Below, in pieces: positions 1 to 64,000 of a stretch of 64,000 bases of DNA. The DNA comes from an uncultured Haladaptatus sp. (GTDB taxonomy: Archaea > Halobacteriota > Halobacteria > Halobacteriales > Haladaptataceae), in assembly GCA_964399275.1 (NCBI GenBank), contig CAYNQM010000001.1, positions 29,463-93,462 of the forward strand. The letters are read 5' to 3'. The translations under genes and the position numbers were made by a program. Position 1 is the first letter of the stretch. Each line of letters begins with the position of its first letter. The notes under the pieces were generated by a model. The model was given only the letters and a program-made list of their open reading frames with translations, searched no databases and was not told the origin of the DNA.

Positions 1-72
1 AACAAGTAACTCGACCAGTTGAAGGGATATCTCAGTCGTTTGGAGCCCGTTTTCCGTCCGCTGTGGCATCAT
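1..72 (-). CDS. 5' fragment of a probable IclR-family transcriptional regulator (runs off the window start)
   Basis: Manual translation from ATG at 72 gives MMPQRTENGLQTTEISLQLVELLV, open to base 1. This resembles the 'xTTExSLxIVELL' start of haloarchaeal IclR HTH domains. Only 24 codons are visible. Confidence 0.45.
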   Translation of the reverse strand, partial: MMPQRTENGLQTTEISLQLVELLV

Positions 73-74
73 AC

Positions 75-90
75 GGAGTTAGCTTACTCC
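75..90. promoter_or_regulatory. Near-perfect palindrome just upstream of the putative IclR start (possible autoregulatory operator)
   Basis: GGAGTTAGCTTACTCC is 14/16 self-complementary and lies 2 bp from the ATG. Confidence 0.35.
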
Positions 91-903
91 TATGACTACT
101 TATGGTTACGTCAATATTCACCACCGCTTAAATCGGAGAAAATAACGCCGACAACGAAATTTGAATATAAATTCTAAGAATGAATAACGAAATAAAATAT
201 AAAAAAGCAAAAACTGACTATAATATCGTATCTAAAGAAATAGGGAAATTTAGTTTAAATACTTCTTTTCAAATAAAGGGCGTAAACAAATTCTGTTGAT
301 TCTGTGGTCGCGGAGACGGTTCCTGCGAACAAGTCCGATAAACGACCCCACTAATACATTCGTGAGAGAAGAATTGATTTTGAAATCCATCTCGCGGTAA
401 AGCGGGCGGTTCCAGAAGAAGATATATATTCGTACATACATGATGCCATGCTAGCTATTAGTGCCTTCACGCCGTCGCTGAAGGATTGAAGCTGCTATTG
501 TAGATTGTCACTCTGAATAAAAAATAATATATGACTATCTTAGGATACGATGGATGCCAGAACAGTACTGAGGAGTAACTGCATCCCTCTCTTATCATTA
601 CAGTAATAGTGATGTAATGGTAAGGCGGTAATAGAGGTGGCTAACCTATGAATGTTGTAAAATTATAATTCAAATACATTCGTCTCTCCGGAATTCATAT
701 GGAACACATCGTTGTGCCAAACCGTTTTATTGATCCCCGTGTCAGGAGGTACGTCTGAAGCCATTCACGCCAATTGCGGAAGATAGCCTGTCATAGAGTC
801 GTGTGTTGATGAATGGTCGAGTTTTTTTGATTAACTACTCTCTGACGAGAATAATCGAATCGGGTGAAAGCAGCGACGAGATGATAGATGAAGGGGTTTC
901 CTA

Positions 904-2541
904 TCAGTCGTCTTCAGTTCTGACGGCGGTCTTGGTAGAACTGGTTTCCTTTTTTGGATTTGGCTTTCTGAAGAGAGTCGCTTCCTCGCCGAGAAGTACA
1001 TTTCCGCTATCCTCGCGGAGGGTCTTTATGAGTCCAATGACGGCAATAAGACAGACTATCGCGAACGGGCCACCAGTTATGATCGCGGCAGATTGGAGTG
1101 CATCCACGCCACCGATGACCATCAGAATCGACGCAACAGCGCCCTGCAAGACGCCCCAAAAAACCCGGTTGATCGACGAGGGTTCTTCCGTCCCTCCAGT
1201 CGTCATGATGGAGACCGCAAGTGTTGACGAATCGGCCGACGTTACGAAGAAAGTGGTCACTAGCACCAGGAAACCGAATAGAAGGAGGGTTCCAACCGGA
1301 AGGCCCATGAACTCGATTGCGCCGAAGAGGACGTATCCTGAAACTGCCTCTCCGTAGTTGTTGACAGGGACGAGAATGTTGGCGACGCCGTTGTGCTGGT
1401 AAATCGTCGCAGTCCCACCCACGATAGCGAACCAGGGAATCGTCGCAAGCGACGTTGCCACGATACCGGTAAACGCGACTTCGCGGACACTCCGCCCACG
1501 GGAAATGCGTGCGATAAATAGACCCGCGAACGGCGACCACGCGAGTGGCCACAACCAGTAGAAGACGGTCCACTCGTTCGCCCACGATGCGCCATTGGTG
1601 TAGTCCATAAAGAGGCTCATCTTGAAGAAGTCGCCCATGAGGCCACCTATCGCCTGCGTACTGAGTTCGAGCACGCGGAACGTCGGCCCGAACACGAGGG
1701 TTGCCACCATGAGTCCGCCGAACAGAAGCATGTTGAAGTTTGAGAGGCGACGAATCCCCTTATCGACTCCCAGGACGAGCGAGATGGTGAACAACGCCGT
1801 CATCCCCGTGATGACTGCGATCGTTCCAGCGTCACCGAGTTGAATCCCCCACTGGAACTCGAGTCCGGTAAGGAACTGACTTCCGATGAATCCCAACGAC
1901 GTTGCAACCCCACCCAGCGTCGCGAACACAGCGAGGATATCAATGACTTTTCCGGCCAGGTTGTCGACGTTGTTCGCACCCACAAACGGCGTTAGCACGG
2001 CAGATACACGGAGCGGTGCACCGTGAGCATGGACGAAGTATCCAATGCCGAGACCCATGACGGTGAAACAAGACCATTGGATAATTGCCCAGTGGAAGAT
2101 CGAATACTGCACCGCGATTGGAATTGCCGCTTGCGACTTCGATGCAGCGTCGTAAAGAGGTGGTACGCTCGAATAATGGAGGAGTGCCTCAGTAGGTCCC
2201 CAGAAAACGATGCCTGCGGCGAGTCCGGCCGAATAGATCATTGTGAAGTATGAGAAGTAACTGAACTCGGGAACCTCGTCACCGAGTTTGACCCGTCCCC
2301 ACGGACCAAGAATGAGGAAGACCAGGAAGGCAACGAATCCCAGCATCGCCAGCAGGAACGCCCAGTTGAAATGTTTAAGAACGAATTCTGTCGCAGTCGT
2401 GACGAGGCTCCCTGCCGCCTTTGGATTCAACGCGAAAACGACAACGAAAAGTAAGGTAATACCCGCACCGAATGCGAACACGATTGGTTCAATCTCGTCG
2501 ATGAACTCTTCAACCGAGCTTTGTTGGTTTGACCGACTCAT
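904..2541 (-). CDS. BCCT-family compatible-solute transporter (probable ectoine/betaine uptake)
   Basis: About 12 hydrophobic segments with BCCT motifs SAGLAAGIVFWG, FHWAI, ATLGGVATSLG, WTVFYWLWPLAWSPFAGLFIARISRGRSVRE and FFVTSADS. Confidence 0.92.
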   Translation of the reverse strand: MSRSNQQSSVEEFIDEIEPIVFAFGAGITLLFVVVFALNPKAAGSLVTTATEFVLKHFNWAFLLAMLGFVAFLVFLILGPWGRVKLGDEVPEFSYFSYFTMIYSAGLAAGIVFWGPTEALLHYSSVPPLYDAASKSQAAIPIAVQYSIFHWAIIQWSCFTVMGLGIGYFVHAHGAPLRVSAVLTPFVGANNVDNLAGKVIDILAVFATLGGVATSLGFIGSQFLTGLEFQWGIQLGDAGTIAVITGMTALFTISLVLGVDKGIRRLSNFNMLLFGGLMVATLVFGPTFRVLELSTQAIGGLMGDFFKMSLFMDYTNGASWANEWTVFYWLWPLAWSPFAGLFIARISRGRSVREVAFTGIVATSLATIPWFAIVGGTATIYQHNGVANILVPVNNYGEAVSGYVLFGAIEFMGLPVGTLLLFGFLVLVTTFFVTSADSSTLAVSIMTTGGTEEPSSINRVFWGVLQGAVASILMVIGGVDALQSAAIITGGPFAIVCLIAVIGLIKTLREDSGNVLLGEEATLFRKPNPKKETSSTKTAVRTEDD

Positions 2542-2951
2542 GTGTTTGTTCCGCCGTCCGTGTAGTTACACTCGATGCGACTCCGTGCACTGTGATGTCC
2601 TAACGACCTGACCTGGCTATTGTGTGCCCCGGAACAGCTTCCAGACACACGCTGAGCCCAACTACAGTCGCCGATGTATTGTGATCTCATGGTTCGTATG
2701 TCCACTATGTATGGCACTGTGTAACCAGGGCCATGACACAATCAATCCATCACGAATCATCTGGATAAATGTTACGGCTACCGAACTCCGTGTATACAAT
2801 CCTTGTTTATATTATATTTTTTAATAGTGAATAATTACATCTGCGGTGGCGTAGTTATCCGAGACTGGTTCTTCCAAGTGATTTAAACGGATCTTGTGAA
2901 GCGAGCAAACGGTCGATCTGTCCAGCTGGTCGTAACGCTTAATTGATTTAG

Positions 2952-2968
2952 TACACAAAAACTGTGTA
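2952..2968. promoter_or_regulatory. TACACA-N5-TGTGTA inverted repeat overlapping the start codon of the 217-aa gene
   Basis: Perfect 6-bp arms. Related copies overlap start codons at 18106-18122, 40153-40169 and (N4 spacer) 36515-36530. Confidence 0.45.
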
Positions 2969-3621
2969 TGAGTAATGAGAAAGATGGGGAAAAAGAGCAT
3001 GAACGAATGGCCTTCTCGGCCGACCGGGGACGGGGAATTCTGACGCCGAGTGACCGTGAATTCCTTCTCGGACGAAAGACCGACTACACAGAACACTCAA
3101 AAAAGCAAAAGCGGAATCGGATCCGACGACGCCTTTCCAACGCAATTCTCGACTTCAGTATATTCTTTGAGCATCTCGAAGATCGCGACCGCAAGAACGT
3201 GTTCAATCCCGAATCTGAAGCCCGCGACGATTACACCCAAGGTATCATCGATATGCTCGGCTTTCTCCACCTTGGAACGATGGGCTACCACGTCCCGTTC
3301 AAAGATATGCTGGCACAGGGAGTCAATCGATCCGAACAAAAACTCGCTGGATCCGATTATCGGATGGTGACGGTCGATTTCAACGTCGATCCCGTCGGTC
3401 AAATCAACATCGACGAGGTCACCGAAAACCTGGAAGACGGGAACTTCGACGAGATTACTGACGAAGACCTTCGCGCATTTGTCCGGCTTCTGACCGAATC
3501 TGAGGACTTTTCGGCGACGTCGATGCGCACGGAGATGAAAGAACAGATGTCCGAGTTCCTTACGAACGTAAATGAAGCGGCTGAACAGCGAACCCGACGG
3601 GCCGAAGAACTGAACGACTAA
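2968..3621 (+). CDS. Conserved haloarchaeal hypothetical protein, possible DNA-binding regulator
   Basis: Basic N-terminal motif RGILTPSDREFLLG...KRNRIRRRLSNAILDF, a pattern I recall from haloarchaeal hypotheticals, followed by an acidic C-terminus. Divergent from the BCCT gene. Confidence 0.8.
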   Translation: MSNEKDGEKEHERMAFSADRGRGILTPSDREFLLGRKTDYTEHSKKQKRNRIRRRLSNAILDFSIFFEHLEDRDRKNVFNPESEARDDYTQGIIDMLGFLHLGTMGYHVPFKDMLAQGVNRSEQKLAGSDYRMVTVDFNVDPVGQINIDEVTENLEDGNFDEITDEDLRAFVRLLTESEDFSATSMRTEMKEQMSEFLTNVNEAAEQRTRRAEELND

Positions 3622-3720
3622 ATCACGATCTACCTCGGATCAGTTTTCAAAAAGGACATGCGAGCGGTGGTGAACCGATCTCTTGATCGCGTGTGGGAGG
3701 AGCGATTTCAACGGAGCGCG

Positions 3721-4104
3721 TCAGCCGAGATAGGCGATGGCGTCCATTTCAACACGGACATCGTCGGGCAAACGTGAGACCTCCACGCAGACACGAGCAG
3801 GTGGTACTTCAGCAAATTGCGCGCCGTAGGCCTCGTTAACACGATCGTACTCATCTAAATCCGTCAGATAGACGGTTACCTTGACAACGTCGTCGAGGGA
3901 TCCGCCCGCTTCTTCTACCGTGGCGGCGATGTTTTCGATCACCTGTTTGGTCTCAGCTTGCACGTCGCCCTCGACGTCCTCTCCGGTTTCGGGAACGACC
4001 GGTCCGTAGCCAGAGATATAGAGCGTATCGCCGGCGCGGACGCCCTGTGAATACGGATTGTCATTTCGCGGTGCCTCGTCTGTAACAATTGGCTGTGAGG
4101 TCAT
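3721..4104 (-). CDS. ridA: RidA/YjgF enamine/imine deaminase
   Basis: Motifs PYSQGVRAGDTLYISG, VVKVTVYL, PPARVCVEVSRLP (catalytic Arg) and VEMDAIA; 127 aa. Confidence 0.9.
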   Translation of the reverse strand: MTSQPIVTDEAPRNDNPYSQGVRAGDTLYISGYGPVVPETGEDVEGDVQAETKQVIENIAATVEEAGGSLDDVVKVTVYLTDLDEYDRVNEAYGAQFAEVPPARVCVEVSRLPDDVRVEMDAIAYLG

Positions 4105-4122
4105 TGTGAGGCTGAATCGTCG

Positions 4123-5502
4123 TTAGATGTTCCGTTTTGCGGCGGTGGTTGTTTCGATGGCCTCGGTGATGATATCGAGTGCCGTCTCGGCAAGGTCTTC
4201 AGTGAGTACGAGCGGCGGAAGCAGTCGGAGGATGTTACCGTACCGACCCGCCTTCCACACGAGGACACCGTGCTCGAAGCAGTAGTCTTGGATAGCATCG
4301 GCCGTCTCTCCGTCGGGGTTTCCATCGGCATCAACGAACTCTGCGCCGATGAACAGTCCTTTACCGCGAACCTCTCCCAGGTTCGGGTTCCCGTCGGCAG
4401 CTTCTTTCAGCCTGGTTTGGATGTATTCGCCGAGGTCACGAGCGTGTGCGAGCAAGTCGTGTTCCTGAATATACTCGATGGCACGCGTTCCTGCACGCAT
4501 TCCGACGACGTGACCGCGATAAGTTCCGGCGTGGTCACCAGAGCCCCACGTGTCGAGGGATTCGTCGTATATCGTCGCCGAGAGCGGGAAGCCGACGCCG
4601 CCGAGGGCTTTCGCGGAGGTCATGATGTCGGGCGCGACATCGTACCACTCGCTTGCCCACCACTTTCCAGACCGGCCGAGTCCGCTTTGAATCTCGTCGA
4701 AGATGAGCGGTATGTCGTTGTCGGTGGCGAGATCGCGCACACCCTTTAGGAATCCTTTCGGTGGTGTGATAACGCCGCCTTCTCCCTGGATGGGTTCGAC
4801 GATAATTCCTGCAGGGTTTGCGAGCCCACCGTAAGGGTCTTCGAGAGTCGCCTGCAGTTCTTCGAGAGCGTGATCGACCGCCTCTTGTGGGCCTTTGTCC
4901 TGTCCGAACGGATACGGATACGGTGAGTGAACAACGTCCGGAAGGAGCGGTGTATAGTTCTCCTTGAACTTCTTGTTCGACGTGACGCTCATTGCACCAC
5001 TCGTCGCACCGTGGTATGCGCCACGGAAAGCGATGAGGCCGTCGCCGTCGGTGTTGTACTTTGCGAGCTTGATCGATGCCTCGACGGCGTCGCTGCCGGT
5101 TGGGCCGCCGAAGACGACTTTGTTGTTTCCTTGCAGTGAGTCCGGTGCGATCTCGTCGAGTTTCTCGATGAGTTCTAATCGAGCTTCCGTCGGGAAATCC
5201 ACCGTGTGGACGAGCTTGTCGGTCTGTTCGTGAACGGCATCAAGTACGTAGGGATTTCCGTGGCCGACATTGAACACGCCGATCCCGGCGAACATATCGA
5301 TGAAAGTGTTGCCGTCTACGTCACGAACCGTCGCTCCTTTTCCCTCTTCGAAGGCTATCGGGATGTCCTCAGGGTACGCAACGGCACTGCTGTCGATGGT
5401 TTGTTGCCGTTCAATAAGTGCGCGCGACTTTGGGCCGGGAACGGAGTTAACTGACGGTGCTTCATCGAAATGAATCTCTTCGATCGGTGGTCCAGTCGCC
5501 AT
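4123..5502 (-). CDS. Class-III PLP aminotransferase, diaminobutyrate:2-oxoglutarate transaminase (EctB/Dat-like)
   Basis: [42 protein letters not shown] (PLP Lys). HAGTYRG resembles HxGTFRGN of EctB/Dat. Start set at ATG 5502 (MATGPP). Confidence 0.82.
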
Positions 5503-5655
5503 ATGTGTGCCATTGTACAACAGTCATAAATAACTTGTCCACAGAAATCATCCAGACCGTACACAGATACTGATTTATCAGTGGATTTTGAAGATGGAAA
5601 CGAGAACGACGTAGTCCGTGAACAGTTAAGTATCACGGCGCTCCTTGTCTTGATA

Positions 5656-7317
5656 ATGCTACACACAAAGGGGTCACATCTCACAATTAACGTGGGAACA
5701 CGGACGACAGAGACTGAATCCATCGACGACATCCTCGAATCGTTCATCGGTGGACGAGGCGTGGCAACCAAACTCGCCCACGACCGTATTCCATTTGACG
5801 TCGATCCGTTCGGTGCGGAAAACCGCTTGTTCTTCGCAACCGGGCCGATGCAAGCATCGACGATGAGCTTTACCGGCCGAATGAATGCAACGGCAGTCTC
5901 GCCGCTCACCGACGGACTTGTCTCGTCGAACGCTGGCGGCTTCATGTCTCGAAACTTCATAGATACGGGCCACGCAGCCGTCGAAATCACCGGTAAAAGC
6001 GACGAACTCGTGATCATCCACGTTACCGACAGTGGCGTCGAGTTCGAATCGGTTCCGGATCTGACCGGCGCGACCGTTCCTGAGACGGTCTCGTATCTCG
6101 ACGACGAACATGATATCGGTGCCGACCAAACCGCCGTTATCGGGCCGGCCGGCGAGAATTTAGTCCGCTTTGCCTCCATCATGACCTCCGAAGAGCGGGC
6201 CTTCGGTCGCGGTGGCCTCGGCGCAGTGCTCGGTTCGAAGAACGTGAAAGCACTCACTTTCGACGGCGATTCAGCACCCGACATCGAGATACCCGCCTCA
6301 CAGATGGAAATTCACCGCGAGGCTGCGACGGACGACCACATCATGAAACAACAGGGAACGGTCGCAGTGATGGATCTCGCCAACGAAATGAACGGCCTTC
6401 CATCCTACTATTTCTCCGAACAACAATTTGAAGGAGTCGAGGGAATCAATGGCGATGCTGTCGCGGAGAAAAAATACAAGAAGGGCACCTGTTCTGCGTG
6501 TGCATTCGCCTGTAAACTTCCAACGAAGGACGAGGCGCGTGGTGTCGAGACTGAAGGACCTGAGTTCGAGGTTGCGATGGCGTTCGGGTCGAACTCTGGC
6601 GTTGACGATATCGTTGACGTAATGAAGTCCAACGAGTTGTGTGACAAGTACGGGTTGGACGCGATTTCGGCGGGGAACACCGTCGCTGCCTATCTCGCTG
6701 CCCAAGATGAATTCGGAAACGTCGACCTCGTCCACGAAATGGTCGAGAAAATCGCCCACCGAGAGGGTGTCGGCGACGACCTCGCCGAAGGTATCGCTCG
6801 CGTTCACGACGACCTCGATGTTCCGAACTGGACGGTCAAAGGCATGGACTTCGCGGCTCACGAGGGCCGTGTCCTCCACGGTCAAGGACTCTCGTACGCC
6901 GTCGCGAACCGCGGAGCAGACCACATGTACGCCGTGTTCTACTCACAGGAATACCCCCTTGTCGACAAAGACGACGCATACGACCCAACTGGGTTTGCGG
7001 GAAAACCACAACGGCTCATCGAGAAGGAAAATCAGATGGCCCTCAACGATAGTGGTGTCGTCTGCAAATTTTCACGGGACTATATGACTCCCGAACGGTA
7101 CGAGATGCTGTTCGGTGCCGACTTCGAGGAGTTGCTCGCCGTCGGCGACCGCGTTGTAACGCTCGAACGTCACTTTAACAACCAGCGCGGCTTCGACCGG
7201 TCGGACGATACGCTTCCCTACGAGATTCCTGGCTTCGAGGACGCTTTGGAGGAGTACTACGCGCTTCGCGAATGGGACGATGGGCTCGTTCCCGATGAGC
7301 AGATCCCGGCGGAGTGA
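5656..7317 (+). CDS. aor: Aldehyde:ferredoxin oxidoreductase (W/Mo-pterin, 4Fe-4S)
   Basis: GRGGLGAVLGSKNVKA, CSACAFAC (CxxCxxxC), EGPEFE, GLDAISAG and LAEG motifs. Start set at ATG 5656 (MLHTKG). Confidence 0.9.
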   Translation: MLHTKGSHLTINVGTRTTETESIDDILESFIGGRGVATKLAHDRIPFDVDPFGAENRLFFATGPMQASTMSFTGRMNATAVSPLTDGLVSSNAGGFMSRNFIDTGHAAVEITGKSDELVIIHVTDSGVEFESVPDLTGATVPETVSYLDDEHDIGADQTAVIGPAGENLVRFASIMTSEERAFGRGGLGAVLGSKNVKALTFDGDSAPDIEIPASQMEIHREAATDDHIMKQQGTVAVMDLANEMNGLPSYYFSEQQFEGVEGINGDAVAEKKYKKGTCSACAFACKLPTKDEARGVETEGPEFEVAMAFGSNSGVDDIVDVMKSNELCDKYGLDAISAGNTVAAYLAAQDEFGNVDLVHEMVEKIAHREGVGDDLAEGIARVHDDLDVPNWTVKGMDFAAHEGRVLHGQGLSYAVANRGADHMYAVFYSQEYPLVDKDDAYDPTGFAGKPQRLIEKENQMALNDSGVVCKFSRDYMTPERYEMLFGADFEELLAVGDRVVTLERHFNNQRGFDRSDDTLPYEIPGFEDALEEYYALREWDDGLVPDEQIPAE

Positions 7318-7408
7318 TGATCTTCACTTCGTTACACACGAATCGTAATCGCTGTACACAAAAAATTAAAATACGTCTTCGACAAATACCCTTTCGAGAA
7401 CAGGTAGC

Positions 7409-8587
7409 ATGCCACAGACAGTTTTCACATCCGGCGAATACGAAAGACGAATCGAGCAGACAAAGGAGCAGATGCGTGAACGGGAACTCGACGCGCTCGT
7501 GATTGCCGACCCGGCGAACATGAACTATCTATCCGGTTACGACGGCTGGTCGTTCTACGTTCATCAAGCTGTTATCATCACGCAGGATCGCGACGAACCG
7601 GTTTGGGTTGGTCGCGGACAGGACGCCAACGGAGCGCGAGCGACGACGTGGCTGGCAGAGGAGAGCATCCGAGCATACAGCGACGACCACGTCCAGTCGC
7701 CATACGACCTGCACCCGATGGACTTCTTCGCGGAAGTGTTGGAGGATCTCGGTGTCGACGAGGGCCAAATCGGACTGGAGATGGACGCGTACTACTTCAC
7801 GGCGAAGTCCTACCTGCGCCTGCAGAAGAACCTCCCGGAGGCTGAGTTCGAGGACACGACCCTGCTCGTCAACTGGGTTCGCGTAACGAAGTCCGAACAG
7901 GAACTCGACTACATGCGAGAGGCCGCACGCATCTCCGAAAACGCGATGGTCGCCGGACTCGACGCCATCGAGGAAGGCGTCCCCGAGTCGGAAGCGGCGC
8001 GCGCAATCTACAACGCGCTCATCGATGGCACCGAGGACTACGGCGGCGACTACCCCTCTATCGTTCCACTCATGCCATCCGGCGACCACACCGGAACACC
8101 ACACCTTACGTGGACCGACCGTCCCTTTGAGCGAGGTGACCCGGTCATCATCGAGCTCTCGGGTTGTCGGCACCGTTATCACTCGCCGCTTGCACGGACG
8201 ACGTACGTTGGTGACCCCCCGCAGGAAATGCAAGACCGGATGGAAATCGTCGTCGAAGGCGTAAACGCCGCGCTCGACGTCGCCGAACCGGGTGTCACCT
8301 GCGAGCGCGTCGAAAAGGCGTGGCGCGAGGTCATTCAGAAGTATGACTTGGAGAAGGAGGAACGTATCGGCTACTCGATGGGACTCGGCTACCCGCCGGA
8401 CTGGGGTGAACACACTGCGAGTCTTCGACCGGGCGACGAGACGGTACTCGAGGAGAACATGACGTTCCATATGATTCCCGGCCTCTGGTTCGACGACTTC
8501 GGAGTCGAACTCAGCGAGACGTTCCGCATCACCTCAACGGGTGTCGAGGTTTTGGCTGATTTCCCCCAGGAGCTGTTCTCTACGTAA
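7409..8587 (+). CDS. doeA: Ectoine hydrolase DoeA/EutD-like (M24 pita-bread fold)
   Basis: Carries DoeA/EutD-typical segments [31 protein letters not shown]...[28 protein letters not shown] and YPPDWGE...[23 protein letters not shown]. Confidence 0.85.
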
Positions 8588-8589
8588 CC

Positions 8590-9882
8590 ATGGCGGAAAC
8601 GACGTCCGAACATATCGACGCAACGGAGAGTGGAACGACGACGGGGTCAGCGCTTACGACCGCTCGTCGTCAACTAAAGCGCGCCGCGACGCACGTGGAT
8701 GTCGACGACGGCGTCGTTGAGCGATTGAAGCACCCCACGAAAGTCCAACGCGTCTCGGTGCCGCTCAAGCGTGACAACGGCGAGTTGGAGGTACTGACGG
8801 GATTCCGCGCGCAACACGATGACGTTCGTGGCCCGTACAAAGGCGGTCTCCGATACCACCCGGAGGTCACCGCGGAGGAATGTATCGGCCTCTCGATGTG
8901 GATGACGTGGAAGTGCGCCGTCATGGATATCCCGTTCGGTGGCGGCAAGGGCGGCATTGCCGTCGATCCGAAGGAACTGAGCGACGAGGAGAAAGAACGA
9001 CTCACACGTCGATTCGCCGAAGAACTCCGGGACGTTGTTGGCCCGAAGCAAGACGTTCCGGCACCTGATATGGGAACCGACCCCCAGACGATGGCGTGGT
9101 TTATGGACGCCTATTCGATGCAGCGTGGCGAAACGACGCCGGGCGTCGTCACTGGAAAGCCATCAGTCATCGGCGGTTCGTATGGCCGCGAAGAGGCACC
9201 GGGACGGAGCGTCGCGATCATCACGCGCCAAGCTATTGACTACTACGACTGGATCCTCGACGAAACCACCGTCGCCGTGCAAGGATACGGAAGCGTCGGT
9301 GCGAACGCAGCCCGTGCGCTCGACGAGTGGGGTGCTGACATCGTTGCCGTCTCCGACGTCAACGGCGCTATCTTCGACCCCGACGGATTAGATACGAGAG
9401 ACGTCATGGGCCACGACGAGCGACCCGGCATGGTTTCGGGCTACGACGCCCCTCAGCGGCTCTCGAACGACGAACTGCTCGAACTCGACGTTGACGTACT
9501 CATTCCCGCGGCAGTTGGGAACGTGCTGACGGCCGATAACGCCGACGACGTGCGAGCCGACCTCATCGTCGAGGGGGCAAACGGTCCAACCACGTTCGCA
9601 GCGGACTCCATCTTCGAACAGCGTGGCATTCCGGTTCTCCCGGATATCCTCGCCAACGCTGGCGGCGTGACTGTCTCGTATTTCGAGTGGTTGCAGGACA
9701 TCAACCGGCGACAGTGGACACTCGATCGTGTGAACGACGAACTCGAATCAGAGATGCTGCAGGCATGGAATGCGGTGAGCGGCGAAGTCGAAGCTCACGA
9801 CGTGTCGTGGCGCGATGCCGCATACATCGTCGCACTCAGTCGCGTCGCAACGGCCAAAGAGGAACGCGGACTCTGGCCATAG
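8590..9882 (+). CDS. gdhA: Glutamate dehydrogenase
   Basis: [47 protein letters not shown] and [12 protein letters not shown]. Starts 2 bp after doeA. Confidence 0.95.
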
Positions 9883-9938
9883 CGGATCGTTCTGGCTATT
9901 ATATTCTCTTTTCCGCAGCCGAGAAAGAGAGATATCGA

Positions 9939-12900
9939 TTAGGTGCGGAGCGCTTCCTCGATCTTTTCGATTGGGTGGGTCGGCGTCTCGCCACCGTCTC
10001 TGTCTTCGAGTTGGGTTTGACAGGACGCACCGGGGGCGACGACTTCCTCACCGTCGCTTTCGTCAATCTGCTCGAAGAGGATGTTTGCGATCGCTTTGCT
10101 CATCGAGTGGTGTTCGGCCTCGTAACCGAACGACCCGGCCATCCCACAACAGCCCGAATCGAGAGCGTCAACTTCGTAACCGGCGTCGTGAAGCACCGAA
10201 GCGGCGTGGTGATCCTTCTTCGTCGCCTTCTGGTGGCAGTGGCCGTGGTAGGTGAGCGACTTGGCGGGTGCGTCGAACGTGAGTCCGAACTCGAATCGGT
10301 CGAGATACTCAAGAATGCCGTATGTGTTGCCCGCGACGCGTTCGACGTCACGACCCGACAGCAGGTCGAGATAGTCCGACTGCAGCATCACGGCGTCGGA
10401 TGGTTCGATGAGGACGACGTCCCAGCCGTTTTCGACTCGCGGGGCGAGAACATCGACGTTCGTCGCTGCACGTTCCCGCGACAGATCGAGAAACCCCTTG
10501 GAGTACGCCGGTCGTCCAGTCGATTCGACGCCTTGGGGTATCCGGACGTGGATGCCAGCCGCTTCGAGCACGTGAACCGCTGCCTTTCCTACCTCGGGAT
10601 GGTTGTAGTTCGTGTAGGTGTCAGGGAACAACAACACCTTGCGCGTCGCCTGTGACGCGGGAACCCGCGGGCCGCCGCGAGCCTCGAACCATTCCTCGAA
10701 GCTCTCTCGGTGGAATGTCGGGAGTGACCGCTCCCGGGCGATACCGACCACCTTTTCGAGGACGACTCGTGCTCCGGGAATCTTCGCAGCCCAATTGGAG
10801 ATGGGAGCGACCGTTGACCCGAGTTCGTTGAGCGCGTCGATGTTCGCGAATAGTCGGTCACGGAGCTTCGCGCCGTGCTCCTCGTGGTGAGCGTGTTCGA
10901 CTTCGGTCTTCAGTTTCGCCATGTCCACCTCGCTCGGGCAGTCGCGGGCACAGCCCTTACAGCCAATACAAAGGTCCATAATCTCGCGCATGAACTCGGT
11001 GTCGAGCGCGTCGTCGTCGAGATCGCCGCTCATCGCCTGCCGAAGCAGGTTCGCTCGTCCGCGGGTCGTGACGCTCTCCTCTTCGGCGGCGCGGTAGGTC
11101 GGACACATCACGCCGCCCGTGGTCTCCTGTCCGCCGCGACAGCCACCACAGCCGTGACAGAGTTCAACCATCCCTCGAAAACCGTTCTCGTTGTCCCAGT
11201 TCAACGCTGGATCGAACCCGGCGTCGAAGTCGTAATCGGGGTCGAATCGGAGGTTCTCGGTCATGTCGACGTCGCCACAGACTTGACCCGGATTGAGAAG
11301 CCAGTCGGGATCGAACGCCGACTTCAATTCACAAAACAGTTCCCAGACTTCCTCACCGTACAGTTTCCGGTTCCATTGGGTGCGTGCACGACCGTCACCG
11401 TGTTCACCTGAGACGGAGCCGTTGTACTCGACCACGAGGTCGGTCACAGCGTCGGAGATCGACTCCATCTGTGCGACGCCCGCCGGACTTTTGGTGTCGA
11501 CGAGCGGTCGCATGTGCATACATCCGGGACCGGCGTGCGCGTAGAACGAGGCGAACGTATCGTGGTCTTCGAGTACTGCTTGGAAGTCGGCAACGTACTC
11601 TGCGAGGTTCTCTGTGGGGACGGCCGTGTCCTCGATGAACGAGATGTGCTTCGCATCAGTCGTCCGTGAGAGGAGGATAGGCATCCCGCTCTTTCTGAGT
11701 TTCCAGAGCGTTGCCCGCTCCTCGGCGTCGTACGCTTCCAGCACGTCGAAGGCGCGAATCGGGTCGTCATTCGGTGCGACCGCATCTGCGTCCGCTTCGC
11801 TTTCGTCGGTCGGGGCCGCAGTCGGCACACGGTCAGCCACCAAATCCGCAATCTGCTGTCGGCCGTGCGCCTCATCCTCCGCGTAGAATTCGACGAGTAG
11901 CGCCGTCTCGGTTTCCTCCGGGAGCATCGCTGCAACCGTTTCGAACTCCTCGGTATCGCGGGCGAGATCGAGGAGAACGTCGTCGATAGCTTCGACGGCC
12001 GCAGGGTCGTGATTGTGGACGATGGTATTAACGTCGGCCATGGCATCCAGCAGATCGTGGTAGGTGAGTAATGCGACCGATTTCGTTTCGGGAACTGGTT
12101 CGAGCGAGATCGTTGCCGCCGTGATCACGCCGAGCGTTCCCTCACTTCCGGCGAAGACGCGAGCGAGGTTGACTGTTCCCGACGCTGCCTCTTGGACGAG
12201 TTGGTCGAGATTGTACCCCGAGACGTTGCGCTTCAACTGTGGATACACCTCGCGAATCGTCTCACTTTCCTCATCGACGATTCGACGGAGTACATCGTAG
12301 ATTCGGTTCTCGATCTCACCGTCGGCATCCGCGCGATTTCGGAGTTCGTCGAGCGTCACCTCACCGAATGTGGCGACCGTTCCGTCAGCGAGGACGGCTT
12401 CAACCTCTTCGATGTAGGCGTCCGTTTTCCCGTACTTCAGCGAGTGCGCACCCGTGGAGTTGTTGCCGATAGCACCGCCGACCGTGCTCCGGTCACCGGC
12501 GGCAGGATCCGGTGCGAACTTGAGGTCGTGAGGTTCCAGCGTCGCGTTGAGGTCTGCAAGCACTGCACCGGCTTGCACGTTGGCGACGCGAGCGCTGGGA
12601 TCGACATCCACGAGGTCGTTCATGTAAACGGTCAAGTCAAGTACCACTGCCTCGTTTGTCGCCTGACCAGCGAGACTGGTACCGCCCCCACGCGGAAGAA
12701 CCGGAATCTCGCGGTCGGCGCAGTAGTCAACGACGGCGGCGACGTCGTCAGTCGACCGCGGAAAGACGACGCCAACCGGTGTGACTTCGTAGGCGGAGGC
12801 GTCGGTCGCGTACAACTGTCGAGAGTACTCGTCGAACCGAACGTCGCCATCGACGAGCGTTTCGAAGTCCTCGACGAGTTCGTGTCGATCCACGGCACCA

Positions 12901-12986
12901 CTGGTGTAGTCGTACGCCGCTCGGGAATCATTGGCCGGGTCATCCGAGCCTGAGTCGTCTCGTAGACGGGGGTTCTGCGTCACCAT
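9939..12986 (-). CDS. FAD-linked/Fe-S 2-hydroxyacid oxidoreductase (GlcD-GlcF / D-lactate dehydrogenase-like fusion)
   Basis: RGGGTSLAGQ, GSEGTLG, GEHGDG, ferredoxin CxxCxxC...CP motifs and C-terminal CCG domains (HGHCHQ, CCGMAGSFG). Confidence 0.9.
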   Translation of the reverse strand: MVTQNPRLRDDSGSDDPANDSRAAYDYTSGAVDRHELVEDFETLVDGDVRFDEYSRQLYATDASAYEVTPVGVVFPRSTDDVAAVVDYCADREIPVLPRGGGTSLAGQATNEAVVLDLTVYMNDLVDVDPSARVANVQAGAVLADLNATLEPHDLKFAPDPAAGDRSTVGGAIGNNSTGAHSLKYGKTDAYIEEVEAVLADGTVATFGEVTLDELRNRADADGEIENRIYDVLRRIVDEESETIREVYPQLKRNVSGYNLDQLVQEAASGTVNLARVFAGSEGTLGVITAATISLEPVPETKSVALLTYHDLLDAMADVNTIVHNHDPAAVEAIDDVLLDLARDTEEFETVAAMLPEETETALLVEFYAEDEAHGRQQIADLVADRVPTAAPTDESEADADAVAPNDDPIRAFDVLEAYDAEERATLWKLRKSGMPILLSRTTDAKHISFIEDTAVPTENLAEYVADFQAVLEDHDTFASFYAHAGPGCMHMRPLVDTKSPAGVAQMESISDAVTDLVVEYNGSVSGEHGDGRARTQWNRKLYGEEVWELFCELKSAFDPDWLLNPGQVCGDVDMTENLRFDPDYDFDAGFDPALNWDNENGFRGMVELCHGCGGCRGGQETTGGVMCPTYRAAEEESVTTRGRANLLRQAMSGDLDDDALDTEFMREIMDLCIGCKGCARDCPSEVDMAKLKTEVEHAHHEEHGAKLRDRLFANIDALNELGSTVAPISNWAAKIPGARVVLEKVVGIARERSLPTFHRESFEEWFEARGGPRVPASQATRKVLLFPDTYTNYNHPEVGKAAVHVLEAAGIHVRIPQGVESTGRPAYSKGFLDLSRERAATNVDVLAPRVENGWDVVLIEPSDAVMLQSDYLDLLSGRDVERVAGNTYGILEYLDRFEFGLTFDAPAKSLTYHGHCHQKATKKDHHAASVLHDAGYEVDALDSGCCGMAGSFGYEAEHHSMSKAIANILFEQIDESDGEEVVAPGASCQTQLEDRDGGETPTHPIEKIEEALRT

Positions 12987-12992
12987 TGTTGG

Positions 12993-13964
12993 TCAGCTTG
13001 ATTCCGGTGCGAGTACTTGGTTCACCAAGTCGTCACCGGATTCGAGCCGAGCAACGTTCTCGGTAACGATGTCGGCGAGGCGGTTCCAATGGTTTGGGGT
13101 GTGGCCGCCGGTATGTGGAGTAATGAGACAGTTTTCGAGGCCCCACAGCGGGTGATCGTCGGGTAGCGGTTCTGGGTCGGTCACGTCGAGTGCTGCTCCG
13201 CGAATTTTGTTGGAGCGAAGCGCAGAGACCAAAGCGGCCGTATCGACGATACCGCCACGAGCAGTGTTGACGAGGACGCTGTTTGTCGGCATCGTCGCGA
13301 ACGCGTCACTGCCAATGAGGTTGCGCGTGAGGTCGTTGAGTGGACAAGCAATGACGACATAGTCGCTCTGTGAGAGCGCTCGGTGGACATCGTCCTCGTC
13401 GAACCCGAGGACTTCGTCGGTCGGGCCACCCTTCGAGGGCGTGTAACGAATACCGATCGTCTCGACCTCGAATCCCTGCAGTCGTTGAACAACTGCCTGC
13501 CCGATCGAACCGAGTCCGATAACGGTCACCGTGCTGTCGGTGAATTCACTCGACTGGAAGTGTCGCCACTGACTCTGTTGTTTGCGCCGCCATCCCTCGT
13601 GAAGCCTGCGGGCAAAAACGAGCATATTTCCGATGGCCTGTTCGGCGATACCCGGAGCGTGAATTCCGCCAGCGTTCGTAACAGCGACGCCCTGTGCTTC
13701 GAGTTCGTCCAGTGGAACGTGGTCTGTCCCGGCGAACGTACAGGCGAACAGTTCGAGGTCGGTTGCACGCTCGAGAAGGTCTTCGTCGAGAGAGATTCCT
13801 GTGACGATGCGGGCGTCTTCGACGAGTTCCCGTTCTTGTTTCGGCGTGCGAGCAAGCGCGACCGTCGCTTCCGGCAAGCGGTCGCGAAGCTGTTTGGCGT
13901 ACGATTCCATCGATAATCCTTCCGTCCCCTCTCGGAGGACGACAACATCGGCGTTCTCACTCAT
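12993..13964 (-). CDS. NAD(P)-dependent D-2-hydroxyacid dehydrogenase
   Basis: GLGSIG, VNTARGGIVD, GAALDVTDPEPL and LITPHTGG (catalytic Arg/Glu/His). Confidence 0.92.
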   Translation of the reverse strand: MSENADVVVLREGTEGLSMESYAKQLRDRLPEATVALARTPKQERELVEDARIVTGISLDEDLLERATDLELFACTFAGTDHVPLDELEAQGVAVTNAGGIHAPGIAEQAIGNMLVFARRLHEGWRRKQQSQWRHFQSSEFTDSTVTVIGLGSIGQAVVQRLQGFEVETIGIRYTPSKGGPTDEVLGFDEDDVHRALSQSDYVVIACPLNDLTRNLIGSDAFATMPTNSVLVNTARGGIVDTAALVSALRSNKIRGAALDVTDPEPLPDDHPLWGLENCLITPHTGGHTPNHWNRLADIVTENVARLESGDDLVNQVLAPESS

Positions 13965-14100
13965 GGCTAGGTCACGATTGCGTTTCGGGTGACGCGTGTC
14001 GGTAGTGTGGTGATTGTCACTACTTCACTTAGTCTTTTGTGTATTCGGCATCAACGAATGTTGTGTATTGTTAAGTGTGTGGGGTGTGAATGTGACACAT

Positions 14101-15378
14101 ATGTCCGCCTCGATTGAAGACCGATTGGTATCGTTACGACGTGATCTTCATCAACATCCTGAACCGGCGTGGCGCGAATTCTACACCACATGCCGTCTCG
14201 TCGAAGAGATACGTCAAATCGGCGTGGACGACATCGCTGTCGGGCCCGACGCCTACGATCCGGCCGACCGAATGGCCGTCCCCGAAGCGGACGATCTAAA
14301 CCGGTGGATCGACCGAGCACGCGAGCGGGGGGCTGACGACGATCTCCTGGAGAAAATGGTAGGTGGAAACACGGGCGTCGTCGCCGTCCTCGACAAGGGT
14401 GATGGTCCATCGGTTGGACTCCGCGTCGATATCGATGCGCTGTTTATCGAGGAATCGACCGACGAGGAACACTATCCAGCGGCAGAAGGTTTCCGCTCGG
14501 CATACGACGAATCGATGCACGCCTGTGGTCACGATGCCCATATGACGTGGGGTCTCGCCGTGCTAGAATCCATCAATAACAGCGATTTCGAGGGGACGTT
14601 CACGGTGTTCTTCCAGCCTGCAGAAGAAGTCTCTGGTGGCGGCCATCCGATGGCAGAGAGCGAGTACTGCGCCAACCTCGATCACCTTTTTGCAGTGCAT
14701 GTCGGTCTCGACCACCCGACAGGCGAGGTTGTCGCAGGCATCGAACGTCCACTTGCCATGTGCCACGTCGACGCGACATTTGAAGGAACATCGGCACATG
14801 CCGGTAAGCATCCGAACGAGGGAGACAACGCGATGCAGGCGCTCGGAACCGCTATTCAGAACACGTACGCGATTCCACGCCACAGCGACGGAATGACGCG
14901 AGTCAACATTGGCAGAGCTGAGGGAGGTACTGCAAGTAACGTCATCGCTGACGAAGTCACGGTACTCGGGGAAGCACGCGGTGAGACGACAGCACTCATG
15001 GAGTACATGAAAGAGGAACTCGTCGAAACGTTTCGCTCTTCCGCAACGATGCACGGCTGTGACGTCGATGTCGAAATTGTCAGTGAGTCGCCCCGTGCTG
15101 ACAGCGACCCGGAACTCGTTGACGTCGTCGCCACTGTCGCCGCAGACGTCGATGGCGTCGATACGGTGCTTCCGACGGCCGACTTCGGGGCAAGTGAAGA
15201 TGCGACGTTCCTGATGGAGCGAGTTCAAGAGAACGGTGGCTCCGCGACCTATCTCATCGTCGGAACGGATCACCCGGCGAGTCACCACACGTCAACGTTC
15301 GACGTAGACGAAACGAGTCTCCCGATCGGTGTCGAAGTGCTGACGAAGTCCGTCCTATCCGTGAGTGAGAGTGCATGA
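14101..15378 (+). CDS. M20D-family amidohydrolase (AbgA-like)
   Basis: RRDLHQHPE, RVDIDAL, MHACGHDAH, FQPAEE, ASEDAT and HH motifs. Start set at ATG 14101 (MSASIED). Confidence 0.9.
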   Translation: MSASIEDRLVSLRRDLHQHPEPAWREFYTTCRLVEEIRQIGVDDIAVGPDAYDPADRMAVPEADDLNRWIDRARERGADDDLLEKMVGGNTGVVAVLDKGDGPSVGLRVDIDALFIEESTDEEHYPAAEGFRSAYDESMHACGHDAHMTWGLAVLESINNSDFEGTFTVFFQPAEEVSGGGHPMAESEYCANLDHLFAVHVGLDHPTGEVVAGIERPLAMCHVDATFEGTSAHAGKHPNEGDNAMQALGTAIQNTYAIPRHSDGMTRVNIGRAEGGTASNVIADEVTVLGEARGETTALMEYMKEELVETFRSSATMHGCDVDVEIVSESPRADSDPELVDVVATVAADVDGVDTVLPTADFGASEDATFLMERVQENGGSATYLIVGTDHPASHHTSTFDVDETSLPIGVEVLTKSVLSVSESA

Positions 15379-16619
15379 ACGACCGAAGTGCAGCCGATAT
15401 AGTCACCGACGATGACATCACGTCCGCCCACGACAGAATCGACGATATCGTCAACCGAACGCCGGTCGATACCTCGACGACCTTTGCCGATATGAGTGGT
15501 GCGACCTCAGTCGGGCTTAAACTTGAGAACATGCAACGGACAGGCTCGTTCAAGATTCGCGGTGCCTATAATACGATGGCTCAGCTCTCAGACGAAGCGA
15601 AAGAACGCGGCGTCATCGCTTCCAGTGCCGGAAACCACGCACAAGGTGTTGCGCTCGCAGGAGATCTTCTCGGCATCGAGACGACAATCGTCGTTCCGGA
15701 AGTGACTCCGGCAGCAAAGATCGAGGCGACGCGCGGTTACGGAGCAGAGGTCATCGTCGAAGGTGAGATCTACGAAGACTCCTACGAATACGCATTGGAA
15801 CGTGCCGACGAGGAGAAATTGGAGTTCGTCCATCCGTTCAACGACGAAGGCGTCATCGCTGGACAAGGAACTGTCGGTCGGGAATTACTCGAACAATATC
15901 CCGACCTCGATACAGTCCTCGTCTCTATCGGCGGAGGTGGCCTCATCTCCGGAATTGCGACCGTTCTCAAGCAGCACGACCCGTCGATTCGAGTCATCGG
16001 TGTACAACCGGCAGGCGCGTATCACGCTAAACCCTCACTTGAACGCGACGAGATACGCGAGCTCTCCGAGATTGACACGGTTGCCGAGGGAATCGCTGAT
16101 ACCCGTCTACTCGAAAAGACGTTCGCTGTCATTCGCGAGTATGTCGACGACGTGGTCTCGGTAAGCGATTTGCAGATGAGCGTTGCGCTGACGCTGCTCG
16201 CAGAACGAGTGAAAACGGTCGTCGAGACGGCGGGTGCAGCGCCTGTGGCGGCACTCCTTTCGGACGCGGTCGATGTCGAAGGTGAACACGTTGTCGCCGT
16301 CGTCTCCGGTGGCAACGTGAATCTCACCGAACACAGCGAACTCACCAAAACTGGGCTAATGCAACTCGGTCGGTACGCCGAAGTCGATATCGCCGTCGCC
16401 GACTGGCCGACCGGCGTGAGTGCAGTAACGAACGCCACCGAGTCCCAGGGGGCGGAGTTAGACGTGCTCGAACGAACGCGTCGAACCGCTCAGGACGATC
16501 CGAACCGGACGCCGATCAAAGTGGGTATCGAAGGAAGTGGCACGGAACATCTCCAGTCGGTCATCGACGCGCTCGATTCACTCGACCAACTATCCGTCAC
16601 ATCACACACGCTCGACTAG
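15375..16619 (+). CDS. Threonine/serine ammonia-lyase (IlvA/TdcB/EutB-like) with C-terminal ACT-like domain
   Basis: KLENMQRTGSFKIRGA (PLP Lys), SSAGNHAQG, IAGQGT, GGGGLISG and SGGN. ATGA overlap with the amidohydrolase stop. Confidence 0.9.
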   Translation: MNDRSAADIVTDDDITSAHDRIDDIVNRTPVDTSTTFADMSGATSVGLKLENMQRTGSFKIRGAYNTMAQLSDEAKERGVIASSAGNHAQGVALAGDLLGIETTIVVPEVTPAAKIEATRGYGAEVIVEGEIYEDSYEYALERADEEKLEFVHPFNDEGVIAGQGTVGRELLEQYPDLDTVLVSIGGGGLISGIATVLKQHDPSIRVIGVQPAGAYHAKPSLERDEIRELSEIDTVAEGIADTRLLEKTFAVIREYVDDVVSVSDLQMSVALTLLAERVKTVVETAGAAPVAALLSDAVDVEGEHVVAVVSGGNVNLTEHSELTKTGLMQLGRYAEVDIAVADWPTGVSAVTNATESQGAELDVLERTRRTAQDDPNRTPIKVGIEGSGTEHLQSVIDALDSLDQLSVTSHTLD

Positions 16620-16762
16620 GTCGATATCTGGTCGATTTCCATTGACAGCGTCAATTCTCTTCGGGATGCAGACGTTGCAGTCAAAGACGGCTTGTTGCAA
16701 AAACGACGGGACGACACTCACCATCTGAATACAACCGAAAAACAGCCAAGCAAAAACCGGGC

Positions 16763-18106
16763 CTATCGTGCCGCGCTGATCGCTTCGGTGAAGATTCCGA
16801 CGCCGAGTTCGATTTCTCGTTCGGTGGAGTCCAGCGGTGGGAGGAGTCGAATCGTCTTCGACCCACAACCGAGCGTGAGGAGTCCACGTTTGAGCGCCTC
16901 CTGGACGACAGTATCCCGGCGTTCCGACGTGTCGAATTCGATGGCGAGCATGAGACCCTTCCCACGCACGTCCTCGACGTAATCGGGCGCATCATCACGC
17001 AGTAGCTCTTTCGCCTGTTCACCGCGAATGGTCGCGTTGGCGAGCAGGCCGTGTTCTTCGATGGCCTCCAGTGTGAACACGCCCTGCATCGACGAGAGGA
17101 TGTCGCCGCCGCCGAATGTCGAACCGAGACGGTTCTTTTCGCTCGGGAAAATGTCCGACCGGGAGATGGTTGCACCGACACGAAGTGCCTTTGCGCTGGC
17201 GATGATGTCCGGTTCAATGGGATAGTGATCCGAGGCCCAGATTTCACCGGTTCGGCCGATACCGGACTGTATTTCGTCGACGATAAGCGGGATGTCATAC
17301 TTCTCTTTGACATCTTGAATTTCTTGCATAAACTCGGTGCTGGGGAACCGATAGCCACCGACGCCCTGAATCGGTTCAAGGATGATGAATGCAACCTCAT
17401 CACGGTTGATATGGCCGTGCTTCGGATGTAACATGGTTCGGAGTTGCGAACCCTCTCCGGCGAAGAACCCACAATCGCAGGTCTCGGAACCACTGTCGTG
17501 GTTATCACAGAACGGAACTATCCGCATCCCGGAGAGTTCGGGATAGTGCCGGGTATACACTTCCTTCGAGTGAGTCACCGAGAGCGTCCCGAACGTCCGA
17601 CCGTGGAAGCTATTCTGAAAGGCAACCCCATACTTTGCCTCCGGAGTATTATCGTAGGAAATTTTCATACTGTTTTCAACGGCCTCTGCACCGGAGTTGG
17701 AGAGGAACACCGTGTCCATCCCGTATTGGCTGGAGACGTCACGTAGCTTCTCCATGAGATGGCTCGACCCGGGGATATCCGACGATTGCGGAGTCTCACC
17801 CGCCCCGAAGTACATATCTTGTCCCGCAATCTTCATCGGTTCGACAAGGTCGAACGCTTCGAGTTTGTCGAGGATTTTTTCATTGTTGTAGCCGAGCGGA
17901 GCGGCACCAATGTGACAGGTAAAATCGAGCAGGACATTCCCATCGACATCGGTCACAAACGGCCCGTCAGCTTCACGGGTGATATCCCAGACGAATTCAT
18001 GTGAGTATTCGCTCGGTGCAGCGTGTTTCGTGTGAAAGTCGATCCACTCTTTCGCGTTCGGCCCAGGAAGAGCATCTGCTGTAGGCTCCGCGGTATGCCT
18101 ATCCAT
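16763..18106 (-). CDS. Class-III PLP aminotransferase (GabT-like), second paralog
   Basis: SNSGAEAVE, SFHGRTFG, DEIQSGIGRTG, SAKAL and IRLLPPL. Start set at ATG 18106 (MDRHTAEP). Confidence 0.88.
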   Translation of the reverse strand: MDRHTAEPTADALPGPNAKEWIDFHTKHAAPSEYSHEFVWDITREADGPFVTDVDGNVLLDFTCHIGAAPLGYNNEKILDKLEAFDLVEPMKIAGQDMYFGAGETPQSSDIPGSSHLMEKLRDVSSQYGMDTVFLSNSGAEAVENSMKISYDNTPEAKYGVAFQNSFHGRTFGTLSVTHSKEVYTRHYPELSGMRIVPFCDNHDSGSETCDCGFFAGEGSQLRTMLHPKHGHINRDEVAFIILEPIQGVGGYRFPSTEFMQEIQDVKEKYDIPLIVDEIQSGIGRTGEIWASDHYPIEPDIIASAKALRVGATISRSDIFPSEKNRLGSTFGGGDILSSMQGVFTLEAIEEHGLLANATIRGEQAKELLRDDAPDYVEDVRGKGLMLAIEFDTSERRDTVVQEALKRGLLTLGCGSKTIRLLPPLDSTEREIELGVGIFTEAISAAR

Positions 18107-18122
18107 ACACAACAAGTGTGAA
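18106..18122. promoter_or_regulatory. TACACA-N5-TGTGAA inverted repeat overlapping the aminotransferase start codon
   Basis: Same geometry and position relative to the ATG as 2952-2968. Confidence 0.4.
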
Positions 18123-18405
18123 CACCATACATTAAATCTGATGGTGGCCGATGGATCAACCTATCATCAGAGTATGTCTGTATAAACGAGCTCGGACGCC
18201 ATGGTACCGTAATACCGCAGTATGAAGCATAAAGAGGCTCTGTACCACCGAAATTTGAAGAGGCGAAATGTGGTGAATAATCGGTTATTTTGGCGTTTCA
18301 CGGGTTGAATGGCTTTCCCAGAACACCGCTTTCCAGCCTCGCTAGCCTAGTCTTGTCGGATTATCTAGTCGACTGCTAAAAATTTAATAAATATGAAATT
18401 CTAGA

Positions 18406-18866
18406 ATGAGTGGTATGGTGATGCTGCGTCACGATCATGTGGCGTTGTCGTCGATGACCCTGACGCCGTGGCCGCGTTTTTCCTCGACCTGGGATTCGAG
18501 CGCGAGGGCGGGATGCTGGTCGAAGGCGAGTCTGTAGACAAAACCAACGGGCTCGACGGCGTCCGAGCGGAGGTGATGGTGGTGCGAGCGCCGGATGGCA
18601 GCGGTAAGCTCGAACTCGTCAAGTACCATGCGCCGGCCGACAACGAAGGGCCGCACTCCTTGTCGGCGAACCGGCTGGGATTCCGGCACATTGCCATCGA
18701 GGTCAATGACCTCGACACGATCGTCGATGGACTGCGAGACAGCGGCATTAACACGGTCGGCGAGGTTCGTGATTTCGAGGACACCTACCGGCTCTGCTAT
18801 ATCCGCGGTTCTGAAGGACTGGTAATCGAACTCGCCGAGCAGATCGCCTCCGAGGGAGCGAACTAG
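18406..18866 (+). pseudogene. VOC/glyoxalase-family gene with a 1-nt frameshift near 18439-18441
   Basis: ATG 18406 reads MSGMVMLRHDH, then 'GT' is followed by GGC GTT GTC GTC GAT GAC (GVVVDD) in another frame. Restoring one base gives the canonical HVGVVVDD...FFLDLG. The rest (LELVKY, GFRHIAIEV, RLCYIRG.EGLVIELAE) is intact VOC. Confidence 0.75.
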
Positions 18867-19445
18867 GCCGCCGTACGGTTTTCCGGCTTCCATATCTGGC
18901 CGCGACGAATGGCGATATCACGAACATCGCTCTCACATAGCGACAGCTAATTCATATTGCCGCACTAGTCACTCGGAGAAATAAACCAATACAACAAAAA
19001 TGCGTCTGTAGATTCATAGAAAATAATATACTTTTGTATTGTATGATTTATACAATATATTGGTGACGAAGTCGTTGGTTCACCGCGCCGCGCTAGAACA
19101 GTATTTTCCCGACTCTCAGTTTCTATTTTGCTTCAATTCGCTCAATACAGGGACTCAAACACCGTTCTCTCTCCAACAATCGTCTCTCTACAGCATTTCT
19201 TCTTGGGGGAGCGCAACCGCTGCGCGTACTCGAAACGAAATCTTGTGTGAACACTTCGTTGCACTCCTTTACCATACGCTTTCGTATTTCGAACTCATCG
19301 ACTGGCGATCGATAGATCTTGAGTACGTATTATTGCATAATATTCACAAAAAAGGACACAACCGATGGCCGTATTGCGCTTTCCTCGACCGAAAATATTC
19401 ACAATCTGTTAAATAATGTTAGCCACCGTTCGTATCTCGGTACCG

Positions 19446-20216
19446 CTACTGCGCTTCGATGTCATAACCGCCGTCCACGGTCAAAACCTGGCCGGTGGTG
19501 AACGACGATTCGTCGCTTGCGAAGTAGACGACCGTTCCGGCGATTTCGTCGGGGGTCGCGACGCGCTCCATCGGCGTCCGTGCGTCAGTCGTCGCTCGGA
19601 ACTCGGAGCCGTCTTCGAGTTTCTCGCCCGCAAGCGGGGTCTTGACGAATCCGGGAGCGACCGCGTTGACGCGAATCTCCGGCGCTAAATCCGCGGCGGC
19701 GGCGCGCGTGAGGCCGTTGAGACCGCTTTTGGCGGCGCAGTACGCGGCCCGGTTCTCGCGCGCTTGGTCAGCGGACATGGACGAGATGTTGACGATGCTT
19801 CCCTCGGTCATCGTTCGCCCGAAAATCTGACACGCGCGGAAGACGCCGGTGAGACAAACGTCGATATCTCGTTCCCACTCTTCCTCGGTCATCTCGACCA
19901 CCGAAGACTGTGCAACCGACCCGGCGGAGTTTACGAGGATACTGACCGACCCGAGGGTCTCTCGGGCGACCGTATGGAGCTGCTCGATGGACGTTCGGTC
20001 GCGCACGTCGCAGGTGACTGCCGTCGTCGTCGCGCCTCGTTCCCGAAGCTCCGCCGTGACGCTCTCGACGGTGTCTTCCGACCGACTTGTTGCGATTACG
20101 TCCGCTCCCTCGTCGGCGAATGCGAGGGCGATTGCTCGTCCGATTCCGGTCGTGCCGCCGATGACGACCGCACTTTCACCGTCGAGTTTTCCGCGTGGAG
20201 TAGACTCGCTAGTCAT
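19446..20216 (-). CDS. Classical SDR oxidoreductase (candidate fructuronate/KDG-type reductase)
   Basis: GGTTGIG, LVNSAG, NISS, YCAAK and NAVAPG. Start set at ATG 20216 (MTSESTP). Confidence 0.88.
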   Translation of the reverse strand: MTSESTPRGKLDGESAVVIGGTTGIGRAIALAFADEGADVIATSRSEDTVESVTAELRERGATTTAVTCDVRDRTSIEQLHTVARETLGSVSILVNSAGSVAQSSVVEMTEEEWERDIDVCLTGVFRACQIFGRTMTEGSIVNISSMSADQARENRAAYCAAKSGLNGLTRAAAADLAPEIRVNAVAPGFVKTPLAGEKLEDGSEFRATTDARTPMERVATPDEIAGTVVYFASDESSFTTGQVLTVDGGYDIEAQ

Positions 20217-20314
20217 AGACGTTTGGTACCATTTCACGATGGTGTTTATACTTACCGAAAGACGTACCCGGCGGTACGTTCGACCGGCGCGACACAGCGA
20301 CTCAGAAGTTCGGC

Positions 20315-21556
20315 TTAGGCTTCGTCGAACAGGGTTTCTCCGTCGACCATGTGTTCTTCGACTGCGTCGAGGTCGAGCGTGAGACCGAGACCCGGTTTCT
20401 CCGGCACCGCCATCCGACCCTGCTGGATGAGATCGTCTTCCTCGACCAAATCCTCCCACCAGCCGAGTTGGTAGGAGTGGTACTCGACGGCGAGGGAGTT
20501 CGGGATGGCCGCCGCGACCTGCGCGGATGCCATCGTGCCGATTGGCGAGGAGACGTTGTGCATCGCGACGGGGATGTAGTACGTGTCCGCCATGTCCGCG
20601 ATTTTGCGCGTCTCGCGCATGCCGCCGACGCGCGGGAGGTCGGGCGCGAGAATGTCGATGGCCTGTTCTTCGATGAGTTGGCGCTGACCGTGCTTGCGAT
20701 AGACGTTCTCACCCACCGTAATCGGCGTCGTCGGTGCCGACTGCGTGACTTCGCGCTGAACGTCGTGATTCTCCGGCGGGATGGGGTCTTCGAGCCACCA
20801 CACGTCGTAGTCGGCGACGGCCGCCGCCAGACGCTTCGCGCTTCCGGCCGTGAACGACCAGTGGCAGTCGAAGGCTACGTCCGCCCGGTCGCCGACCACA
20901 TCGGTGACGGCCTCGACGATGTCTACTTTGTGTTGGATTTCCGGCCCCCGGAGGTGTCGGTTCGCGCGGTCTTTCTCGTGTCCCGAGGGAACGTCAAGGT
21001 CGAATTTCAGGGCGTCGTACCCGAGTTTGTCCACGACGCGCTCGGCTTCGCGGGCGTTGGATTCCGGTTCGGACTCGTCGCCAGCGTGGCAGTCACAGTA
21101 GATGCGGACTTCGTCCCGGTACTTTCCGCCGAGCAGTTGGTAGGCGGGAACGTCGAGAATCTTTCCGGCCACATCGTGCAGTGCAATCTCGATGCCGGAG
21201 ATGGCGGAGATGACTTTCCCCGAGACCGAACCTTCTCCGGACATCTTTTGGACGAGATGTTCGTACAGTCGGTCGATGTCGAGCGGACTCTCGCCGATGA
21301 TGAACGGTGCCATGCGGTCGATGATTTCGGCGTCACCGCCGCCCCAGTAGGATTCGCCGGTGCCGACGAGGCCAGCGTCGGTGTAAACGCGAACGAGAAT
21401 CCACGGGTAGTTGCCGTCCACAATGGTCGTCTGCACGTCGGTTATCTCCACGTCTCGCGGGCCACTGGGTTCGGCCGAGAGGCCCATCGTTTCCGCGGAG
21501 AGGTCGCGCATCGTATACTCTGCATTCGGGTCGCGAAGCTTGCGAAGGTTCGCCAT
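20315..21556 (-). CDS. xacD: D-xylonate dehydratase (enolase superfamily)
   Basis: DPNAEYTMRDLSAET, GNYPWILVRVYTDAG, KFDLD, DCHW, WWLEDP, GEN and MHNVSSP closely match my recollection of Haloferax volcanii XacD. Xylose gene context agrees. Confidence 0.85.
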   Translation of the reverse strand: MANLRKLRDPNAEYTMRDLSAETMGLSAEPSGPRDVEITDVQTTIVDGNYPWILVRVYTDAGLVGTGESYWGGGDAEIIDRMAPFIIGESPLDIDRLYEHLVQKMSGEGSVSGKVISAISGIEIALHDVAGKILDVPAYQLLGGKYRDEVRIYCDCHAGDESEPESNAREAERVVDKLGYDALKFDLDVPSGHEKDRANRHLRGPEIQHKVDIVEAVTDVVGDRADVAFDCHWSFTAGSAKRLAAAVADYDVWWLEDPIPPENHDVQREVTQSAPTTPITVGENVYRKHGQRQLIEEQAIDILAPDLPRVGGMRETRKIADMADTYYIPVAMHNVSSPIGTMASAQVAAAIPNSLAVEYHSYQLGWWEDLVEEDDLIQQGRMAVPEKPGLGLTLDLDAVEEHMVDGETLFDEA

Positions 21557-21856
21557 GCGTTTCACTCATTACCACCCGACTATTTCACGTTTGGCATAGA
21601 TGCGAAGGTTGTTAACTACCCTCCGCCGCGACGCTCACCCCGTCGGCTCGTAGCCGAATCGCTCGAACCGGGCTGGCGTCGGCTCCCGGGCGTCGCTGGT
21701 CGCGTACGGGCCGACGTAGACGCCCGTGAAGCTCCCACGGCCGGGCGTACGCATCGGGGTTGAGTAAAGATTCGGGGGCTGCAGTGCGAATCGACCGGCC
21801 GAGTCGCTCTGCCCAGACACACCGAGCGACGGTTTCGTGCGCGTGAAAGCTCTATC

Positions 21857-23305
21857 TCAGAAGTTGTCGTAGACCGTTCGCTCGATGGTGTAGAAGTCGA
21901 GCCCGGCATCACCCTGCTCGCGCCACGTCTCGCTCGACGACTGCTTGAAGCCGCCGAATGGAACGTGGAGTTCGAGTCCGGTCGTCTTCGCGTTGATTTT
22001 CGAGACGCCCGCCTCGACCTCTCGGACGAATCGCTCGGCCTCGGTGTGGTCGTTCGTGACGATGCTGGCCGACAGCCCGTACTTGGAGTCGTTCGCCGCG
22101 GCGACTGCCTCCTCAAAGTCGCTCACTTCGATGACCGCGAGAACCGGGCCGAACACTTCCTCCTGTGCGATGCGGAAATCTCGCTCGACGCCGCTGAACA
22201 CGGTCGGCTCGACGTAGTAGCCGTCGCCGAGATGGTCGCCGTCGGGCTGGCCGCCGCCGGTTTCGAGCGTCGCGCCTTCGTTCTGCGCAACGTCGATGTA
22301 GTCGAGGGAACCCTCCAGCTCGGACGCGCTCACCTGCGGTCCCATGTCGTACTCGTCGCCGGGGCCGATTTCGATGTCCTCGGCGCGGGCGACCACGGCC
22401 TCCACGAACTCGTCGTGAATCGACTCGTGGACGATGGCACGCGAGCACGCGGTACACGCCTGTCCGGTGACCCCGAAGGCACCCGCCGCGACGGTGTCGG
22501 CGGCCTCGTCCACGTCGGCGCTCTCGGCGACGACCGTCGGGTTCTTCCCGCCGAGTTCGGTCTGCACGCGCTTGCCGTCGTCGGTGGCGCGGTCGTACAC
22601 GAGGTGGCCGACCTCGCCGCTTCCAGTGAATGAGACGGCGTCAACGTCCTCGTGGGTGACTATCGCGTCGCCGACCTCGCTTCCGGGGCCGGTGACGATG
22701 TTCCCGACGCCAGCCGGGAGGCCAGCCTCGTCGAGCGCTTCGAGGATGGCGACTGCGACGCCCGGAGCCTCCGACGCGGGATTGATGACGAACGTGTTCC
22801 CGGCCGCGAGTGCCGGCGCAATCTTCCACGCCGGGATGGCGATGGGGTAGTTCCACGGCGTCACCAACGCGGCGACGCCGACCGGTTCGTTGACGGTGTA
22901 GAGGTTCGTCCCCTCGCTACTCGCGGACTTCACGCTCCCGCCGAGGTCGCGGGTCTTCTCCGCGTAGTAGTAAAAGATGTCAATCGCACGCTGTACCTCG
23001 CCGCCCGCCTCGGCGTGCGTCTTCCCCTCCTCGCGGGTGAGCAGTTGCGTCAACTCTTCCTTGCGGTTTGCAAGGTTCGCCGCGGCCTGCCGAAGAATCG
23101 CCCCTCGCTGGGGCGCGGGCGTGGACGCCCACTCCTCTTGGGCTGTTGCCGCGGCTTCGACGGCTTTCTCCGCGTCTCCCGCGTCGGACTGCTGGTACGT
23201 CGCGACGACCTCGTTCGGTTCCGCTGGGTTAGTACACTCGAACGCCTCCCCTGTCGAGGATTCGGTCCACTCTCCGTTCACATAGTTGTGGGCTATCTGC
23301 GTCAC
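21857..23305 (-). CDS. xacF: Alpha-ketoglutarate semialdehyde (2,5-dioxopentanoate) dehydrogenase
   Basis: ALDH motifs PWNYP, SFTGS, TELGGKNP, GQACTA and EEVFGP; XacF-like tail HVPFGGFKQSSSETWREQG; 482 aa; GTG start. Confidence 0.85.
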   Translation of the reverse strand: MTQIAHNYVNGEWTESSTGEAFECTNPAEPNEVVATYQQSDAGDAEKAVEAAATAQEEWASTPAPQRGAILRQAAANLANRKEELTQLLTREEGKTHAEAGGEVQRAIDIFYYYAEKTRDLGGSVKSASSEGTNLYTVNEPVGVAALVTPWNYPIAIPAWKIAPALAAGNTFVINPASEAPGVAVAILEALDEAGLPAGVGNIVTGPGSEVGDAIVTHEDVDAVSFTGSGEVGHLVYDRATDDGKRVQTELGGKNPTVVAESADVDEAADTVAAGAFGVTGQACTACSRAIVHESIHDEFVEAVVARAEDIEIGPGDEYDMGPQVSASELEGSLDYIDVAQNEGATLETGGGQPDGDHLGDGYYVEPTVFSGVERDFRIAQEEVFGPVLAVIEVSDFEEAVAAANDSKYGLSASIVTNDHTEAERFVREVEAGVSKINAKTTGLELHVPFGGFKQSSSETWREQGDAGLDFYTIERTVYDNF

Positions 23306-23469
23306 GTATGTTACGTCTCAGTAGAGGTACGAGGTTCTTACGGTAGCGACAAAGCGACATTCGAATATCACTCCCGGTCGGCGAACGTCCGCTTCGCCGC
23401 ACTCGAACACAGAAACCGCAGGAAAGCAGTCAGCAGCACGACCGTCTTCCGAACCCACTCCAGCGACGA

Positions 23470-25788
23470 TTACTCCACGTCGGTCTCGGAGAAGTACGTC
23501 CGGCCGGTTCGCGGGACGCGCTTCGAATCAGTCACCTCGACCGTCGCTGTCTCCGCGACCGCCGCCGCGGAGTGACCCACGCGAAGTTCGAACGACCCCT
23601 CGGGAACGACGAGATTCATGTCCGGGTCGTGGTAGGCGAGTTGCGTCGCGTCCACCTCGAACGAGACGCGCTTTGACTCGCCAGCCGCGAGCGACACTCG
23701 TTCGAACCCTTTCAGTTCCTGCACTGGCCGCGCTTGATCGGGCGACTCGGCGTGGACGTACAGTTGAACGACGTCGTGGCCGCTCCGGTCGCCGGTGTTC
23801 GTCACCGTGACCGTCGCCGTAACCGACCCCGACGGGGCGACCTCGTCGCTTTCGAGCGTCAGGTCGTCGTACGCGAAGTCGGTGTAGCTCAGGCCGTGCC
23901 CGAACGGGTACAGCGGCGTGCTCTCGGTGTAGACGTGGTCGTTCCTCGCCGTGTTTGGTCGGCGGTTGTACTGTACCGGAAGCTGTCCGACCGACCGCGG
24001 GAACGAGACCGGAAGGTGACCGCTCGGGTTGTAATCGCCATACAGCACGTCCGCGATTCCCGTGCCACCTTCCTCTCCCGGAAGCCACGCCTGCACCACG
24101 GCGGAGGCCGCATCGGCAGTCCACTCCAGTGCGTGCGGTTTTCCGCTGACGACGACGACGACGAGCGGCGTCCCCGTCTCGTGGAGCGCTTCGAGGAGTT
24201 CCTGCTGGACGCCGGGGAGGCCGAGGTCGGTTACGTCCGACCCCTCGCCGCTCGTGGGGAGCGCGGGGTTTTCCACGTCCTTCTCGTCGGCGTCCGAGAA
24301 ATCGACGGCGGATCGCGCGCCGACGAACGCGAGCGTTACGTCAGCCTCCGCCGCAACCGCCGCGGCCGACTCGAAGCCGTCGGTACTCGGCCCCGTCGTC
24401 GTGCATCCTTCCTCGTACGCGACATCTGCGTCGGCCCGCGCTCGGATAGCGTCGAGCGGCGTCGTCGCGTCCACCGTCACTTCCTCCGAGGGGTAGTGCG
24501 CCGGATAGGCGTAATCCCCCATCATCTCCTGCACGTCGTCCGCCTTCGGCCCGACGACGGCGAGCGAACCGGCGTCGTCGAGCGGTAGCAGGTCGTCGTC
24601 GTTCTTCAGGAGGACGATGGACTCGCGTGCGGCGCGCTCGGTAAGTTCGGTCGCTGACTGCGTGTTGAACGCGTCGGCGGCCGCCTCGGCATCGACCGTC
24701 GAAGCGTCGAAGACGCCTTTCTCGAACTTCATCCGGAGGACTCGCCGGACGGCGGTGTCGAGCGTCTCCTCGGCAAGTTCGCCGTTCTCGACGGCCGTCA
24801 CGAGGTGGTCGCCGTAACAGTCGGTGTACGGAAGTTCCACGTCGATGCCCGCCTCCAGCGCTTTCACGCCGGATTCGCGGTCAGAGTCCGAAATACCGTG
24901 TTCAGCCTTGAGGAAGTCGATGCTGTAGTAGTCCGAGACCACCGTCCCGTCGAATCCCAACTCGCCGCGCAGCACATCGGTCAACAGCCACTCCGAACTC
25001 GCGCACGGGATGCCGTCGATGTCGTGGTAGGCGTTCATCACCGACTCCGCACCGGCCTCCTGGATGGCGGCCTCGTAGGGAAACATGTGTGTCTCGCGCA
25101 ACACGCGAGGGCCGAGATTGACCGACGCTCGGTTCTTTCCACCTTCGGAGGCACCGTGCGCGACGAAATGTTTCAACGTCGCGGAGATGCCCTCCGCAAC
25201 CGACTCTCCCTGCAGTCCGGAGACGTACGCACAGGCCATCGCCGCGACGAGGTAGGGGTCTTCACCGAACGTTTCCTCAACCCGTCCCCACCGCAGGTCG
25301 CGCGCTACGTCCAAGACCGGTGATAGCGCGTGGACGGTTCCGATGGCTTCCATCTCGGAACGAATCGTCGTCGTGACCTCGGACATCAGTGCCGGATTCC
25401 ACGTGCTCGCCATGCCGATACCTTGCGGGAATGTGGTTCCGTCCGGTCCCATGTACCCGCTCAGACACTCCTCGTGGGGGATGGCGGGGACGCCGAGGCG
25501 CGTCTCGCCGAGGATTTCCTGTAGCTCGTTCGTGACTCGCGCGGCGTCCGTCGGCGCGAGGCTTCCTTCGCCGCCGATTCGCGTCAGGTGGCCGATTCCG
25601 TCGGCGAGCAACTCTTCGGCGGTCTCACGGTCGAGCGTTCCGTCTTCGTCGAGTATCTTCTTCGCGTTGACGGAGCCGAGTTGGGCCGCTTTCTCGCTGA
25701 GCGTCATCCGCGAGAGCAAATCGTCGATTCGTCGTTCGGTCGGCACCGATGCGTCTCGGTACACGGCGGTCTCCGGACTCTCTTGCAT
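23470..25788 (-). CDS. GH3 beta-xylosidase with C-terminal Fn3-like domain
   Basis: HEECLSGYM...FPQGIGMASTWNP resembles Thermotoga-type beta-xylosidases; also RWGRVEETFGEDP, KHF, VSDY (nucleophile) and PLYPFGHGLSYT. No signal peptide. Start set at ATG 25788. Confidence 0.9.
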   Translation of the reverse strand: MQESPETAVYRDASVPTERRIDDLLSRMTLSEKAAQLGSVNAKKILDEDGTLDRETAEELLADGIGHLTRIGGEGSLAPTDAARVTNELQEILGETRLGVPAIPHEECLSGYMGPDGTTFPQGIGMASTWNPALMSEVTTTIRSEMEAIGTVHALSPVLDVARDLRWGRVEETFGEDPYLVAAMACAYVSGLQGESVAEGISATLKHFVAHGASEGGKNRASVNLGPRVLRETHMFPYEAAIQEAGAESVMNAYHDIDGIPCASSEWLLTDVLRGELGFDGTVVSDYYSIDFLKAEHGISDSDRESGVKALEAGIDVELPYTDCYGDHLVTAVENGELAEETLDTAVRRVLRMKFEKGVFDASTVDAEAAADAFNTQSATELTERAARESIVLLKNDDDLLPLDDAGSLAVVGPKADDVQEMMGDYAYPAHYPSEEVTVDATTPLDAIRARADADVAYEEGCTTTGPSTDGFESAAAVAAEADVTLAFVGARSAVDFSDADEKDVENPALPTSGEGSDVTDLGLPGVQQELLEALHETGTPLVVVVVSGKPHALEWTADAASAVVQAWLPGEEGGTGIADVLYGDYNPSGHLPVSFPRSVGQLPVQYNRRPNTARNDHVYTESTPLYPFGHGLSYTDFAYDDLTLESDEVAPSGSVTATVTVTNTGDRSGHDVVQLYVHAESPDQARPVQELKGFERVSLAAGESKRVSFEVDATQLAYHDPDMNLVVPEGSFELRVGHSAAAVAETATVEVTDSKRVPRTGRTYFSETDVE

Positions 25789-25910
25789 CACACTTCGCGG
25801 ATTGAGCGTGGTACGTCTTAACAATTCGGTACGCCGTCACTCGGTCGTGCCAATCCGACGAAACGATTCGACCTCCACATTTATGCGACCCTCCCCTGTG
25901 AACTGTAGTA

Positions 25911-27278
25911 ATGAGCTTCCTGAGTGAGGACTACCTCCTCGAATCGGACGCCGCCCGCGACCTGTACGAGACCGTCGAAGACCTGCCGATTCTCGACCCG
26001 CACAGCCACCTCGACGTTGCGGAGGTCGTCGAGAACGAAGGGTGGGACGACGTGTGGGAGGTCGAAGGGGCGAGCGACCACTACGTCTGGGCGGCGATGC
26101 GAAAGCGGGGCGTCCCCGAGAAACGAATCACCGGCGACGCGTCCAACCGCGAGAAGTGGAATGCGCTGGCCGAGGTGTTTCCCGAACTCGCTGGAAATCC
26201 GACCTACGAGTGGGTTCACCTCGATCTGAAGCGTCGGTTCGGCATCGAGAAATCCATCTCGGCGGAGACGGCCGACGAGATTTGGGAGGAGACGGCGTCG
26301 CAACTCGAATCGGACGAGATGAACCCGCAAGCCCTGCTCCGGGAGATGAACGTCGAAGTCGTCTGTAGCACGGACGACCCGACTTCGAATCTCGAACTGC
26401 ACGAACGGGCCGAGCGAGAAATCGACGGCATCGACGTTCTGCCGACGTGGCGCGCCGACCGCGCCGTCCACATCGACCACCGCGACTGGGACGATTTCGT
26501 GCGCGAACTGGGTGAAGCGACCGGCATCAACACGAGCGAGTTCGACGGCTTTCTGGAAGCGCTCGCGGCCACCCACGACTACTTCGAATCCCACGGGTGT
26601 CGAGCCAGCGACCTGAGTCTCCGCGAACCCGTTTCGCGGCCCGTGAGCGAGCGACGTGCGAGGCAGGTGTACGAATCAGACCGGCGCGGCGAGTCCCTGC
26701 GCGAAGCCGAGGTGGACGATTTCAAGGCGTTCGTGCTCGAATACATCGGGTCGCTGAACGTCGAGAAAGGGTGGGTGACACATCTTCACATGGGGCCGGT
26801 ACGAGACTATCGCGACGAACTGTTCGAAAAACTTGGGTCGGCGGCTGGCGGCACCGTCACGACGGGACGCGTCGAGTACGCCGAGAACCTCCAACACTTC
26901 TGCAACGAGTTCGACGGCGAGACCGATATCGTCCTCTACTGCGTTGACCCGACGCATTACCCGACGATGGCGACCATCGCCCGCGCGTTCCCGAACGTGA
27001 GCGTGGGACCGGCGTGGTGGTTCAACGACAGTCCGTTCGGCATCGAACACCAAATCGAATACGTGAGTTCGGTCGATTTGCTCGCGAACCACGCCGGGAT
27101 GGTGAGCGATTCCCGGAAACTCCTGTCGTTCGATTCGCGGTTCGAGATGTTCCGCCGGTCGCTCGCGAACGTTCTCGGTCGGCAGGTCGAACGCGGACGG
27201 ATGCCGATGGACGTCGCCCGAGACCTCGCCGAACACGTCGCGTACGACCGACCGAAGGAACTGTTCGGCTTCGAGTGA
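25911..27278 (+). CDS. uxaC: Glucuronate (uronate) isomerase
   Basis: DPHSH metal motif, DHYVWAAMR, GNPTYEW, STDDP, PTWRAD, AWWFND and SDSRKLLSF. Confidence 0.93.
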   Translation: MSFLSEDYLLESDAARDLYETVEDLPILDPHSHLDVAEVVENEGWDDVWEVEGASDHYVWAAMRKRGVPEKRITGDASNREKWNALAEVFPELAGNPTYEWVHLDLKRRFGIEKSISAETADEIWEETASQLESDEMNPQALLREMNVEVVCSTDDPTSNLELHERAEREIDGIDVLPTWRADRAVHIDHRDWDDFVRELGEATGINTSEFDGFLEALAATHDYFESHGCRASDLSLREPVSRPVSERRARQVYESDRRGESLREAEVDDFKAFVLEYIGSLNVEKGWVTHLHMGPVRDYRDELFEKLGSAAGGTVTTGRVEYAENLQHFCNEFDGETDIVLYCVDPTHYPTMATIARAFPNVSVGPAWWFNDSPFGIEHQIEYVSSVDLLANHAGMVSDSRKLLSFDSRFEMFRRSLANVLGRQVERGRMPMDVARDLAEHVAYDRPKELFGFE

Positions 27279-27303
27279 CGCCACCTCGGAGCGTTTGTCC
27301 CAA

Positions 27304-27762
27304 TTATCTGGTTGCGAGCGTAACGTAGCCGTCGAAGTTCAGCGCGACCTGCTGTGCCACGTCGCCGAATAGGGCTTTTCCGGTCGGCGACCGACGTTTT
27401 CCGAGCAAGAACACGTGGTCGCAGTCCCGTTCCGTTGCCACCTCTACGACGGTGTCCGCGACGTCGTCGGTCGCCCGCGCGACGACCGTCAGGTCGATGT
27501 CGTCCGCGCCGCTCTCCTCGGCGAACGTCTGAATGTCGTTGACTGCGCCGTCGAGGACGGAGTTGCTGGCGTAATTTTTCTTTTCGACGCGCCCGATCGA
27601 TTCCAAGGTCTCGGCGTCGTCCTCGAACTGTTCTTTGGTCATCGTCGTCAACAGGACGAGCCCTGCCTCGGCACCTCTCGCGTGCTCGACGGCCTCCGTC
27701 AGCAGTTTGCGGTGTTGCTCCGTGCGGTCGATGAGCACTAATCCTCGTTTCATCTCGGTCAT
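27304..27762 (-). CDS. Universal stress protein
   Basis: C-terminal GKRRSPTGKALFGDVAQQVALN motif typical of haloarchaeal USPs. Confidence 0.88.
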   Translation of the reverse strand: MTEMKRGLVLIDRTEQHRKLLTEAVEHARGAEAGLVLLTTMTKEQFEDDAETLESIGRVEKKNYASNSVLDGAVNDIQTFAEESGADDIDLTVVARATDDVADTVVEVATERDCDHVFLLGKRRSPTGKALFGDVAQQVALNFDGYVTLATR

Positions 27763-27834
27763 AGTGGAGGGCGAGTTCAAATAAACCCACCGCCGGTCGA
27801 ACGCCCTCCAGACGGGGAGTACGAGGTTTCGAAG

Positions 27835-28788
27835 TTACTCCGCCGTCTGCTCCAGCAATCCTCGCATGTAGCCGATGGCGAACAGTCGCCCCATGTCGGT
27901 GTAGCCGGTCATCGCCCCGCCGCGGTCTTCCTCGCCGAGCATCTTCGGGACGTGGTCGGGACGAATTGGGCCGTCGAAGCCGACGTCGCGGTAGGCTCGC
28001 ATCGTCGCGAGCATGTCGGTCTGGCCCTCTTCGTGCCACGTCTCTACGAACTCTTCGGCGGTTCCCTCCACGTCGCGGAAGTGGACGAAGTGAATGCGGT
28101 CGCCGAACTGCCGGATGGTTTCCGGTACGTCCGCGCCCATCGCCGAGAAGTTGCCCTGACAGAACGTCAGCCCGTGGTTGGGGCTGTCGTGCAGGTCGAG
28201 GATGCGCTGGACGTTCTCGACGGAAGTGACGAGACGCGGAACGCCGCGAACGGGCGATACCGGCGGGTCGTCGGGATGGAGCGCGAGTTTGACGCCCGCC
28301 TCCTCGGCGACCGGAACGACTTCGTCGAGGAAGTATTCGAGGTTCTCCCACAGTTCGTCCTCGGTGATGTCGGTCGGATGTTCTGGGGCGCGCTCCGACT
28401 GCGCGTGGTCGTACGCCGTCGTCCGCGAGTCGCCTCGGAGCGGGACGGCGTCCGCGGTTCGGAGGACGCCGACCGGATTCTCGGTCCACACCCACGAGTA
28501 CACGTCGATGCCGACGGCACCCATGTTTCGAAGGAGTTGCTTGACCGCAGCTATCTCCGCGTCTCGGCCGTCTTCGCCGAGAACCGTCTTGGTCATCGGC
28601 GGGCGGTCTTCGACCACGTCGAGCGAGAGTCCGTGGTCGGCGAACCGGTTGTACGTCTGGAGGAGCGAGTCGTACGTCCACCACTCGGTTTCGCCCCAAA
28701 AGCGGACGACAGCAGTCGAAAGGCCGAGCTGTTTGGCGATTTGCCACCGCCTGTCTGGACGAGGGGGTAACATCCACGTCGTGTCCAT
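27835..28788 (-). CDS. uxuA: D-mannonate dehydratase
   Basis: LWENLEYFLDEVVPVAEEAGVKLALHPDDPP, GLTFCQG, HFVHFRDV, RPDHVP and GRLFAIGYMRG. Start set at ATG 28788 (MDTTW). Confidence 0.9.
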   Translation of the reverse strand: MDTTWMLPPRPDRRWQIAKQLGLSTAVVRFWGETEWWTYDSLLQTYNRFADHGLSLDVVEDRPPMTKTVLGEDGRDAEIAAVKQLLRNMGAVGIDVYSWVWTENPVGVLRTADAVPLRGDSRTTAYDHAQSERAPEHPTDITEDELWENLEYFLDEVVPVAEEAGVKLALHPDDPPVSPVRGVPRLVTSVENVQRILDLHDSPNHGLTFCQGNFSAMGADVPETIRQFGDRIHFVHFRDVEGTAEEFVETWHEEGQTDMLATMRAYRDVGFDGPIRPDHVPKMLGEEDRGGAMTGYTDMGRLFAIGYMRGLLEQTAE

Positions 28789-28868
28789 ACCGATGGTTTC
28801 GGAAAACACTGGCATATAGCTTGTGCGCCGCGACCGAGTCGGCATGGAGGCGAATTGCAATCGCGGAC

Positions 28869-29213
28869 TCAGGTGCTCCCCTGTTGTTCGAGGATGTCCA
28901 CGAACTCGTCCGCGAACTTGACCGTCCGCGTCGGCATCCCGTACCGTTCGGTTCCCATGTCGTACTCTCGGAGTTTCGAAACCGTCGCTTCCGTGTGATA
29001 CATCGTTGTGACCGTCTCGCGCACGTCGATTCCGAACTCGCCGTCGTCGGTGTCGAGCCACGGCTGAGTTCGCTGTTTCTGGTCGTAGGTTATGGAGTAC
29101 CTCTCACCGCCGACCGCGGCGACGATGTGGTCTACGGTGCCGATTTCGACCCTGTCGTCCTCGGCGACGAGAAAGAGCGTCCCGTCCTCGCACTCAGGCA
29201 CGTACCGTTTCAT
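28869..29213 (-). CDS. Hypothetical protein (114 aa)
   Basis: Acidic, haloarchaeal-like composition. Fills the gap between the ABC ATPase and uxuA on the same strand. Confidence 0.7.
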   Translation of the reverse strand: MKRYVPECEDGTLFLVAEDDRVEIGTVDHIVAAVGGERYSITYDQKQRTQPWLDTDDGEFGIDVRETVTTMYHTEATVSKLREYDMGTERYGMPTRTVKFADEFVDILEQQGST

Positions 29214-29292
29214 CGACTCAGTGTACTGCCCCTCGGGTAATAATACTCCTGCTACACGCCGTGCGCTCCTCGAAAAAGTGGAACTAACGCTG

Positions 29293-31509
29293 TCAGTTCT
29301 CTACGACGTCGGTTTGACCCTCGTCCGCGCCGTCGAGCGGTTCGCTGTCCCAGTAGGCGTGATTCGGGTCTTCCCGGAAACACGCCGCCTTCCCGTCCGC
29401 GTCGTCGATGTCCTGCAACTCCGGCTTTTGCTGGCGACACGCCTCGCGGGCGACGGGACAGCGCGTGTGGAACCGACAGCCCGATGGTGGGTCAACCGGG
29501 TCGGGCACGTCTATCTCCCGAATCGGCGGGTCTTCGGCTTCCATTTCGTCGAGGTCGAGGTTCGGCGTCGCCCAGCGGAGCACCTCCGTGTAGGGGTGAC
29601 GCGGGTCGTGGATGAGCCGCTCGGCCGAGCCGATTTCGACGATTTCGCCGAGGTACATGACCGCGATGCGACCGTCCCCGTGCTCGGCGAAGTACCGCGC
29701 GTTCGAGAGATCGTGGGAGATGAACAGGAACGAGGTGTCGAACTCCGTCTGGAGTTCCAGCATCAAGTCCATAATCTCGATGCGGAGCGAGACGTCCACC
29801 GCGCTAATCGCTTCGTCGGCCAGTATCGCGTCCGGATCCATCAACAGCGCCCGAGCGAGTGCGACGCGCTGTTTTTCGCCGCCCGAGAGCTGATGCGGGT
29901 ATCGGTCGAGGAAGTCACCCGGCGGCGTCATGCCGACTCGTTCGATGAGCGAATGAATCCGTGCTCGACGTTCGTTGCTACTGATGTTCGGGTGGGTGTG
30001 TCGGAGCGGTTCCGAGAGGGTGTCCACGATACGTCGATTCGGATTGAGCGAGCTTCCCGGGTCTTGATGGATTATCTGGAGCGCCGACCGGACTTCGGAG
30101 AACGGGATGTCGGCGTTGCCGGCTTTCGCCTCCCAGATGTCGTGTCCGCGATACTCTATCGACCCGCCGGTCGGGCGCTGGAGTCCAATCATCGTCTTCC
30201 CGAGCGTCGTCTTCCCACAGCCGCTTTCGCCGAGAAGACAGACGAGGTCTTGCTCTTCGATGTCGAGTGAGACGCCATCGACGGCCCTGACGGTGTCCGG
30301 GTCCCCGCTGAACCGGTCGAACAGCCCTTGTTCTTTCTCGAAGTGGACTTCGACGTCGTCCAGCGACAACAGCGGCGGTTCCTCGGTGTCGCGGCTCCTG
30401 CCGGACGCGATCGATTCCACTGCGCCCGATTTGAGCGGTTCCACCTCGGTGCTCGTCTCACCGAAGTTGAGTGGTATTTCCTCGCGGGCGTCTCGCCAGT
30501 GGTGACAGGCCGTGCGGTGTTGCTCACCGTCCTGAATCGGCGCAAACGGTGGGTCTTCGACCCGGCACTCCTCGGTTGCGAGCGGACAGCGCGGGTGGAA
30601 TCGGCATCCGGACGGGACGTTCACCGGAGCAGGTCCTTCGCCCTCGATGGGTTGCATCTCCTCTAGCGGAGCGTCTAGATTCGGCGTTGCGTTCAACAAC
30701 TCCCGCGTGTAGGGATGCGCCGAGTTGCCGATTACTTCGTCTCGCGGACCGATCTCCGCGAACTGGAACGCGTAGATGATGGCCATCCTGTCGGCCAGCG
30801 ACGCGACCAGCGGTAGGTCGTGCGTGATGAAGATAATCGTCAGGTCGTACGTCTCCTGGAGGTCGGCGAGCAGTTGCAGGATCGACCGTTGCATCAACAG
30901 GTCGAGCGCCGCCGTCGGCTCGTCCATCACCAGCACCTCCGGGTCGAGAACCATGCTCAGCGCGATGAGCGCCCGCTGTTGCATCCCGCCGGAGAGTTCG
31001 TGGGGGTACGAATCGAGCACTCGCTCGGGTTCCAAGTAGAGGTTTTCGAGGAGTTCCCGGGCGAACGCCATTCCCTCGGAGACGTCCTTGTCGTGGGTCA
31101 TGAGCGTCTCCTTGAAATGCGACCCAATCTTCATCGTCGGGTTGAACGAACTCATCGCGCCCTGGAACACCATCGATATCTCTTCCCAGCGGAACTGTCG
31201 GAGTTCTTCGTCGCTCAGCTCCAACACGTCCACGGTCGAACCATCCTCCCGATTGTAGAGAATCTGGCCCGTGAGGACGCCGGGGTCGGGGACGGCGTCG
31301 AGCAGTGCGGACGCGAACATTGACTTTCCGCTCCCGCTCTCGCCGACGATACCGAGCACTTCCTCCCGCTCGATGTCTACGTTGACGTCTTCGAGGACGT
31401 AGTTCTCGCCCCCGCTGTAGGTGACGTTGGTGTCCCTGATTTCGAGAATCGGGTCGCTGACGACGCTGTTCGACGCTGTTCTGTCGCTGGATACTCTGTC
31501 GGTAGCCAT
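29293..31509 (-). CDS. Opp/Dpp-type ABC ATPase, fused OppD-OppF
   Basis: Two Walker A motifs (GESGSGKS, GESGCGKT), two LSGG signatures and two C-terminal GCRFHxRCP oligo-HPY domains. Confidence 0.95.
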   Translation of the reverse strand: MATDRVSSDRTASNSVVSDPILEIRDTNVTYSGGENYVLEDVNVDIEREEVLGIVGESGSGKSMFASALLDAVPDPGVLTGQILYNREDGSTVDVLELSDEELRQFRWEEISMVFQGAMSSFNPTMKIGSHFKETLMTHDKDVSEGMAFARELLENLYLEPERVLDSYPHELSGGMQQRALIALSMVLDPEVLVMDEPTAALDLLMQRSILQLLADLQETYDLTIIFITHDLPLVASLADRMAIIYAFQFAEIGPRDEVIGNSAHPYTRELLNATPNLDAPLEEMQPIEGEGPAPVNVPSGCRFHPRCPLATEECRVEDPPFAPIQDGEQHRTACHHWRDAREEIPLNFGETSTEVEPLKSGAVESIASGRSRDTEEPPLLSLDDVEVHFEKEQGLFDRFSGDPDTVRAVDGVSLDIEEQDLVCLLGESGCGKTTLGKTMIGLQRPTGGSIEYRGHDIWEAKAGNADIPFSEVRSALQIIHQDPGSSLNPNRRIVDTLSEPLRHTHPNISSNERRARIHSLIERVGMTPPGDFLDRYPHQLSGGEKQRVALARALLMDPDAILADEAISAVDVSLRIEIMDLMLELQTEFDTSFLFISHDLSNARYFAEHGDGRIAVMYLGEIVEIGSAERLIHDPRHPYTEVLRWATPNLDLDEMEAEDPPIREIDVPDPVDPPSGCRFHTRCPVAREACRQQKPELQDIDDADGKAACFREDPNHAYWDSEPLDGADEGQTDVVEN

Positions 31510-32526
31510 TTACATCATCTCCGTAGTCGACGTACTGCTCTCCTCCTCGATGGACTCCGACTCGCCCGTGAGTCGGGTTCGAACCCGCGGATTGAAGATT
31601 CGATCCATCCCCTGACTCACCAGAATGAGTCCGAAGGACAACCCGACGATGGCGATAATTGGAACGAGGAGCCAGTGGAATGCCTGCATGGTAAACAGGC
31701 CACCTTGTTCGTACGCATTGTTCAACGTGACGCCCCAGTTCACCCCGGTGTAGGGAAGCACGCCGATGATGTACAGCCCGACGGACGCGAAGATGGTGTA
31801 GCGCGCGGCGAGCACGAAGTTCACCATCACGTACGGCATGATGTTCGGAAGCACGTCCTTGACGATGATGCGCGGCGTACTCGTTCCCATCGTTCTGGAG
31901 GCTTCGACGTAGCTCGCCTCCCGGATAGAAAGCACCTGCGACCGTATCGAGCGCCCCAGTCCTGCCCAGTAGTTGATGGTCAGGATGACCCCGAGGAAAA
32001 TCGGGTTCTCGGGACTGAACGCCATCGCTAACACGATGACCAGCGGAAGTCCCGGAATCGCCATGAAGAAGTCGGAAATCGACGTGATGGCGGTATCGAC
32101 TGTCCCGCCCTTGTATCCCGAGACGGTTCCGACGAGGATGGCGATACCCGTCGCCCAGACACCGCCCGCGGCCACCATCAAAAGGATGAACGGCGTGGAG
32201 TCGATGATGAGCGCGAGCAGGTCGACGCCCGATAGGGTCGTCCCGAGCGGGTACGACCAGTTCTGGAACGGTTTGATGAGCTGACCGGCCTGATTGGTAC
32301 TCGGCTCGCGCCAGAGTCCGAGCACCGCCACGGCGGCCATCAGGAAGTAGACGCTCAGGATGAGGATGCCGAGTCGCGTTCGCGTGTCCGACCACGCGAC
32401 TACGGCCGGTTCGTACACCAACCGCCGGTACTTCTCTTTCAATCGGTCGCGTCGGCTCATTTCGACCGACGAGGAACCGGAGCGCCAATCGATTTCGTCC
32501 GAAGCGGTGTCCGTCTCAGTAGCCAT
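31510..32526 (-). CDS. Opp/Dpp-type ABC permease (DppC-like)
   Basis: YPLGT motif, EAA loop (YVEASRTMG), VLPN and NPR tail. Confidence 0.93.
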   Translation of the reverse strand: MATETDTASDEIDWRSGSSSVEMSRRDRLKEKYRRLVYEPAVVAWSDTRTRLGILILSVYFLMAAVAVLGLWREPSTNQAGQLIKPFQNWSYPLGTTLSGVDLLALIIDSTPFILLMVAAGGVWATGIAILVGTVSGYKGGTVDTAITSISDFFMAIPGLPLVIVLAMAFSPENPIFLGVILTINYWAGLGRSIRSQVLSIREASYVEASRTMGTSTPRIIVKDVLPNIMPYVMVNFVLAARYTIFASVGLYIIGVLPYTGVNWGVTLNNAYEQGGLFTMQAFHWLLVPIIAIVGLSFGLILVSQGMDRIFNPRVRTRLTGESESIEEESSTSTTEMM

Positions 32527-33514
32527 CGGAATCACCTGTGCTGATGCGGGGGTCGATGAGTCCGTAGGTCATATCCGCGACGAACACCGCGACGACGAGC
32601 GTCACCGTGATGACGAGGAAACATCCCATCATGAGCGGATAGTCGTTCGCAAAGACCGCGGCTATCATGTAGTCGCCCAGCCCCGGGTACGAGAATATCT
32701 CTTCGAGCACGACGGTTCCACCGAGTCGGAACCCGATCAACAGGAGCAGCCCCGTGTACATCGGGAGGATGGCGTTCTTGGCGACGTATCGCGTCGCGAT
32801 TCGAGTGTCGGAAAGTCCCCGTAGTCTGGCGACTTCGACGTACTCCTCGCCGAGCACCTGTATCCCGTTTCCTCGCATGTTGAGCGCCGTCGAGCCGATG
32901 CCGCCGATGGTGAACGCGAGAATGGGGAGCGCGGCGTGACGAAGGACGCTCACGTAGTAGTCCACTCCGATGGACGGAGTGAGTCCCCGCGTGTGCGCAC
33001 CGCCGGTGGGGAAGTATCCCCATTGGAACGCCAGCAGAAACAGGAAGATGACGGCGAAGATGTAGTACGGCACTGACATCAGGAATATCGACCCGCTCGA
33101 GACCAGCTTGTCGAACCTTGAGCCTTCCCAGTACGCCTGAATCGAACCGATGAGGACGCCGCCGACGAACATCAACACCGTCGAAGTCACGACGAGGAAG
33201 ACCGTCCACGGAAGCGCCCGTGCGATAATGTTCACGACCGGCTCGTTGAGCGAAATCGACTGCCCGAGGTCGAGTTGGACAACACCAGCCATGTAATCGA
33301 AGTACTGCACGTAGAGCGGCGCGTCGGGTCTGATGTTTTGCAGTGCTTCGATACGAGCGTTGACCTGCTCGACCGGAACGCCCTGACGGATGAGCTGAAG
33401 TCGGAGTCGCGTGAACGGGCCTCCGGGGAGCAGTCGAATCAACCCGAACGTGAGCGTTGCGGCTGCGAATATAGTCAGCGGGATTCTTGCTGCCCGTCTG
33501 AGGTAGTATTTCAT
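32516..33514 (-). CDS. Opp/Dpp-type ABC permease (DppB-like)
   Basis: LLPGGP, DLGQSI, YVEVARLRGL, EEIFSYPGLG, NDYPL and IDPRI. Confidence 0.93.
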   Translation of the reverse strand: MKYYLRRAARIPLTIFAAATLTFGLIRLLPGGPFTRLRLQLIRQGVPVEQVNARIEALQNIRPDAPLYVQYFDYMAGVVQLDLGQSISLNEPVVNIIARALPWTVFLVVTSTVLMFVGGVLIGSIQAYWEGSRFDKLVSSGSIFLMSVPYYIFAVIFLFLLAFQWGYFPTGGAHTRGLTPSIGVDYYVSVLRHAALPILAFTIGGIGSTALNMRGNGIQVLGEEYVEVARLRGLSDTRIATRYVAKNAILPMYTGLLLLIGFRLGGTVVLEEIFSYPGLGDYMIAAVFANDYPLMMGCFLVITVTLVVAVFVADMTYGLIDPRISTGDSDGY

Positions 33515-33543
33515 TGTTGTAGCGTAGTAGCGAGATTCACGGA

Positions 33544-35307
33544 CTATCCTTTGTACTGCAGGTCACCCTCGTGGAGCCACCAGAACTGCGGCCATTTGAC
33601 GCGCCGATTCGGACTGTTTTTATCGGCCTCCGTCCAATCGTCGTTCGTCGTCCACGACTGCTCGAACTTGGACACCAGTCCCAAGAACGGCAGTTCGATG
33701 TGGTTGTGCCACGCCGACTGCTGAACGAACTTTCGTGCCTTGTCGTCGTTCGACTGTTGTGCGATTTTCTCGGTCACTTTCAGCGGATTGAGCGTCATCT
33801 CCCCGCCGTTTCGGCCGGGAATCGTCTGCTCGGAGTCCGCTTTCTCGCGGTAGCCGTGGCCGCCTCCGATGTCGGTCGCCCACAGTTGGTAGTACAGCGG
33901 GAAGTACGGGAACGACGACCGCGATCCGCCCGGAAGCCAGTATAAGCTTCCCATTTTGAAGTTGCTCTTGGAGTACTGGTTGAACCAGTCGTTCGTCGGC
34001 TTCGTCGACACCGAGAAGTCGAAGCCGAATTCGTTCAACTGGTCGACGACCGTTTGTGTCATCGTCGTCCAGTCGGTCCAGCCCGCGGGCGAGTAGTATT
34101 TTCCGCCGAGCGTGTTACCGCTGCCGTCCGTCCACTTGCCACCTTGCTTGGAGTACCCGGCGTCCTTGAGGAGTTGGGCGGCTTTACCCGTTTGCTTCGA
34201 TTTTGGCCCGTAGGTCTCGAAGTCATCGTACCAATCGCCGAGCCACGATTTCTGGTCTTTGGGCGCGATGCCACAGGGAATGGGTGCCACGAACTTCGTT
34301 CGCGGACCGGCGTTGTCCACGAGATTCTGTCTGTTGATGACGTGCGCAACCGCCTGCCGGACGGCCCGCTTTCCGAAGTGGGGGTCGCTGTGGTTGAAGA
34401 CGATGCCGTATCCCCATTTTGCGGGAATGTTGACTTCCACGACGTTCTTCGGGAACTTCTTGGCAATCGCGGGCGGCGTGAACAGACTCGTCGCCGCATC
34501 GACCTTCGTCCCCGACATGAGCGCCTGGTGTTGCGCAGTGTTTCCACCGTAGCTCTCGATGAGGTATTTGCTGAAGTTGACGTTGTCCGCGTTGTAGAAC
34601 TTGGGATTCCGCTTGAACTCGAACGCCTGTTGGTCTTTGTTGACGAACGACATCGCTCCGCTGGCGACCGGGTCTTCCCACGCCCACTGCAGGAACTCGG
34701 CTTCGCCCTTGTCGAGCCACTGCTCGTGGGTTTCTTTTTTCGTATCCACGAAGAAGTTCGTCAGTTCGAACTTGACAATCTGGGGGTTAGTCGGCCCGGA
34801 CAGCATCAGCTTGGCCTTCTTCTTGCCGAGGATTTCGAAATCGTCGAGGTAGCCCCAGAGAGAGCTTCCCGTCTTCTTCGCCAACTTCAGTTGCACTTCG
34901 AGGTCGTCGGTCGTCCAATCGTCACCGTTGTCCCACTTCAAATCGTCGCGGAAGGTGAGCGTGACCTCTTGCCCCTCTATCTGCAAATCGTCGAGCGCAC
35001 CGAGCAGGAACTTGCCCTTATTGAACGAATATTTGATGAAAGGCGCGAAGACGGCTCTTCCCGCGGGCCAACTGTAGTTTTGGCTCGCCGACGAGTTGAA
35101 GTGAAGGTCCACGGGATTGCCGGTGTAAGCGTTGACGTACGTGGCGTTCTGAACCTTGTCCGAGTTCGGCCCGTTGTTGGTATTGTTGTTGTTGTCTCCG
35201 CTAGAACAACCTGCGAGCGCCGCGATTCCTGACGCCCCTGCCGCTGCTAACATCTGCCGACGACTGATTACGTCGGGGTACGCATCCCGACGGCTATCAG
35301 ATGACAT
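33544..35307 (-). CDS. Family-5 ABC substrate-binding lipoprotein (probable xylo-/aldouronic oligosaccharide binding)
   Basis: Tat motif SRRQML, lipobox LAGC, Asn-rich linker and SBP5 motifs LKWDNG and VRQAVAHVINR. Start set at ATG 35307. Confidence 0.9.
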   Translation of the reverse strand: MSSDSRRDAYPDVISRRQMLAAAGASGIAALAGCSSGDNNNNTNNGPNSDKVQNATYVNAYTGNPVDLHFNSSASQNYSWPAGRAVFAPFIKYSFNKGKFLLGALDDLQIEGQEVTLTFRDDLKWDNGDDWTTDDLEVQLKLAKKTGSSLWGYLDDFEILGKKKAKLMLSGPTNPQIVKFELTNFFVDTKKETHEQWLDKGEAEFLQWAWEDPVASGAMSFVNKDQQAFEFKRNPKFYNADNVNFSKYLIESYGGNTAQHQALMSGTKVDAATSLFTPPAIAKKFPKNVVEVNIPAKWGYGIVFNHSDPHFGKRAVRQAVAHVINRQNLVDNAGPRTKFVAPIPCGIAPKDQKSWLGDWYDDFETYGPKSKQTGKAAQLLKDAGYSKQGGKWTDGSGNTLGGKYYSPAGWTDWTTMTQTVVDQLNEFGFDFSVSTKPTNDWFNQYSKSNFKMGSLYWLPGGSRSSFPYFPLYYQLWATDIGGGHGYREKADSEQTIPGRNGGEMTLNPLKVTEKIAQQSNDDKARKFVQQSAWHNHIELPFLGLVSKFEQSWTTNDDWTEADKNSPNRRVKWPQFWWLHEGDLQYKG

Positions 35308-35334
35308 AACATGGAACACATTGACAAAGGTAGG

Positions 35335-35341
35335 ATATAAA
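35335..35341 (-). promoter_or_regulatory. Archaeal TATA box of the ABC operon
   Basis: TTTATAT on the minus strand 28-34 bp upstream of ATG 35307. Confidence 0.55.
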
Positions 35342-35414
35342 TATTATGGATATCATTTCAAATGTCCTGGCTGAAATTGGTAAGCCGTTGGTTTCGTGTC
35401 GATGCGCTCCTCGC

Positions 35415-36515
35415 TCAGTTCCGGGCGTTAGATGCGGGTTCGACGCTGACTGCTTCGCCGGTCTCACCCGCTTCGTAGATAGCCGCCATCGCCCGCATGT
35501 CCGTCAAGGCGTGGTCGCCGTCCGCGTGCGGTCGCTCGCCACTGAGCAGGCAGTCGGCGAAGTAGTCGAACTCCTCGGTCATCTGGTTCACCGGCGGTAC
35601 CTGCACCTCGGTCGTCGTCTCCCCGCGACGAACGGTCATGAAACGCGTTTGATCGGGGTAGAAGACGGGTTCGAGCACTATCTCGCCCTCGGTTCCGACG
35701 ACTCGGAAGTGACTCGCTCGCTGAGCGTTCTGACTGGCGGTGGCGCTGACGACCGTCCCGTCGTCGTAGACGAGTTCGAAACTGGCGTGTTCGTCCGGCA
35801 CGTCGCCGAATCCCGTTGACTCCGAGCGGAGATTCGCCCTGGCCGAGACCGGGTCGGCTTCGAGGACGAACCGTGCGGTGTTGAGCGGATAGATGCCGAG
35901 ATCCATCACGGTCGCGCCGTAACCCGTCAAGTCGGGATCGAGCCGCCACTGGTCGGGATTCGGGATGACGTCGAGCAGTGGCTGTGACATGTGGCCGTGA
36001 ATCTGCACCGGGTCGCCGATGTCGCCCTCCTCGATTATCTCCCGCGTTCGACGGACGGCGGGGTCGGTCTGCATTCGGTAGGCGACCATCAGCGGCGTGT
36101 CGGTGTCGGCACAGCAGTCCACGACCCGTTCTGCGCGCTCGACCGACGCCTCCATCGGCTTCTCGCAGAGGACTGGTTTGCCGAACTCCGCGGCGGCTTC
36201 CACGTAGGGGAGGTGGAGCGCGTTCGGCGTGACGATGTAGACAGCGTCGTAAGCGTCCTGCGCCGCACCGTCGAGGAACTCCTCGTAGGTCAGTGCGTGC
36301 GTGACGTCGTCGTGGTCGTCGGCGACCGCAGCCGCCTTCTCGCTCGACCCGCTGACGACCACTGCGTTCTCGCCGAACGTTGACGACGCTATCGCGGGCA
36401 TCGCTTCTTCTCTCGTCCACCAACCGAGTCCAATCAGCGCGAACCGAACCGTTCCTTCGTTGGAACGTTGCCAGTCGCGCCGAGCAAACTCGTCTATCGG
36501 TAGCTCGAACGTCAT
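35415..36515 (-). CDS. xacA: D-xylose 1-dehydrogenase (Gfo/Idh/MocA family)
   Basis: [33 protein letters not shown] and [12 protein letters not shown], typical of haloarchaeal xylose dehydrogenase. Start set at ATG 36515. Confidence 0.82.
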
Positions 36516-36882
36516 ACACACTCCTGTGACGGACACCTACAAATATCCTTGTACTGTGCCATCTTTTCGCGCCACCGGTTCGTTGCCACGTCGGTTCTCG
36601 CGCTCGGGTGAGGCCACGTCGCCGACCTGATTTCGACAAACGTCGTATAAAGATACAAATACTGTCGAACATTCGATGGAGTCGATGCAATCGACCTGTC
36701 CCAAATGCCGCAGTCGAGTCGAGCGCACGAATTACGGTAGCGTCGTCTGCTTCAACTGCGGGTACGCGCCTCGACACGGTGCGGACTGACCACCGCCGCA
36801 ACCGACGAACGAAACGCTCGTCCCCGAGTAGCAACTGCTCCCTGCATCTTCGGCGATAAGCGATTTCCGGGGTTTGGCCCGG

Positions 36883-39114
36883 CTACGCCGACGAACCGTC
36901 GATACGAACCGACGATTCGTGTTCCCCGACGAACACGCGATACTCCCCGGATTCGACGACGTGACCTTCCGGTGGTCGATAGTAGCCGAACGCCGACGCG
37001 GGAATTGACACGGTTCGTTCGACAGACTCGCCGGGGTCGAGTTCGACGCGCTCGAACCCAACCAGCGTCCGCTCGGGCCTGACGCGCGAACTCGTCTGCT
37101 GGCGGGCGTACACCTGTATCGTCTCGGTGCCGGTTCTATCGCCAACGTTCGAGAGGCTGACTGTGACGTCGATCGTTCCATCAGCATCGACCGGGTCGGT
37201 CGGCACCGTCACGGCGTCGTACTCGAACGTGGTGTAACTCAGCCCGTGACCGAATGGATACAGCGGGTCGTAGGAGGGCGGATGTTCGTCGTCGCCAATC
37301 GGACAGGGATGGGCGAGGTAGTCGTGATGTTGGGGCAGGTCGCCCATCGAGCGCGGGATGGAGACGGGCAACCGGCCACTCGGGTCGTTCTCCCCGAACA
37401 GCGTCTCCGCGACGGTGGGCCCGCCTTCGCTTCCCGGATAGTACGCCATGAGGATCGCCGATACGTTCTCGGCCATCCAATCGACGATGAGCGGACGGCC
37501 CGTCACGAGGACGCCGACAACCGGCGTTCCGGTCGCGTGGACGCGCTGGACGAGTTCGCGCTGTGCGTCCGAGAGACGGAGTTCGGAACGGGTCGGCCAC
37601 TCGCCGGTATCGACGCCCGCCTGCGCGGACGGCCCGAACTCGTGGAGATACCACCCTTCGCCGAGCGCGAGCACTGCGACGTCCGCCGCGCTCGCTTTCT
37701 CGACTGCGGCGTCGATGTCTCGCTCCTCGTTGAGGGTCGTCCCTTTCTCGTAGGTGAGCGAGCCACCGAGGCGTGATCTCATCGCCTCCCGAATCGTCTT
37801 CCCCGGGACGCCGTCCGGGCTTTGGACGCTCCAGCCGCCGAGTTGGTGGACGAGGTCGTCCGCGTTTGGCCCACCCAAGAACACGTCTTCTTCGCCGGTC
37901 AGCGGGAGCAGTCCGTCGTTTTCCAAGAGCGTCATCGACTCCCGGGAGGCGTCGCGGGCGACCTGCCGGTGGGCTTCCCGCCCGAGCGTCTCGTGTGCGG
38001 TGTCGAGTTCGACGTAGGGGTCTTCGAACAGCCCCAGTTCGAACTTCAGGCGGAGAACCCGCCGGACGCTCTCGTTTAGCGTTTCTTCGTCCACGTCGCC
38101 GTCCTCGACGAGGTCAACGAGGTGCTCGGCCGCCTCGACGTGTCCGACCGATTCGATATCGAGTCCGGCAACGCGAGACTGACGAACCCCGTCGCGGCGG
38201 TTCGACGCGGTGCGGTGGTCTTGGTGTAGGTGCCTGACGCCGTTCCAGTCCGAGACGACGTGCCCCTCGAATCCCAGTTCGTCGCGGAGCAGTTCTCGGA
38301 GCAGTCCTGACGATCCGTGCGACGGTTCGCCGTTTATCGAGTTGTACGACGGCATCACGGACGCCACGCCAGCGTCGAGCGCGCTCTCGAACGGGCCGAG
38401 GAACACATTCCGAAGTTTGTACTCGGAGATATCGACCGGCGAGGCATCCTCGCCACGCTCGGGTTCGCTGTAGGCCGGGAAATGTTTGGCCGTGGCGACG
38501 ACGCCGTCTGGGTCGCCGACGCCGTCGCCTTGATAGCCGTGTACCTTTGCCGTCGTCATCTCGGTACAGAGTCGCGGACTCTCGCCGAACGTCTCGAAGA
38601 TTCGCCCCCAGCGCGGGTCGCGTCCCACGTCGCACGTCGGCGAATAGTTCTGGTGGGCACCCACGCGGCGCGTCTCGACGGCCGTTATCGCGGCGGCGTC
38701 CTCGACGAGTTCCGGGTTCCACGTCGCTGCAGTGCCCAAGTTGTTCGGGAAGACCGTGGCCCCGGCGACGTAGGCGTTGCCGTGGACGGCATCGACGTTC
38801 AGCAAAAGTGGAATCCCCAATCGAGTCTCCTCGGTCGCAAACTGCTGGAGTTCGGTCGCCGCCGCGACGGCTTCCTCCACGTCTCGCGCGTGGGCCCCGC
38901 CCCAACCGAACGGAGCCGCGACGCCGAGATGATGGTCTCGAATCGCCCGTTTCACGTCGTCTAGGTCGTGTTTCACGCCTAACTTCCCGGCCCACGTCCC
39001 CACCACCTGTCCAGCCTTTTCCGCCGTCGTCATGCGGTCGAGAAGGTCTTCGACCCGCTCTTCGGTTGGGCGTTCCGGCCGTCGATACGAATCGTCCGGT
39101 GGTTGTGTCGTCAT
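36883..39114 (-). CDS. GH3 beta-glycosidase (beta-glucosidase/xylosidase), second paralog
   Basis: DAVHG, RDPRWGRIFETFGE, KHF, VSDW and PLYPFGHGLSYT, with Fn3-like tail. No signal peptide. Confidence 0.9.
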   Translation of the reverse strand: MTTQPPDDSYRRPERPTEERVEDLLDRMTTAEKAGQVVGTWAGKLGVKHDLDDVKRAIRDHHLGVAAPFGWGGAHARDVEEAVAAATELQQFATEETRLGIPLLLNVDAVHGNAYVAGATVFPNNLGTAATWNPELVEDAAAITAVETRRVGAHQNYSPTCDVGRDPRWGRIFETFGESPRLCTEMTTAKVHGYQGDGVGDPDGVVATAKHFPAYSEPERGEDASPVDISEYKLRNVFLGPFESALDAGVASVMPSYNSINGEPSHGSSGLLRELLRDELGFEGHVVSDWNGVRHLHQDHRTASNRRDGVRQSRVAGLDIESVGHVEAAEHLVDLVEDGDVDEETLNESVRRVLRLKFELGLFEDPYVELDTAHETLGREAHRQVARDASRESMTLLENDGLLPLTGEEDVFLGGPNADDLVHQLGGWSVQSPDGVPGKTIREAMRSRLGGSLTYEKGTTLNEERDIDAAVEKASAADVAVLALGEGWYLHEFGPSAQAGVDTGEWPTRSELRLSDAQRELVQRVHATGTPVVGVLVTGRPLIVDWMAENVSAILMAYYPGSEGGPTVAETLFGENDPSGRLPVSIPRSMGDLPQHHDYLAHPCPIGDDEHPPSYDPLYPFGHGLSYTTFEYDAVTVPTDPVDADGTIDVTVSLSNVGDRTGTETIQVYARQQTSSRVRPERTLVGFERVELDPGESVERTVSIPASAFGYYRPPEGHVVESGEYRVFVGEHESSVRIDGSSA

Positions 39115-39268
39115 CAAGTACTCAATTGGGAGTAAATAGTAAAAAACTTCGTCCGCGTCTTTCGTGCCGGTTCGACGCCTGATCGACGTTCGCTGGACGC
39201 TGCTCTGGACGACAGAGTCGGTTCGTGTCCGTCGTCGCGTCAGTGCGGTACCGTCTTCGCGTCGGTCG

Positions 39269-40153
39269 TCAGACTACGATGGTGTCGTTGACGAGGGTTC
39301 CGATGCTGTCGATAGTGATGGATACGCGGTCTCCTTCGATGAGCGTGAACGTGTCCGGGGGCACGAGTCCCGTCCCCGTGAGGAGGACGACCGTGTCCGG
39401 CAGGTTGTTGTGCCGACGGAGGTACTCGACGAGTTTCTCACAGTTCGTCGCCATCTCGCTCGTCGAGGTCGAATCCTCGTGAACGATTTCGCCGTCGCGT
39501 TCGATGGAGAGCGACATCGAGAGGTCGTGTGGGTCGCCGACCGTTCCCTCCGTCGCGACGCACGGTCCGACCGCGCAACTGCGGTCGTACACCTTCGCCT
39601 GCGGGAGGTAGAGAGGGTTTTCCCCCTCGATGTCGCGGCTCGATACGTCGTTTCCGACGGTGTAGCCGACGACGTCGCCTCGATGAAGGACGACGCCCAG
39701 TTCGGGTTCCGGAACGTCCCAGTCGGAGTCGCCTCGGACGCCGATGGCGTCGCGCGGACCGACCGTTCGAGACGGCGTCGCCTTCAAAAACAGTTCGGGA
39801 CGCTCGCCTTCGTACACGTCGAGGTAGACCTCGGGTTTCCCGCTCTCCGCTTCGCGGGCTTTCTCACTGATGTAGTACGTGACTCCCGCGGCCCACACCT
39901 CGTCTGCGACGACCGGTAGACCAGCGGACTGTTCGACTTCGCCGGGCGGAACGGACTCCGCGTCCGGAATCCGGTCGCGTGCGATCTCGTCGAGCGAACG
40001 ATCGCTGGCGTTCGCAGTCCGCGCGAGGTCGGTAAATGACCCCAAATCGGCCGAGGCAGTCGTCAGGTCGTACGCGTCACCGTGGTCGTCCACGACAACG
40101 AGGGAGTCCATGGCTGGACACCGTTCTCCACTAGGGAGTCGGTAATAGCGCAT
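39269..40153 (-). CDS. xacE: 2-keto-3-deoxyxylonate dehydratase (FAH family)
   Basis: EVWAAGVTY, RPELFLKA, VPEPEL, GNDVSSRDIEGENPLYLPQAKVY and LLTGTG. Confidence 0.88.
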   Translation of the reverse strand: MRYYRLPSGERCPAMDSLVVVDDHGDAYDLTTASADLGSFTDLARTANASDRSLDEIARDRIPDAESVPPGEVEQSAGLPVVADEVWAAGVTYYISEKAREAESGKPEVYLDVYEGERPELFLKATPSRTVGPRDAIGVRGDSDWDVPEPELGVVLHRGDVVGYTVGNDVSSRDIEGENPLYLPQAKVYDRSCAVGPCVATEGTVGDPHDLSMSLSIERDGEIVHEDSTSTSEMATNCEKLVEYLRRHNNLPDTVVLLTGTGLVPPDTFTLIEGDRVSITIDSIGTLVNDTIVV

Positions 40154-40233
40154 ACACACTCATTGTGGAAGGTGCTTAAGAGAGTATCGGCATTTGACAC
40201 ATGAACTAGAAGTTGTGAGCGTTTCGGGCGCTG

Positions 40234-41871
40234 TCACTCTTCGTCGCTCTCGACCGCCACCAGTCCGTCCTTCGTGAGCCGAACCTGCTGGTTGACCGCG
40301 ACGTTCTCGTAGGTGCGCTCGGTTCCGTCCGGCCACGTCACGGTCAAATCCACTCGTTCGGCGTTCCCGACTCCCATGTGCGAGACGCGACTCTCCTGCG
40401 AGAGGAAGTCCGATTCGACCGTCTGCTGGATGACCGTAGAATCGTCCGGGGTAGTGACGGTGACTTCCGCACCGTAGACGGTCGAACCCTCGGCATCAGC
40501 CACGCGAAACGCGATGCTGTTCCCGGCAGCACCGACGTTCTCGTAGACGGTGACGTCGCCGTCGTACGGTGCGACGACCACGTCTCGGTCGCCATCTCGG
40601 TCGTAGTCGAGCGTCACGAGACCACGCCCGTCGTGCTCGGTCAGGTTGCGAGCAGACGCGTCGAGATTCCGGAAGTCGTCGCCGTCGCGCTCGAACAGCA
40701 TCGGATAGGTGTAGTGTGGGTCGTCGCGGTCGATGCGGACGACGTACTGAGTTGCGTGAATGAGGTCGCGGTCGCCGTCGTTATCGAGGTCGGTCAGACT
40801 CGCGGCCCATCCCCAGCCACCCTGTCGAACGCCGTACGACACCGCCCGGTCGCTGAGGTTGCCCGTCCCGTCGTTCAGCATCAGCGTGTTCCCCTTCGTC
40901 CGTCCGGATTTGAGGACGTAGCCGAACAGGAGCCTGAGCCGTTCGTAGCGTTCGTCGTCCTCGACTTCTTCCAGCGGCAGGTAGATGTTCGTGGTGAACA
41001 CGTCTTGCGCGCCGTCGCCGTTCACGTCGGCGATCTCGGACGCCATCCCGTTGCGCGAGGTGTTGCCGCGCAGGACGCGCTCGGTGAAGGTGCCATCGCC
41101 GTCGTTGACGTACACCGCGTCGGTGTTGTAGTCGTTGGCGACGTGAACGTCCGGGAGGCCGTCGCCGGTGAGGTCGACGAAACTCGCGGCCAGACTCCAG
41201 CGCGATGCGTCACTCAGGCCGGAGTCCCCGACGCGCTCGAAGCCGTTCCCGGTGTTCTCGTAGAGCACGTTCGGATGACCGTTGTCCTTCTCGACGAACT
41301 TGTGGAGGCTGAAGTACCCATCCGGCTTCCCCGTCGCCCAGTCCCCCGACTGGTATATCAGGAGGTCGAGGTCGCCGTCGCGGTCGTAGTCGGCGGCGGT
41401 CGCGCCCATGGGATAGGTCAGATTGCCGAAAGTGACGTTGCTTCGCTCGAACTGCCCGCGGTCGTTGCGGAGCAAGACCGGTTCGTCGTGCGACCGGAGC
41501 AACAGCAAATCCTCCCAACCGTCCCCGTCGTAATCGAGGAAGAGCGCGCTCTTGACCGCATCTCCGGCGGAAGCAAACTCCTCGGCGCGTGCGAACTGAC
41601 CGCCCGTGTTCCGAAAGAGAACGGGGTGGTCGCCGCCGACTGCCAGCACGTCTTGCCAGCCGTCGCGGTCGTAGTCGGCGACGTAGACGCCGTCGTCGCC
41701 GTTACCCGCCCCGCCGCCGTCCGTCCGATAGTCGAGGCCGGAGGCGTCGGTTCGCTCCCGAAAGTCGATGGTCGTATCGAGGCTGTCGCCCGCGCTGATA
41801 CAGCCCGCACTCGCGACCAGCAGGGCGACCAGTGCCAGCGCGCGAAATCGAACCCAAATCGCCCGGTTCAT
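40234..41871 (-). CDS. FG-GAP/VCBS-repeat, ASPIC/UnbV (CRTAC1-like) lipoprotein
   Basis: Lipobox SAGC; repeated DYDRDG, DLTGDG, DVNGDG and DLDNDG calcium-blade motifs; WGWA; C-terminal FLSQ...HMGVG...VTWPDG ASPIC motif. Confidence 0.88.
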   Translation of the reverse strand: MNRAIWVRFRALALVALLVASAGCISAGDSLDTTIDFRERTDASGLDYRTDGGGAGNGDDGVYVADYDRDGWQDVLAVGGDHPVLFRNTGGQFARAEEFASAGDAVKSALFLDYDGDGWEDLLLLRSHDEPVLLRNDRGQFERSNVTFGNLTYPMGATAADYDRDGDLDLLIYQSGDWATGKPDGYFSLHKFVEKDNGHPNVLYENTGNGFERVGDSGLSDASRWSLAASFVDLTGDGLPDVHVANDYNTDAVYVNDGDGTFTERVLRGNTSRNGMASEIADVNGDGAQDVFTTNIYLPLEEVEDDERYERLRLLFGYVLKSGRTKGNTLMLNDGTGNLSDRAVSYGVRQGGWGWAASLTDLDNDGDRDLIHATQYVVRIDRDDPHYTYPMLFERDGDDFRNLDASARNLTEHDGRGLVTLDYDRDGDRDVVVAPYDGDVTVYENVGAAGNSIAFRVADAEGSTVYGAEVTVTTPDDSTVIQQTVESDFLSQESRVSHMGVGNAERVDLTVTWPDGTERTYENVAVNQQVRLTKDGLVAVESDEE

Positions 41872-43169
41872 AGCTGACTCGGAAGTGCTCGCTCGGTTCG
41901 CGGTGGGACGAGGAAGGTGCTTCGGGAGCGCGTGCCGAGGTAATCGACGATGCCGTGGCGGTCGGCGGGCACGTCGATATCGTACTCGTTTACGTTCATG
42001 GCCTTGCGCACGGCGACGAACTTTCGGGTATCCGTCTGAACCGAGGAGAAGTTGAACGCCGATCCGCCGACTTCGTCGGTTGCGACACCCTCCGAACGTC
42101 TGAGAATCTGCGTCTGAAACTCCTCGCTTCTGGCCGAGGCGACTTTCTGGGCGTGGCCGACGATACCGTGCTCGGCCGCCAGCGCGTCCATGTTCTCGAC
42201 GTTCTCCTCGGTGATTCCGCTGTGGCTTCCCAGCGCGTCACCGATGTCGCCGACTTCCTCGTAGTCGTGGGCCGGACAGTACATCTCCTTCAACCGTTGC
42301 CGGTGGGACTGGTCGTACCACTCGTCTAGATGCGTCTGAATCCGCGAGACGGCGAGCGTCGTCCCGCCAGCGAACGGCCCCTCCGACAGCGTTGCGATAT
42401 CCTCCGGCGGGAGACTGTTGTCGAAACCGGCCCGGAATCCCATCGACAGCGGTGCGTCGTCCGGAATGTTCTCGTTGTCGATTTCTTGGGCGGGACGACC
42501 TTTTCCGAGGACGCCGGTTCGACGCTCCGATACGTCGAAAATTCCGGTTAGGCGAGCATCAACCTCGACACCGTTGAGTCGCTCCTTCTCGCCGAACAGT
42601 GCTTGCTCGGCCGCGAGTAGGATGGAAGCGTAGTCGCTATCGAGGAGCAACAGGGCGTCGAAGTCGGCGGCCAGCGAGGTGTCTTCGCCGAGCGCGGCCA
42701 ACACCTCCTCGGGTCGTTGGAGTCCGTCCACTTCGATATCCACTCGGTCGAGGTAACGCGGCGCGTAGCCGAGCATGAACAGTAAACCGTTGTTGACGCT
42801 TCCGCTGGTGTCGAGTCCGCTTCCCCACTGGAAGGCGCGTTCGAGCACTCGCAGTGCGTTTTCGACCTGTTCGCGCTCTTGCTCGGTCGGGGGAATCGAC
42901 CCGTCGTAGGCGAGACCGAGGAGCAGTTGGTGCTGGCTCTGGGTTTCGGTGCCGTGAACGCTCCGTACCAAGTAGTCGTCCCACGCGTGTTGGCGTGCCG
43001 GGAGTGCAGACCTCTCTTCGACTCCCCGAGGGTACTCCGGTGGATCAGCCTCGCCATCCGGCGACCGTTCGGCCTCTTGACAGGCCGCGAGTGCGCTTGC
43101 ACCGCCGATAGCGAGCGCAGACCGCACCAGCGCGCGACGCGAGAGTCCGCGAGAATCGTCGGCAGTCAT
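41868..43169 (-). CDS. Tat-exported lipoprotein with DyP-peroxidase-like motifs (DUF7405-like)
   Basis: SRRALVR...LAAC signal; LPARQHAW, MGFRAG, GPFAGGT, GHAQK, ILRR and terminal FLVPP line up with the DyP layout. 4-bp overlap with the ASPIC gene. Confidence 0.75.
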   Translation of the reverse strand: MTADDSRGLSRRALVRSALAIGGASALAACQEAERSPDGEADPPEYPRGVEERSALPARQHAWDDYLVRSVHGTETQSQHQLLLGLAYDGSIPPTEQEREQVENALRVLERAFQWGSGLDTSGSVNNGLLFMLGYAPRYLDRVDIEVDGLQRPEEVLAALGEDTSLAADFDALLLLDSDYASILLAAEQALFGEKERLNGVEVDARLTGIFDVSERRTGVLGKGRPAQEIDNENIPDDAPLSMGFRAGFDNSLPPEDIATLSEGPFAGGTTLAVSRIQTHLDEWYDQSHRQRLKEMYCPAHDYEEVGDIGDALGSHSGITEENVENMDALAAEHGIVGHAQKVASARSEEFQTQILRRSEGVATDEVGGSAFNFSSVQTDTRKFVAVRKAMNVNEYDIDVPADRHGIVDYLGTRSRSTFLVPPRTERALPSQL

Positions 43170-43280
43170 TCAGCATCAGTTGCGGCCTCCGCACCAAAGT
43201 ATTTATTTCTACCATTTGACTAATTCTGGCGGCCGAATCGAACCCGCACGTATTTACGATACTGACCGCATCTTCACACC

Positions 43281-44189
43281 ATGACCTCGGACTCATCGAG
43301 TCCACTCGACGGAATCACTCCAGCATCGGTCACTCCTGACGACATCGACGAAACGGCGGTTCACGCCGCCCTCGCGTCTTCGAACCCGATGGTTCGACAG
43401 CGTGGCGTCGAAGTCTGTGAAACTCTCGCGGAGGCGGACGTCGATGCAGTGCGACCGTTCCTCGACGAAGTCGCACCGCTCGCCGCCGACGGCAACGTGG
43501 TAGTGTCGTTGCGCGCATTCGCCGTTCTCGACGCCGTTTCGGAGCGCGAACCGTCAGCGTTGGACGGCAGACTGGCCGACCCCGTCAGTGCAGTTGACTC
43601 CGAAATCGTTGACGTTCAACTGACTGGGGCAACGCTCCTCGGGACGCTGGTCGTGAAGCGACCCGACCTCGTCGCACCGTACGCTCGACAGCTAATCGAA
43701 GCCATTCGAGCGACGGAACCCGACCCCGAAGTCAGGGACTTCAGCGACGTCGTTGCCGATGAAGTGACGCAACGAACGCTCCGAGAACACGAAGAGAGCG
43801 AACGCACGCGACGTATTTCGGCCCGCCGGACGCTAATCAACGTCGTCGTCGCCGTCACCGAGCAGGAACCTGCGTCGTCGTTCGACCTCGTTGACGACCT
43901 CGTCACGTTGTTGGGAGACGTTGACCCCGGCATCGTCGGGGGTGCTATCGACGCACTCGGCGAACTTGCGACGGAGAATCCGAGCGCCGTCGCCCCCGTC
44001 AGCGACCGATTGCGAGAGTGCCTCGACCACGACCGAACCGTCGTCCGAGCGCGCGCCATCCGCGCGCTCGGCCATCTCGGGGACGACGCGGCGGTCGAAA
44101 AACTGCGAATTCTCGCCGACTCCGACGCCGACGAAAACGTCCGAGAAATCGCCGCAAAGACCGCGAACTTCCTCGAAGATACGTCGTAG
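43281..44189 (+). CDS. HEAT/PBS-lyase repeat protein
   Basis: Repeated helical units (PMVRQRGVEVC, PGIVGGAIDALG, TVVRARAIRALG, ENVREIAAKT); acidic. Confidence 0.85.
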   Translation: MTSDSSSPLDGITPASVTPDDIDETAVHAALASSNPMVRQRGVEVCETLAEADVDAVRPFLDEVAPLAADGNVVVSLRAFAVLDAVSEREPSALDGRLADPVSAVDSEIVDVQLTGATLLGTLVVKRPDLVAPYARQLIEAIRATEPDPEVRDFSDVVADEVTQRTLREHEESERTRRISARRTLINVVVAVTEQEPASSFDLVDDLVTLLGDVDPGIVGGAIDALGELATENPSAVAPVSDRLRECLDHDRTVVRARAIRALGHLGDDAAVEKLRILADSDADENVREIAAKTANFLEDTS

Positions 44190-44218
44190 AGCGCGGGCAC
44201 GTCGGTGGTCGGTGTTTC

Positions 44219-44452
44219 TCAGTTCTCCATCGCTCGCTTCGTACAGTACCAGTAGGTCACGCTGAAGAAGACGAACGCGCCGACCACCAGCACCGCGTCG
44301 AGAACGAGAATGGGAAACGTGTCGTCGCCCGGTTCGACGTACAGCGCCGACAGTCCGAGAAAGAGACCCATGGCGATGAGGAGGGAGAGTATCAGTTTCA
44401 TCTGTCTCCGTTGCGCGCAGACGAGATCCAACAGCGCCGACGTTTTCGACAT
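44219..44452 (-). CDS. Small two-TM membrane protein
   Basis: Two hydrophobic helices separated by VEPGDDTF. Start set at ATG 44452. Confidence 0.7.
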   Translation of the reverse strand: MSKTSALLDLVCAQRRQMKLILSLLIAMGLFLGLSALYVEPGDDTFPILVLDAVLVVGAFVFFSVTYWYCTKRAMEN

Positions 44453-44521
44453 AGTTCGAGGATGGTAGACGGGCGTCAAAAGTGCAGTGGTCGGTCGCGG
44501 AAATACTCGAACTTCTGCAGG

Positions 44522-46612
44522 CTACGCATCCGGCCCGTCCAAAGCGTCGGCAGACGGAACTCGGTCGCGCTGGTCGGGAATGCCCGAGTAGTCGTGGAAG
44601 AACGCGACCAGCGTATCGCGCCAGCGTTCCGCCTGCACGACTTGCTCGTCGAACCGTTCCGCGACATGGCGGAATCGTTCGTCGTCTATCTTCCCGTCGA
44701 GCGAATACCACTCGTCGCGGAGGCGCTCGGCGGCCGCTGTCCCGGCGAAGCAGTTGTCGTAGAGCGTCTGTACCACCGTTCGCCCGTTTTCTAATTCGTA
44801 CTCCCACGGCAGGTGGTGGAAGAACAGGAGCAGTTCGTTCGGGCAGGTTTCGGGATCGTCGTACTGCTCAGCGGGCACGGCCGGGTACTGTTGAGCGTAG
44901 CCGTTCCCCTTCGAATTGCGGTCTTTGCCGATGCCGTCCTCGGTGGCACCGTGATACCCCGGCCACTCCTCGGGACTCGGGTCGTAGTGGTTCTCCAAGC
45001 GGGCTTCCCCGTTGTACATCATATGCATGAGACCGAGTCCGCCGGTCGTGTAATCGACGACCGCTGGCCAACTGTCGTGCATGACGTCCGCTAACGTCTC
45101 GACCACCGTCGGGTCGCCGCCGAACGTCTGCCGAATCCACTCGTCCGTGATGGTCTCTTCGTCGAGGTCGGGATTCCACGCCAGACGACCGTAGCCGTAG
45201 AGATTGGCCTGTGCGAGATAGTGGCCTGTCCAGTTCGGGTCTTCTCCGGGGCCGCCGACTCCGGCAACGCCGGTGCCCTCCTCGGTGAACAGGTCTTTGA
45301 CCTGCTTGCCACCTCCCTCCGGGTCGGTGTCGAACTCCAACACCTCCTTCCACATCGGAACGTGGTAGCAGGCGTGGACGTGCTGGCCGGTGTACTCGCC
45401 GGTTATCTGTAGCTCCAATCCGAGGTTCGTCTCGGGCATCTGCCCGAAGACCGGAGATACGGGCTCGCGCGGTTGGAAGTCGATGGGGCCGTTTTTGACT
45501 TGGACGGTGACGTTTTCGTGGAACTCGCCGTCGAGCGGTTCGAAGGTGTCGTACTGCTGGACTGCCCGGTCTTCGTGCGAACCGTAGACGAACGCGCGCC
45601 ACCAGACGCGGCCGCCGTGGGGTTCGAGCGCTCGCGCGAGCACGTTCGCTCCATCGACGTGGTCGGCGTCGTAGTTGTACGGTCCCGGCTGGCCCTCGGA
45701 GTCGGCCTTGACCAGAAATCCGCCGAAGTCCGGGATTCGCTCGTAGATTTCGTCCGCTTTCGCCGACCACCACTGCTCGACCGCGTCGTCGCACGGATCG
45801 GCGGTGTCGAGGTTGCCGACCTTCTCGGGCGCGCCGAAGTTCACCGAAAGGTAGAGTCGGATGCCATAGCGCCGGAACAGTGCGGCGAGCCCGGTTAACT
45901 TCTCCAGATACCGCGTTTCGAGGAGTTGCCACCCGCCCAACTCGTTCGTCGCTTCGTTGGCGCTGTCACGGTCGGGAATCTGCGTATTGACGTTGTTCAC
46001 GACGATACCGTTGATACCGACGGACGCGAGCAGGCGGGCGTAATCGACGTATCGGTCGCGGAGGTCGGGCAGTCGTTCGAAGTCGAATAGCGACTGCCCG
46101 GCGTACCCGCGTTCGACCGACCGACGGAACGGGTTGTCCCAGTGGTTGATGATTCGCTCGGCACTCGTCGGTTCTTCGACGACGTTGAGGTCGTCGAGGG
46201 GCCGTCCGAGCGACATGTGCCGGAGGAGGTGAAACGTCCCGTACACCAGGCCTCTGTCGGTGGACGCCGTGACGACCACGATTTCGCTTCCCTCCCAGTC
46301 GGCGGTTCGGAGGAGATATCCACCGTCGTCCAGCGCGTTAACGGTCTCGACCGAGACGCAGTCGCTGATTACCTCCATCTCGGAGGGCGTGCCGACCGCC
46401 AAAAAACCGTCCGCAGACCGCGGTGGATGTTGCCAGAAGTGAGGTTCTCGCCCGAGCAATCCCCGGAGTCCACGCCGCAGTTCGTCCCGAACGGCACCGA
46501 GCTCCGGTGCCCCAGCGGATGCGTAGACGTTCGAACAGCGCTCTCGATACGACGCCGAACTCTCGCCTTCGGCATACCGGAGCCAGCAGTCGTCGTACTC
46601 TCCTTTGGACAT
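44522..46612 (-). CDS. aguA: GH67 alpha-glucuronidase
   Basis: CWLRY, NHWDN, ERGYAG, NNVN, VKADSEGQPGP, KNGPIDFQPREP, QANLYGYGRLAWNP and LLLFFHH. No signal peptide. Confidence 0.94.
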   Translation of the reverse strand: MSKGEYDDCWLRYAEGESSASYRERCSNVYASAGAPELGAVRDELRRGLRGLLGREPHFWQHPPRSADGFLAVGTPSEMEVISDCVSVETVNALDDGGYLLRTADWEGSEIVVVTASTDRGLVYGTFHLLRHMSLGRPLDDLNVVEEPTSAERIINHWDNPFRRSVERGYAGQSLFDFERLPDLRDRYVDYARLLASVGINGIVVNNVNTQIPDRDSANEATNELGGWQLLETRYLEKLTGLAALFRRYGIRLYLSVNFGAPEKVGNLDTADPCDDAVEQWWSAKADEIYERIPDFGGFLVKADSEGQPGPYNYDADHVDGANVLARALEPHGGRVWWRAFVYGSHEDRAVQQYDTFEPLDGEFHENVTVQVKNGPIDFQPREPVSPVFGQMPETNLGLELQITGEYTGQHVHACYHVPMWKEVLEFDTDPEGGGKQVKDLFTEEGTGVAGVGGPGEDPNWTGHYLAQANLYGYGRLAWNPDLDEETITDEWIRQTFGGDPTVVETLADVMHDSWPAVVDYTTGGLGLMHMMYNGEARLENHYDPSPEEWPGYHGATEDGIGKDRNSKGNGYAQQYPAVPAEQYDDPETCPNELLLFFHHLPWEYELENGRTVVQTLYDNCFAGTAAAERLRDEWYSLDGKIDDERFRHVAERFDEQVVQAERWRDTLVAFFHDYSGIPDQRDRVPSADALDGPDA

Positions 46613-46720
46613 CTCGTGCACGTTTCGCTCCCGTCTGTAAATCGTTGACGGTCGTCACACGTCGCCTTCGACGCTCACTTTCGAACTTCATCTCTGTCTG
46701 CCACAGCACTCCGCGAGTGA

Positions 46721-46735
46721 TTCAGTATTACTGAA
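46721..46735. promoter_or_regulatory. Perfect 15-bp palindrome in the aguA/IclR divergent promoter (candidate IclR operator)
   Basis: TTCAGTA-T-TACTGAA. A related TTCA-N7-TGAA occurs at 47671-47685. Confidence 0.55.
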
Positions 46736-46792
46736 CGAATTGTTTTATTGATGAACAAATGTTTCAATAGCCAGTGACGAGAACGCCTCGAC

Positions 46793-47557
46793 ATGGGAAA
46801 GCAAGCGAAACACGCCGTGAAGTCGGTGGAGAACGCGTTCGAGATACTCGATGCGCTAAAAGAACTCAACGGCGCGGGGGTTTCGACGCTCTCCGACCAC
46901 TTGGGACTGCCAAAGAGCACGATTCACAACTATCTGAGCACCCTCTTGCAGGAGGAGTACGTCGTCAAAGACGGTTCGACGTATCACGTTGGAATCCGGT
47001 TTCTGGAGTACGGTGCCTTCGCTCGCGTCCAAATGGACATTTACGACATTGCGAGAAAGGAGATAGACACGCTCGCCGAGACGACGGGAGAGTTGGCGAA
47101 CCTGATGGTCGAACAACACGGACGTGGGTCATATCTTCATCGCGCACGCGGAGAACGAGCGGTTCAGGTCGAAGCCCACGTCGGGACGCGCGTCCCGCTC
47201 CATGGAACCGGCTTGGGGAAAGCAATACTCGCCCACCTTCCCGAAGAGCGAGTCGATGAAATAATCGAAATGCACGGTCTCACCGGTTTTACTCCGACGA
47301 CGATTACCGACCGGGCGGAACTGAAAGCCGAACTGGAAGAGATACGCGAGACGGGCGTCGCGTTCGACGACGAAGAGCGTCTCTCGGGTCTGCGGTGCGT
47401 CGCCGCCCCGATTCTGAGCAACAACGGGCGTGTCCTCGGTTCGATTAGCGTCTCCGGCCCCTCGAACCGAATTCGGGACAAGCGTTTCTCCGAAGAACTC
47501 CCGAATCAGGTGCTTGAAGCCGTCAACGTCATCGAACTGAACGTCACCTACTCGTAG
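46793..47557 (+). CDS. IclR-family transcriptional regulator (XacR-like)
   Basis: HTH LPKSTIHNYLSTL; TGELANL, LHGTGLGKAILAHL and GLRCVAAP...ISVSGP. Divergent from the xylan genes. Confidence 0.93.
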   Translation: MGKQAKHAVKSVENAFEILDALKELNGAGVSTLSDHLGLPKSTIHNYLSTLLQEEYVVKDGSTYHVGIRFLEYGAFARVQMDIYDIARKEIDTLAETTGELANLMVEQHGRGSYLHRARGERAVQVEAHVGTRVPLHGTGLGKAILAHLPEERVDEIIEMHGLTGFTPTTITDRAELKAELEEIRETGVAFDDEERLSGLRCVAAPILSNNGRVLGSISVSGPSNRIRDKRFSEELPNQVLEAVNVIELNVTYS

Positions 47558-47706
47558 AGCACTAGTCACGGTTTCGTCTCTCGTCCCGCAACTCGGTCGC
47601 GACGGTGCGAGTTTCTCGTCGGTAATTTCGCTCGGTTACTGAACAGACGTATCACATTGTCGCATCATTGTTCAGCCAACATGAATACCGTATTTTTGAT
47701 TCCAAT

Positions 47707-47728
47707 GATTCATGCTTGAACATGAATC
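47707..47728. repeat. Inverted repeat GATTCATG-N6-CATGAATC
   Basis: Perfect 8-bp arms in the long intergenic region between the IclR gene and rdfA. Confidence 0.5.
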
Positions 47729-48337
47729 GTGCTTTTCGATGCTGACTCGTCCACAATCTTCGAGAGATATACACAAAACGTCCATTGTGAACCGCTACGA
47801 CGAGTGAGATCTCACCATCGACGTTCATAATCCCAGAATCCGATATCGTGCGTCTTCCCGAGTATCAGACTCCAAGACGCAGTATTCTGCTCTTGGATGT
47901 GCCACGTTACCGTTTATCTATGAGGGTTTCCCCCACCATTACAAAAATAGTGTTGTAATGTTCCGAATCGATGCTCCTTCTCCGAGAAAGTGTGGCGGTA
48001 GTTGGCAGTTGCCAATCGACCGTCGAGGAGGAATTACAGTCCTATACTTGTAAGGATTGGCGGGAGTGGCGTTCGTCGCCGATTCGTTGAGCATTGTGAC
48101 TCGTCTCTCTCAGGGCGACGACCCAAGCATCGACTGGAACAATGTCGTTCGACTGACGTTGACGATGGCACCCTTTTCCAGTCCTCTGTATCGAAATCGA
48201 AACCGATTTCATTGGAGAACTGCGAGCAAAACATGGAGTTTAATCTTTACACGTTTCGTTTGGATAGCACCGAACGGAAAGAATCTTGTCCCTCGGCACC
48301 AGACCATCGAGTAGCAAACGAGCGGATGTCTCGAAGT

Positions 48338-48955
48338 ATGAGTACTGATTCCAACACAAAGATATCCAGCAAAGTACAGCGCGTCATCGACGACTATGGG
48401 TTAGAAGGACTGGGTGATACGCTCATCTCGTACTGGATTGGAGAAACCGACCAACAGTACAGCCTTCGTCAGCTTGCCGACGTATTCAATCAGGAGGTGT
48501 TGCGCGCCGCGTTGGCCGATTCGGGCGTCTCGACGCTCGACGGCGAGGTCGAAAACACGTACCGGCTGTTGACGAGCGACGACGTCAGCAGTGGGGTTCG
48601 GACGGAGACGAAAAATTCGCTCGAACGCGACGGACTCGACGTGGAACGACTCAAGCGAGATTTCGTCTCGCACCAAGCCGTCCACACGTACCTCACCAAA
48701 TATCGGGGCGTGGACTACCCCTCGCAGGACGACGACTCTCTGCGTCTCGAAAAGGGGGCCGAAACGATTCAGCGACTGCGGAGTCGCACCGCCGCCGTAA
48801 CCGAATCGACGCTCGAAAATCTTCGAAACGCCGACCAGATTACGCTCGGCGACTTCGAGTTGTTTGCCGACCTCCGCGTCGTCTGTAACACGTGCGGCAA
48901 ATCATTGTCCGTGGACGAACTTCTGCAAGAAGGCGGCTGTGACTGCTCGTCGTGA
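48338..48955 (+). CDS. rdfA: Rod-determining factor RdfA-like protein
   Basis: SKVQRVI..YGL, SLRQLADVFN, DFVSHQAVHTYL and C-terminal CxxC...GGCDC. Lies directly upstream of a Sph-type SMC-like gene. Start set at ATG 48338. Confidence 0.82.
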   Translation: MSTDSNTKISSKVQRVIDDYGLEGLGDTLISYWIGETDQQYSLRQLADVFNQEVLRAALADSGVSTLDGEVENTYRLLTSDDVSSGVRTETKNSLERDGLDVERLKRDFVSHQAVHTYLTKYRGVDYPSQDDDSLRLEKGAETIQRLRSRTAAVTESTLENLRNADQITLGDFELFADLRVVCNTCGKSLSVDELLQEGGCDCSS

Positions 48956-49027
48956 ATTAGCGTCCGTGATGGGTATCGGATGGGAGTCGAGGCTTCGTAC
49001 CGTCACACCGGCCGACGAATATGACCA

Positions 49028-49033
49028 TTTATA
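49028..49033 (+). promoter_or_regulatory. TATA box upstream of the sph3-like gene
   Basis: TTTATA 25-30 bp upstream of ATG 49058. Confidence 0.5.
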
Positions 49034-49057
49034 TTGACGGGGAAACAGTGTTTTCAC

Positions 49058-51019
49058 ATGGAGCTAACACGGCAGAACCTGGGGCAGGTTAACCTCACCG
49101 TTCGTAACATCGGCGGTATCGACCAGACGGAGGTCTCGTTTTCACCGAGTATAACCGCTCTTACCGGACGTAATGCGACTAACCGGACTTCCTTGCTTCA
49201 AGCAATCATGGCGGCACTTGGAAGTAACCAGTCGTCCTTGAAAGGTGATGCCGACGAAGGCATGGTCGAGCTGACGATTGGTGACGACACCTACACGCGG
49301 ACGCTCACGCGCCGGAACGGCACCGTTTCGATGGGCGGCAGTCCGTATCTCGCTGACCCTGAACTGGCAGACCTCTTTGCGTTCTTGCTCGAATCGAACG
49401 AAGCTCGGCGTGCCGTCGCCCGCGGCGACGACCTTCGAAGCCTCATCATGCGGCCCGTCGATACGGACGCAATCCAGGCAGAAATCGAGCAGTTGAAAGC
49501 CGAGAAGCGCCAACTCGACGACGAACTTTCGGACCTCGAATCGCACAAAAAGCGCCTTCCCGGTCTCGAAGAAGAACGGACGCAGTTGGAAAAGGAGATA
49601 GAAGAGAAACAAACGGCACTCGCCGACAAAGAGGCCGAACTGGAAGCGACTGATGCAGATATCGGCGAGACGAAGGCCGAAAAGGAAGCACTCGAAGAGA
49701 AACTCGACGAGTTGAGCGACACTCGCTCTCGACTGGAGGACGTTCGGTTCAAGATTACGACCGAGGAAGAGAGCATCGAGGCGCTCGAAAGCGAAGCCAC
49801 GTCGCTCGAAGAAACCGTCGCAGACCTCCCCGAGACGTCTGACGAGAAGGTACGCTCGCTCGAAGAACGAATCCAGCAATGCCGCGCGGAGAAGCAACGG
49901 TTGGAATCGACGATGACCGAACTCCAGACGATTATCCAGTTCAACGAGGAGATGCTGGACGGGACGAGCCACGAACTTCTCGACGCATTACAGGCGGACG
50001 AGGCGTCTGCGTCGTCGGACGAACCGATAACCGACCAACTCGTTGACGATACCGAAACAGTCGTCTGTTGGACGTGCGGAACGGAGGTCGAGAAACAAAC
50101 CATCGAGGAGACAATCGGTCGGCTACGCGAACTTCGGGAAGAAAAGATCGCAGACCGCAACGCCATCGAATCCGAAATCGAGACCATCGAAAACGAAAAG
50201 CGAGACATCGAAGAGACACGGCGTCAGCACGAGCAGTCGAAACAGCAACTTCAGCAACTCGAATCCGAACTCGAAGAGCGCGGAGATCGAGTCGACGACC
50301 TCCGCGAAACCCGAGAGACACTCACTGACGAAATCGAGTCGCTCGAATACGAGGTCGAAGAACTCGAACAAGAGGAGTACAGCGACTTGCTGGACATCCA
50401 CAAAGAGGCGAACAAACTGGAGTTCGAGTTGGGCCGCCTCGAATCCGACCTCGAAGACGTCAAAGCCGAAATAGCGTCTATCGAGTCGAAGGTCGATGAA
50501 CAGGAACAACTCGAATCACGACGAGAGACGATCCGAGAGGAACTCGCAGACCTTCGAACTCGCATCGACCAACTCGAAACCCAAGCGGTCGAGCAGTTCA
50601 ACGACCACATGGAGACGGTTCTCGACCTGCTGGATTACGACAATCTCGAACGCATCTGGATCGACCGTGCCGAACGAGACGTTCGCGAGGGCCGACGGAA
50701 GGTCACGAAGAGTACGTTCAACCTGCACGTCGTGCGGAGCACGGAGTCGGGGAGCACCTACGAAGACACCATCGACCACCTCAGCGAAAGCGAGCGGGAA
50801 GTCACCGGACTCGTCTTCGCGCTTGCGGGGTATCTCGTCCACGACGTGTACGAGAAAGTGCCGTTCATCCTGCTCGACTCGCTCGAAGCAATCGACTCGA
50901 ACCGAATTGCGATGCTCGTCGATTACTTCAGCGAGTACGCGGGCTATCTCGTCGCCGCTCTGCTCCCCGAGGACGCCGCCGCCCTCGACGAAAAGTACGA
51001 GCGCATAACCGAAATCTGA
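49058..51019 (+). CDS. sph3: Archaea-specific SMC-like protein (Sph3-like)
   Basis: NIGGI, degenerate P-loop GRNATNRTS, long coiled coils split by a CWTC hook, LSESERE signature and LLDSLEAIDS Walker B. Confidence 0.85.
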   Translation: MELTRQNLGQVNLTVRNIGGIDQTEVSFSPSITALTGRNATNRTSLLQAIMAALGSNQSSLKGDADEGMVELTIGDDTYTRTLTRRNGTVSMGGSPYLADPELADLFAFLLESNEARRAVARGDDLRSLIMRPVDTDAIQAEIEQLKAEKRQLDDELSDLESHKKRLPGLEEERTQLEKEIEEKQTALADKEAELEATDADIGETKAEKEALEEKLDELSDTRSRLEDVRFKITTEEESIEALESEATSLEETVADLPETSDEKVRSLEERIQQCRAEKQRLESTMTELQTIIQFNEEMLDGTSHELLDALQADEASASSDEPITDQLVDDTETVVCWTCGTEVEKQTIEETIGRLRELREEKIADRNAIESEIETIENEKRDIEETRRQHEQSKQQLQQLESELEERGDRVDDLRETRETLTDEIESLEYEVEELEQEEYSDLLDIHKEANKLEFELGRLESDLEDVKAEIASIESKVDEQEQLESRRETIREELADLRTRIDQLETQAVEQFNDHMETVLDLLDYDNLERIWIDRAERDVREGRRKVTKSTFNLHVVRSTESGSTYEDTIDHLSESEREVTGLVFALAGYLVHDVYEKVPFILLDSLEAIDSNRIAMLVDYFSEYAGYLVAALLPEDAAALDEKYERITEI

Positions 51020-51684
51020 ACACTGCGCTCGTCTCCTGCTGTTTTCGTTGATTTACCACGCTCGTCGCAATCTCTCTCATTACATTTCTATGGCTGTAAC
51101 AGATATGTCACAGATTGTCATGGGTTGGAAATCTTACTATCCAACGGCGAGCGAGTCCTCGACAGCAGCAACGACGCGGTTGATTTTGATATTTCGACCA
51201 TTTTTCGATGAGGACTGACGACCGCTACTGTGCAAACGATACCGGGAAATCTTTGTTCGGATATATGAATATTAACGAACAAATAACGGGGCGAAAACGT
51301 TTACTAATTGCCAATTTCTCAAACAAATGGACGAATTTCGTTAAAACGAGTTATTTTCATTTTTAAATATAAAAGGTTCTAGATATATGTATTCGAAAAG
51401 GTTGTACATCTACATATTCTTCAGCAATGGAACACAATCGAATTCGGTTGGAAACGGCCAGTTAAGCCGCACAAGTCGTCGCTAGTGCTGGAGACAATGG
51501 ACGAGTAATTTCCACGAGGGTCGTTAAGGTTCGGCACCTCAGTCGAGGAGGACGACTTACGTGATACGATGTGCCGGGCTATCGACCGCTGTGCCTGACC
51601 TTAATCGCTTCCGTCGTCCACGACCCCTGCGATGTCCGGTGTCGATAGCCGATGTCAACGGCCGCGAGGGCGGTTTCGCGCCGA

Positions 51685-54678
51685 TTACTCATCCGACTCA
51701 CTCTGTGACTTCTTCGGACGGTGCGTCTGTGGCGGCCGGTCGGAGAGGAGCGACTCGGGCGGTACCCTGACGAGCGCACCGGCGACGAGCGCCGCGCTGA
51801 GACACATCACGCCCACGCCTGCCGCAACGACGCCGATGGCCACGCGAGGGGTGATCGACGGCGTGATTCGGACGCCGTACAGGACGAGCAGTCCAGCTTT
51901 CGCCAGTAGCGAAACCGCGACTATCGCCACCGCGAACGCGACGACGGTTGCGACTCCTCCGACGGCCAGTGCGTCGGTGAGGATGTGCGTGACGATCCTA
52001 ACCGGGGATGCGCCCGTCGCGCGATGGACGCCGACGACGCGGCGACGGGAGTGGACGGTGTACGCGACCGTCGCCGTGGTGCTTCCGACCGTCATCAGTC
52101 CCGCCAGACAGACGAACACCCCGATGAGGAGGTCGAGGTTGCCGAACGCGGTCGAGATGGCGCGACTGATGCCGGTACTGCCGGTTTCGCCGCTGGTGGC
52201 GAGCGCGCTGACGATTCGGTCGTCACCGACGATGCGATAGGTCGTTTCGTCGAAAATTCGCCCATCGACCGTCGCGCGGACGGGGTGCGAACCGGGTGCG
52301 GCCGGGTCGAGTTCGGTGCTGACTGTCGTCCGTTGACCCGGTGCCAACCGAACCTGTTGGCTGTGCTTGTTAGTGCCAGCGGTTATCGTGACCGACCGCG
52401 TCAGCGTCTCGTTCCACGGGTTGGTGACTTCGAGTATCGCCGTCGGTTGCCCGAGAATCGTCGCTCGACGCGGTTGCACCCGGAGTTGACCGACAATCGA
52501 CCGTTGCGCGGACGGGGAGACGCGAACTGTCTCCGTCGCCGTTCCGTTTCCAGCGGTGGCGCGAATCGTCGCATTCCCCGGTGCGCCGAGTTGGACTCTC
52601 GCGGTTCCGTTCGTCCCCGTCGTCGTCTCATTGTCGCCCACCGTGACGGTCGCGTTTCGCACCGGATTTCCGGCAACGTCCGTGACGCGGACGAGGGGCG
52701 CGCTGTTCGGCGGTGCGCGCTCTGGCACGCCGTGGAGTTCCACGGTGTCGCGCGGGACGACGCGAACGGTTCGCGTCCGGTTGGCGACGACGACCTGCTG
52801 GCGTCCGAGTCGCTTCGTCGGAAGTCGGACGACCACTGTACGACGTTCGCCTCCCTCGACCGAAACCGTCCGTTCCCGTTGGCGGTCGCCGACTCGCACC
52901 GAGACGTGACTGTTCGCCCGCTCCGAGCCGAGATTTTGCAGGTGGACGCGAACCGGAATCGCCGTTCCGTTGGGGACTTGGGTTGGCACGGAGACGCCGA
53001 CGACGGCACTGGTCTTCCCGGTAGCTTGGATGCGAGAATCCGTTCGCACCATCTGCACCATGCCCGAATCGACGCGCGCCAGGTGGCGCGCTGTCGGGAG
53101 CGTGACGAGCAGTTGGTCGTCGAACGGCCCCGGTGCGGCGTACGTACCGACTATCTTCACGCGGTCGAGACCGGCTTTCGTGCTCCCGCCGAGCGTCACG
53201 GAGTCGTTCAGCGATAGGTCGTGGGTTCGTGCGAGGTCTGCTCCGACGACGGCCTCGTTGGGTCCGTCTGGCCGCCGCCCGCGGACGAGTCTCGCGTCCG
53301 ACACGCGAGCGAACGACGCGAACCGTACGCCCCGAACCACCATCGGTTCCCCGTCGTGGACGCCGAAGGCGAGTATCTCGGGACTCGCCGTCATCCCGCG
53401 GTCTTCGAGCGCTGTCGCGTACCCTGTCGGGACGCGACTGGCGATTGGGTGGTTCGCATTCGAATCCGTGATCGTCGTCCCGCTGGTTTGAACGAGCGGT
53501 GCGACGACGCCCGTAATCGACGCGATGAGAACGACGACGGTTACGAACGCCGCGAGCGGTACGACGCTCGGAAGGAGTGCGCGCCAGTCGAGCAGGGTCA
53601 ACCGATGCACTCTGCCGAAAACGTCGCCGACGACACTCCAGCGTGACGACTGCTGTTGCGGTGCGTCCGGCGTCGGCGGACGGCGCGTGATGTGCCACGC
53701 GGCCAAGACCCCCGCGGCCGCGCCAATCGCAATGGTGACGGCGTACAGGGGAAGAAGAATCGTCGCGGCGCGCTGTGTCACGCGAATCGTCAGCGAGGTC
53801 GGAACGCCCAGATAGATGGCCGTATTGACGACGACGTTCGTCGCGACGACGCCGACGGCGTACCCGAGCGCGGTTCCGACGGCCGTGAGAGCACCCGCCC
53901 GAATCCCGTACAGTCGCAGTAACGTTCTTGGGACGCCGCCGGTCGCGCGAACGACGCGGATCGTTCGTCGTCTGTCGCGGGTATGCATTCGCGTGACGCC
54001 ATACACAGTGACGCCAACGAGGACGCTGGTTCCGACCGCCGTCACCCCCAAGACCGTGATGACTTGCTGGATGCCGGTGAGGAAGAACGGAAGCACTGAC
54101 CGGAGCGGCGTCCCGCCGTCGGCGGACGGTTCCGCCGCGTGCGGCGTTGCATCGACGACGAAGACGCCGGTGCGGCCGAGTCGGTTCACGACCGAGTCGT
54201 CAGCCACGTACCAGTAGGGCGGCAGGAGACCGTCCGCTTTGCCGTGCGGAGCGATGCGAACCGTGCGAGACGCGTTCGCACCGTCGAGGTGTCGCGTCGT
54301 CATCGATTCGACTGCGCCGCTGGTCGCGCCCGCATCAGGTGGGCACGGAACCGAATAGTCGGTCTTTTCACGGAACTCGCGGGCTCGTTCGCACGGGACG
54401 CCCGCGACCACCGCCGACGTTCCGTTCGGTTCCGTCACCGACGCGATGGGGACGACGAGCGCGTCGTCGTCCGCGGCGGCGCGGGCCTCCGCCATCGTTT
54501 CGTAGTAAGTGGCCTGTCCCCCGGCGTCGTACTCCTCGGCGAGCGTCGTCGTCTGGGTGCCTGCGGCCAGCACGACCAGCGTCGCGCCGGTGAGGAATGC
54601 GACGGTCACGACGACGACGAGGATTGCGAGCACATCGCGCCGCGACCACCGCGTCAGCAGGAGACGTTGGTATCCCAC
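51685..54678 (-). CDS. Large FtsX/MacB-type (type VII) ABC permease with Ig-like extracytoplasmic domains
   Basis: Two FtsX TM blocks (RRRTIRVVRATGG, RRRVVGVHRATGA), a MacB-PCD-like EAVVGADLA segment, beta-rich CARDB/Ig-like repeats and many NxT/S sequons; GTG start. Confidence 0.88.
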   Translation of the reverse strand: MGYQRLLLTRWSRRDVLAILVVVVTVAFLTGATLVVLAAGTQTTTLAEEYDAGGQATYYETMAEARAAADDDALVVPIASVTEPNGTSAVVAGVPCERAREFREKTDYSVPCPPDAGATSGAVESMTTRHLDGANASRTVRIAPHGKADGLLPPYWYVADDSVVNRLGRTGVFVVDATPHAAEPSADGGTPLRSVLPFFLTGIQQVITVLGVTAVGTSVLVGVTVYGVTRMHTRDRRRTIRVVRATGGVPRTLLRLYGIRAGALTAVGTALGYAVGVVATNVVVNTAIYLGVPTSLTIRVTQRAATILLPLYAVTIAIGAAAGVLAAWHITRRPPTPDAPQQQSSRWSVVGDVFGRVHRLTLLDWRALLPSVVPLAAFVTVVVLIASITGVVAPLVQTSGTTITDSNANHPIASRVPTGYATALEDRGMTASPEILAFGVHDGEPMVVRGVRFASFARVSDARLVRGRRPDGPNEAVVGADLARTHDLSLNDSVTLGGSTKAGLDRVKIVGTYAAPGPFDDQLLVTLPTARHLARVDSGMVQMVRTDSRIQATGKTSAVVGVSVPTQVPNGTAIPVRVHLQNLGSERANSHVSVRVGDRQRERTVSVEGGERRTVVVRLPTKRLGRQQVVVANRTRTVRVVPRDTVELHGVPERAPPNSAPLVRVTDVAGNPVRNATVTVGDNETTTGTNGTARVQLGAPGNATIRATAGNGTATETVRVSPSAQRSIVGQLRVQPRRATILGQPTAILEVTNPWNETLTRSVTITAGTNKHSQQVRLAPGQRTTVSTELDPAAPGSHPVRATVDGRIFDETTYRIVGDDRIVSALATSGETGSTGISRAISTAFGNLDLLIGVFVCLAGLMTVGSTTATVAYTVHSRRRVVGVHRATGASPVRIVTHILTDALAVGGVATVVAFAVAIVAVSLLAKAGLLVLYGVRITPSITPRVAIGVVAAGVGVMCLSAALVAGALVRVPPESLLSDRPPQTHRPKKSQSESDE

Positions 54679-55031
54679 GGCTTACGTCCGCTCCTGCTGG
54701 CGTCGTTCCCATTCGTTCGACGACGTAACCCACAGGTGCGTCTTCGCTTCTGCGCTCCGCATCGACGGCGTCGGTGGAACGTCGGCCGAGAGAACAGAAA
54801 ACCCGTATCCGAGAAGGAGGTCGATAGACGAACGGGCGGTTTGACGCGGGGTAGAGGAGGGATTCATTCCGTTGGGCTGACGCTCGCCACGACAAAGTGT
54901 ATTATGGAATATTTGACATAATATTGCGTGTCAAGAAGAGAAACGATTAGCGGCCGACGAACTTTTTTCGACTGATCGAAACCACGGATTCACCGGCTGT
55001 CAGCGCGAACCGTCGCGTGACGGCTCTCTTG

Positions 55032-55694
55032 CTATTCGACCGTCCGCACGGTTCCGTCCTCGATTCGAACCACTCGCTCGAACAGACTGCGCAGTTGTGG
55101 GTCGTGACTTATCGTCACGAGCGCGGTTTCGGTGGTGGCCCGCAGTTCCAAGACGAGGTCGAGCACCTGGTCGGTCGTCTTCGGGTCGAGTTGGCCCGTC
55201 GGTTCGTCCGCCAGCAACACCCCCGGCCGATTCGCCAGCGCCCGCGCGGTTGCGACGCGCTGTTTCTCGCCGCCGCTGAGCGTCGCGGGATACTGCTCTT
55301 TGACGCCGCCGAGTTCGAGGCTTTCGAACAGCGTTTCGAGCCATTCCTCGTCGCGCTCGCCAGTGTGGTCTTGCGGAAGTGCGGCGTTTTCCCACGCCGT
55401 GAGGTCGGCGATGAGCTGGAAATCCTGAAAGATGAAGCCGATGTGCTCCCGCCGAAGGTGTGCGCGCCGCCGCTCCGAGAGTTGCTGGGCGTCCGTTCCG
55501 TTCACCCGAATCGTCCCCTGCGACGGCGTCGCTAGCAGTCCGAGGAGGTTGAACAGAGTCGTCTTCCCCGCCCCGCTCGACCCTTGCACGAGGATTTTGG
55601 CGTCCGCCGGGACGCGAAGCGAGACGTCGTGCAGGATTTTGCTCTCGCCTCGGGTCACGCCGACGGCGTCCGCTTCGAGTATCGTCTCGGTCAT
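55032..55694 (-). CDS. LolD/MacB-type ABC ATP-binding protein
   Basis: GSSGAGKTT, IGFIFQDFQL, LSGGEKQRVA, LADEPTGQLD and ISHD. True start is ATG 55694 (MTETIL), not the 1126-aa ORF start. Confidence 0.92.
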   Translation of the reverse strand: MTETILEADAVGVTRGESKILHDVSLRVPADAKILVQGSSGAGKTTLFNLLGLLATPSQGTIRVNGTDAQQLSERRRAHLRREHIGFIFQDFQLIADLTAWENAALPQDHTGERDEEWLETLFESLELGGVKEQYPATLSGGEKQRVATARALANRPGVLLADEPTGQLDPKTTDQVLDLVLELRATTETALVTISHDPQLRSLFERVVRIEDGTVRTVE

Positions 55695-55759
55695 CCAAAC
55701 GGTGTGCGACCCGCGAGTACAAAGGTGATGTGGCGATTCGTCTCCCGGGAAGCGCACCG

Positions 55760-58738
55760 TCACTGTTCGGCCGGATCGGCGAGGAGGAACGGAATCGTCA
55801 CCACGAGCGCGCTGACGGTGGCGAGGAGGAACGACCCAACGGCCACCGTGACGAGTATCTGCACCGAGGCCGAAATCGACAACTGAACGCCGAACACGAT
55901 TAAGAGACCGAGCGTTTCGAGCACCAGTCCGACGAGGAGTGCCGCCGCGATTCCGACGACTATCGAGACGGCCGAAATCCGCCACACGTCGGCGAGGACG
56001 AGGCGGAGTATCTGTCGCCGAGTTGCTCCGGTCGCGCGGTGAATCGCCACGGCCCGCCGCCTCGCGTGGACGCTCTGTGCGAACGTCGCCGCCGTGCTTC
56101 CGACCGTCGTCAGACCGGCGAGAACCGCCATCGAGACCAGCAGGGTCTGCAAGTCGCCGAACACGCTCCGAACCGCGTGTCCGATGCCCGACCCCTTCGA
56201 GAAGTCGCTGTCGCGGGCGACGGTCGAGTAGACGCGTTCGTCGCCGACGACGCGATACTGGTTGGTGGCGAGAGCGTCGCCGTCTGAGACGAGACGGACG
56301 GCATGTTTGCCGGGGGGAAGCTTGTCGGACTGCGAGTCGGACGCGAGTTCGACCGTCGTCGATTCGATTCGGTGCGACGGGAGCGTCACGGTTCGCGTTA
56401 CGGTCTTTCCCGACGTGACGACGGAAACCCGTCTCGTCAGCGTTCTGTCCCACGGGTTGACGAGTGTCACGTTGGCGGTCGGACGAGCGTAGACGCTGGC
56501 GGGATTCGGACTCACGCGAACCCGTCCGCCGAACGAGAGCGACGCCCCCTGCTCGACCGAGACGTGCGTCGAGTTCGTTCGCTTCCCCTTCGAAGCGGTC
56601 AGCGTGTAGTTCCCCGTTCGGTTCGGGAGCGTGACGGTTGCGACGCCGTCCGCGTTCGTCGTCCGCGTCGTTCCCGCGAGTTCGACGGTCGCACCCGCCA
56701 CCGGTTCGCCGTCCCCCGTCACCACGGGGACGTGCATTTGCGCTCCCGGCGGCCCTCGATTCGGCACGATGTCGAGCGACAGCGGTGGCTGGCGGTAGAC
56801 GGCGATTTGCTTCGCCCGCGACCCGACGCGGAGCGTGTGGTTCCCCGGTCTTTCGACGGTGAGGTTCAGCGTCACGCTCGAACTCTCGCCCGGCGGCGGC
56901 GACGCGACGAAGGACTTCGATTCCCCGGCGAGACGGACGGCGAACCGCTGTTTCTCGGCACTGTTTTCGAAGTTGTGTACGTCCAACCGCACGGTGAGCG
57001 GGTCGCCGACCGACGCGGTCTGCGGAATGTCCACGCCGGTCACGGCGATGCCGCTGTCGCCGCCTGAGAGGTTCGGCGTGCCGCCCGCGGTTCTGATGAA
57101 CTGAACGGTACCCGGATTCGTCGAGAGGTCGTGTGCGGTCGGGAGCGGAACGACCAACTGGTCGTCGAGGACGCCCGGCGCGTCGAACGTGCCGACGATA
57201 CGAATCCGCGTCGTCGCGGGCGACGACGCCCCGCCGAGCGTAATCGAGTCGCCGATGCCGACATCGAGCGTCCGCGCGAGGTCGCGGCCGACGACTGCCT
57301 CGTACTTGGTTTGCGGGGCGCGTCCGGCGACGAGTCGAGCGTCGGAGACGGCGCGGAACGAGGAGAAGTTCGCCCCTCGAACGAGGTACGGTTGTCCGTC
57401 TCGAAGCTGTGGAACGAGAATCTCCGGACTGGCGGCGAGCCCCTGCGACCGGAGCGCCGACGCGTAGTCGGCGTCGATCCGACTCGCCATCGGATAGGGC
57501 GCGTCCGATTCGGAAATGGTTCCGCTCGACGGGGTAGCGAGCGGCGTCAGTGCGGTCGCCAGCGACCCCGAGAGAAGGACGATGAGCGCGAATACAGCCA
57601 AGGTGGTCGCGGTCGGAACCAGCGCCCGCCACTGCAACAACGTTGTCCCGGCACGCGCTCGGAGCGACTCGGAGTCGGTGGTACGTCGCGATTCCGGCGA
57701 CTGAATCGTCGTCAGCGAGGCGGGCGGTTTCGACACCGCTGGCCACGCGGCCAGCACGCCAGCGAGCAGGCCGACGACCGTGACGCAGACGAATACCGGG
57801 AGCAGAACCGCGAGCGACGTAGTCGTGACCTGCGGCGCGAGCGAGAGTGGGACGCCAGCGTAGACGGCGACGTTGACGGCGAAGCGCGTGAGGATGACGC
57901 CGGTCGCGTACCCGAGCAGAACGCCCGTGATAGTGAGCAATCCCGCCCGAGCGCTGAACAGGGCGAGAACCTGTCGCGGCGTACCGCCGGTCGTGCGGAC
58001 GACTCGAATAGCCGTCGTCCGCTCGCGGACGCTCATCCGCGTCACGTTGTAGAGGACGACGAGGACGAGGACGGCCGCGAGTATCGTCACCCCGGCTAAC
58101 ACCCGGAGCACCTCCCGAACGCCCGCAAGGAAGTACAGGAACAGCGAGGGGGTTGCGGTGCCACGGTCCCCGAGACGGTCGAACCCGCTTCCGGGCGCAC
58201 GCTCGATGACGAATGCGCCCGACCCCCCCACGTCGCGGACGGTCGATGGTGTGCCGACGTACCACGAGCGAGGGAACGCCGATTCGCCGGAGTACGGCGA
58301 GACGCGTAGGCGAACGCTCCCGCCGTCGGTTTCGAACCGGCGCGTCGTCGGTCGCTCCACCGAACCCTTGACGCCCGTCTCGGGCGGCGGCGGGAGACGG
58401 GCCGTCCGCCACGCGACGGAGTAGTTAGAGAGTACGGTCGGCGCGTCCGGCGGAATCCCGACGAGAAGGTGGTCGGTGCCGTTTCGCGAGACGGTCGCAG
58501 TCGGAAGCAGGATGCTTGATTGACTCGTGTGATTCCGCGCGGTAGCGACCGAGTCGAAGTGCCGTACCGTCATCGAGTCGGAGAACTGGTTCGAGACCGA
58601 TTCGGTTTCGGTGCCGACGGAGAGCAACAGCAACGTGGTGCCGACGAGAAATGCGACGATGACGGCGACGACGAGAACTGTGAGTCGGTCGCGGCGCGAC
58701 CATCGAGTAAGCAAGGGTCGGCGGTAGGTTCGCGTCAT
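55760..58738 (-). CDS. Large FtsX/MacB-type ABC permease, paralog of 51685-54678
   Basis: Same N-terminus (LLTRWSRRD...VAFL.G), two FtsX blocks, ASPEIL, EAVVGRDLA, DDQLVV and YRVVGDER motifs, and Ig-like domains. Confidence 0.88.
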   Translation of the reverse strand: MTRTYRRPLLTRWSRRDRLTVLVVAVIVAFLVGTTLLLLSVGTETESVSNQFSDSMTVRHFDSVATARNHTSQSSILLPTATVSRNGTDHLLVGIPPDAPTVLSNYSVAWRTARLPPPPETGVKGSVERPTTRRFETDGGSVRLRVSPYSGESAFPRSWYVGTPSTVRDVGGSGAFVIERAPGSGFDRLGDRGTATPSLFLYFLAGVREVLRVLAGVTILAAVLVLVVLYNVTRMSVRERTTAIRVVRTTGGTPRQVLALFSARAGLLTITGVLLGYATGVILTRFAVNVAVYAGVPLSLAPQVTTTSLAVLLPVFVCVTVVGLLAGVLAAWPAVSKPPASLTTIQSPESRRTTDSESLRARAGTTLLQWRALVPTATTLAVFALIVLLSGSLATALTPLATPSSGTISESDAPYPMASRIDADYASALRSQGLAASPEILVPQLRDGQPYLVRGANFSSFRAVSDARLVAGRAPQTKYEAVVGRDLARTLDVGIGDSITLGGASSPATTRIRIVGTFDAPGVLDDQLVVPLPTAHDLSTNPGTVQFIRTAGGTPNLSGGDSGIAVTGVDIPQTASVGDPLTVRLDVHNFENSAEKQRFAVRLAGESKSFVASPPPGESSSVTLNLTVERPGNHTLRVGSRAKQIAVYRQPPLSLDIVPNRGPPGAQMHVPVVTGDGEPVAGATVELAGTTRTTNADGVATVTLPNRTGNYTLTASKGKRTNSTHVSVEQGASLSFGGRVRVSPNPASVYARPTANVTLVNPWDRTLTRRVSVVTSGKTVTRTVTLPSHRIESTTVELASDSQSDKLPPGKHAVRLVSDGDALATNQYRVVGDERVYSTVARDSDFSKGSGIGHAVRSVFGDLQTLLVSMAVLAGLTTVGSTAATFAQSVHARRRAVAIHRATGATRRQILRLVLADVWRISAVSIVVGIAAALLVGLVLETLGLLIVFGVQLSISASVQILVTVAVGSFLLATVSALVVTIPFLLADPAEQ

Positions 58739-58850
58739 GGTTGACGGTTGGCGGAGCGTGACGCGAACTGCTGGCGCTCGGTCGGCGACGAATTCCGGCC
58801 GAGGCGTCGCGTGAGGCGTGACCGAACGCCGACACGATACTCGTTCGGCG

Positions 58851-60653
58851 TCACTCGACGGTGACGCTCTTGGCGAGGTTGCGCGGTTTGTCGATGGAGC
58901 GTCCGAGATGTCGAGCCGTGTAGTACGCGAGCAGTTGGTACTGAACGTTCACGAGTACCGGTGCGAGGATTCGATGCGTGGTCGGCACCCGAAGTACCAC
59001 GTCCGCGAAGTGCTCGATGGATGCTGTTCCGTCCGTCACCGCGACGAGCGGCGCGCCGCGCGCGCTCACCTCCTTCGCGTTGGAAATCGTCTTCTGGACG
59101 GTTTCGCTGTCCCCGACGGCCGAGACGAAGACGGGCGTCTCCTCGGTCACTAACGCGAGTGGACCGTGTTTGAGTTCGCCCGCGGCGAATCCCTCGGCGT
59201 GTTCGTAGGTGATTTCTTTCATCTTCAGCGCACCCTCCAGCGCGACGGGATACTGCAGTCCGCGCCCGATGAAGAAATATCCCGAACTGTCCGAGAGACG
59301 GCGCGCCGTGGGCATCGCGTTGGTCGTATCGAGGATTCGTTGAATCTGTCCCGGCAACTCGTCGAGCGCGGAAAGCAGGTGATTCGTTTCGGCAACTCCG
59401 CCGTCGGACGAGGTCTGGAGTGCCAACAGCGTGAGCATGACGAGTTGGCTGGCGAACGTCTTCGTTGCGGCGACGCTTATCTCCGGTCCCGACCGGATGT
59501 AGAGCGCGTCGTCGCACTCCCGGGCCGCCGTACTGCCGACGACGTTCGTCAGAGCGAGCGTGCGCGCATCCCGTTCGTCGGCCGCTCGGAGCGCGGCGAG
59601 CGTGTCCGCCGTCTCGCCGCTCTGCGTGACGCCGACGACGAGCGTCGAGTTTCGAATCGGTGGCGTCCCCGTCGCGTATTCGCTCGCCAAAAACGCTTGC
59701 GCCGAAACCCCTCGCTCGCGAAGGAGTCGTGCACCGTAGAGCGCCGCGTGATAGCTCGTTCCACACGCGACCAAGTGGATGGTGTCCAGTCTGCGGTCGC
59801 CGTCGAAAACGTCCGCTGTGGCGAACTGATCCGTGGTCGAACGGTTTCGGAGACATTCGCGGAGTGCGGCCGGTTGCTCGTGGATTTCCTTTATCATGTA
59901 GTGGTTGTGTTGCCCTTTCGCGACCGCGTCCGCGTCCCACTCGATTGTCGTCTGGGTCTTCGACTGCTGTTCGCCGTCTCCGTCCACGACCGTGTAGCCG
60001 TCTGTCGAGAGAAACGCGAACTCGCCGTCGTCCAGATGAACGACGCTGTCGGTGTGGTTCACCAGCGCGGTCACGTCGCTCGCCACGTACGTTGCGTCGT
60101 CGTCGACGCCGAGGACAAGCGAGGAATCTTGTCGAGCGGCCATGACTTCGTCGTATCCCTCGAACACCGCGGCGATAGCGTAACTTCCCTCCAGTTTCTC
60201 GACCGCGTCGTAGAACGCCGTCCTCGGTGACGAACCGGCGTCGAGTTCGTGACCGATGAGATGTGGAACGACTTCCGTGTCCGTGTCGCTCTCGAAGTCG
60301 TGTCCGAGCGAACGTAGTTCAGTCCGAAGTGACTCGTAGTTCTCGATGATGCCGTTGTGAACGACGGCAACCCGGCCCGCACAGTCCGTGTGCGGGTGGG
60401 CGTTCTCGTTCGATGGTTTCCCGTGCGTACTCCACCGAGTGTGACCGATCCCGGTAATGCCGTCGAATTCTGGCTCCGATTTGACCCGCTGGACGAGTCT
60501 GTCGAGTTCCCCCTCGCGTTTGACGACTCGAACGTCCGAATTGGCGACGGCGATTCCCGCCGAGTCGTAGCCACGATACTCGAGTTTCGACAGTCCCGAC
60601 AGGAGCGTTGGTACGATGTCGTCGCCGTCGATGCAACCGATGATCCCACACAT
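58851..60653 (-). CDS. glmS: Glutamine-fructose-6-phosphate transaminase (isomerizing)
   Basis: N-terminal MCGIIG, LEYRGYDSAG, GHTRWSTHG, HNGIIEN, QSGETADT, ELKHGP and DKPRNLAKSVTVE. Confidence 0.97.
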   Translation of the reverse strand: MCGIIGCIDGDDIVPTLLSGLSKLEYRGYDSAGIAVANSDVRVVKREGELDRLVQRVKSEPEFDGITGIGHTRWSTHGKPSNENAHPHTDCAGRVAVVHNGIIENYESLRTELRSLGHDFESDTDTEVVPHLIGHELDAGSSPRTAFYDAVEKLEGSYAIAAVFEGYDEVMAARQDSSLVLGVDDDATYVASDVTALVNHTDSVVHLDDGEFAFLSTDGYTVVDGDGEQQSKTQTTIEWDADAVAKGQHNHYMIKEIHEQPAALRECLRNRSTTDQFATADVFDGDRRLDTIHLVACGTSYHAALYGARLLRERGVSAQAFLASEYATGTPPIRNSTLVVGVTQSGETADTLAALRAADERDARTLALTNVVGSTAARECDDALYIRSGPEISVAATKTFASQLVMLTLLALQTSSDGGVAETNHLLSALDELPGQIQRILDTTNAMPTARRLSDSSGYFFIGRGLQYPVALEGALKMKEITYEHAEGFAAGELKHGPLALVTEETPVFVSAVGDSETVQKTISNAKEVSARGAPLVAVTDGTASIEHFADVVLRVPTTHRILAPVLVNVQYQLLAYYTARHLGRSIDKPRNLAKSVTVE

Positions 60654-61439
60654 GGATTACTTGGCCCTCCGGTCGGCGATATTCGGCGCTTCGGCCATCG
60701 CTTCGAGTTCGGTGCGCCGAATCGCTTTTATCCTTTTGCCTCTCAGCGTCCGGTGGTGTGCTCGTTCGCTCCGCCGTAACCAGTCGGCTCTCGGTCGTGA
60801 CTGAACTATCATGGATGACACCATTTCCCTATGGCAGTACCCTCCTTTGTTATTTAGTCAGTTCGAGGCTTCTAATACAGACCGTTTAGAAGCGTTTTGG
60901 AAATAAAGATAGAAATACAACATGTATCCTGTGAATGAACCCGTAATCTGGATTTAAAAGTACAACACTCCTCTCCGAGAGCGAATCGACGCAAAGCCAT
61001 TCTTCGTTCGTCTGGCCCGGTTCTGGTTCGTGAACTGCATAAGGTATTGTGATGTGTTGGAAGGATAATCGGTCGTTCGAATCGTTGTGCGCCTGGGAAA
61101 CTGAATCCTCCGGTCGAAATCCTTGATTAGAGGCGAGTTGGGTACGCAGATTTTCAGTAATATCGATTGCTCCCCTCGCTGACTCCGAAGTCGGGTAATA
61201 AGGTAGCTTTGCTACTCTAAGCCGGATTTTTGACCAAATTCCAGAAGAAATATATCGAAATAAACAATCACTTCTGCCGACAGATTTGTATAGGACATCG
61301 TCGCATGGCTGATGATGACCGTAGCGCGCTTGCGTCTCGGGTCACGGGACGCGGGGGAACGAACACCTGCGTTTCGCCGAAATAGACGACAGCAGACGAC
61401 CTTGACAGGACTGTCACCGTCGGACGTCGAGGGTGGACT

Positions 61440-62516
61440 GTGACCGGATTCGACTCGATTCGGACACCGGTCGTCTTCCTGCTCGTTCTCTCGACGCTGG
61501 TACTCGTGACGATGGGCGTCGGGAGCGTCATCTCGACCGCCAATTTCAGCGGCTACAACCCCACGTGGGACGGAACGTCCACCCTTCGGGAGTGGACCGA
61601 CGAGAACGGCACGAGATCGAACGTCGTCCTCGAACCGGCGACGTACCGCTCGATTCCGGCGAACGACACCCTCGTGTTCGTCGTCGCCCCGGACACGTCG
61701 CAGAGCGACTCTTCGGCACTACGGCAGTTCGTCCATCGCGGTGGCACCGTCGTCGTGATGGACGACCGCGGAAACGGAACCAACCAGCTGCTCGCATCGC
61801 TCGGAGCGGACGCCCGAATCGACGGCACCACGCTCCGAGACGAGCGACACAACTACCACTCACCAGCCATGCCAATCGCACAAAACGTCTCTGACCATCC
61901 GCTCACCGCGAACGTCGAGCGGGTGACCCTCAACTACGGAACCGCCGTCCAACCAAACGACGCCACGCCGCTTGTCTCCACGTCGAACTTCAGCTATCTC
62001 GACGTGAACGCGAATCGCTCGCTGGACGGGAACGAACAACTCGACAGCTATCCGGTGGCGACGGTCGAAAACGTCAGCGACGGGCGCGTCGTCGTCGTCG
62101 GCGACCCGAGCATCGCAGTCAATTCGATGCTGTCCAGTCCGGGGAACGAACAGTTCCTCCGCGGATTGATAGCCGCGCACGACCGCACGCTCTTCGATGA
62201 AACTTACGCCGAGGGGCCGCCACCGCTCGCGCTCGCCCTCATCGTCGTTCGCCGGTCGCTCGCCGTGCAACTCGCGGCCGTCGGCGCGCTCGCTGTCCTC
62301 GTCTTCGGCGTTCGCCACACCGAGACGGCCTCGGCGGTGGGTCGTCGATTTGCTGAGCGGGCCGGTTTCGCGACCGACGACGAAACCGTTCCGATTGACG
62401 ACGACGAGATAGTGACCGCCATCAAACGCCGGTATCCGTCGTGGTCGCGGAACCGAATCGAACGAATCGTCCGCGACGTGCGTGCCGGACGCAAGGACGG
62501 TGAGACCGATGACTGA
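61440..62516 (+). CDS. DUF4350-domain membrane-anchored protein
   Basis: N-terminal TM, FSGYNPTWDGTS, FVHRGGTVVVMDD, GRVVVVGDPSI..NSM and a C-terminal TM. Overlaps the MoxR start. Confidence 0.82.
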   Translation: MTGFDSIRTPVVFLLVLSTLVLVTMGVGSVISTANFSGYNPTWDGTSTLREWTDENGTRSNVVLEPATYRSIPANDTLVFVVAPDTSQSDSSALRQFVHRGGTVVVMDDRGNGTNQLLASLGADARIDGTTLRDERHNYHSPAMPIAQNVSDHPLTANVERVTLNYGTAVQPNDATPLVSTSNFSYLDVNANRSLDGNEQLDSYPVATVENVSDGRVVVVGDPSIAVNSMLSSPGNEQFLRGLIAAHDRTLFDETYAEGPPPLALALIVVRRSLAVQLAAVGALAVLVFGVRHTETASAVGRRFAERAGFATDDETVPIDDDEIVTAIKRRYPSWSRNRIERIVRDVRAGRKDGETDD

Positions 62517-63507
62517 CGCCGAAACGCTGTACCAATCGATTCGAGACGAAGTCAGTCACGTCCTCATCGGGAAGGAATCGCTCATCGAGCATCTCACTGT
62601 GTCCCTGCTAACTGACGGACACATCCTGCTCGAAGGTGTCCCCGGAATCGCGAAGACGACCGTCGCGAACCTCTTCGCACAGGCGACCGGTCTCTCGCAC
62701 AACCGCATCCAGATGACGCCCGACCTCCTTCCGGCCGACGTGACCGGGACGCGCGTCTACCGAGAGAACACCGGGGAATTCACGCTCCAGAAGGGTTCTA
62801 TCTTCGCCAACCTCGTCGTCGCCGACGAAGTCAACCGCGCGACGCCGAAGACCCAGAGCGCGTTCCTCGAAGCGATGGAGGAAGACAACGTCACCATCGA
62901 CGGCGAGACGCTCGACCTGCCCGACCCGTTCATGGTCATCGCCACGCAGAACCCCATCGACATGGAGGGGACGTATCAGCTTCCGGAGGCACAACGAGAC
63001 CGCTTTCAGCAGAAGATCATCGTCGAACTGCCAACCGAGTCAGAGGAAGGGGAACTGCTCGACCAAATCGACGACAATCCGAACCTCAGTTCGGACGACA
63101 TCGAACAGGTCGTCACGACCGAGATGATAAACGAGGCGCGGCGCGAGGTCGCAACGGTCTACGTCGCACCAGCCGTGAAGTCGTACATCCTCCGACTCGT
63201 CGAAGCGGCGCGGATGCACGAGGCGGTCGAATACGGTTGCTCTCCCCGTGCCTCCATCGCGTTCCTGCAAACGGCGAAGGCGCGAGCCGCGATTCGCGGT
63301 CGCTCCTACGTGCTTCCCGACGACGTGAAGTTCCACCTCCGTTCGATTCTCACCCATCGACTGATTCTCGATACGGACGCGGAGTTGCGCGAAACGTCGA
63401 TAGACGACGTGCTCACCACCGTCGAGGAGACGACGGAGCCGCCGGGAACGACGGCGGACGAACTGACGCCAATCCCCGACGGCGACGGCGGGGACGAGTG
63501 GGACTGA
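62509..63507 (+). CDS. moxR: MoxR-family AAA+ ATPase
   Basis: HILLEGVPGIAKT, RIQMTPDLLPADVTG, ADEVNRATPKTQSA, ATQNPI..EGTYQLPEAQRDRF and SPRAS. Start set at ATG 62509. Confidence 0.93.
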   Translation: MTDAETLYQSIRDEVSHVLIGKESLIEHLTVSLLTDGHILLEGVPGIAKTTVANLFAQATGLSHNRIQMTPDLLPADVTGTRVYRENTGEFTLQKGSIFANLVVADEVNRATPKTQSAFLEAMEEDNVTIDGETLDLPDPFMVIATQNPIDMEGTYQLPEAQRDRFQQKIIVELPTESEEGELLDQIDDNPNLSSDDIEQVVTTEMINEARREVATVYVAPAVKSYILRLVEAARMHEAVEYGCSPRASIAFLQTAKARAAIRGRSYVLPDDVKFHLRSILTHRLILDTDAELRETSIDDVLTTVEETTEPPGTTADELTPIPDGDGGDEWD

Positions 63508-64000
63508 TTACGCACCCCATCGGTACTGGACGGTCGCATCGGCGCGGTCGGCCGATTCGACGCTCTCGATGCGAACCGGTTCGTCGAGCGTGGCCGCGAG
63601 TCCGACCGCGAAGAACGAGACGACCGGGTGGTCGAACCGCGTCAGGTCGCCGTACACTGGTTCGGAGACGCCGACGGTGAGGGCGTTCGACTCGGCATCG
63701 AGCGTGAACGACGCCGCATCAACGATGCCGAGCGTTTCGGCCCCCTCCGACAGTTGTCCCGCGATGTCGGTCGGCGTTTCACCGAGATCGCTGGATACCG
63801 ACTCCCGGAACGCGTCAAGGAGCGGGACGCCACTCGGTTGCAACGCCACGCCGTGCGCATTCGTCTCGTTCGAAATCACGAGGAGCGATTCGGTGCGCGG
63901 ACGCGACGGAGTTTCGTCGGTCTCCCGCGTGACGAACAGCACAACCGACGACGTGCCCGGTTCGTCCGTGGGGTAGTACGTCGGATTGCCGTCCAACCCC
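63508..64000 (-). CDS. 3' part of a conserved archaeal hypothetical protein (starts beyond the window)
   Basis: Open to the window end, acidic. GVALQPSG and FDHPVVSFFAVGLA motifs resemble haloarchaeal proteins found near MoxR loci. Confidence 0.7.
   Translation of the reverse strand, partial: GLDGNPTYYPTDEPGTSSVVLFVTRETDETPSRPRTESLLVISNETNAHGVALQPSGVPLLDAFRESVSSDLGETPTDIAGQLSEGAETLGIVDAASFTLDAESNALTVGVSEPVYGDLTRFDHPVVSFFAVGLAATLDEPVRIESVESADRADATVQYRWGA

What the first reader, a model, noticed from the sequence alone, without database searches (positions are those of the whole stretch)
14101..15378. M20D amidohydrolase as a possible non-orthologous replacement for DoeB/EutE
After ring opening the pathway needs an N-acetyl-DABA deacetylase. 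The only amidohydrolase in the cluster is this AbgA-like M20D enzyme. M20 enzymes are known N-acyl amino acid hydrolases. In bacteria EutD depends on EutE for efficient turnover, so a different fold filling that role would be new, and it might also handle the N-gamma isomer.
Basis: inference. Interest (0 to 1): 0.7.

Follow-up and report, generated by a model that had tools for sequence, protein, structure and literature searches.

The report
Haloarchaeal stand-in for ectoine deacetylase
This salt-loving archaeon has an amide-cutting enzyme gene that almost always sits beside an ectoine-hydrolase-like gene and shares an upstream DNA motif with it, so it likely does the second step of ectoine breakdown in place of the usual enzyme, a swap already seen with a distant cousin in methane-eating bacteria.

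Summary
The ORF is real: a 425-aa AbgA-like M20D amidohydrolase with intact metal ligands, in a haloarchaeal doeA cluster. The comparative case is strong. Among 250 other Halobacteria genomes, 87 carry the doeA-like gene; 81 of these have this M20D within 12 kb, and the other 6 have it elsewhere. No doeA-negative genome has a hit above 62% identity, and 0 of 251 have a true eutE. A TACACA-N16-18-TACACA pair occurs only twice in this genome: before doeA and before this gene. It is therefore likely the N-alpha-acetyl-(hydroxy)DABA deacetylase (about 0.58, untested).

The novelty claim fails. The methanotroph doeB, whose knockout accumulates N-alpha-acetyl-DAB, is itself an M20D enzyme (NCBIfam DoeB2), and a 2026 paper already lists this haloarchaeal cluster, with the amidohydrolase unassigned.

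What is new: recruitment from a separate AbgA-like subfamily (25% identical to DoeB2), a candidate operator, a second cluster paralogue in about half of the relatives, and the whole cluster in Haloferax volcanii, where it can be tested. N-gamma activity has no direct support.

The parts
14101..15378 (+). AbgA-like M20D amidohydrolase, doeA-linked clade A; candidate N-acetyl-(hydroxy)DABA deacetylase. Motif residues C142, H144, E175, E176, H200, H396; H233, N280, R293
14038..14067 (-). Candidate operator (TACACA-N18-TACACA) in the divergent D2HDH/M20D promoter, just upstream of a TATA-like TTAAGT at 14071-14076
15375..16619 (+). Threonine/serine dehydratase (IlvA-like, possible EutB analogue); start overlaps the M20D stop
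12993..13964 (-). D-2-hydroxyacid dehydrogenase; core gene, divergent from the M20D gene
9939..12986 (-). FAD/Fe-S oxidoreductase (best model YdiJ D-2-hydroxyglutarate dehydrogenase, below cut-off)
8590..9882 (+). Glutamate dehydrogenase GdhB (over cut-off)
7409..8587 (+). DoeA/EutD-like M24 hydrolase (E 1e-119 to H. elongata DoeA 6twk; 500 bits vs 613 cut-off)
7333..7360 (+). Candidate operator (TACACA-N16-TACACA) upstream of doeA
5581..7317 (+). Aldehyde ferredoxin oxidoreductase family (possible DoeC stand-in; ORF-finder start, true start probably later)
4123..5502 (-). Class III PLP enzyme AT1 (DABA-aminotransferase-like, below cut-off; top PDB hit is an Ala/Ser racemase)
3721..4104 (-). 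RidA-family imine deaminase
2968..3621 (+). Conserved hypothetical protein (DUF8102 by language-model look-alike); candidate regulator, with a perfect TACACA-N5-TGTGTA palindrome at 2952-2968
904..2541 (-). BCCT-family transporter
16763..18115 (-). Class III aminotransferase AT2; palindrome with 1 mismatch at 18106-18122, over the likely start

Best explanation
This gene encodes an AbgA-like M20D amidohydrolase that sits in a conserved haloarchaeal doeA cluster lacking eutE, and it likely removes the N-alpha-acetyl group from the ring-opened products of ectoine and hydroxyectoine, doing the job of EutE/DoeB. Shown: family, fold, intact motif residues, linkage to doeA, absence of eutE, shared upstream motif. 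Inferred: BCCT imports ectoines; the DoeA-like enzyme opens the ring; this dimetal hydrolase releases acetate plus DABA or 3-hydroxy-DABA; a class III aminotransferase (GdhB recycling 2-oxoglutarate) and the aldehyde oxidoreductase take DABA to aspartate; the overlapping IlvA-like dehydratase, which would need the freed alpha-amine, starts the hydroxy branch with RidA, D2HDH, AT2 and the FAD oxidoreductase. The enzyme appears to derive from the AbgA-like lineage that haloarchaea carry as a near-universal single copy, separately from bacterial DoeB2.
For: Linkage: 87 of 250 Halobacteria genomes have the doeA-like gene; 79 have an M20D hit within 12 kb among the 150 listed matches, and fetched loci add G048 and G239, giving 81 of 87. 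The other 6 hold a 68-74% orthologue elsewhere (3 with doeA within 2 kb of a contig start, 3 in one genus with doeA detached). All 83 genomes with a hit of at least 63% identity are doeA-positive (threshold chosen after seeing the data); the best doeA-negative hit is 62%. In an independent set, 48 of 54 archaeal doeA loci contain it. eutE: 0 of 251 genomes over cut-off, best 116.6 vs 402.7 bits; one EutE-fold gene in 54 loci. Tree: a 72-row doeA-linked clade (SH-aLRT 95, quick tree) apart from the housekeeping copies, with clade-fixed substitutions such as P217, M220, R332 and A364. Motif: the direct pair is upstream of 42 of 49 clade-A genes and 20 of 55 doeA genes, 0 of 29 housekeeping and 0 of 20 clade-B genes, and occurs twice in 3.69 Mb. 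Precedent: the M20D-type doeB knockout accumulates N-alpha-acetyl-DAB (PMC7192451; family shown). H233, N280 and R293 are kept; their role in binding a free alpha-carboxylate is recalled from other M20 enzymes.
Against: No assay exists, and ectoine use by haloarchaea is unproven (PMC13188858 calls the clusters provisional). The DoeA homologue is under the TIGR02993 cut-off. D2HDH is as tightly linked (47 of 54), so linkage shows pathway membership, not the step. The protein scores only 97.8 bits on DoeB2 (cut-off 550), so the precedent is at superfamily level. In Bacillales, doeA loci also lack eutE (0 of 50) but only 23 of 50 carry an M20D, so an eutE-less doeA does not always come with one. 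A second paralogue (clade B) is present in at least 46 of 87 doeA-positive genomes and could take part of the role. The motif was derived from these same promoters, and related genomes are not independent. The nearest characterised subfamily members act on N-acyl-Glu/Asp (recalled).
Confidence: 0.58

Rival explanations
1. N-gamma route: the DoeA homologue gives the N-gamma-acetyl isomer; its free alpha-amine is removed (AT2 for ectoine, IlvA plus RidA for hydroxyectoine) to give 4-acetamido-2-oxobutanoate; D2HDH reduces it; the M20D then removes the gamma-acetyl group, and the carbon skeleton ends as D-malate/oxaloacetate.
For: D2HDH is core (47 of 54 loci) and more often present than ilvA (37 of 54), shares the divergent promoter with the M20D gene, and has no place in the canonical pathway. 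H. elongata DoeA gives both isomers 2:1 and the fate of the gamma isomer is open (PMC5924519; PMC8739950). An Oceanobacillus doeA locus also holds a D-2-hydroxyacid dehydrogenase, RidA, an M20D-EutB pair and a tartrate-dehydrogenase-family enzyme. Two paralogues could split the isomers.
Against: The residues recalled as binding an alpha-carboxylate next to the cut amide are all kept. Class III aminotransferases usually take omega-amines (own knowledge). The same genes fit a hydroxy branch that follows early alpha-deacetylation.
Confidence: 0.12
2. Late deacetylation, as in the arginine succinyltransferase pathway: N-alpha-acetyl-DABA is first transaminated and oxidised to N-acetyl-aspartate, and the M20D releases aspartate last.
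For: The protein belongs to the AbgA-like subfamily, whose characterised members cut N-acyl-Glu or N-acyl-Asp (recalled). Both aminotransferases score best, below cut-off, on an 'acetyl ornithine aminotransferase family' model. R332 is fixed in clade A where housekeeping copies have Ser and could bind a side-chain carboxylate (position relative to the pocket not measured).
Against: The overlap with the dehydratase fits a substrate that still needs its alpha-amine freed early. The aldehyde oxidoreductase was seen in only 7 of 54 loci (10-kb flanks). The M20D precedent acts on N-alpha-acetyl-DAB directly.
Confidence: 0.12
3. The cluster degrades a different cyclic amidine or N-acyl osmolyte, and the M20D deacylates that compound's product.
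For: DoeA is below cut-off; there is no eutC or aldehyde dehydrogenase gene and no gene over the EutB cut-off; the BCCT passes no substrate-specific model; no haloarchaeal growth data were found.
Against: The DoeA homologue is 45-50% identical to EutD proteins that sit beside true eutE and keeps Y50, H232, E249, R319, Y322 and E367, which align with H. elongata Y52, H238, E255, R326, Y329 and E374 (their catalytic role is recalled). Its Bacillales relatives sit beside eutB- and eutC-like genes.
Confidence: 0.13
4. Another hydrolase (an AstE/AspA-fold protein, clade B, or the housekeeping AbgA-like copy) does the deacetylation, and this gene has a side role.
For: The genome has 12 AstE/AspA-fold matches and 15 M20 matches. 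AstE/AspA-fold genes lie near the cluster in 5 of 20 extended loci.
Against: Those EutE-fold hits occur in 237 of 250 genomes regardless of doeA and travel with a threonine-synthase-like gene. Clade B was not found in G000 or in the H. volcanii cluster and lacks the direct-pair motif.
Confidence: 0.05

Closest known systems
DoeB2, N(2)-acetyl-L-2,4-diaminobutanoate deacetylase of methylotrophs (NCBIfam NF038260; doeB of PMC7192451)
   Same: M20D fold and metal-ligand motif; encoded with a doeA-type hydrolase (doeB2-aminotransferase-doeA in 5 of 5 loci); proposed step.
   Different: 25% identity over 328 aligned columns; 97.8 vs 550 bits; separate clade; lacks the AbgA-type insert near residues 44-90; pairs with DoeA2 rather than this EutD-like DoeA.
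EutE/DoeB (TIGR02994, AstE/AspA fold) of Ruegeria and Halomonas
   Same: Proposed reaction and pathway position.
   Different: Unrelated fold (PF24827 vs PF01546; best pairwise E 0.042); eutE directly follows eutD, whereas this gene lies 2.3-9.8 kb from doeA, mostly next to D2HDH.
AbgA, p-aminobenzoyl-glutamate hydrolase subunit A (PDB 3io1), and the near-universal haloarchaeal AbgA-like copy
   Same: Closest structure and subfamily; 35-37% identical to enterobacterial AbgA-like proteins, about 52-62% to the housekeeping haloarchaeal copies.
   Different: No abgB or abgT beside it; own clade with fixed substitutions; restricted to doeA-positive genomes in the sample.
Putative ectoine catabolism region of Halobacteria (PMC13188858, Fig. 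S11)
   Same: Same gene set, including the amidohydrolase-ilvA pair, in Haloprofundus halobius and Halomarina pelagica.
   Different: In the parts read, the paper labels the gene 'amidohydrolase (aminopeptidase)' and assigns it no step; no operator or second paralogue was seen there.

Membership tests
M20D amidohydrolase | TIGR01891 over cut-off; PF01546 plus PF07687 | tested here: met
   249.7 vs 153.75 bits
M20D amidohydrolase | Cys/His/Glu/His/His metal-ligand set and catalytic Glu (roles recalled) | tested here: met
   C142, H144, E175, E176, H200, H396 invariant or near-invariant
M20D amidohydrolase | Two-domain M20 fold | tested here: met
   model pLDDT 94; Foldseek top hits 3io1, 6slf, 4ewt, 1ysj
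AbgA-like subfamily | Groups with AbgA and carries the N-terminal insert | tested here: met
   (AbgA-like clade SH-aLRT 100, quick tree)
AbgA proper (PABA-Glu hydrolase) | abgB/abgT partners adjacent | tested here: not met
   neighbours are D2HDH and ilvA-like
EutE/DoeB (TIGR02994) | AstE/AspA fold, HMM cut-off | tested here: not met
   no TIGR02994 or PF24827 hit
DoeB2 (NF038260) | Equivalog cut-off of 550 bits | tested here: not met
   97.8 bits
DoeB2 (NF038260) | Same clade and doeB2-doeD-doeA2 operon | tested here: not met
N-acetyl-DABA deacetylase (EC 3.5.1.125), by function | Linked to doeA where eutE is missing | tested here: met
   81 of 87 within 12 kb; eutE over cut-off in 0 of 251
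N-acetyl-DABA deacetylase (EC 3.5.1.125), by function | Hydrolyses N-alpha-acetyl-DABA | not testable with these tools
   needs an assay or knockout
EutD/EutE-type bi-module | Physical or kinetic coupling to DoeA | not tested

The most novel reading that the evidence does not exclude
Haloarchaea run their own ectoine/hydroxyectoine route, under an undescribed DUF8102 regulator binding TACACA repeats, in which AbgA-like enzymes strip the N-gamma acetyl group (clade A and its sister paralogue B splitting the alpha and gamma isomers) and a D-2-hydroxyacid relay delivers the carbon as D-malate. This would give the 'dead-end' gamma isomer a catabolic fate.
Probability: 0.13. Interest if true: 0.7.

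Novelty: new variant of a known kind. Interest (0 to 1): 0.38.

Why it matters
Ectoine use by archaea is predicted but untested. This work names the likely missing deacetylase, a candidate operator and regulator, and shows that the whole cluster lies on Haloferax volcanii pHV3 (HVO_RS01245-01300), so one knockout series can test the pathway. It also points to repeated pairing of different M20D lineages with eutE-less doeA genes, which surveys that require adjacent eutD-eutE would miss. The swap of fold itself is not new.

Tried and rejected
Expression: no RNA holder listed. A true eutE elsewhere: not found in G000 (85% complete) or in 250 relatives. AstE/AspA-fold genes near some clusters: rejected as a separate module. 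The C6 paralogue (62%) is not clade B; it groups with a copy from doeA-negative G169. Literature: no paper assigning this gene a step was found (open-access library only; the H. volcanii old-style tags used were recalled, and gave 0 papers). Mais et al. 2020 was not held, so EutD active-site roles are recalled. PMC8305020 has no 'ectoine'; PMC3102087 mentions it only in a reference. The doeB primer found nothing in metagenome contigs. Both trees are quick searches without bootstrap; the careful wide tree did not finish. Palindrome spacings of 4 and 6 gave little signal; one gave some. The palindrome at 40153 overlaps an unrelated gene start, so sites over start codons (including AT2) may partly reflect start context.

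Full report
Observation. The ORF at 14101-15378 (+) is real: 425 aa, ATG at 14101, with a stop overlapping the start of an ilvA-like dehydratase gene. It passes TIGR01891 and carries both M20 Pfam domains. Its closest solved relative by sequence and by predicted fold is Klebsiella AbgA, 3io1. The M20D motif residues C142, H144, E175, E176, H200 and H396 are intact. The host is a haloarchaeon: the nearest named DoeA is 95% identical (Halogranum amylolyticum) and the nearest named M20D is 95% identical (Haladaptatus sp.). The cluster holds a BCCT transporter, a conserved hypothetical protein, RidA, two class III PLP enzymes, an aldehyde ferredoxin oxidoreductase, a DoeA-like hydrolase, GdhB, an FAD/Fe-S oxidoreductase and a D-2-hydroxyacid dehydrogenase.

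Is the DoeA homologue credible? It scores 500 bits on TIGR02993 (cut-off 613) and E 1e-119 to H. elongata DoeA, against 1e-17 to creatinase. It is 45-50% identical to EutD proteins next to true eutE. Y50, H232, E249, R319, Y322 and E367 are invariant in 37 aligned sequences and align with H. elongata Y52, H238, E255, R326, Y329 and E374. That these residues are catalytic is recalled from Mais et al. 2020, which was not held.

Co-occurrence. In 250 other Halobacteria genomes (at least 90% complete), 87 have the doeA-like gene and 242 have some AbgA-like M20D. Among the 150 listed M20D matches (313 were not listed), 79 of the 87 doeA genomes have one within 12 kb; fetched loci add G048 and G239. 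The other six have a 68-74% orthologue elsewhere: three have doeA within 2 kb of a contig start, three belong to one genus; in the two of these that were fetched the rest of the cluster lies apart from doeA. All 83 genomes with a hit of at least 63% are doeA-positive; the best doeA-negative hit is 62%. This threshold was set after the fact, and related genomes are not independent. In 54 archaeal doeA loci from a separate scan, 48 contain the gene; of the six misses three are short or cut contigs and two are second doeA copies, and all five genomes checked hold a 68-75% orthologue. No genome of 251 has a true eutE (best 116.6 vs 402.7 bits); weak EutE-fold hits occur in 237 of 250 regardless of doeA.

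Phylogeny. A quick tree of 134 proteins separates the housekeeping copies, a doeA-linked clade A containing this gene (72 rows, SH-aLRT 95) and a second doeA-linked clade B (23 rows, 100) lying beside the hypothetical protein, ridA and AT1. Clade B was found at 71% identity or more in 46 genomes, all doeA-positive, and not in G000 or the H. volcanii cluster. A and B share P217 and M220 (housekeeping F, V); A has fixed R332, F362, A364 and W150. A wider quick tree of 57 selected proteins places all haloarchaeal proteins inside the AbgA-like clade (100), apart from DoeB2 and from the Bacillales doeA-linked M20D clade.

Shared upstream motif. Upstream regions show TACACA/TGTGTA half-sites. A direct pair was found before 42 of 49 clade-A genes and 20 of 55 doeA genes, but 0 of 29 housekeeping and 0 of 20 clade-B genes. 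A TACACA-N5-TGTGTA palindrome with at most 3 mismatches was found before 38 of 55 doeA, 30 of 49 clade A, 28 of 30 AT2, 9 of 17 AT1, 9 of 14 hypothetical-protein genes, 4 of 20 clade B, 0 of 18 BCCT and 0 of 29 housekeeping genes; shuffles give 2-5%. In G000 the direct pair occurs twice in 3.69 Mb, at 7333 and 14038, and the only perfect palindrome is at 2952, over the start of the DUF8102-like gene. The motif was derived from these promoters, so this is suggestive. In H. volcanii the palindrome signal alone is weak: 5 sites against 1.3 expected, with 2 of 100 shuffles reaching 5.

What is already known. PMC7192451 (passages, section 13, supplement rows seen) reports that a methanotroph doeB mutant accumulates N-alpha-acetyl-DAB, that the 393-aa protein is only 22% identical to H. 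elongata DoeB, and that DoeA alone made the alpha isomer in E. coli. Its main text has no occurrence of 'amidohydrolase' or 'peptidase'. Both published primers match a 393-aa gene in G818, which is an M20D enzyme scoring 663.5 bits on NF038260 DoeB2. Five further DoeB2 genes from 300 Gammaproteobacteria all lie in doeB2-aminotransferase-doeA order. So an M20 fold replacing EutE has genetic support and a curated model. PMC13188858 (abstract, passages, section 8, supplement file 1 part 2 of 3) lists this haloarchaeal cluster, labels the gene 'amidohydrolase (aminopeptidase)', notes an amidohydrolase in eutE-less Bacillota clusters, and calls all of them provisional. PMC8739950 and PMC5924519 (passages) support the EutD/EutE bi-module, say no stable complex was seen, and leave the gamma isomer unexplained. 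PMC13595746 (passages) assigns doeA-D genes partly to Halobacteriota. An earlier scan note reached the same view of the cluster; it is a lead, not support.

Counter-evidence from bacteria. In the Oceanobacillus order sample, 71 of 251 genomes have a doeA-like gene. Of 50 loci examined (40 fetched from 84 matches, plus 10; some cut by contig ends), none has eutE, 23 have an M20D, and 40 have a cystathionine-gamma-synthase-family gene. An M20D is therefore common but not obligatory beside eutE-less doeA outside haloarchaea.

Mechanism. Most likely (0.58, inferred): early removal of the N-alpha-acetyl group from acetyl-DABA and its 3-hydroxy form. This fits the kept H233/N280/R293 set (role recalled), the overlap with a PLP dehydratase that needs a free alpha-amine, and the DoeB2 precedent. 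Rivals are an N-gamma route through a 2-oxo/2-hydroxy acid (0.12), prompted by D2HDH being core (47 of 54 loci, against 37 of 54 for ilvA); late deacetylation of N-acetyl-aspartate (0.12); a non-ectoine substrate for the whole cluster (0.13); and another hydrolase doing the step (0.05).

Verdict. The functional guess is well supported by genomics but untested, and the claimed novelty is mostly pre-empted. It is not a member of EutE or DoeB2 but likely works like them. It is a new variant: a separate M20D subfamily paired with doeA, with a candidate operator, a sister paralogue, and a ready test system in H. volcanii pHV3. Interest 0.38.

Noticed in passing
window 2952-2968, 7333-7360, 14038-14067, 18106-18122, 5560-5576, 2793-2809: TACACA/TGTGTA half-site motif in the cluster's promoters; the perfect palindrome lies over the start of the DUF8102-like gene 2968-3621, suggesting an undescribed autoregulated transcription factor.
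   Followed up: partly
L153:5426-6703, L221:33635-34915 (N. magadii NMAG_RS18215): Second AbgA-like paralogue (clade B) in about half of doeA-positive haloarchaea, upstream of the hypothetical gene, with its own conserved promoter sequence.
   Followed up: partly
L260:14465-15667 and 39 other Bacillales loci: A cystathionine-gamma-synthase-family gene (PRK08249, over cut-off) lies at doeA in 40 of 50 loci, often with homoserine dehydrogenase and an aldehyde dehydrogenase; it may be a gamma-lyase route for acetyl-DABA, and may be the gene labelled atf in PMC13188858 (figure not seen).
   Followed up: partly
L035:9992-20710 (Oceanobacillus senegalensis): doeA beside a D-2-hydroxyacid dehydrogenase, semialdehyde dehydrogenase, RidA, an overlapping M20D-EutB pair, D-amino-acid transaminase, alanine racemase and a tartrate-dehydrogenase-family enzyme: a gene set that echoes the haloarchaeal one with different families.
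   Followed up: partly
L053:9113-11179, L054 (Haladaptatus plasmids): Second doeA copies; in L053 it directly follows an EutA-like racemase gene (131.8 bits) with an IclR regulator nearby and no M20D.
   Followed up: no
L104:3919-6271 and 11468-13877 (Taklimakanibacter albus): Two doeA-like/M20D tandem pairs in one alphaproteobacterial locus, a further M20D lineage paired with doeA.
   Followed up: no
G000 C85:3-1801: Second doeA-gdhB pair (90% identical over the 169 aa present) cut by a contig start; paralogue or bin contamination.
   Followed up: no
G000 C6:24000-36000 (L159): Separate module with ABC-transporter-like genes, an AstE/AspA-fold gene, an ilvA-like gene and a 62% AbgA-like paralogue; part of it recurs near a doeA copy in G024.
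   Followed up: partly
window 4123-5502: AT1's best PDB match is an archaeal Ala/Ser racemase (9wqz, E 2e-88), so it may be an epimerase rather than the DABA transaminase.
   Followed up: no
window 19446-31509 and 36883-40159: Adjacent sugar-acid/xylan catabolic region: SDR, enolase-family dehydratase, 2,5-dioxovalerate dehydrogenase, GH3 beta-xylosidase-like genes, uronate isomerase, mannonate dehydratase, ABC ATPase.
   Followed up: no
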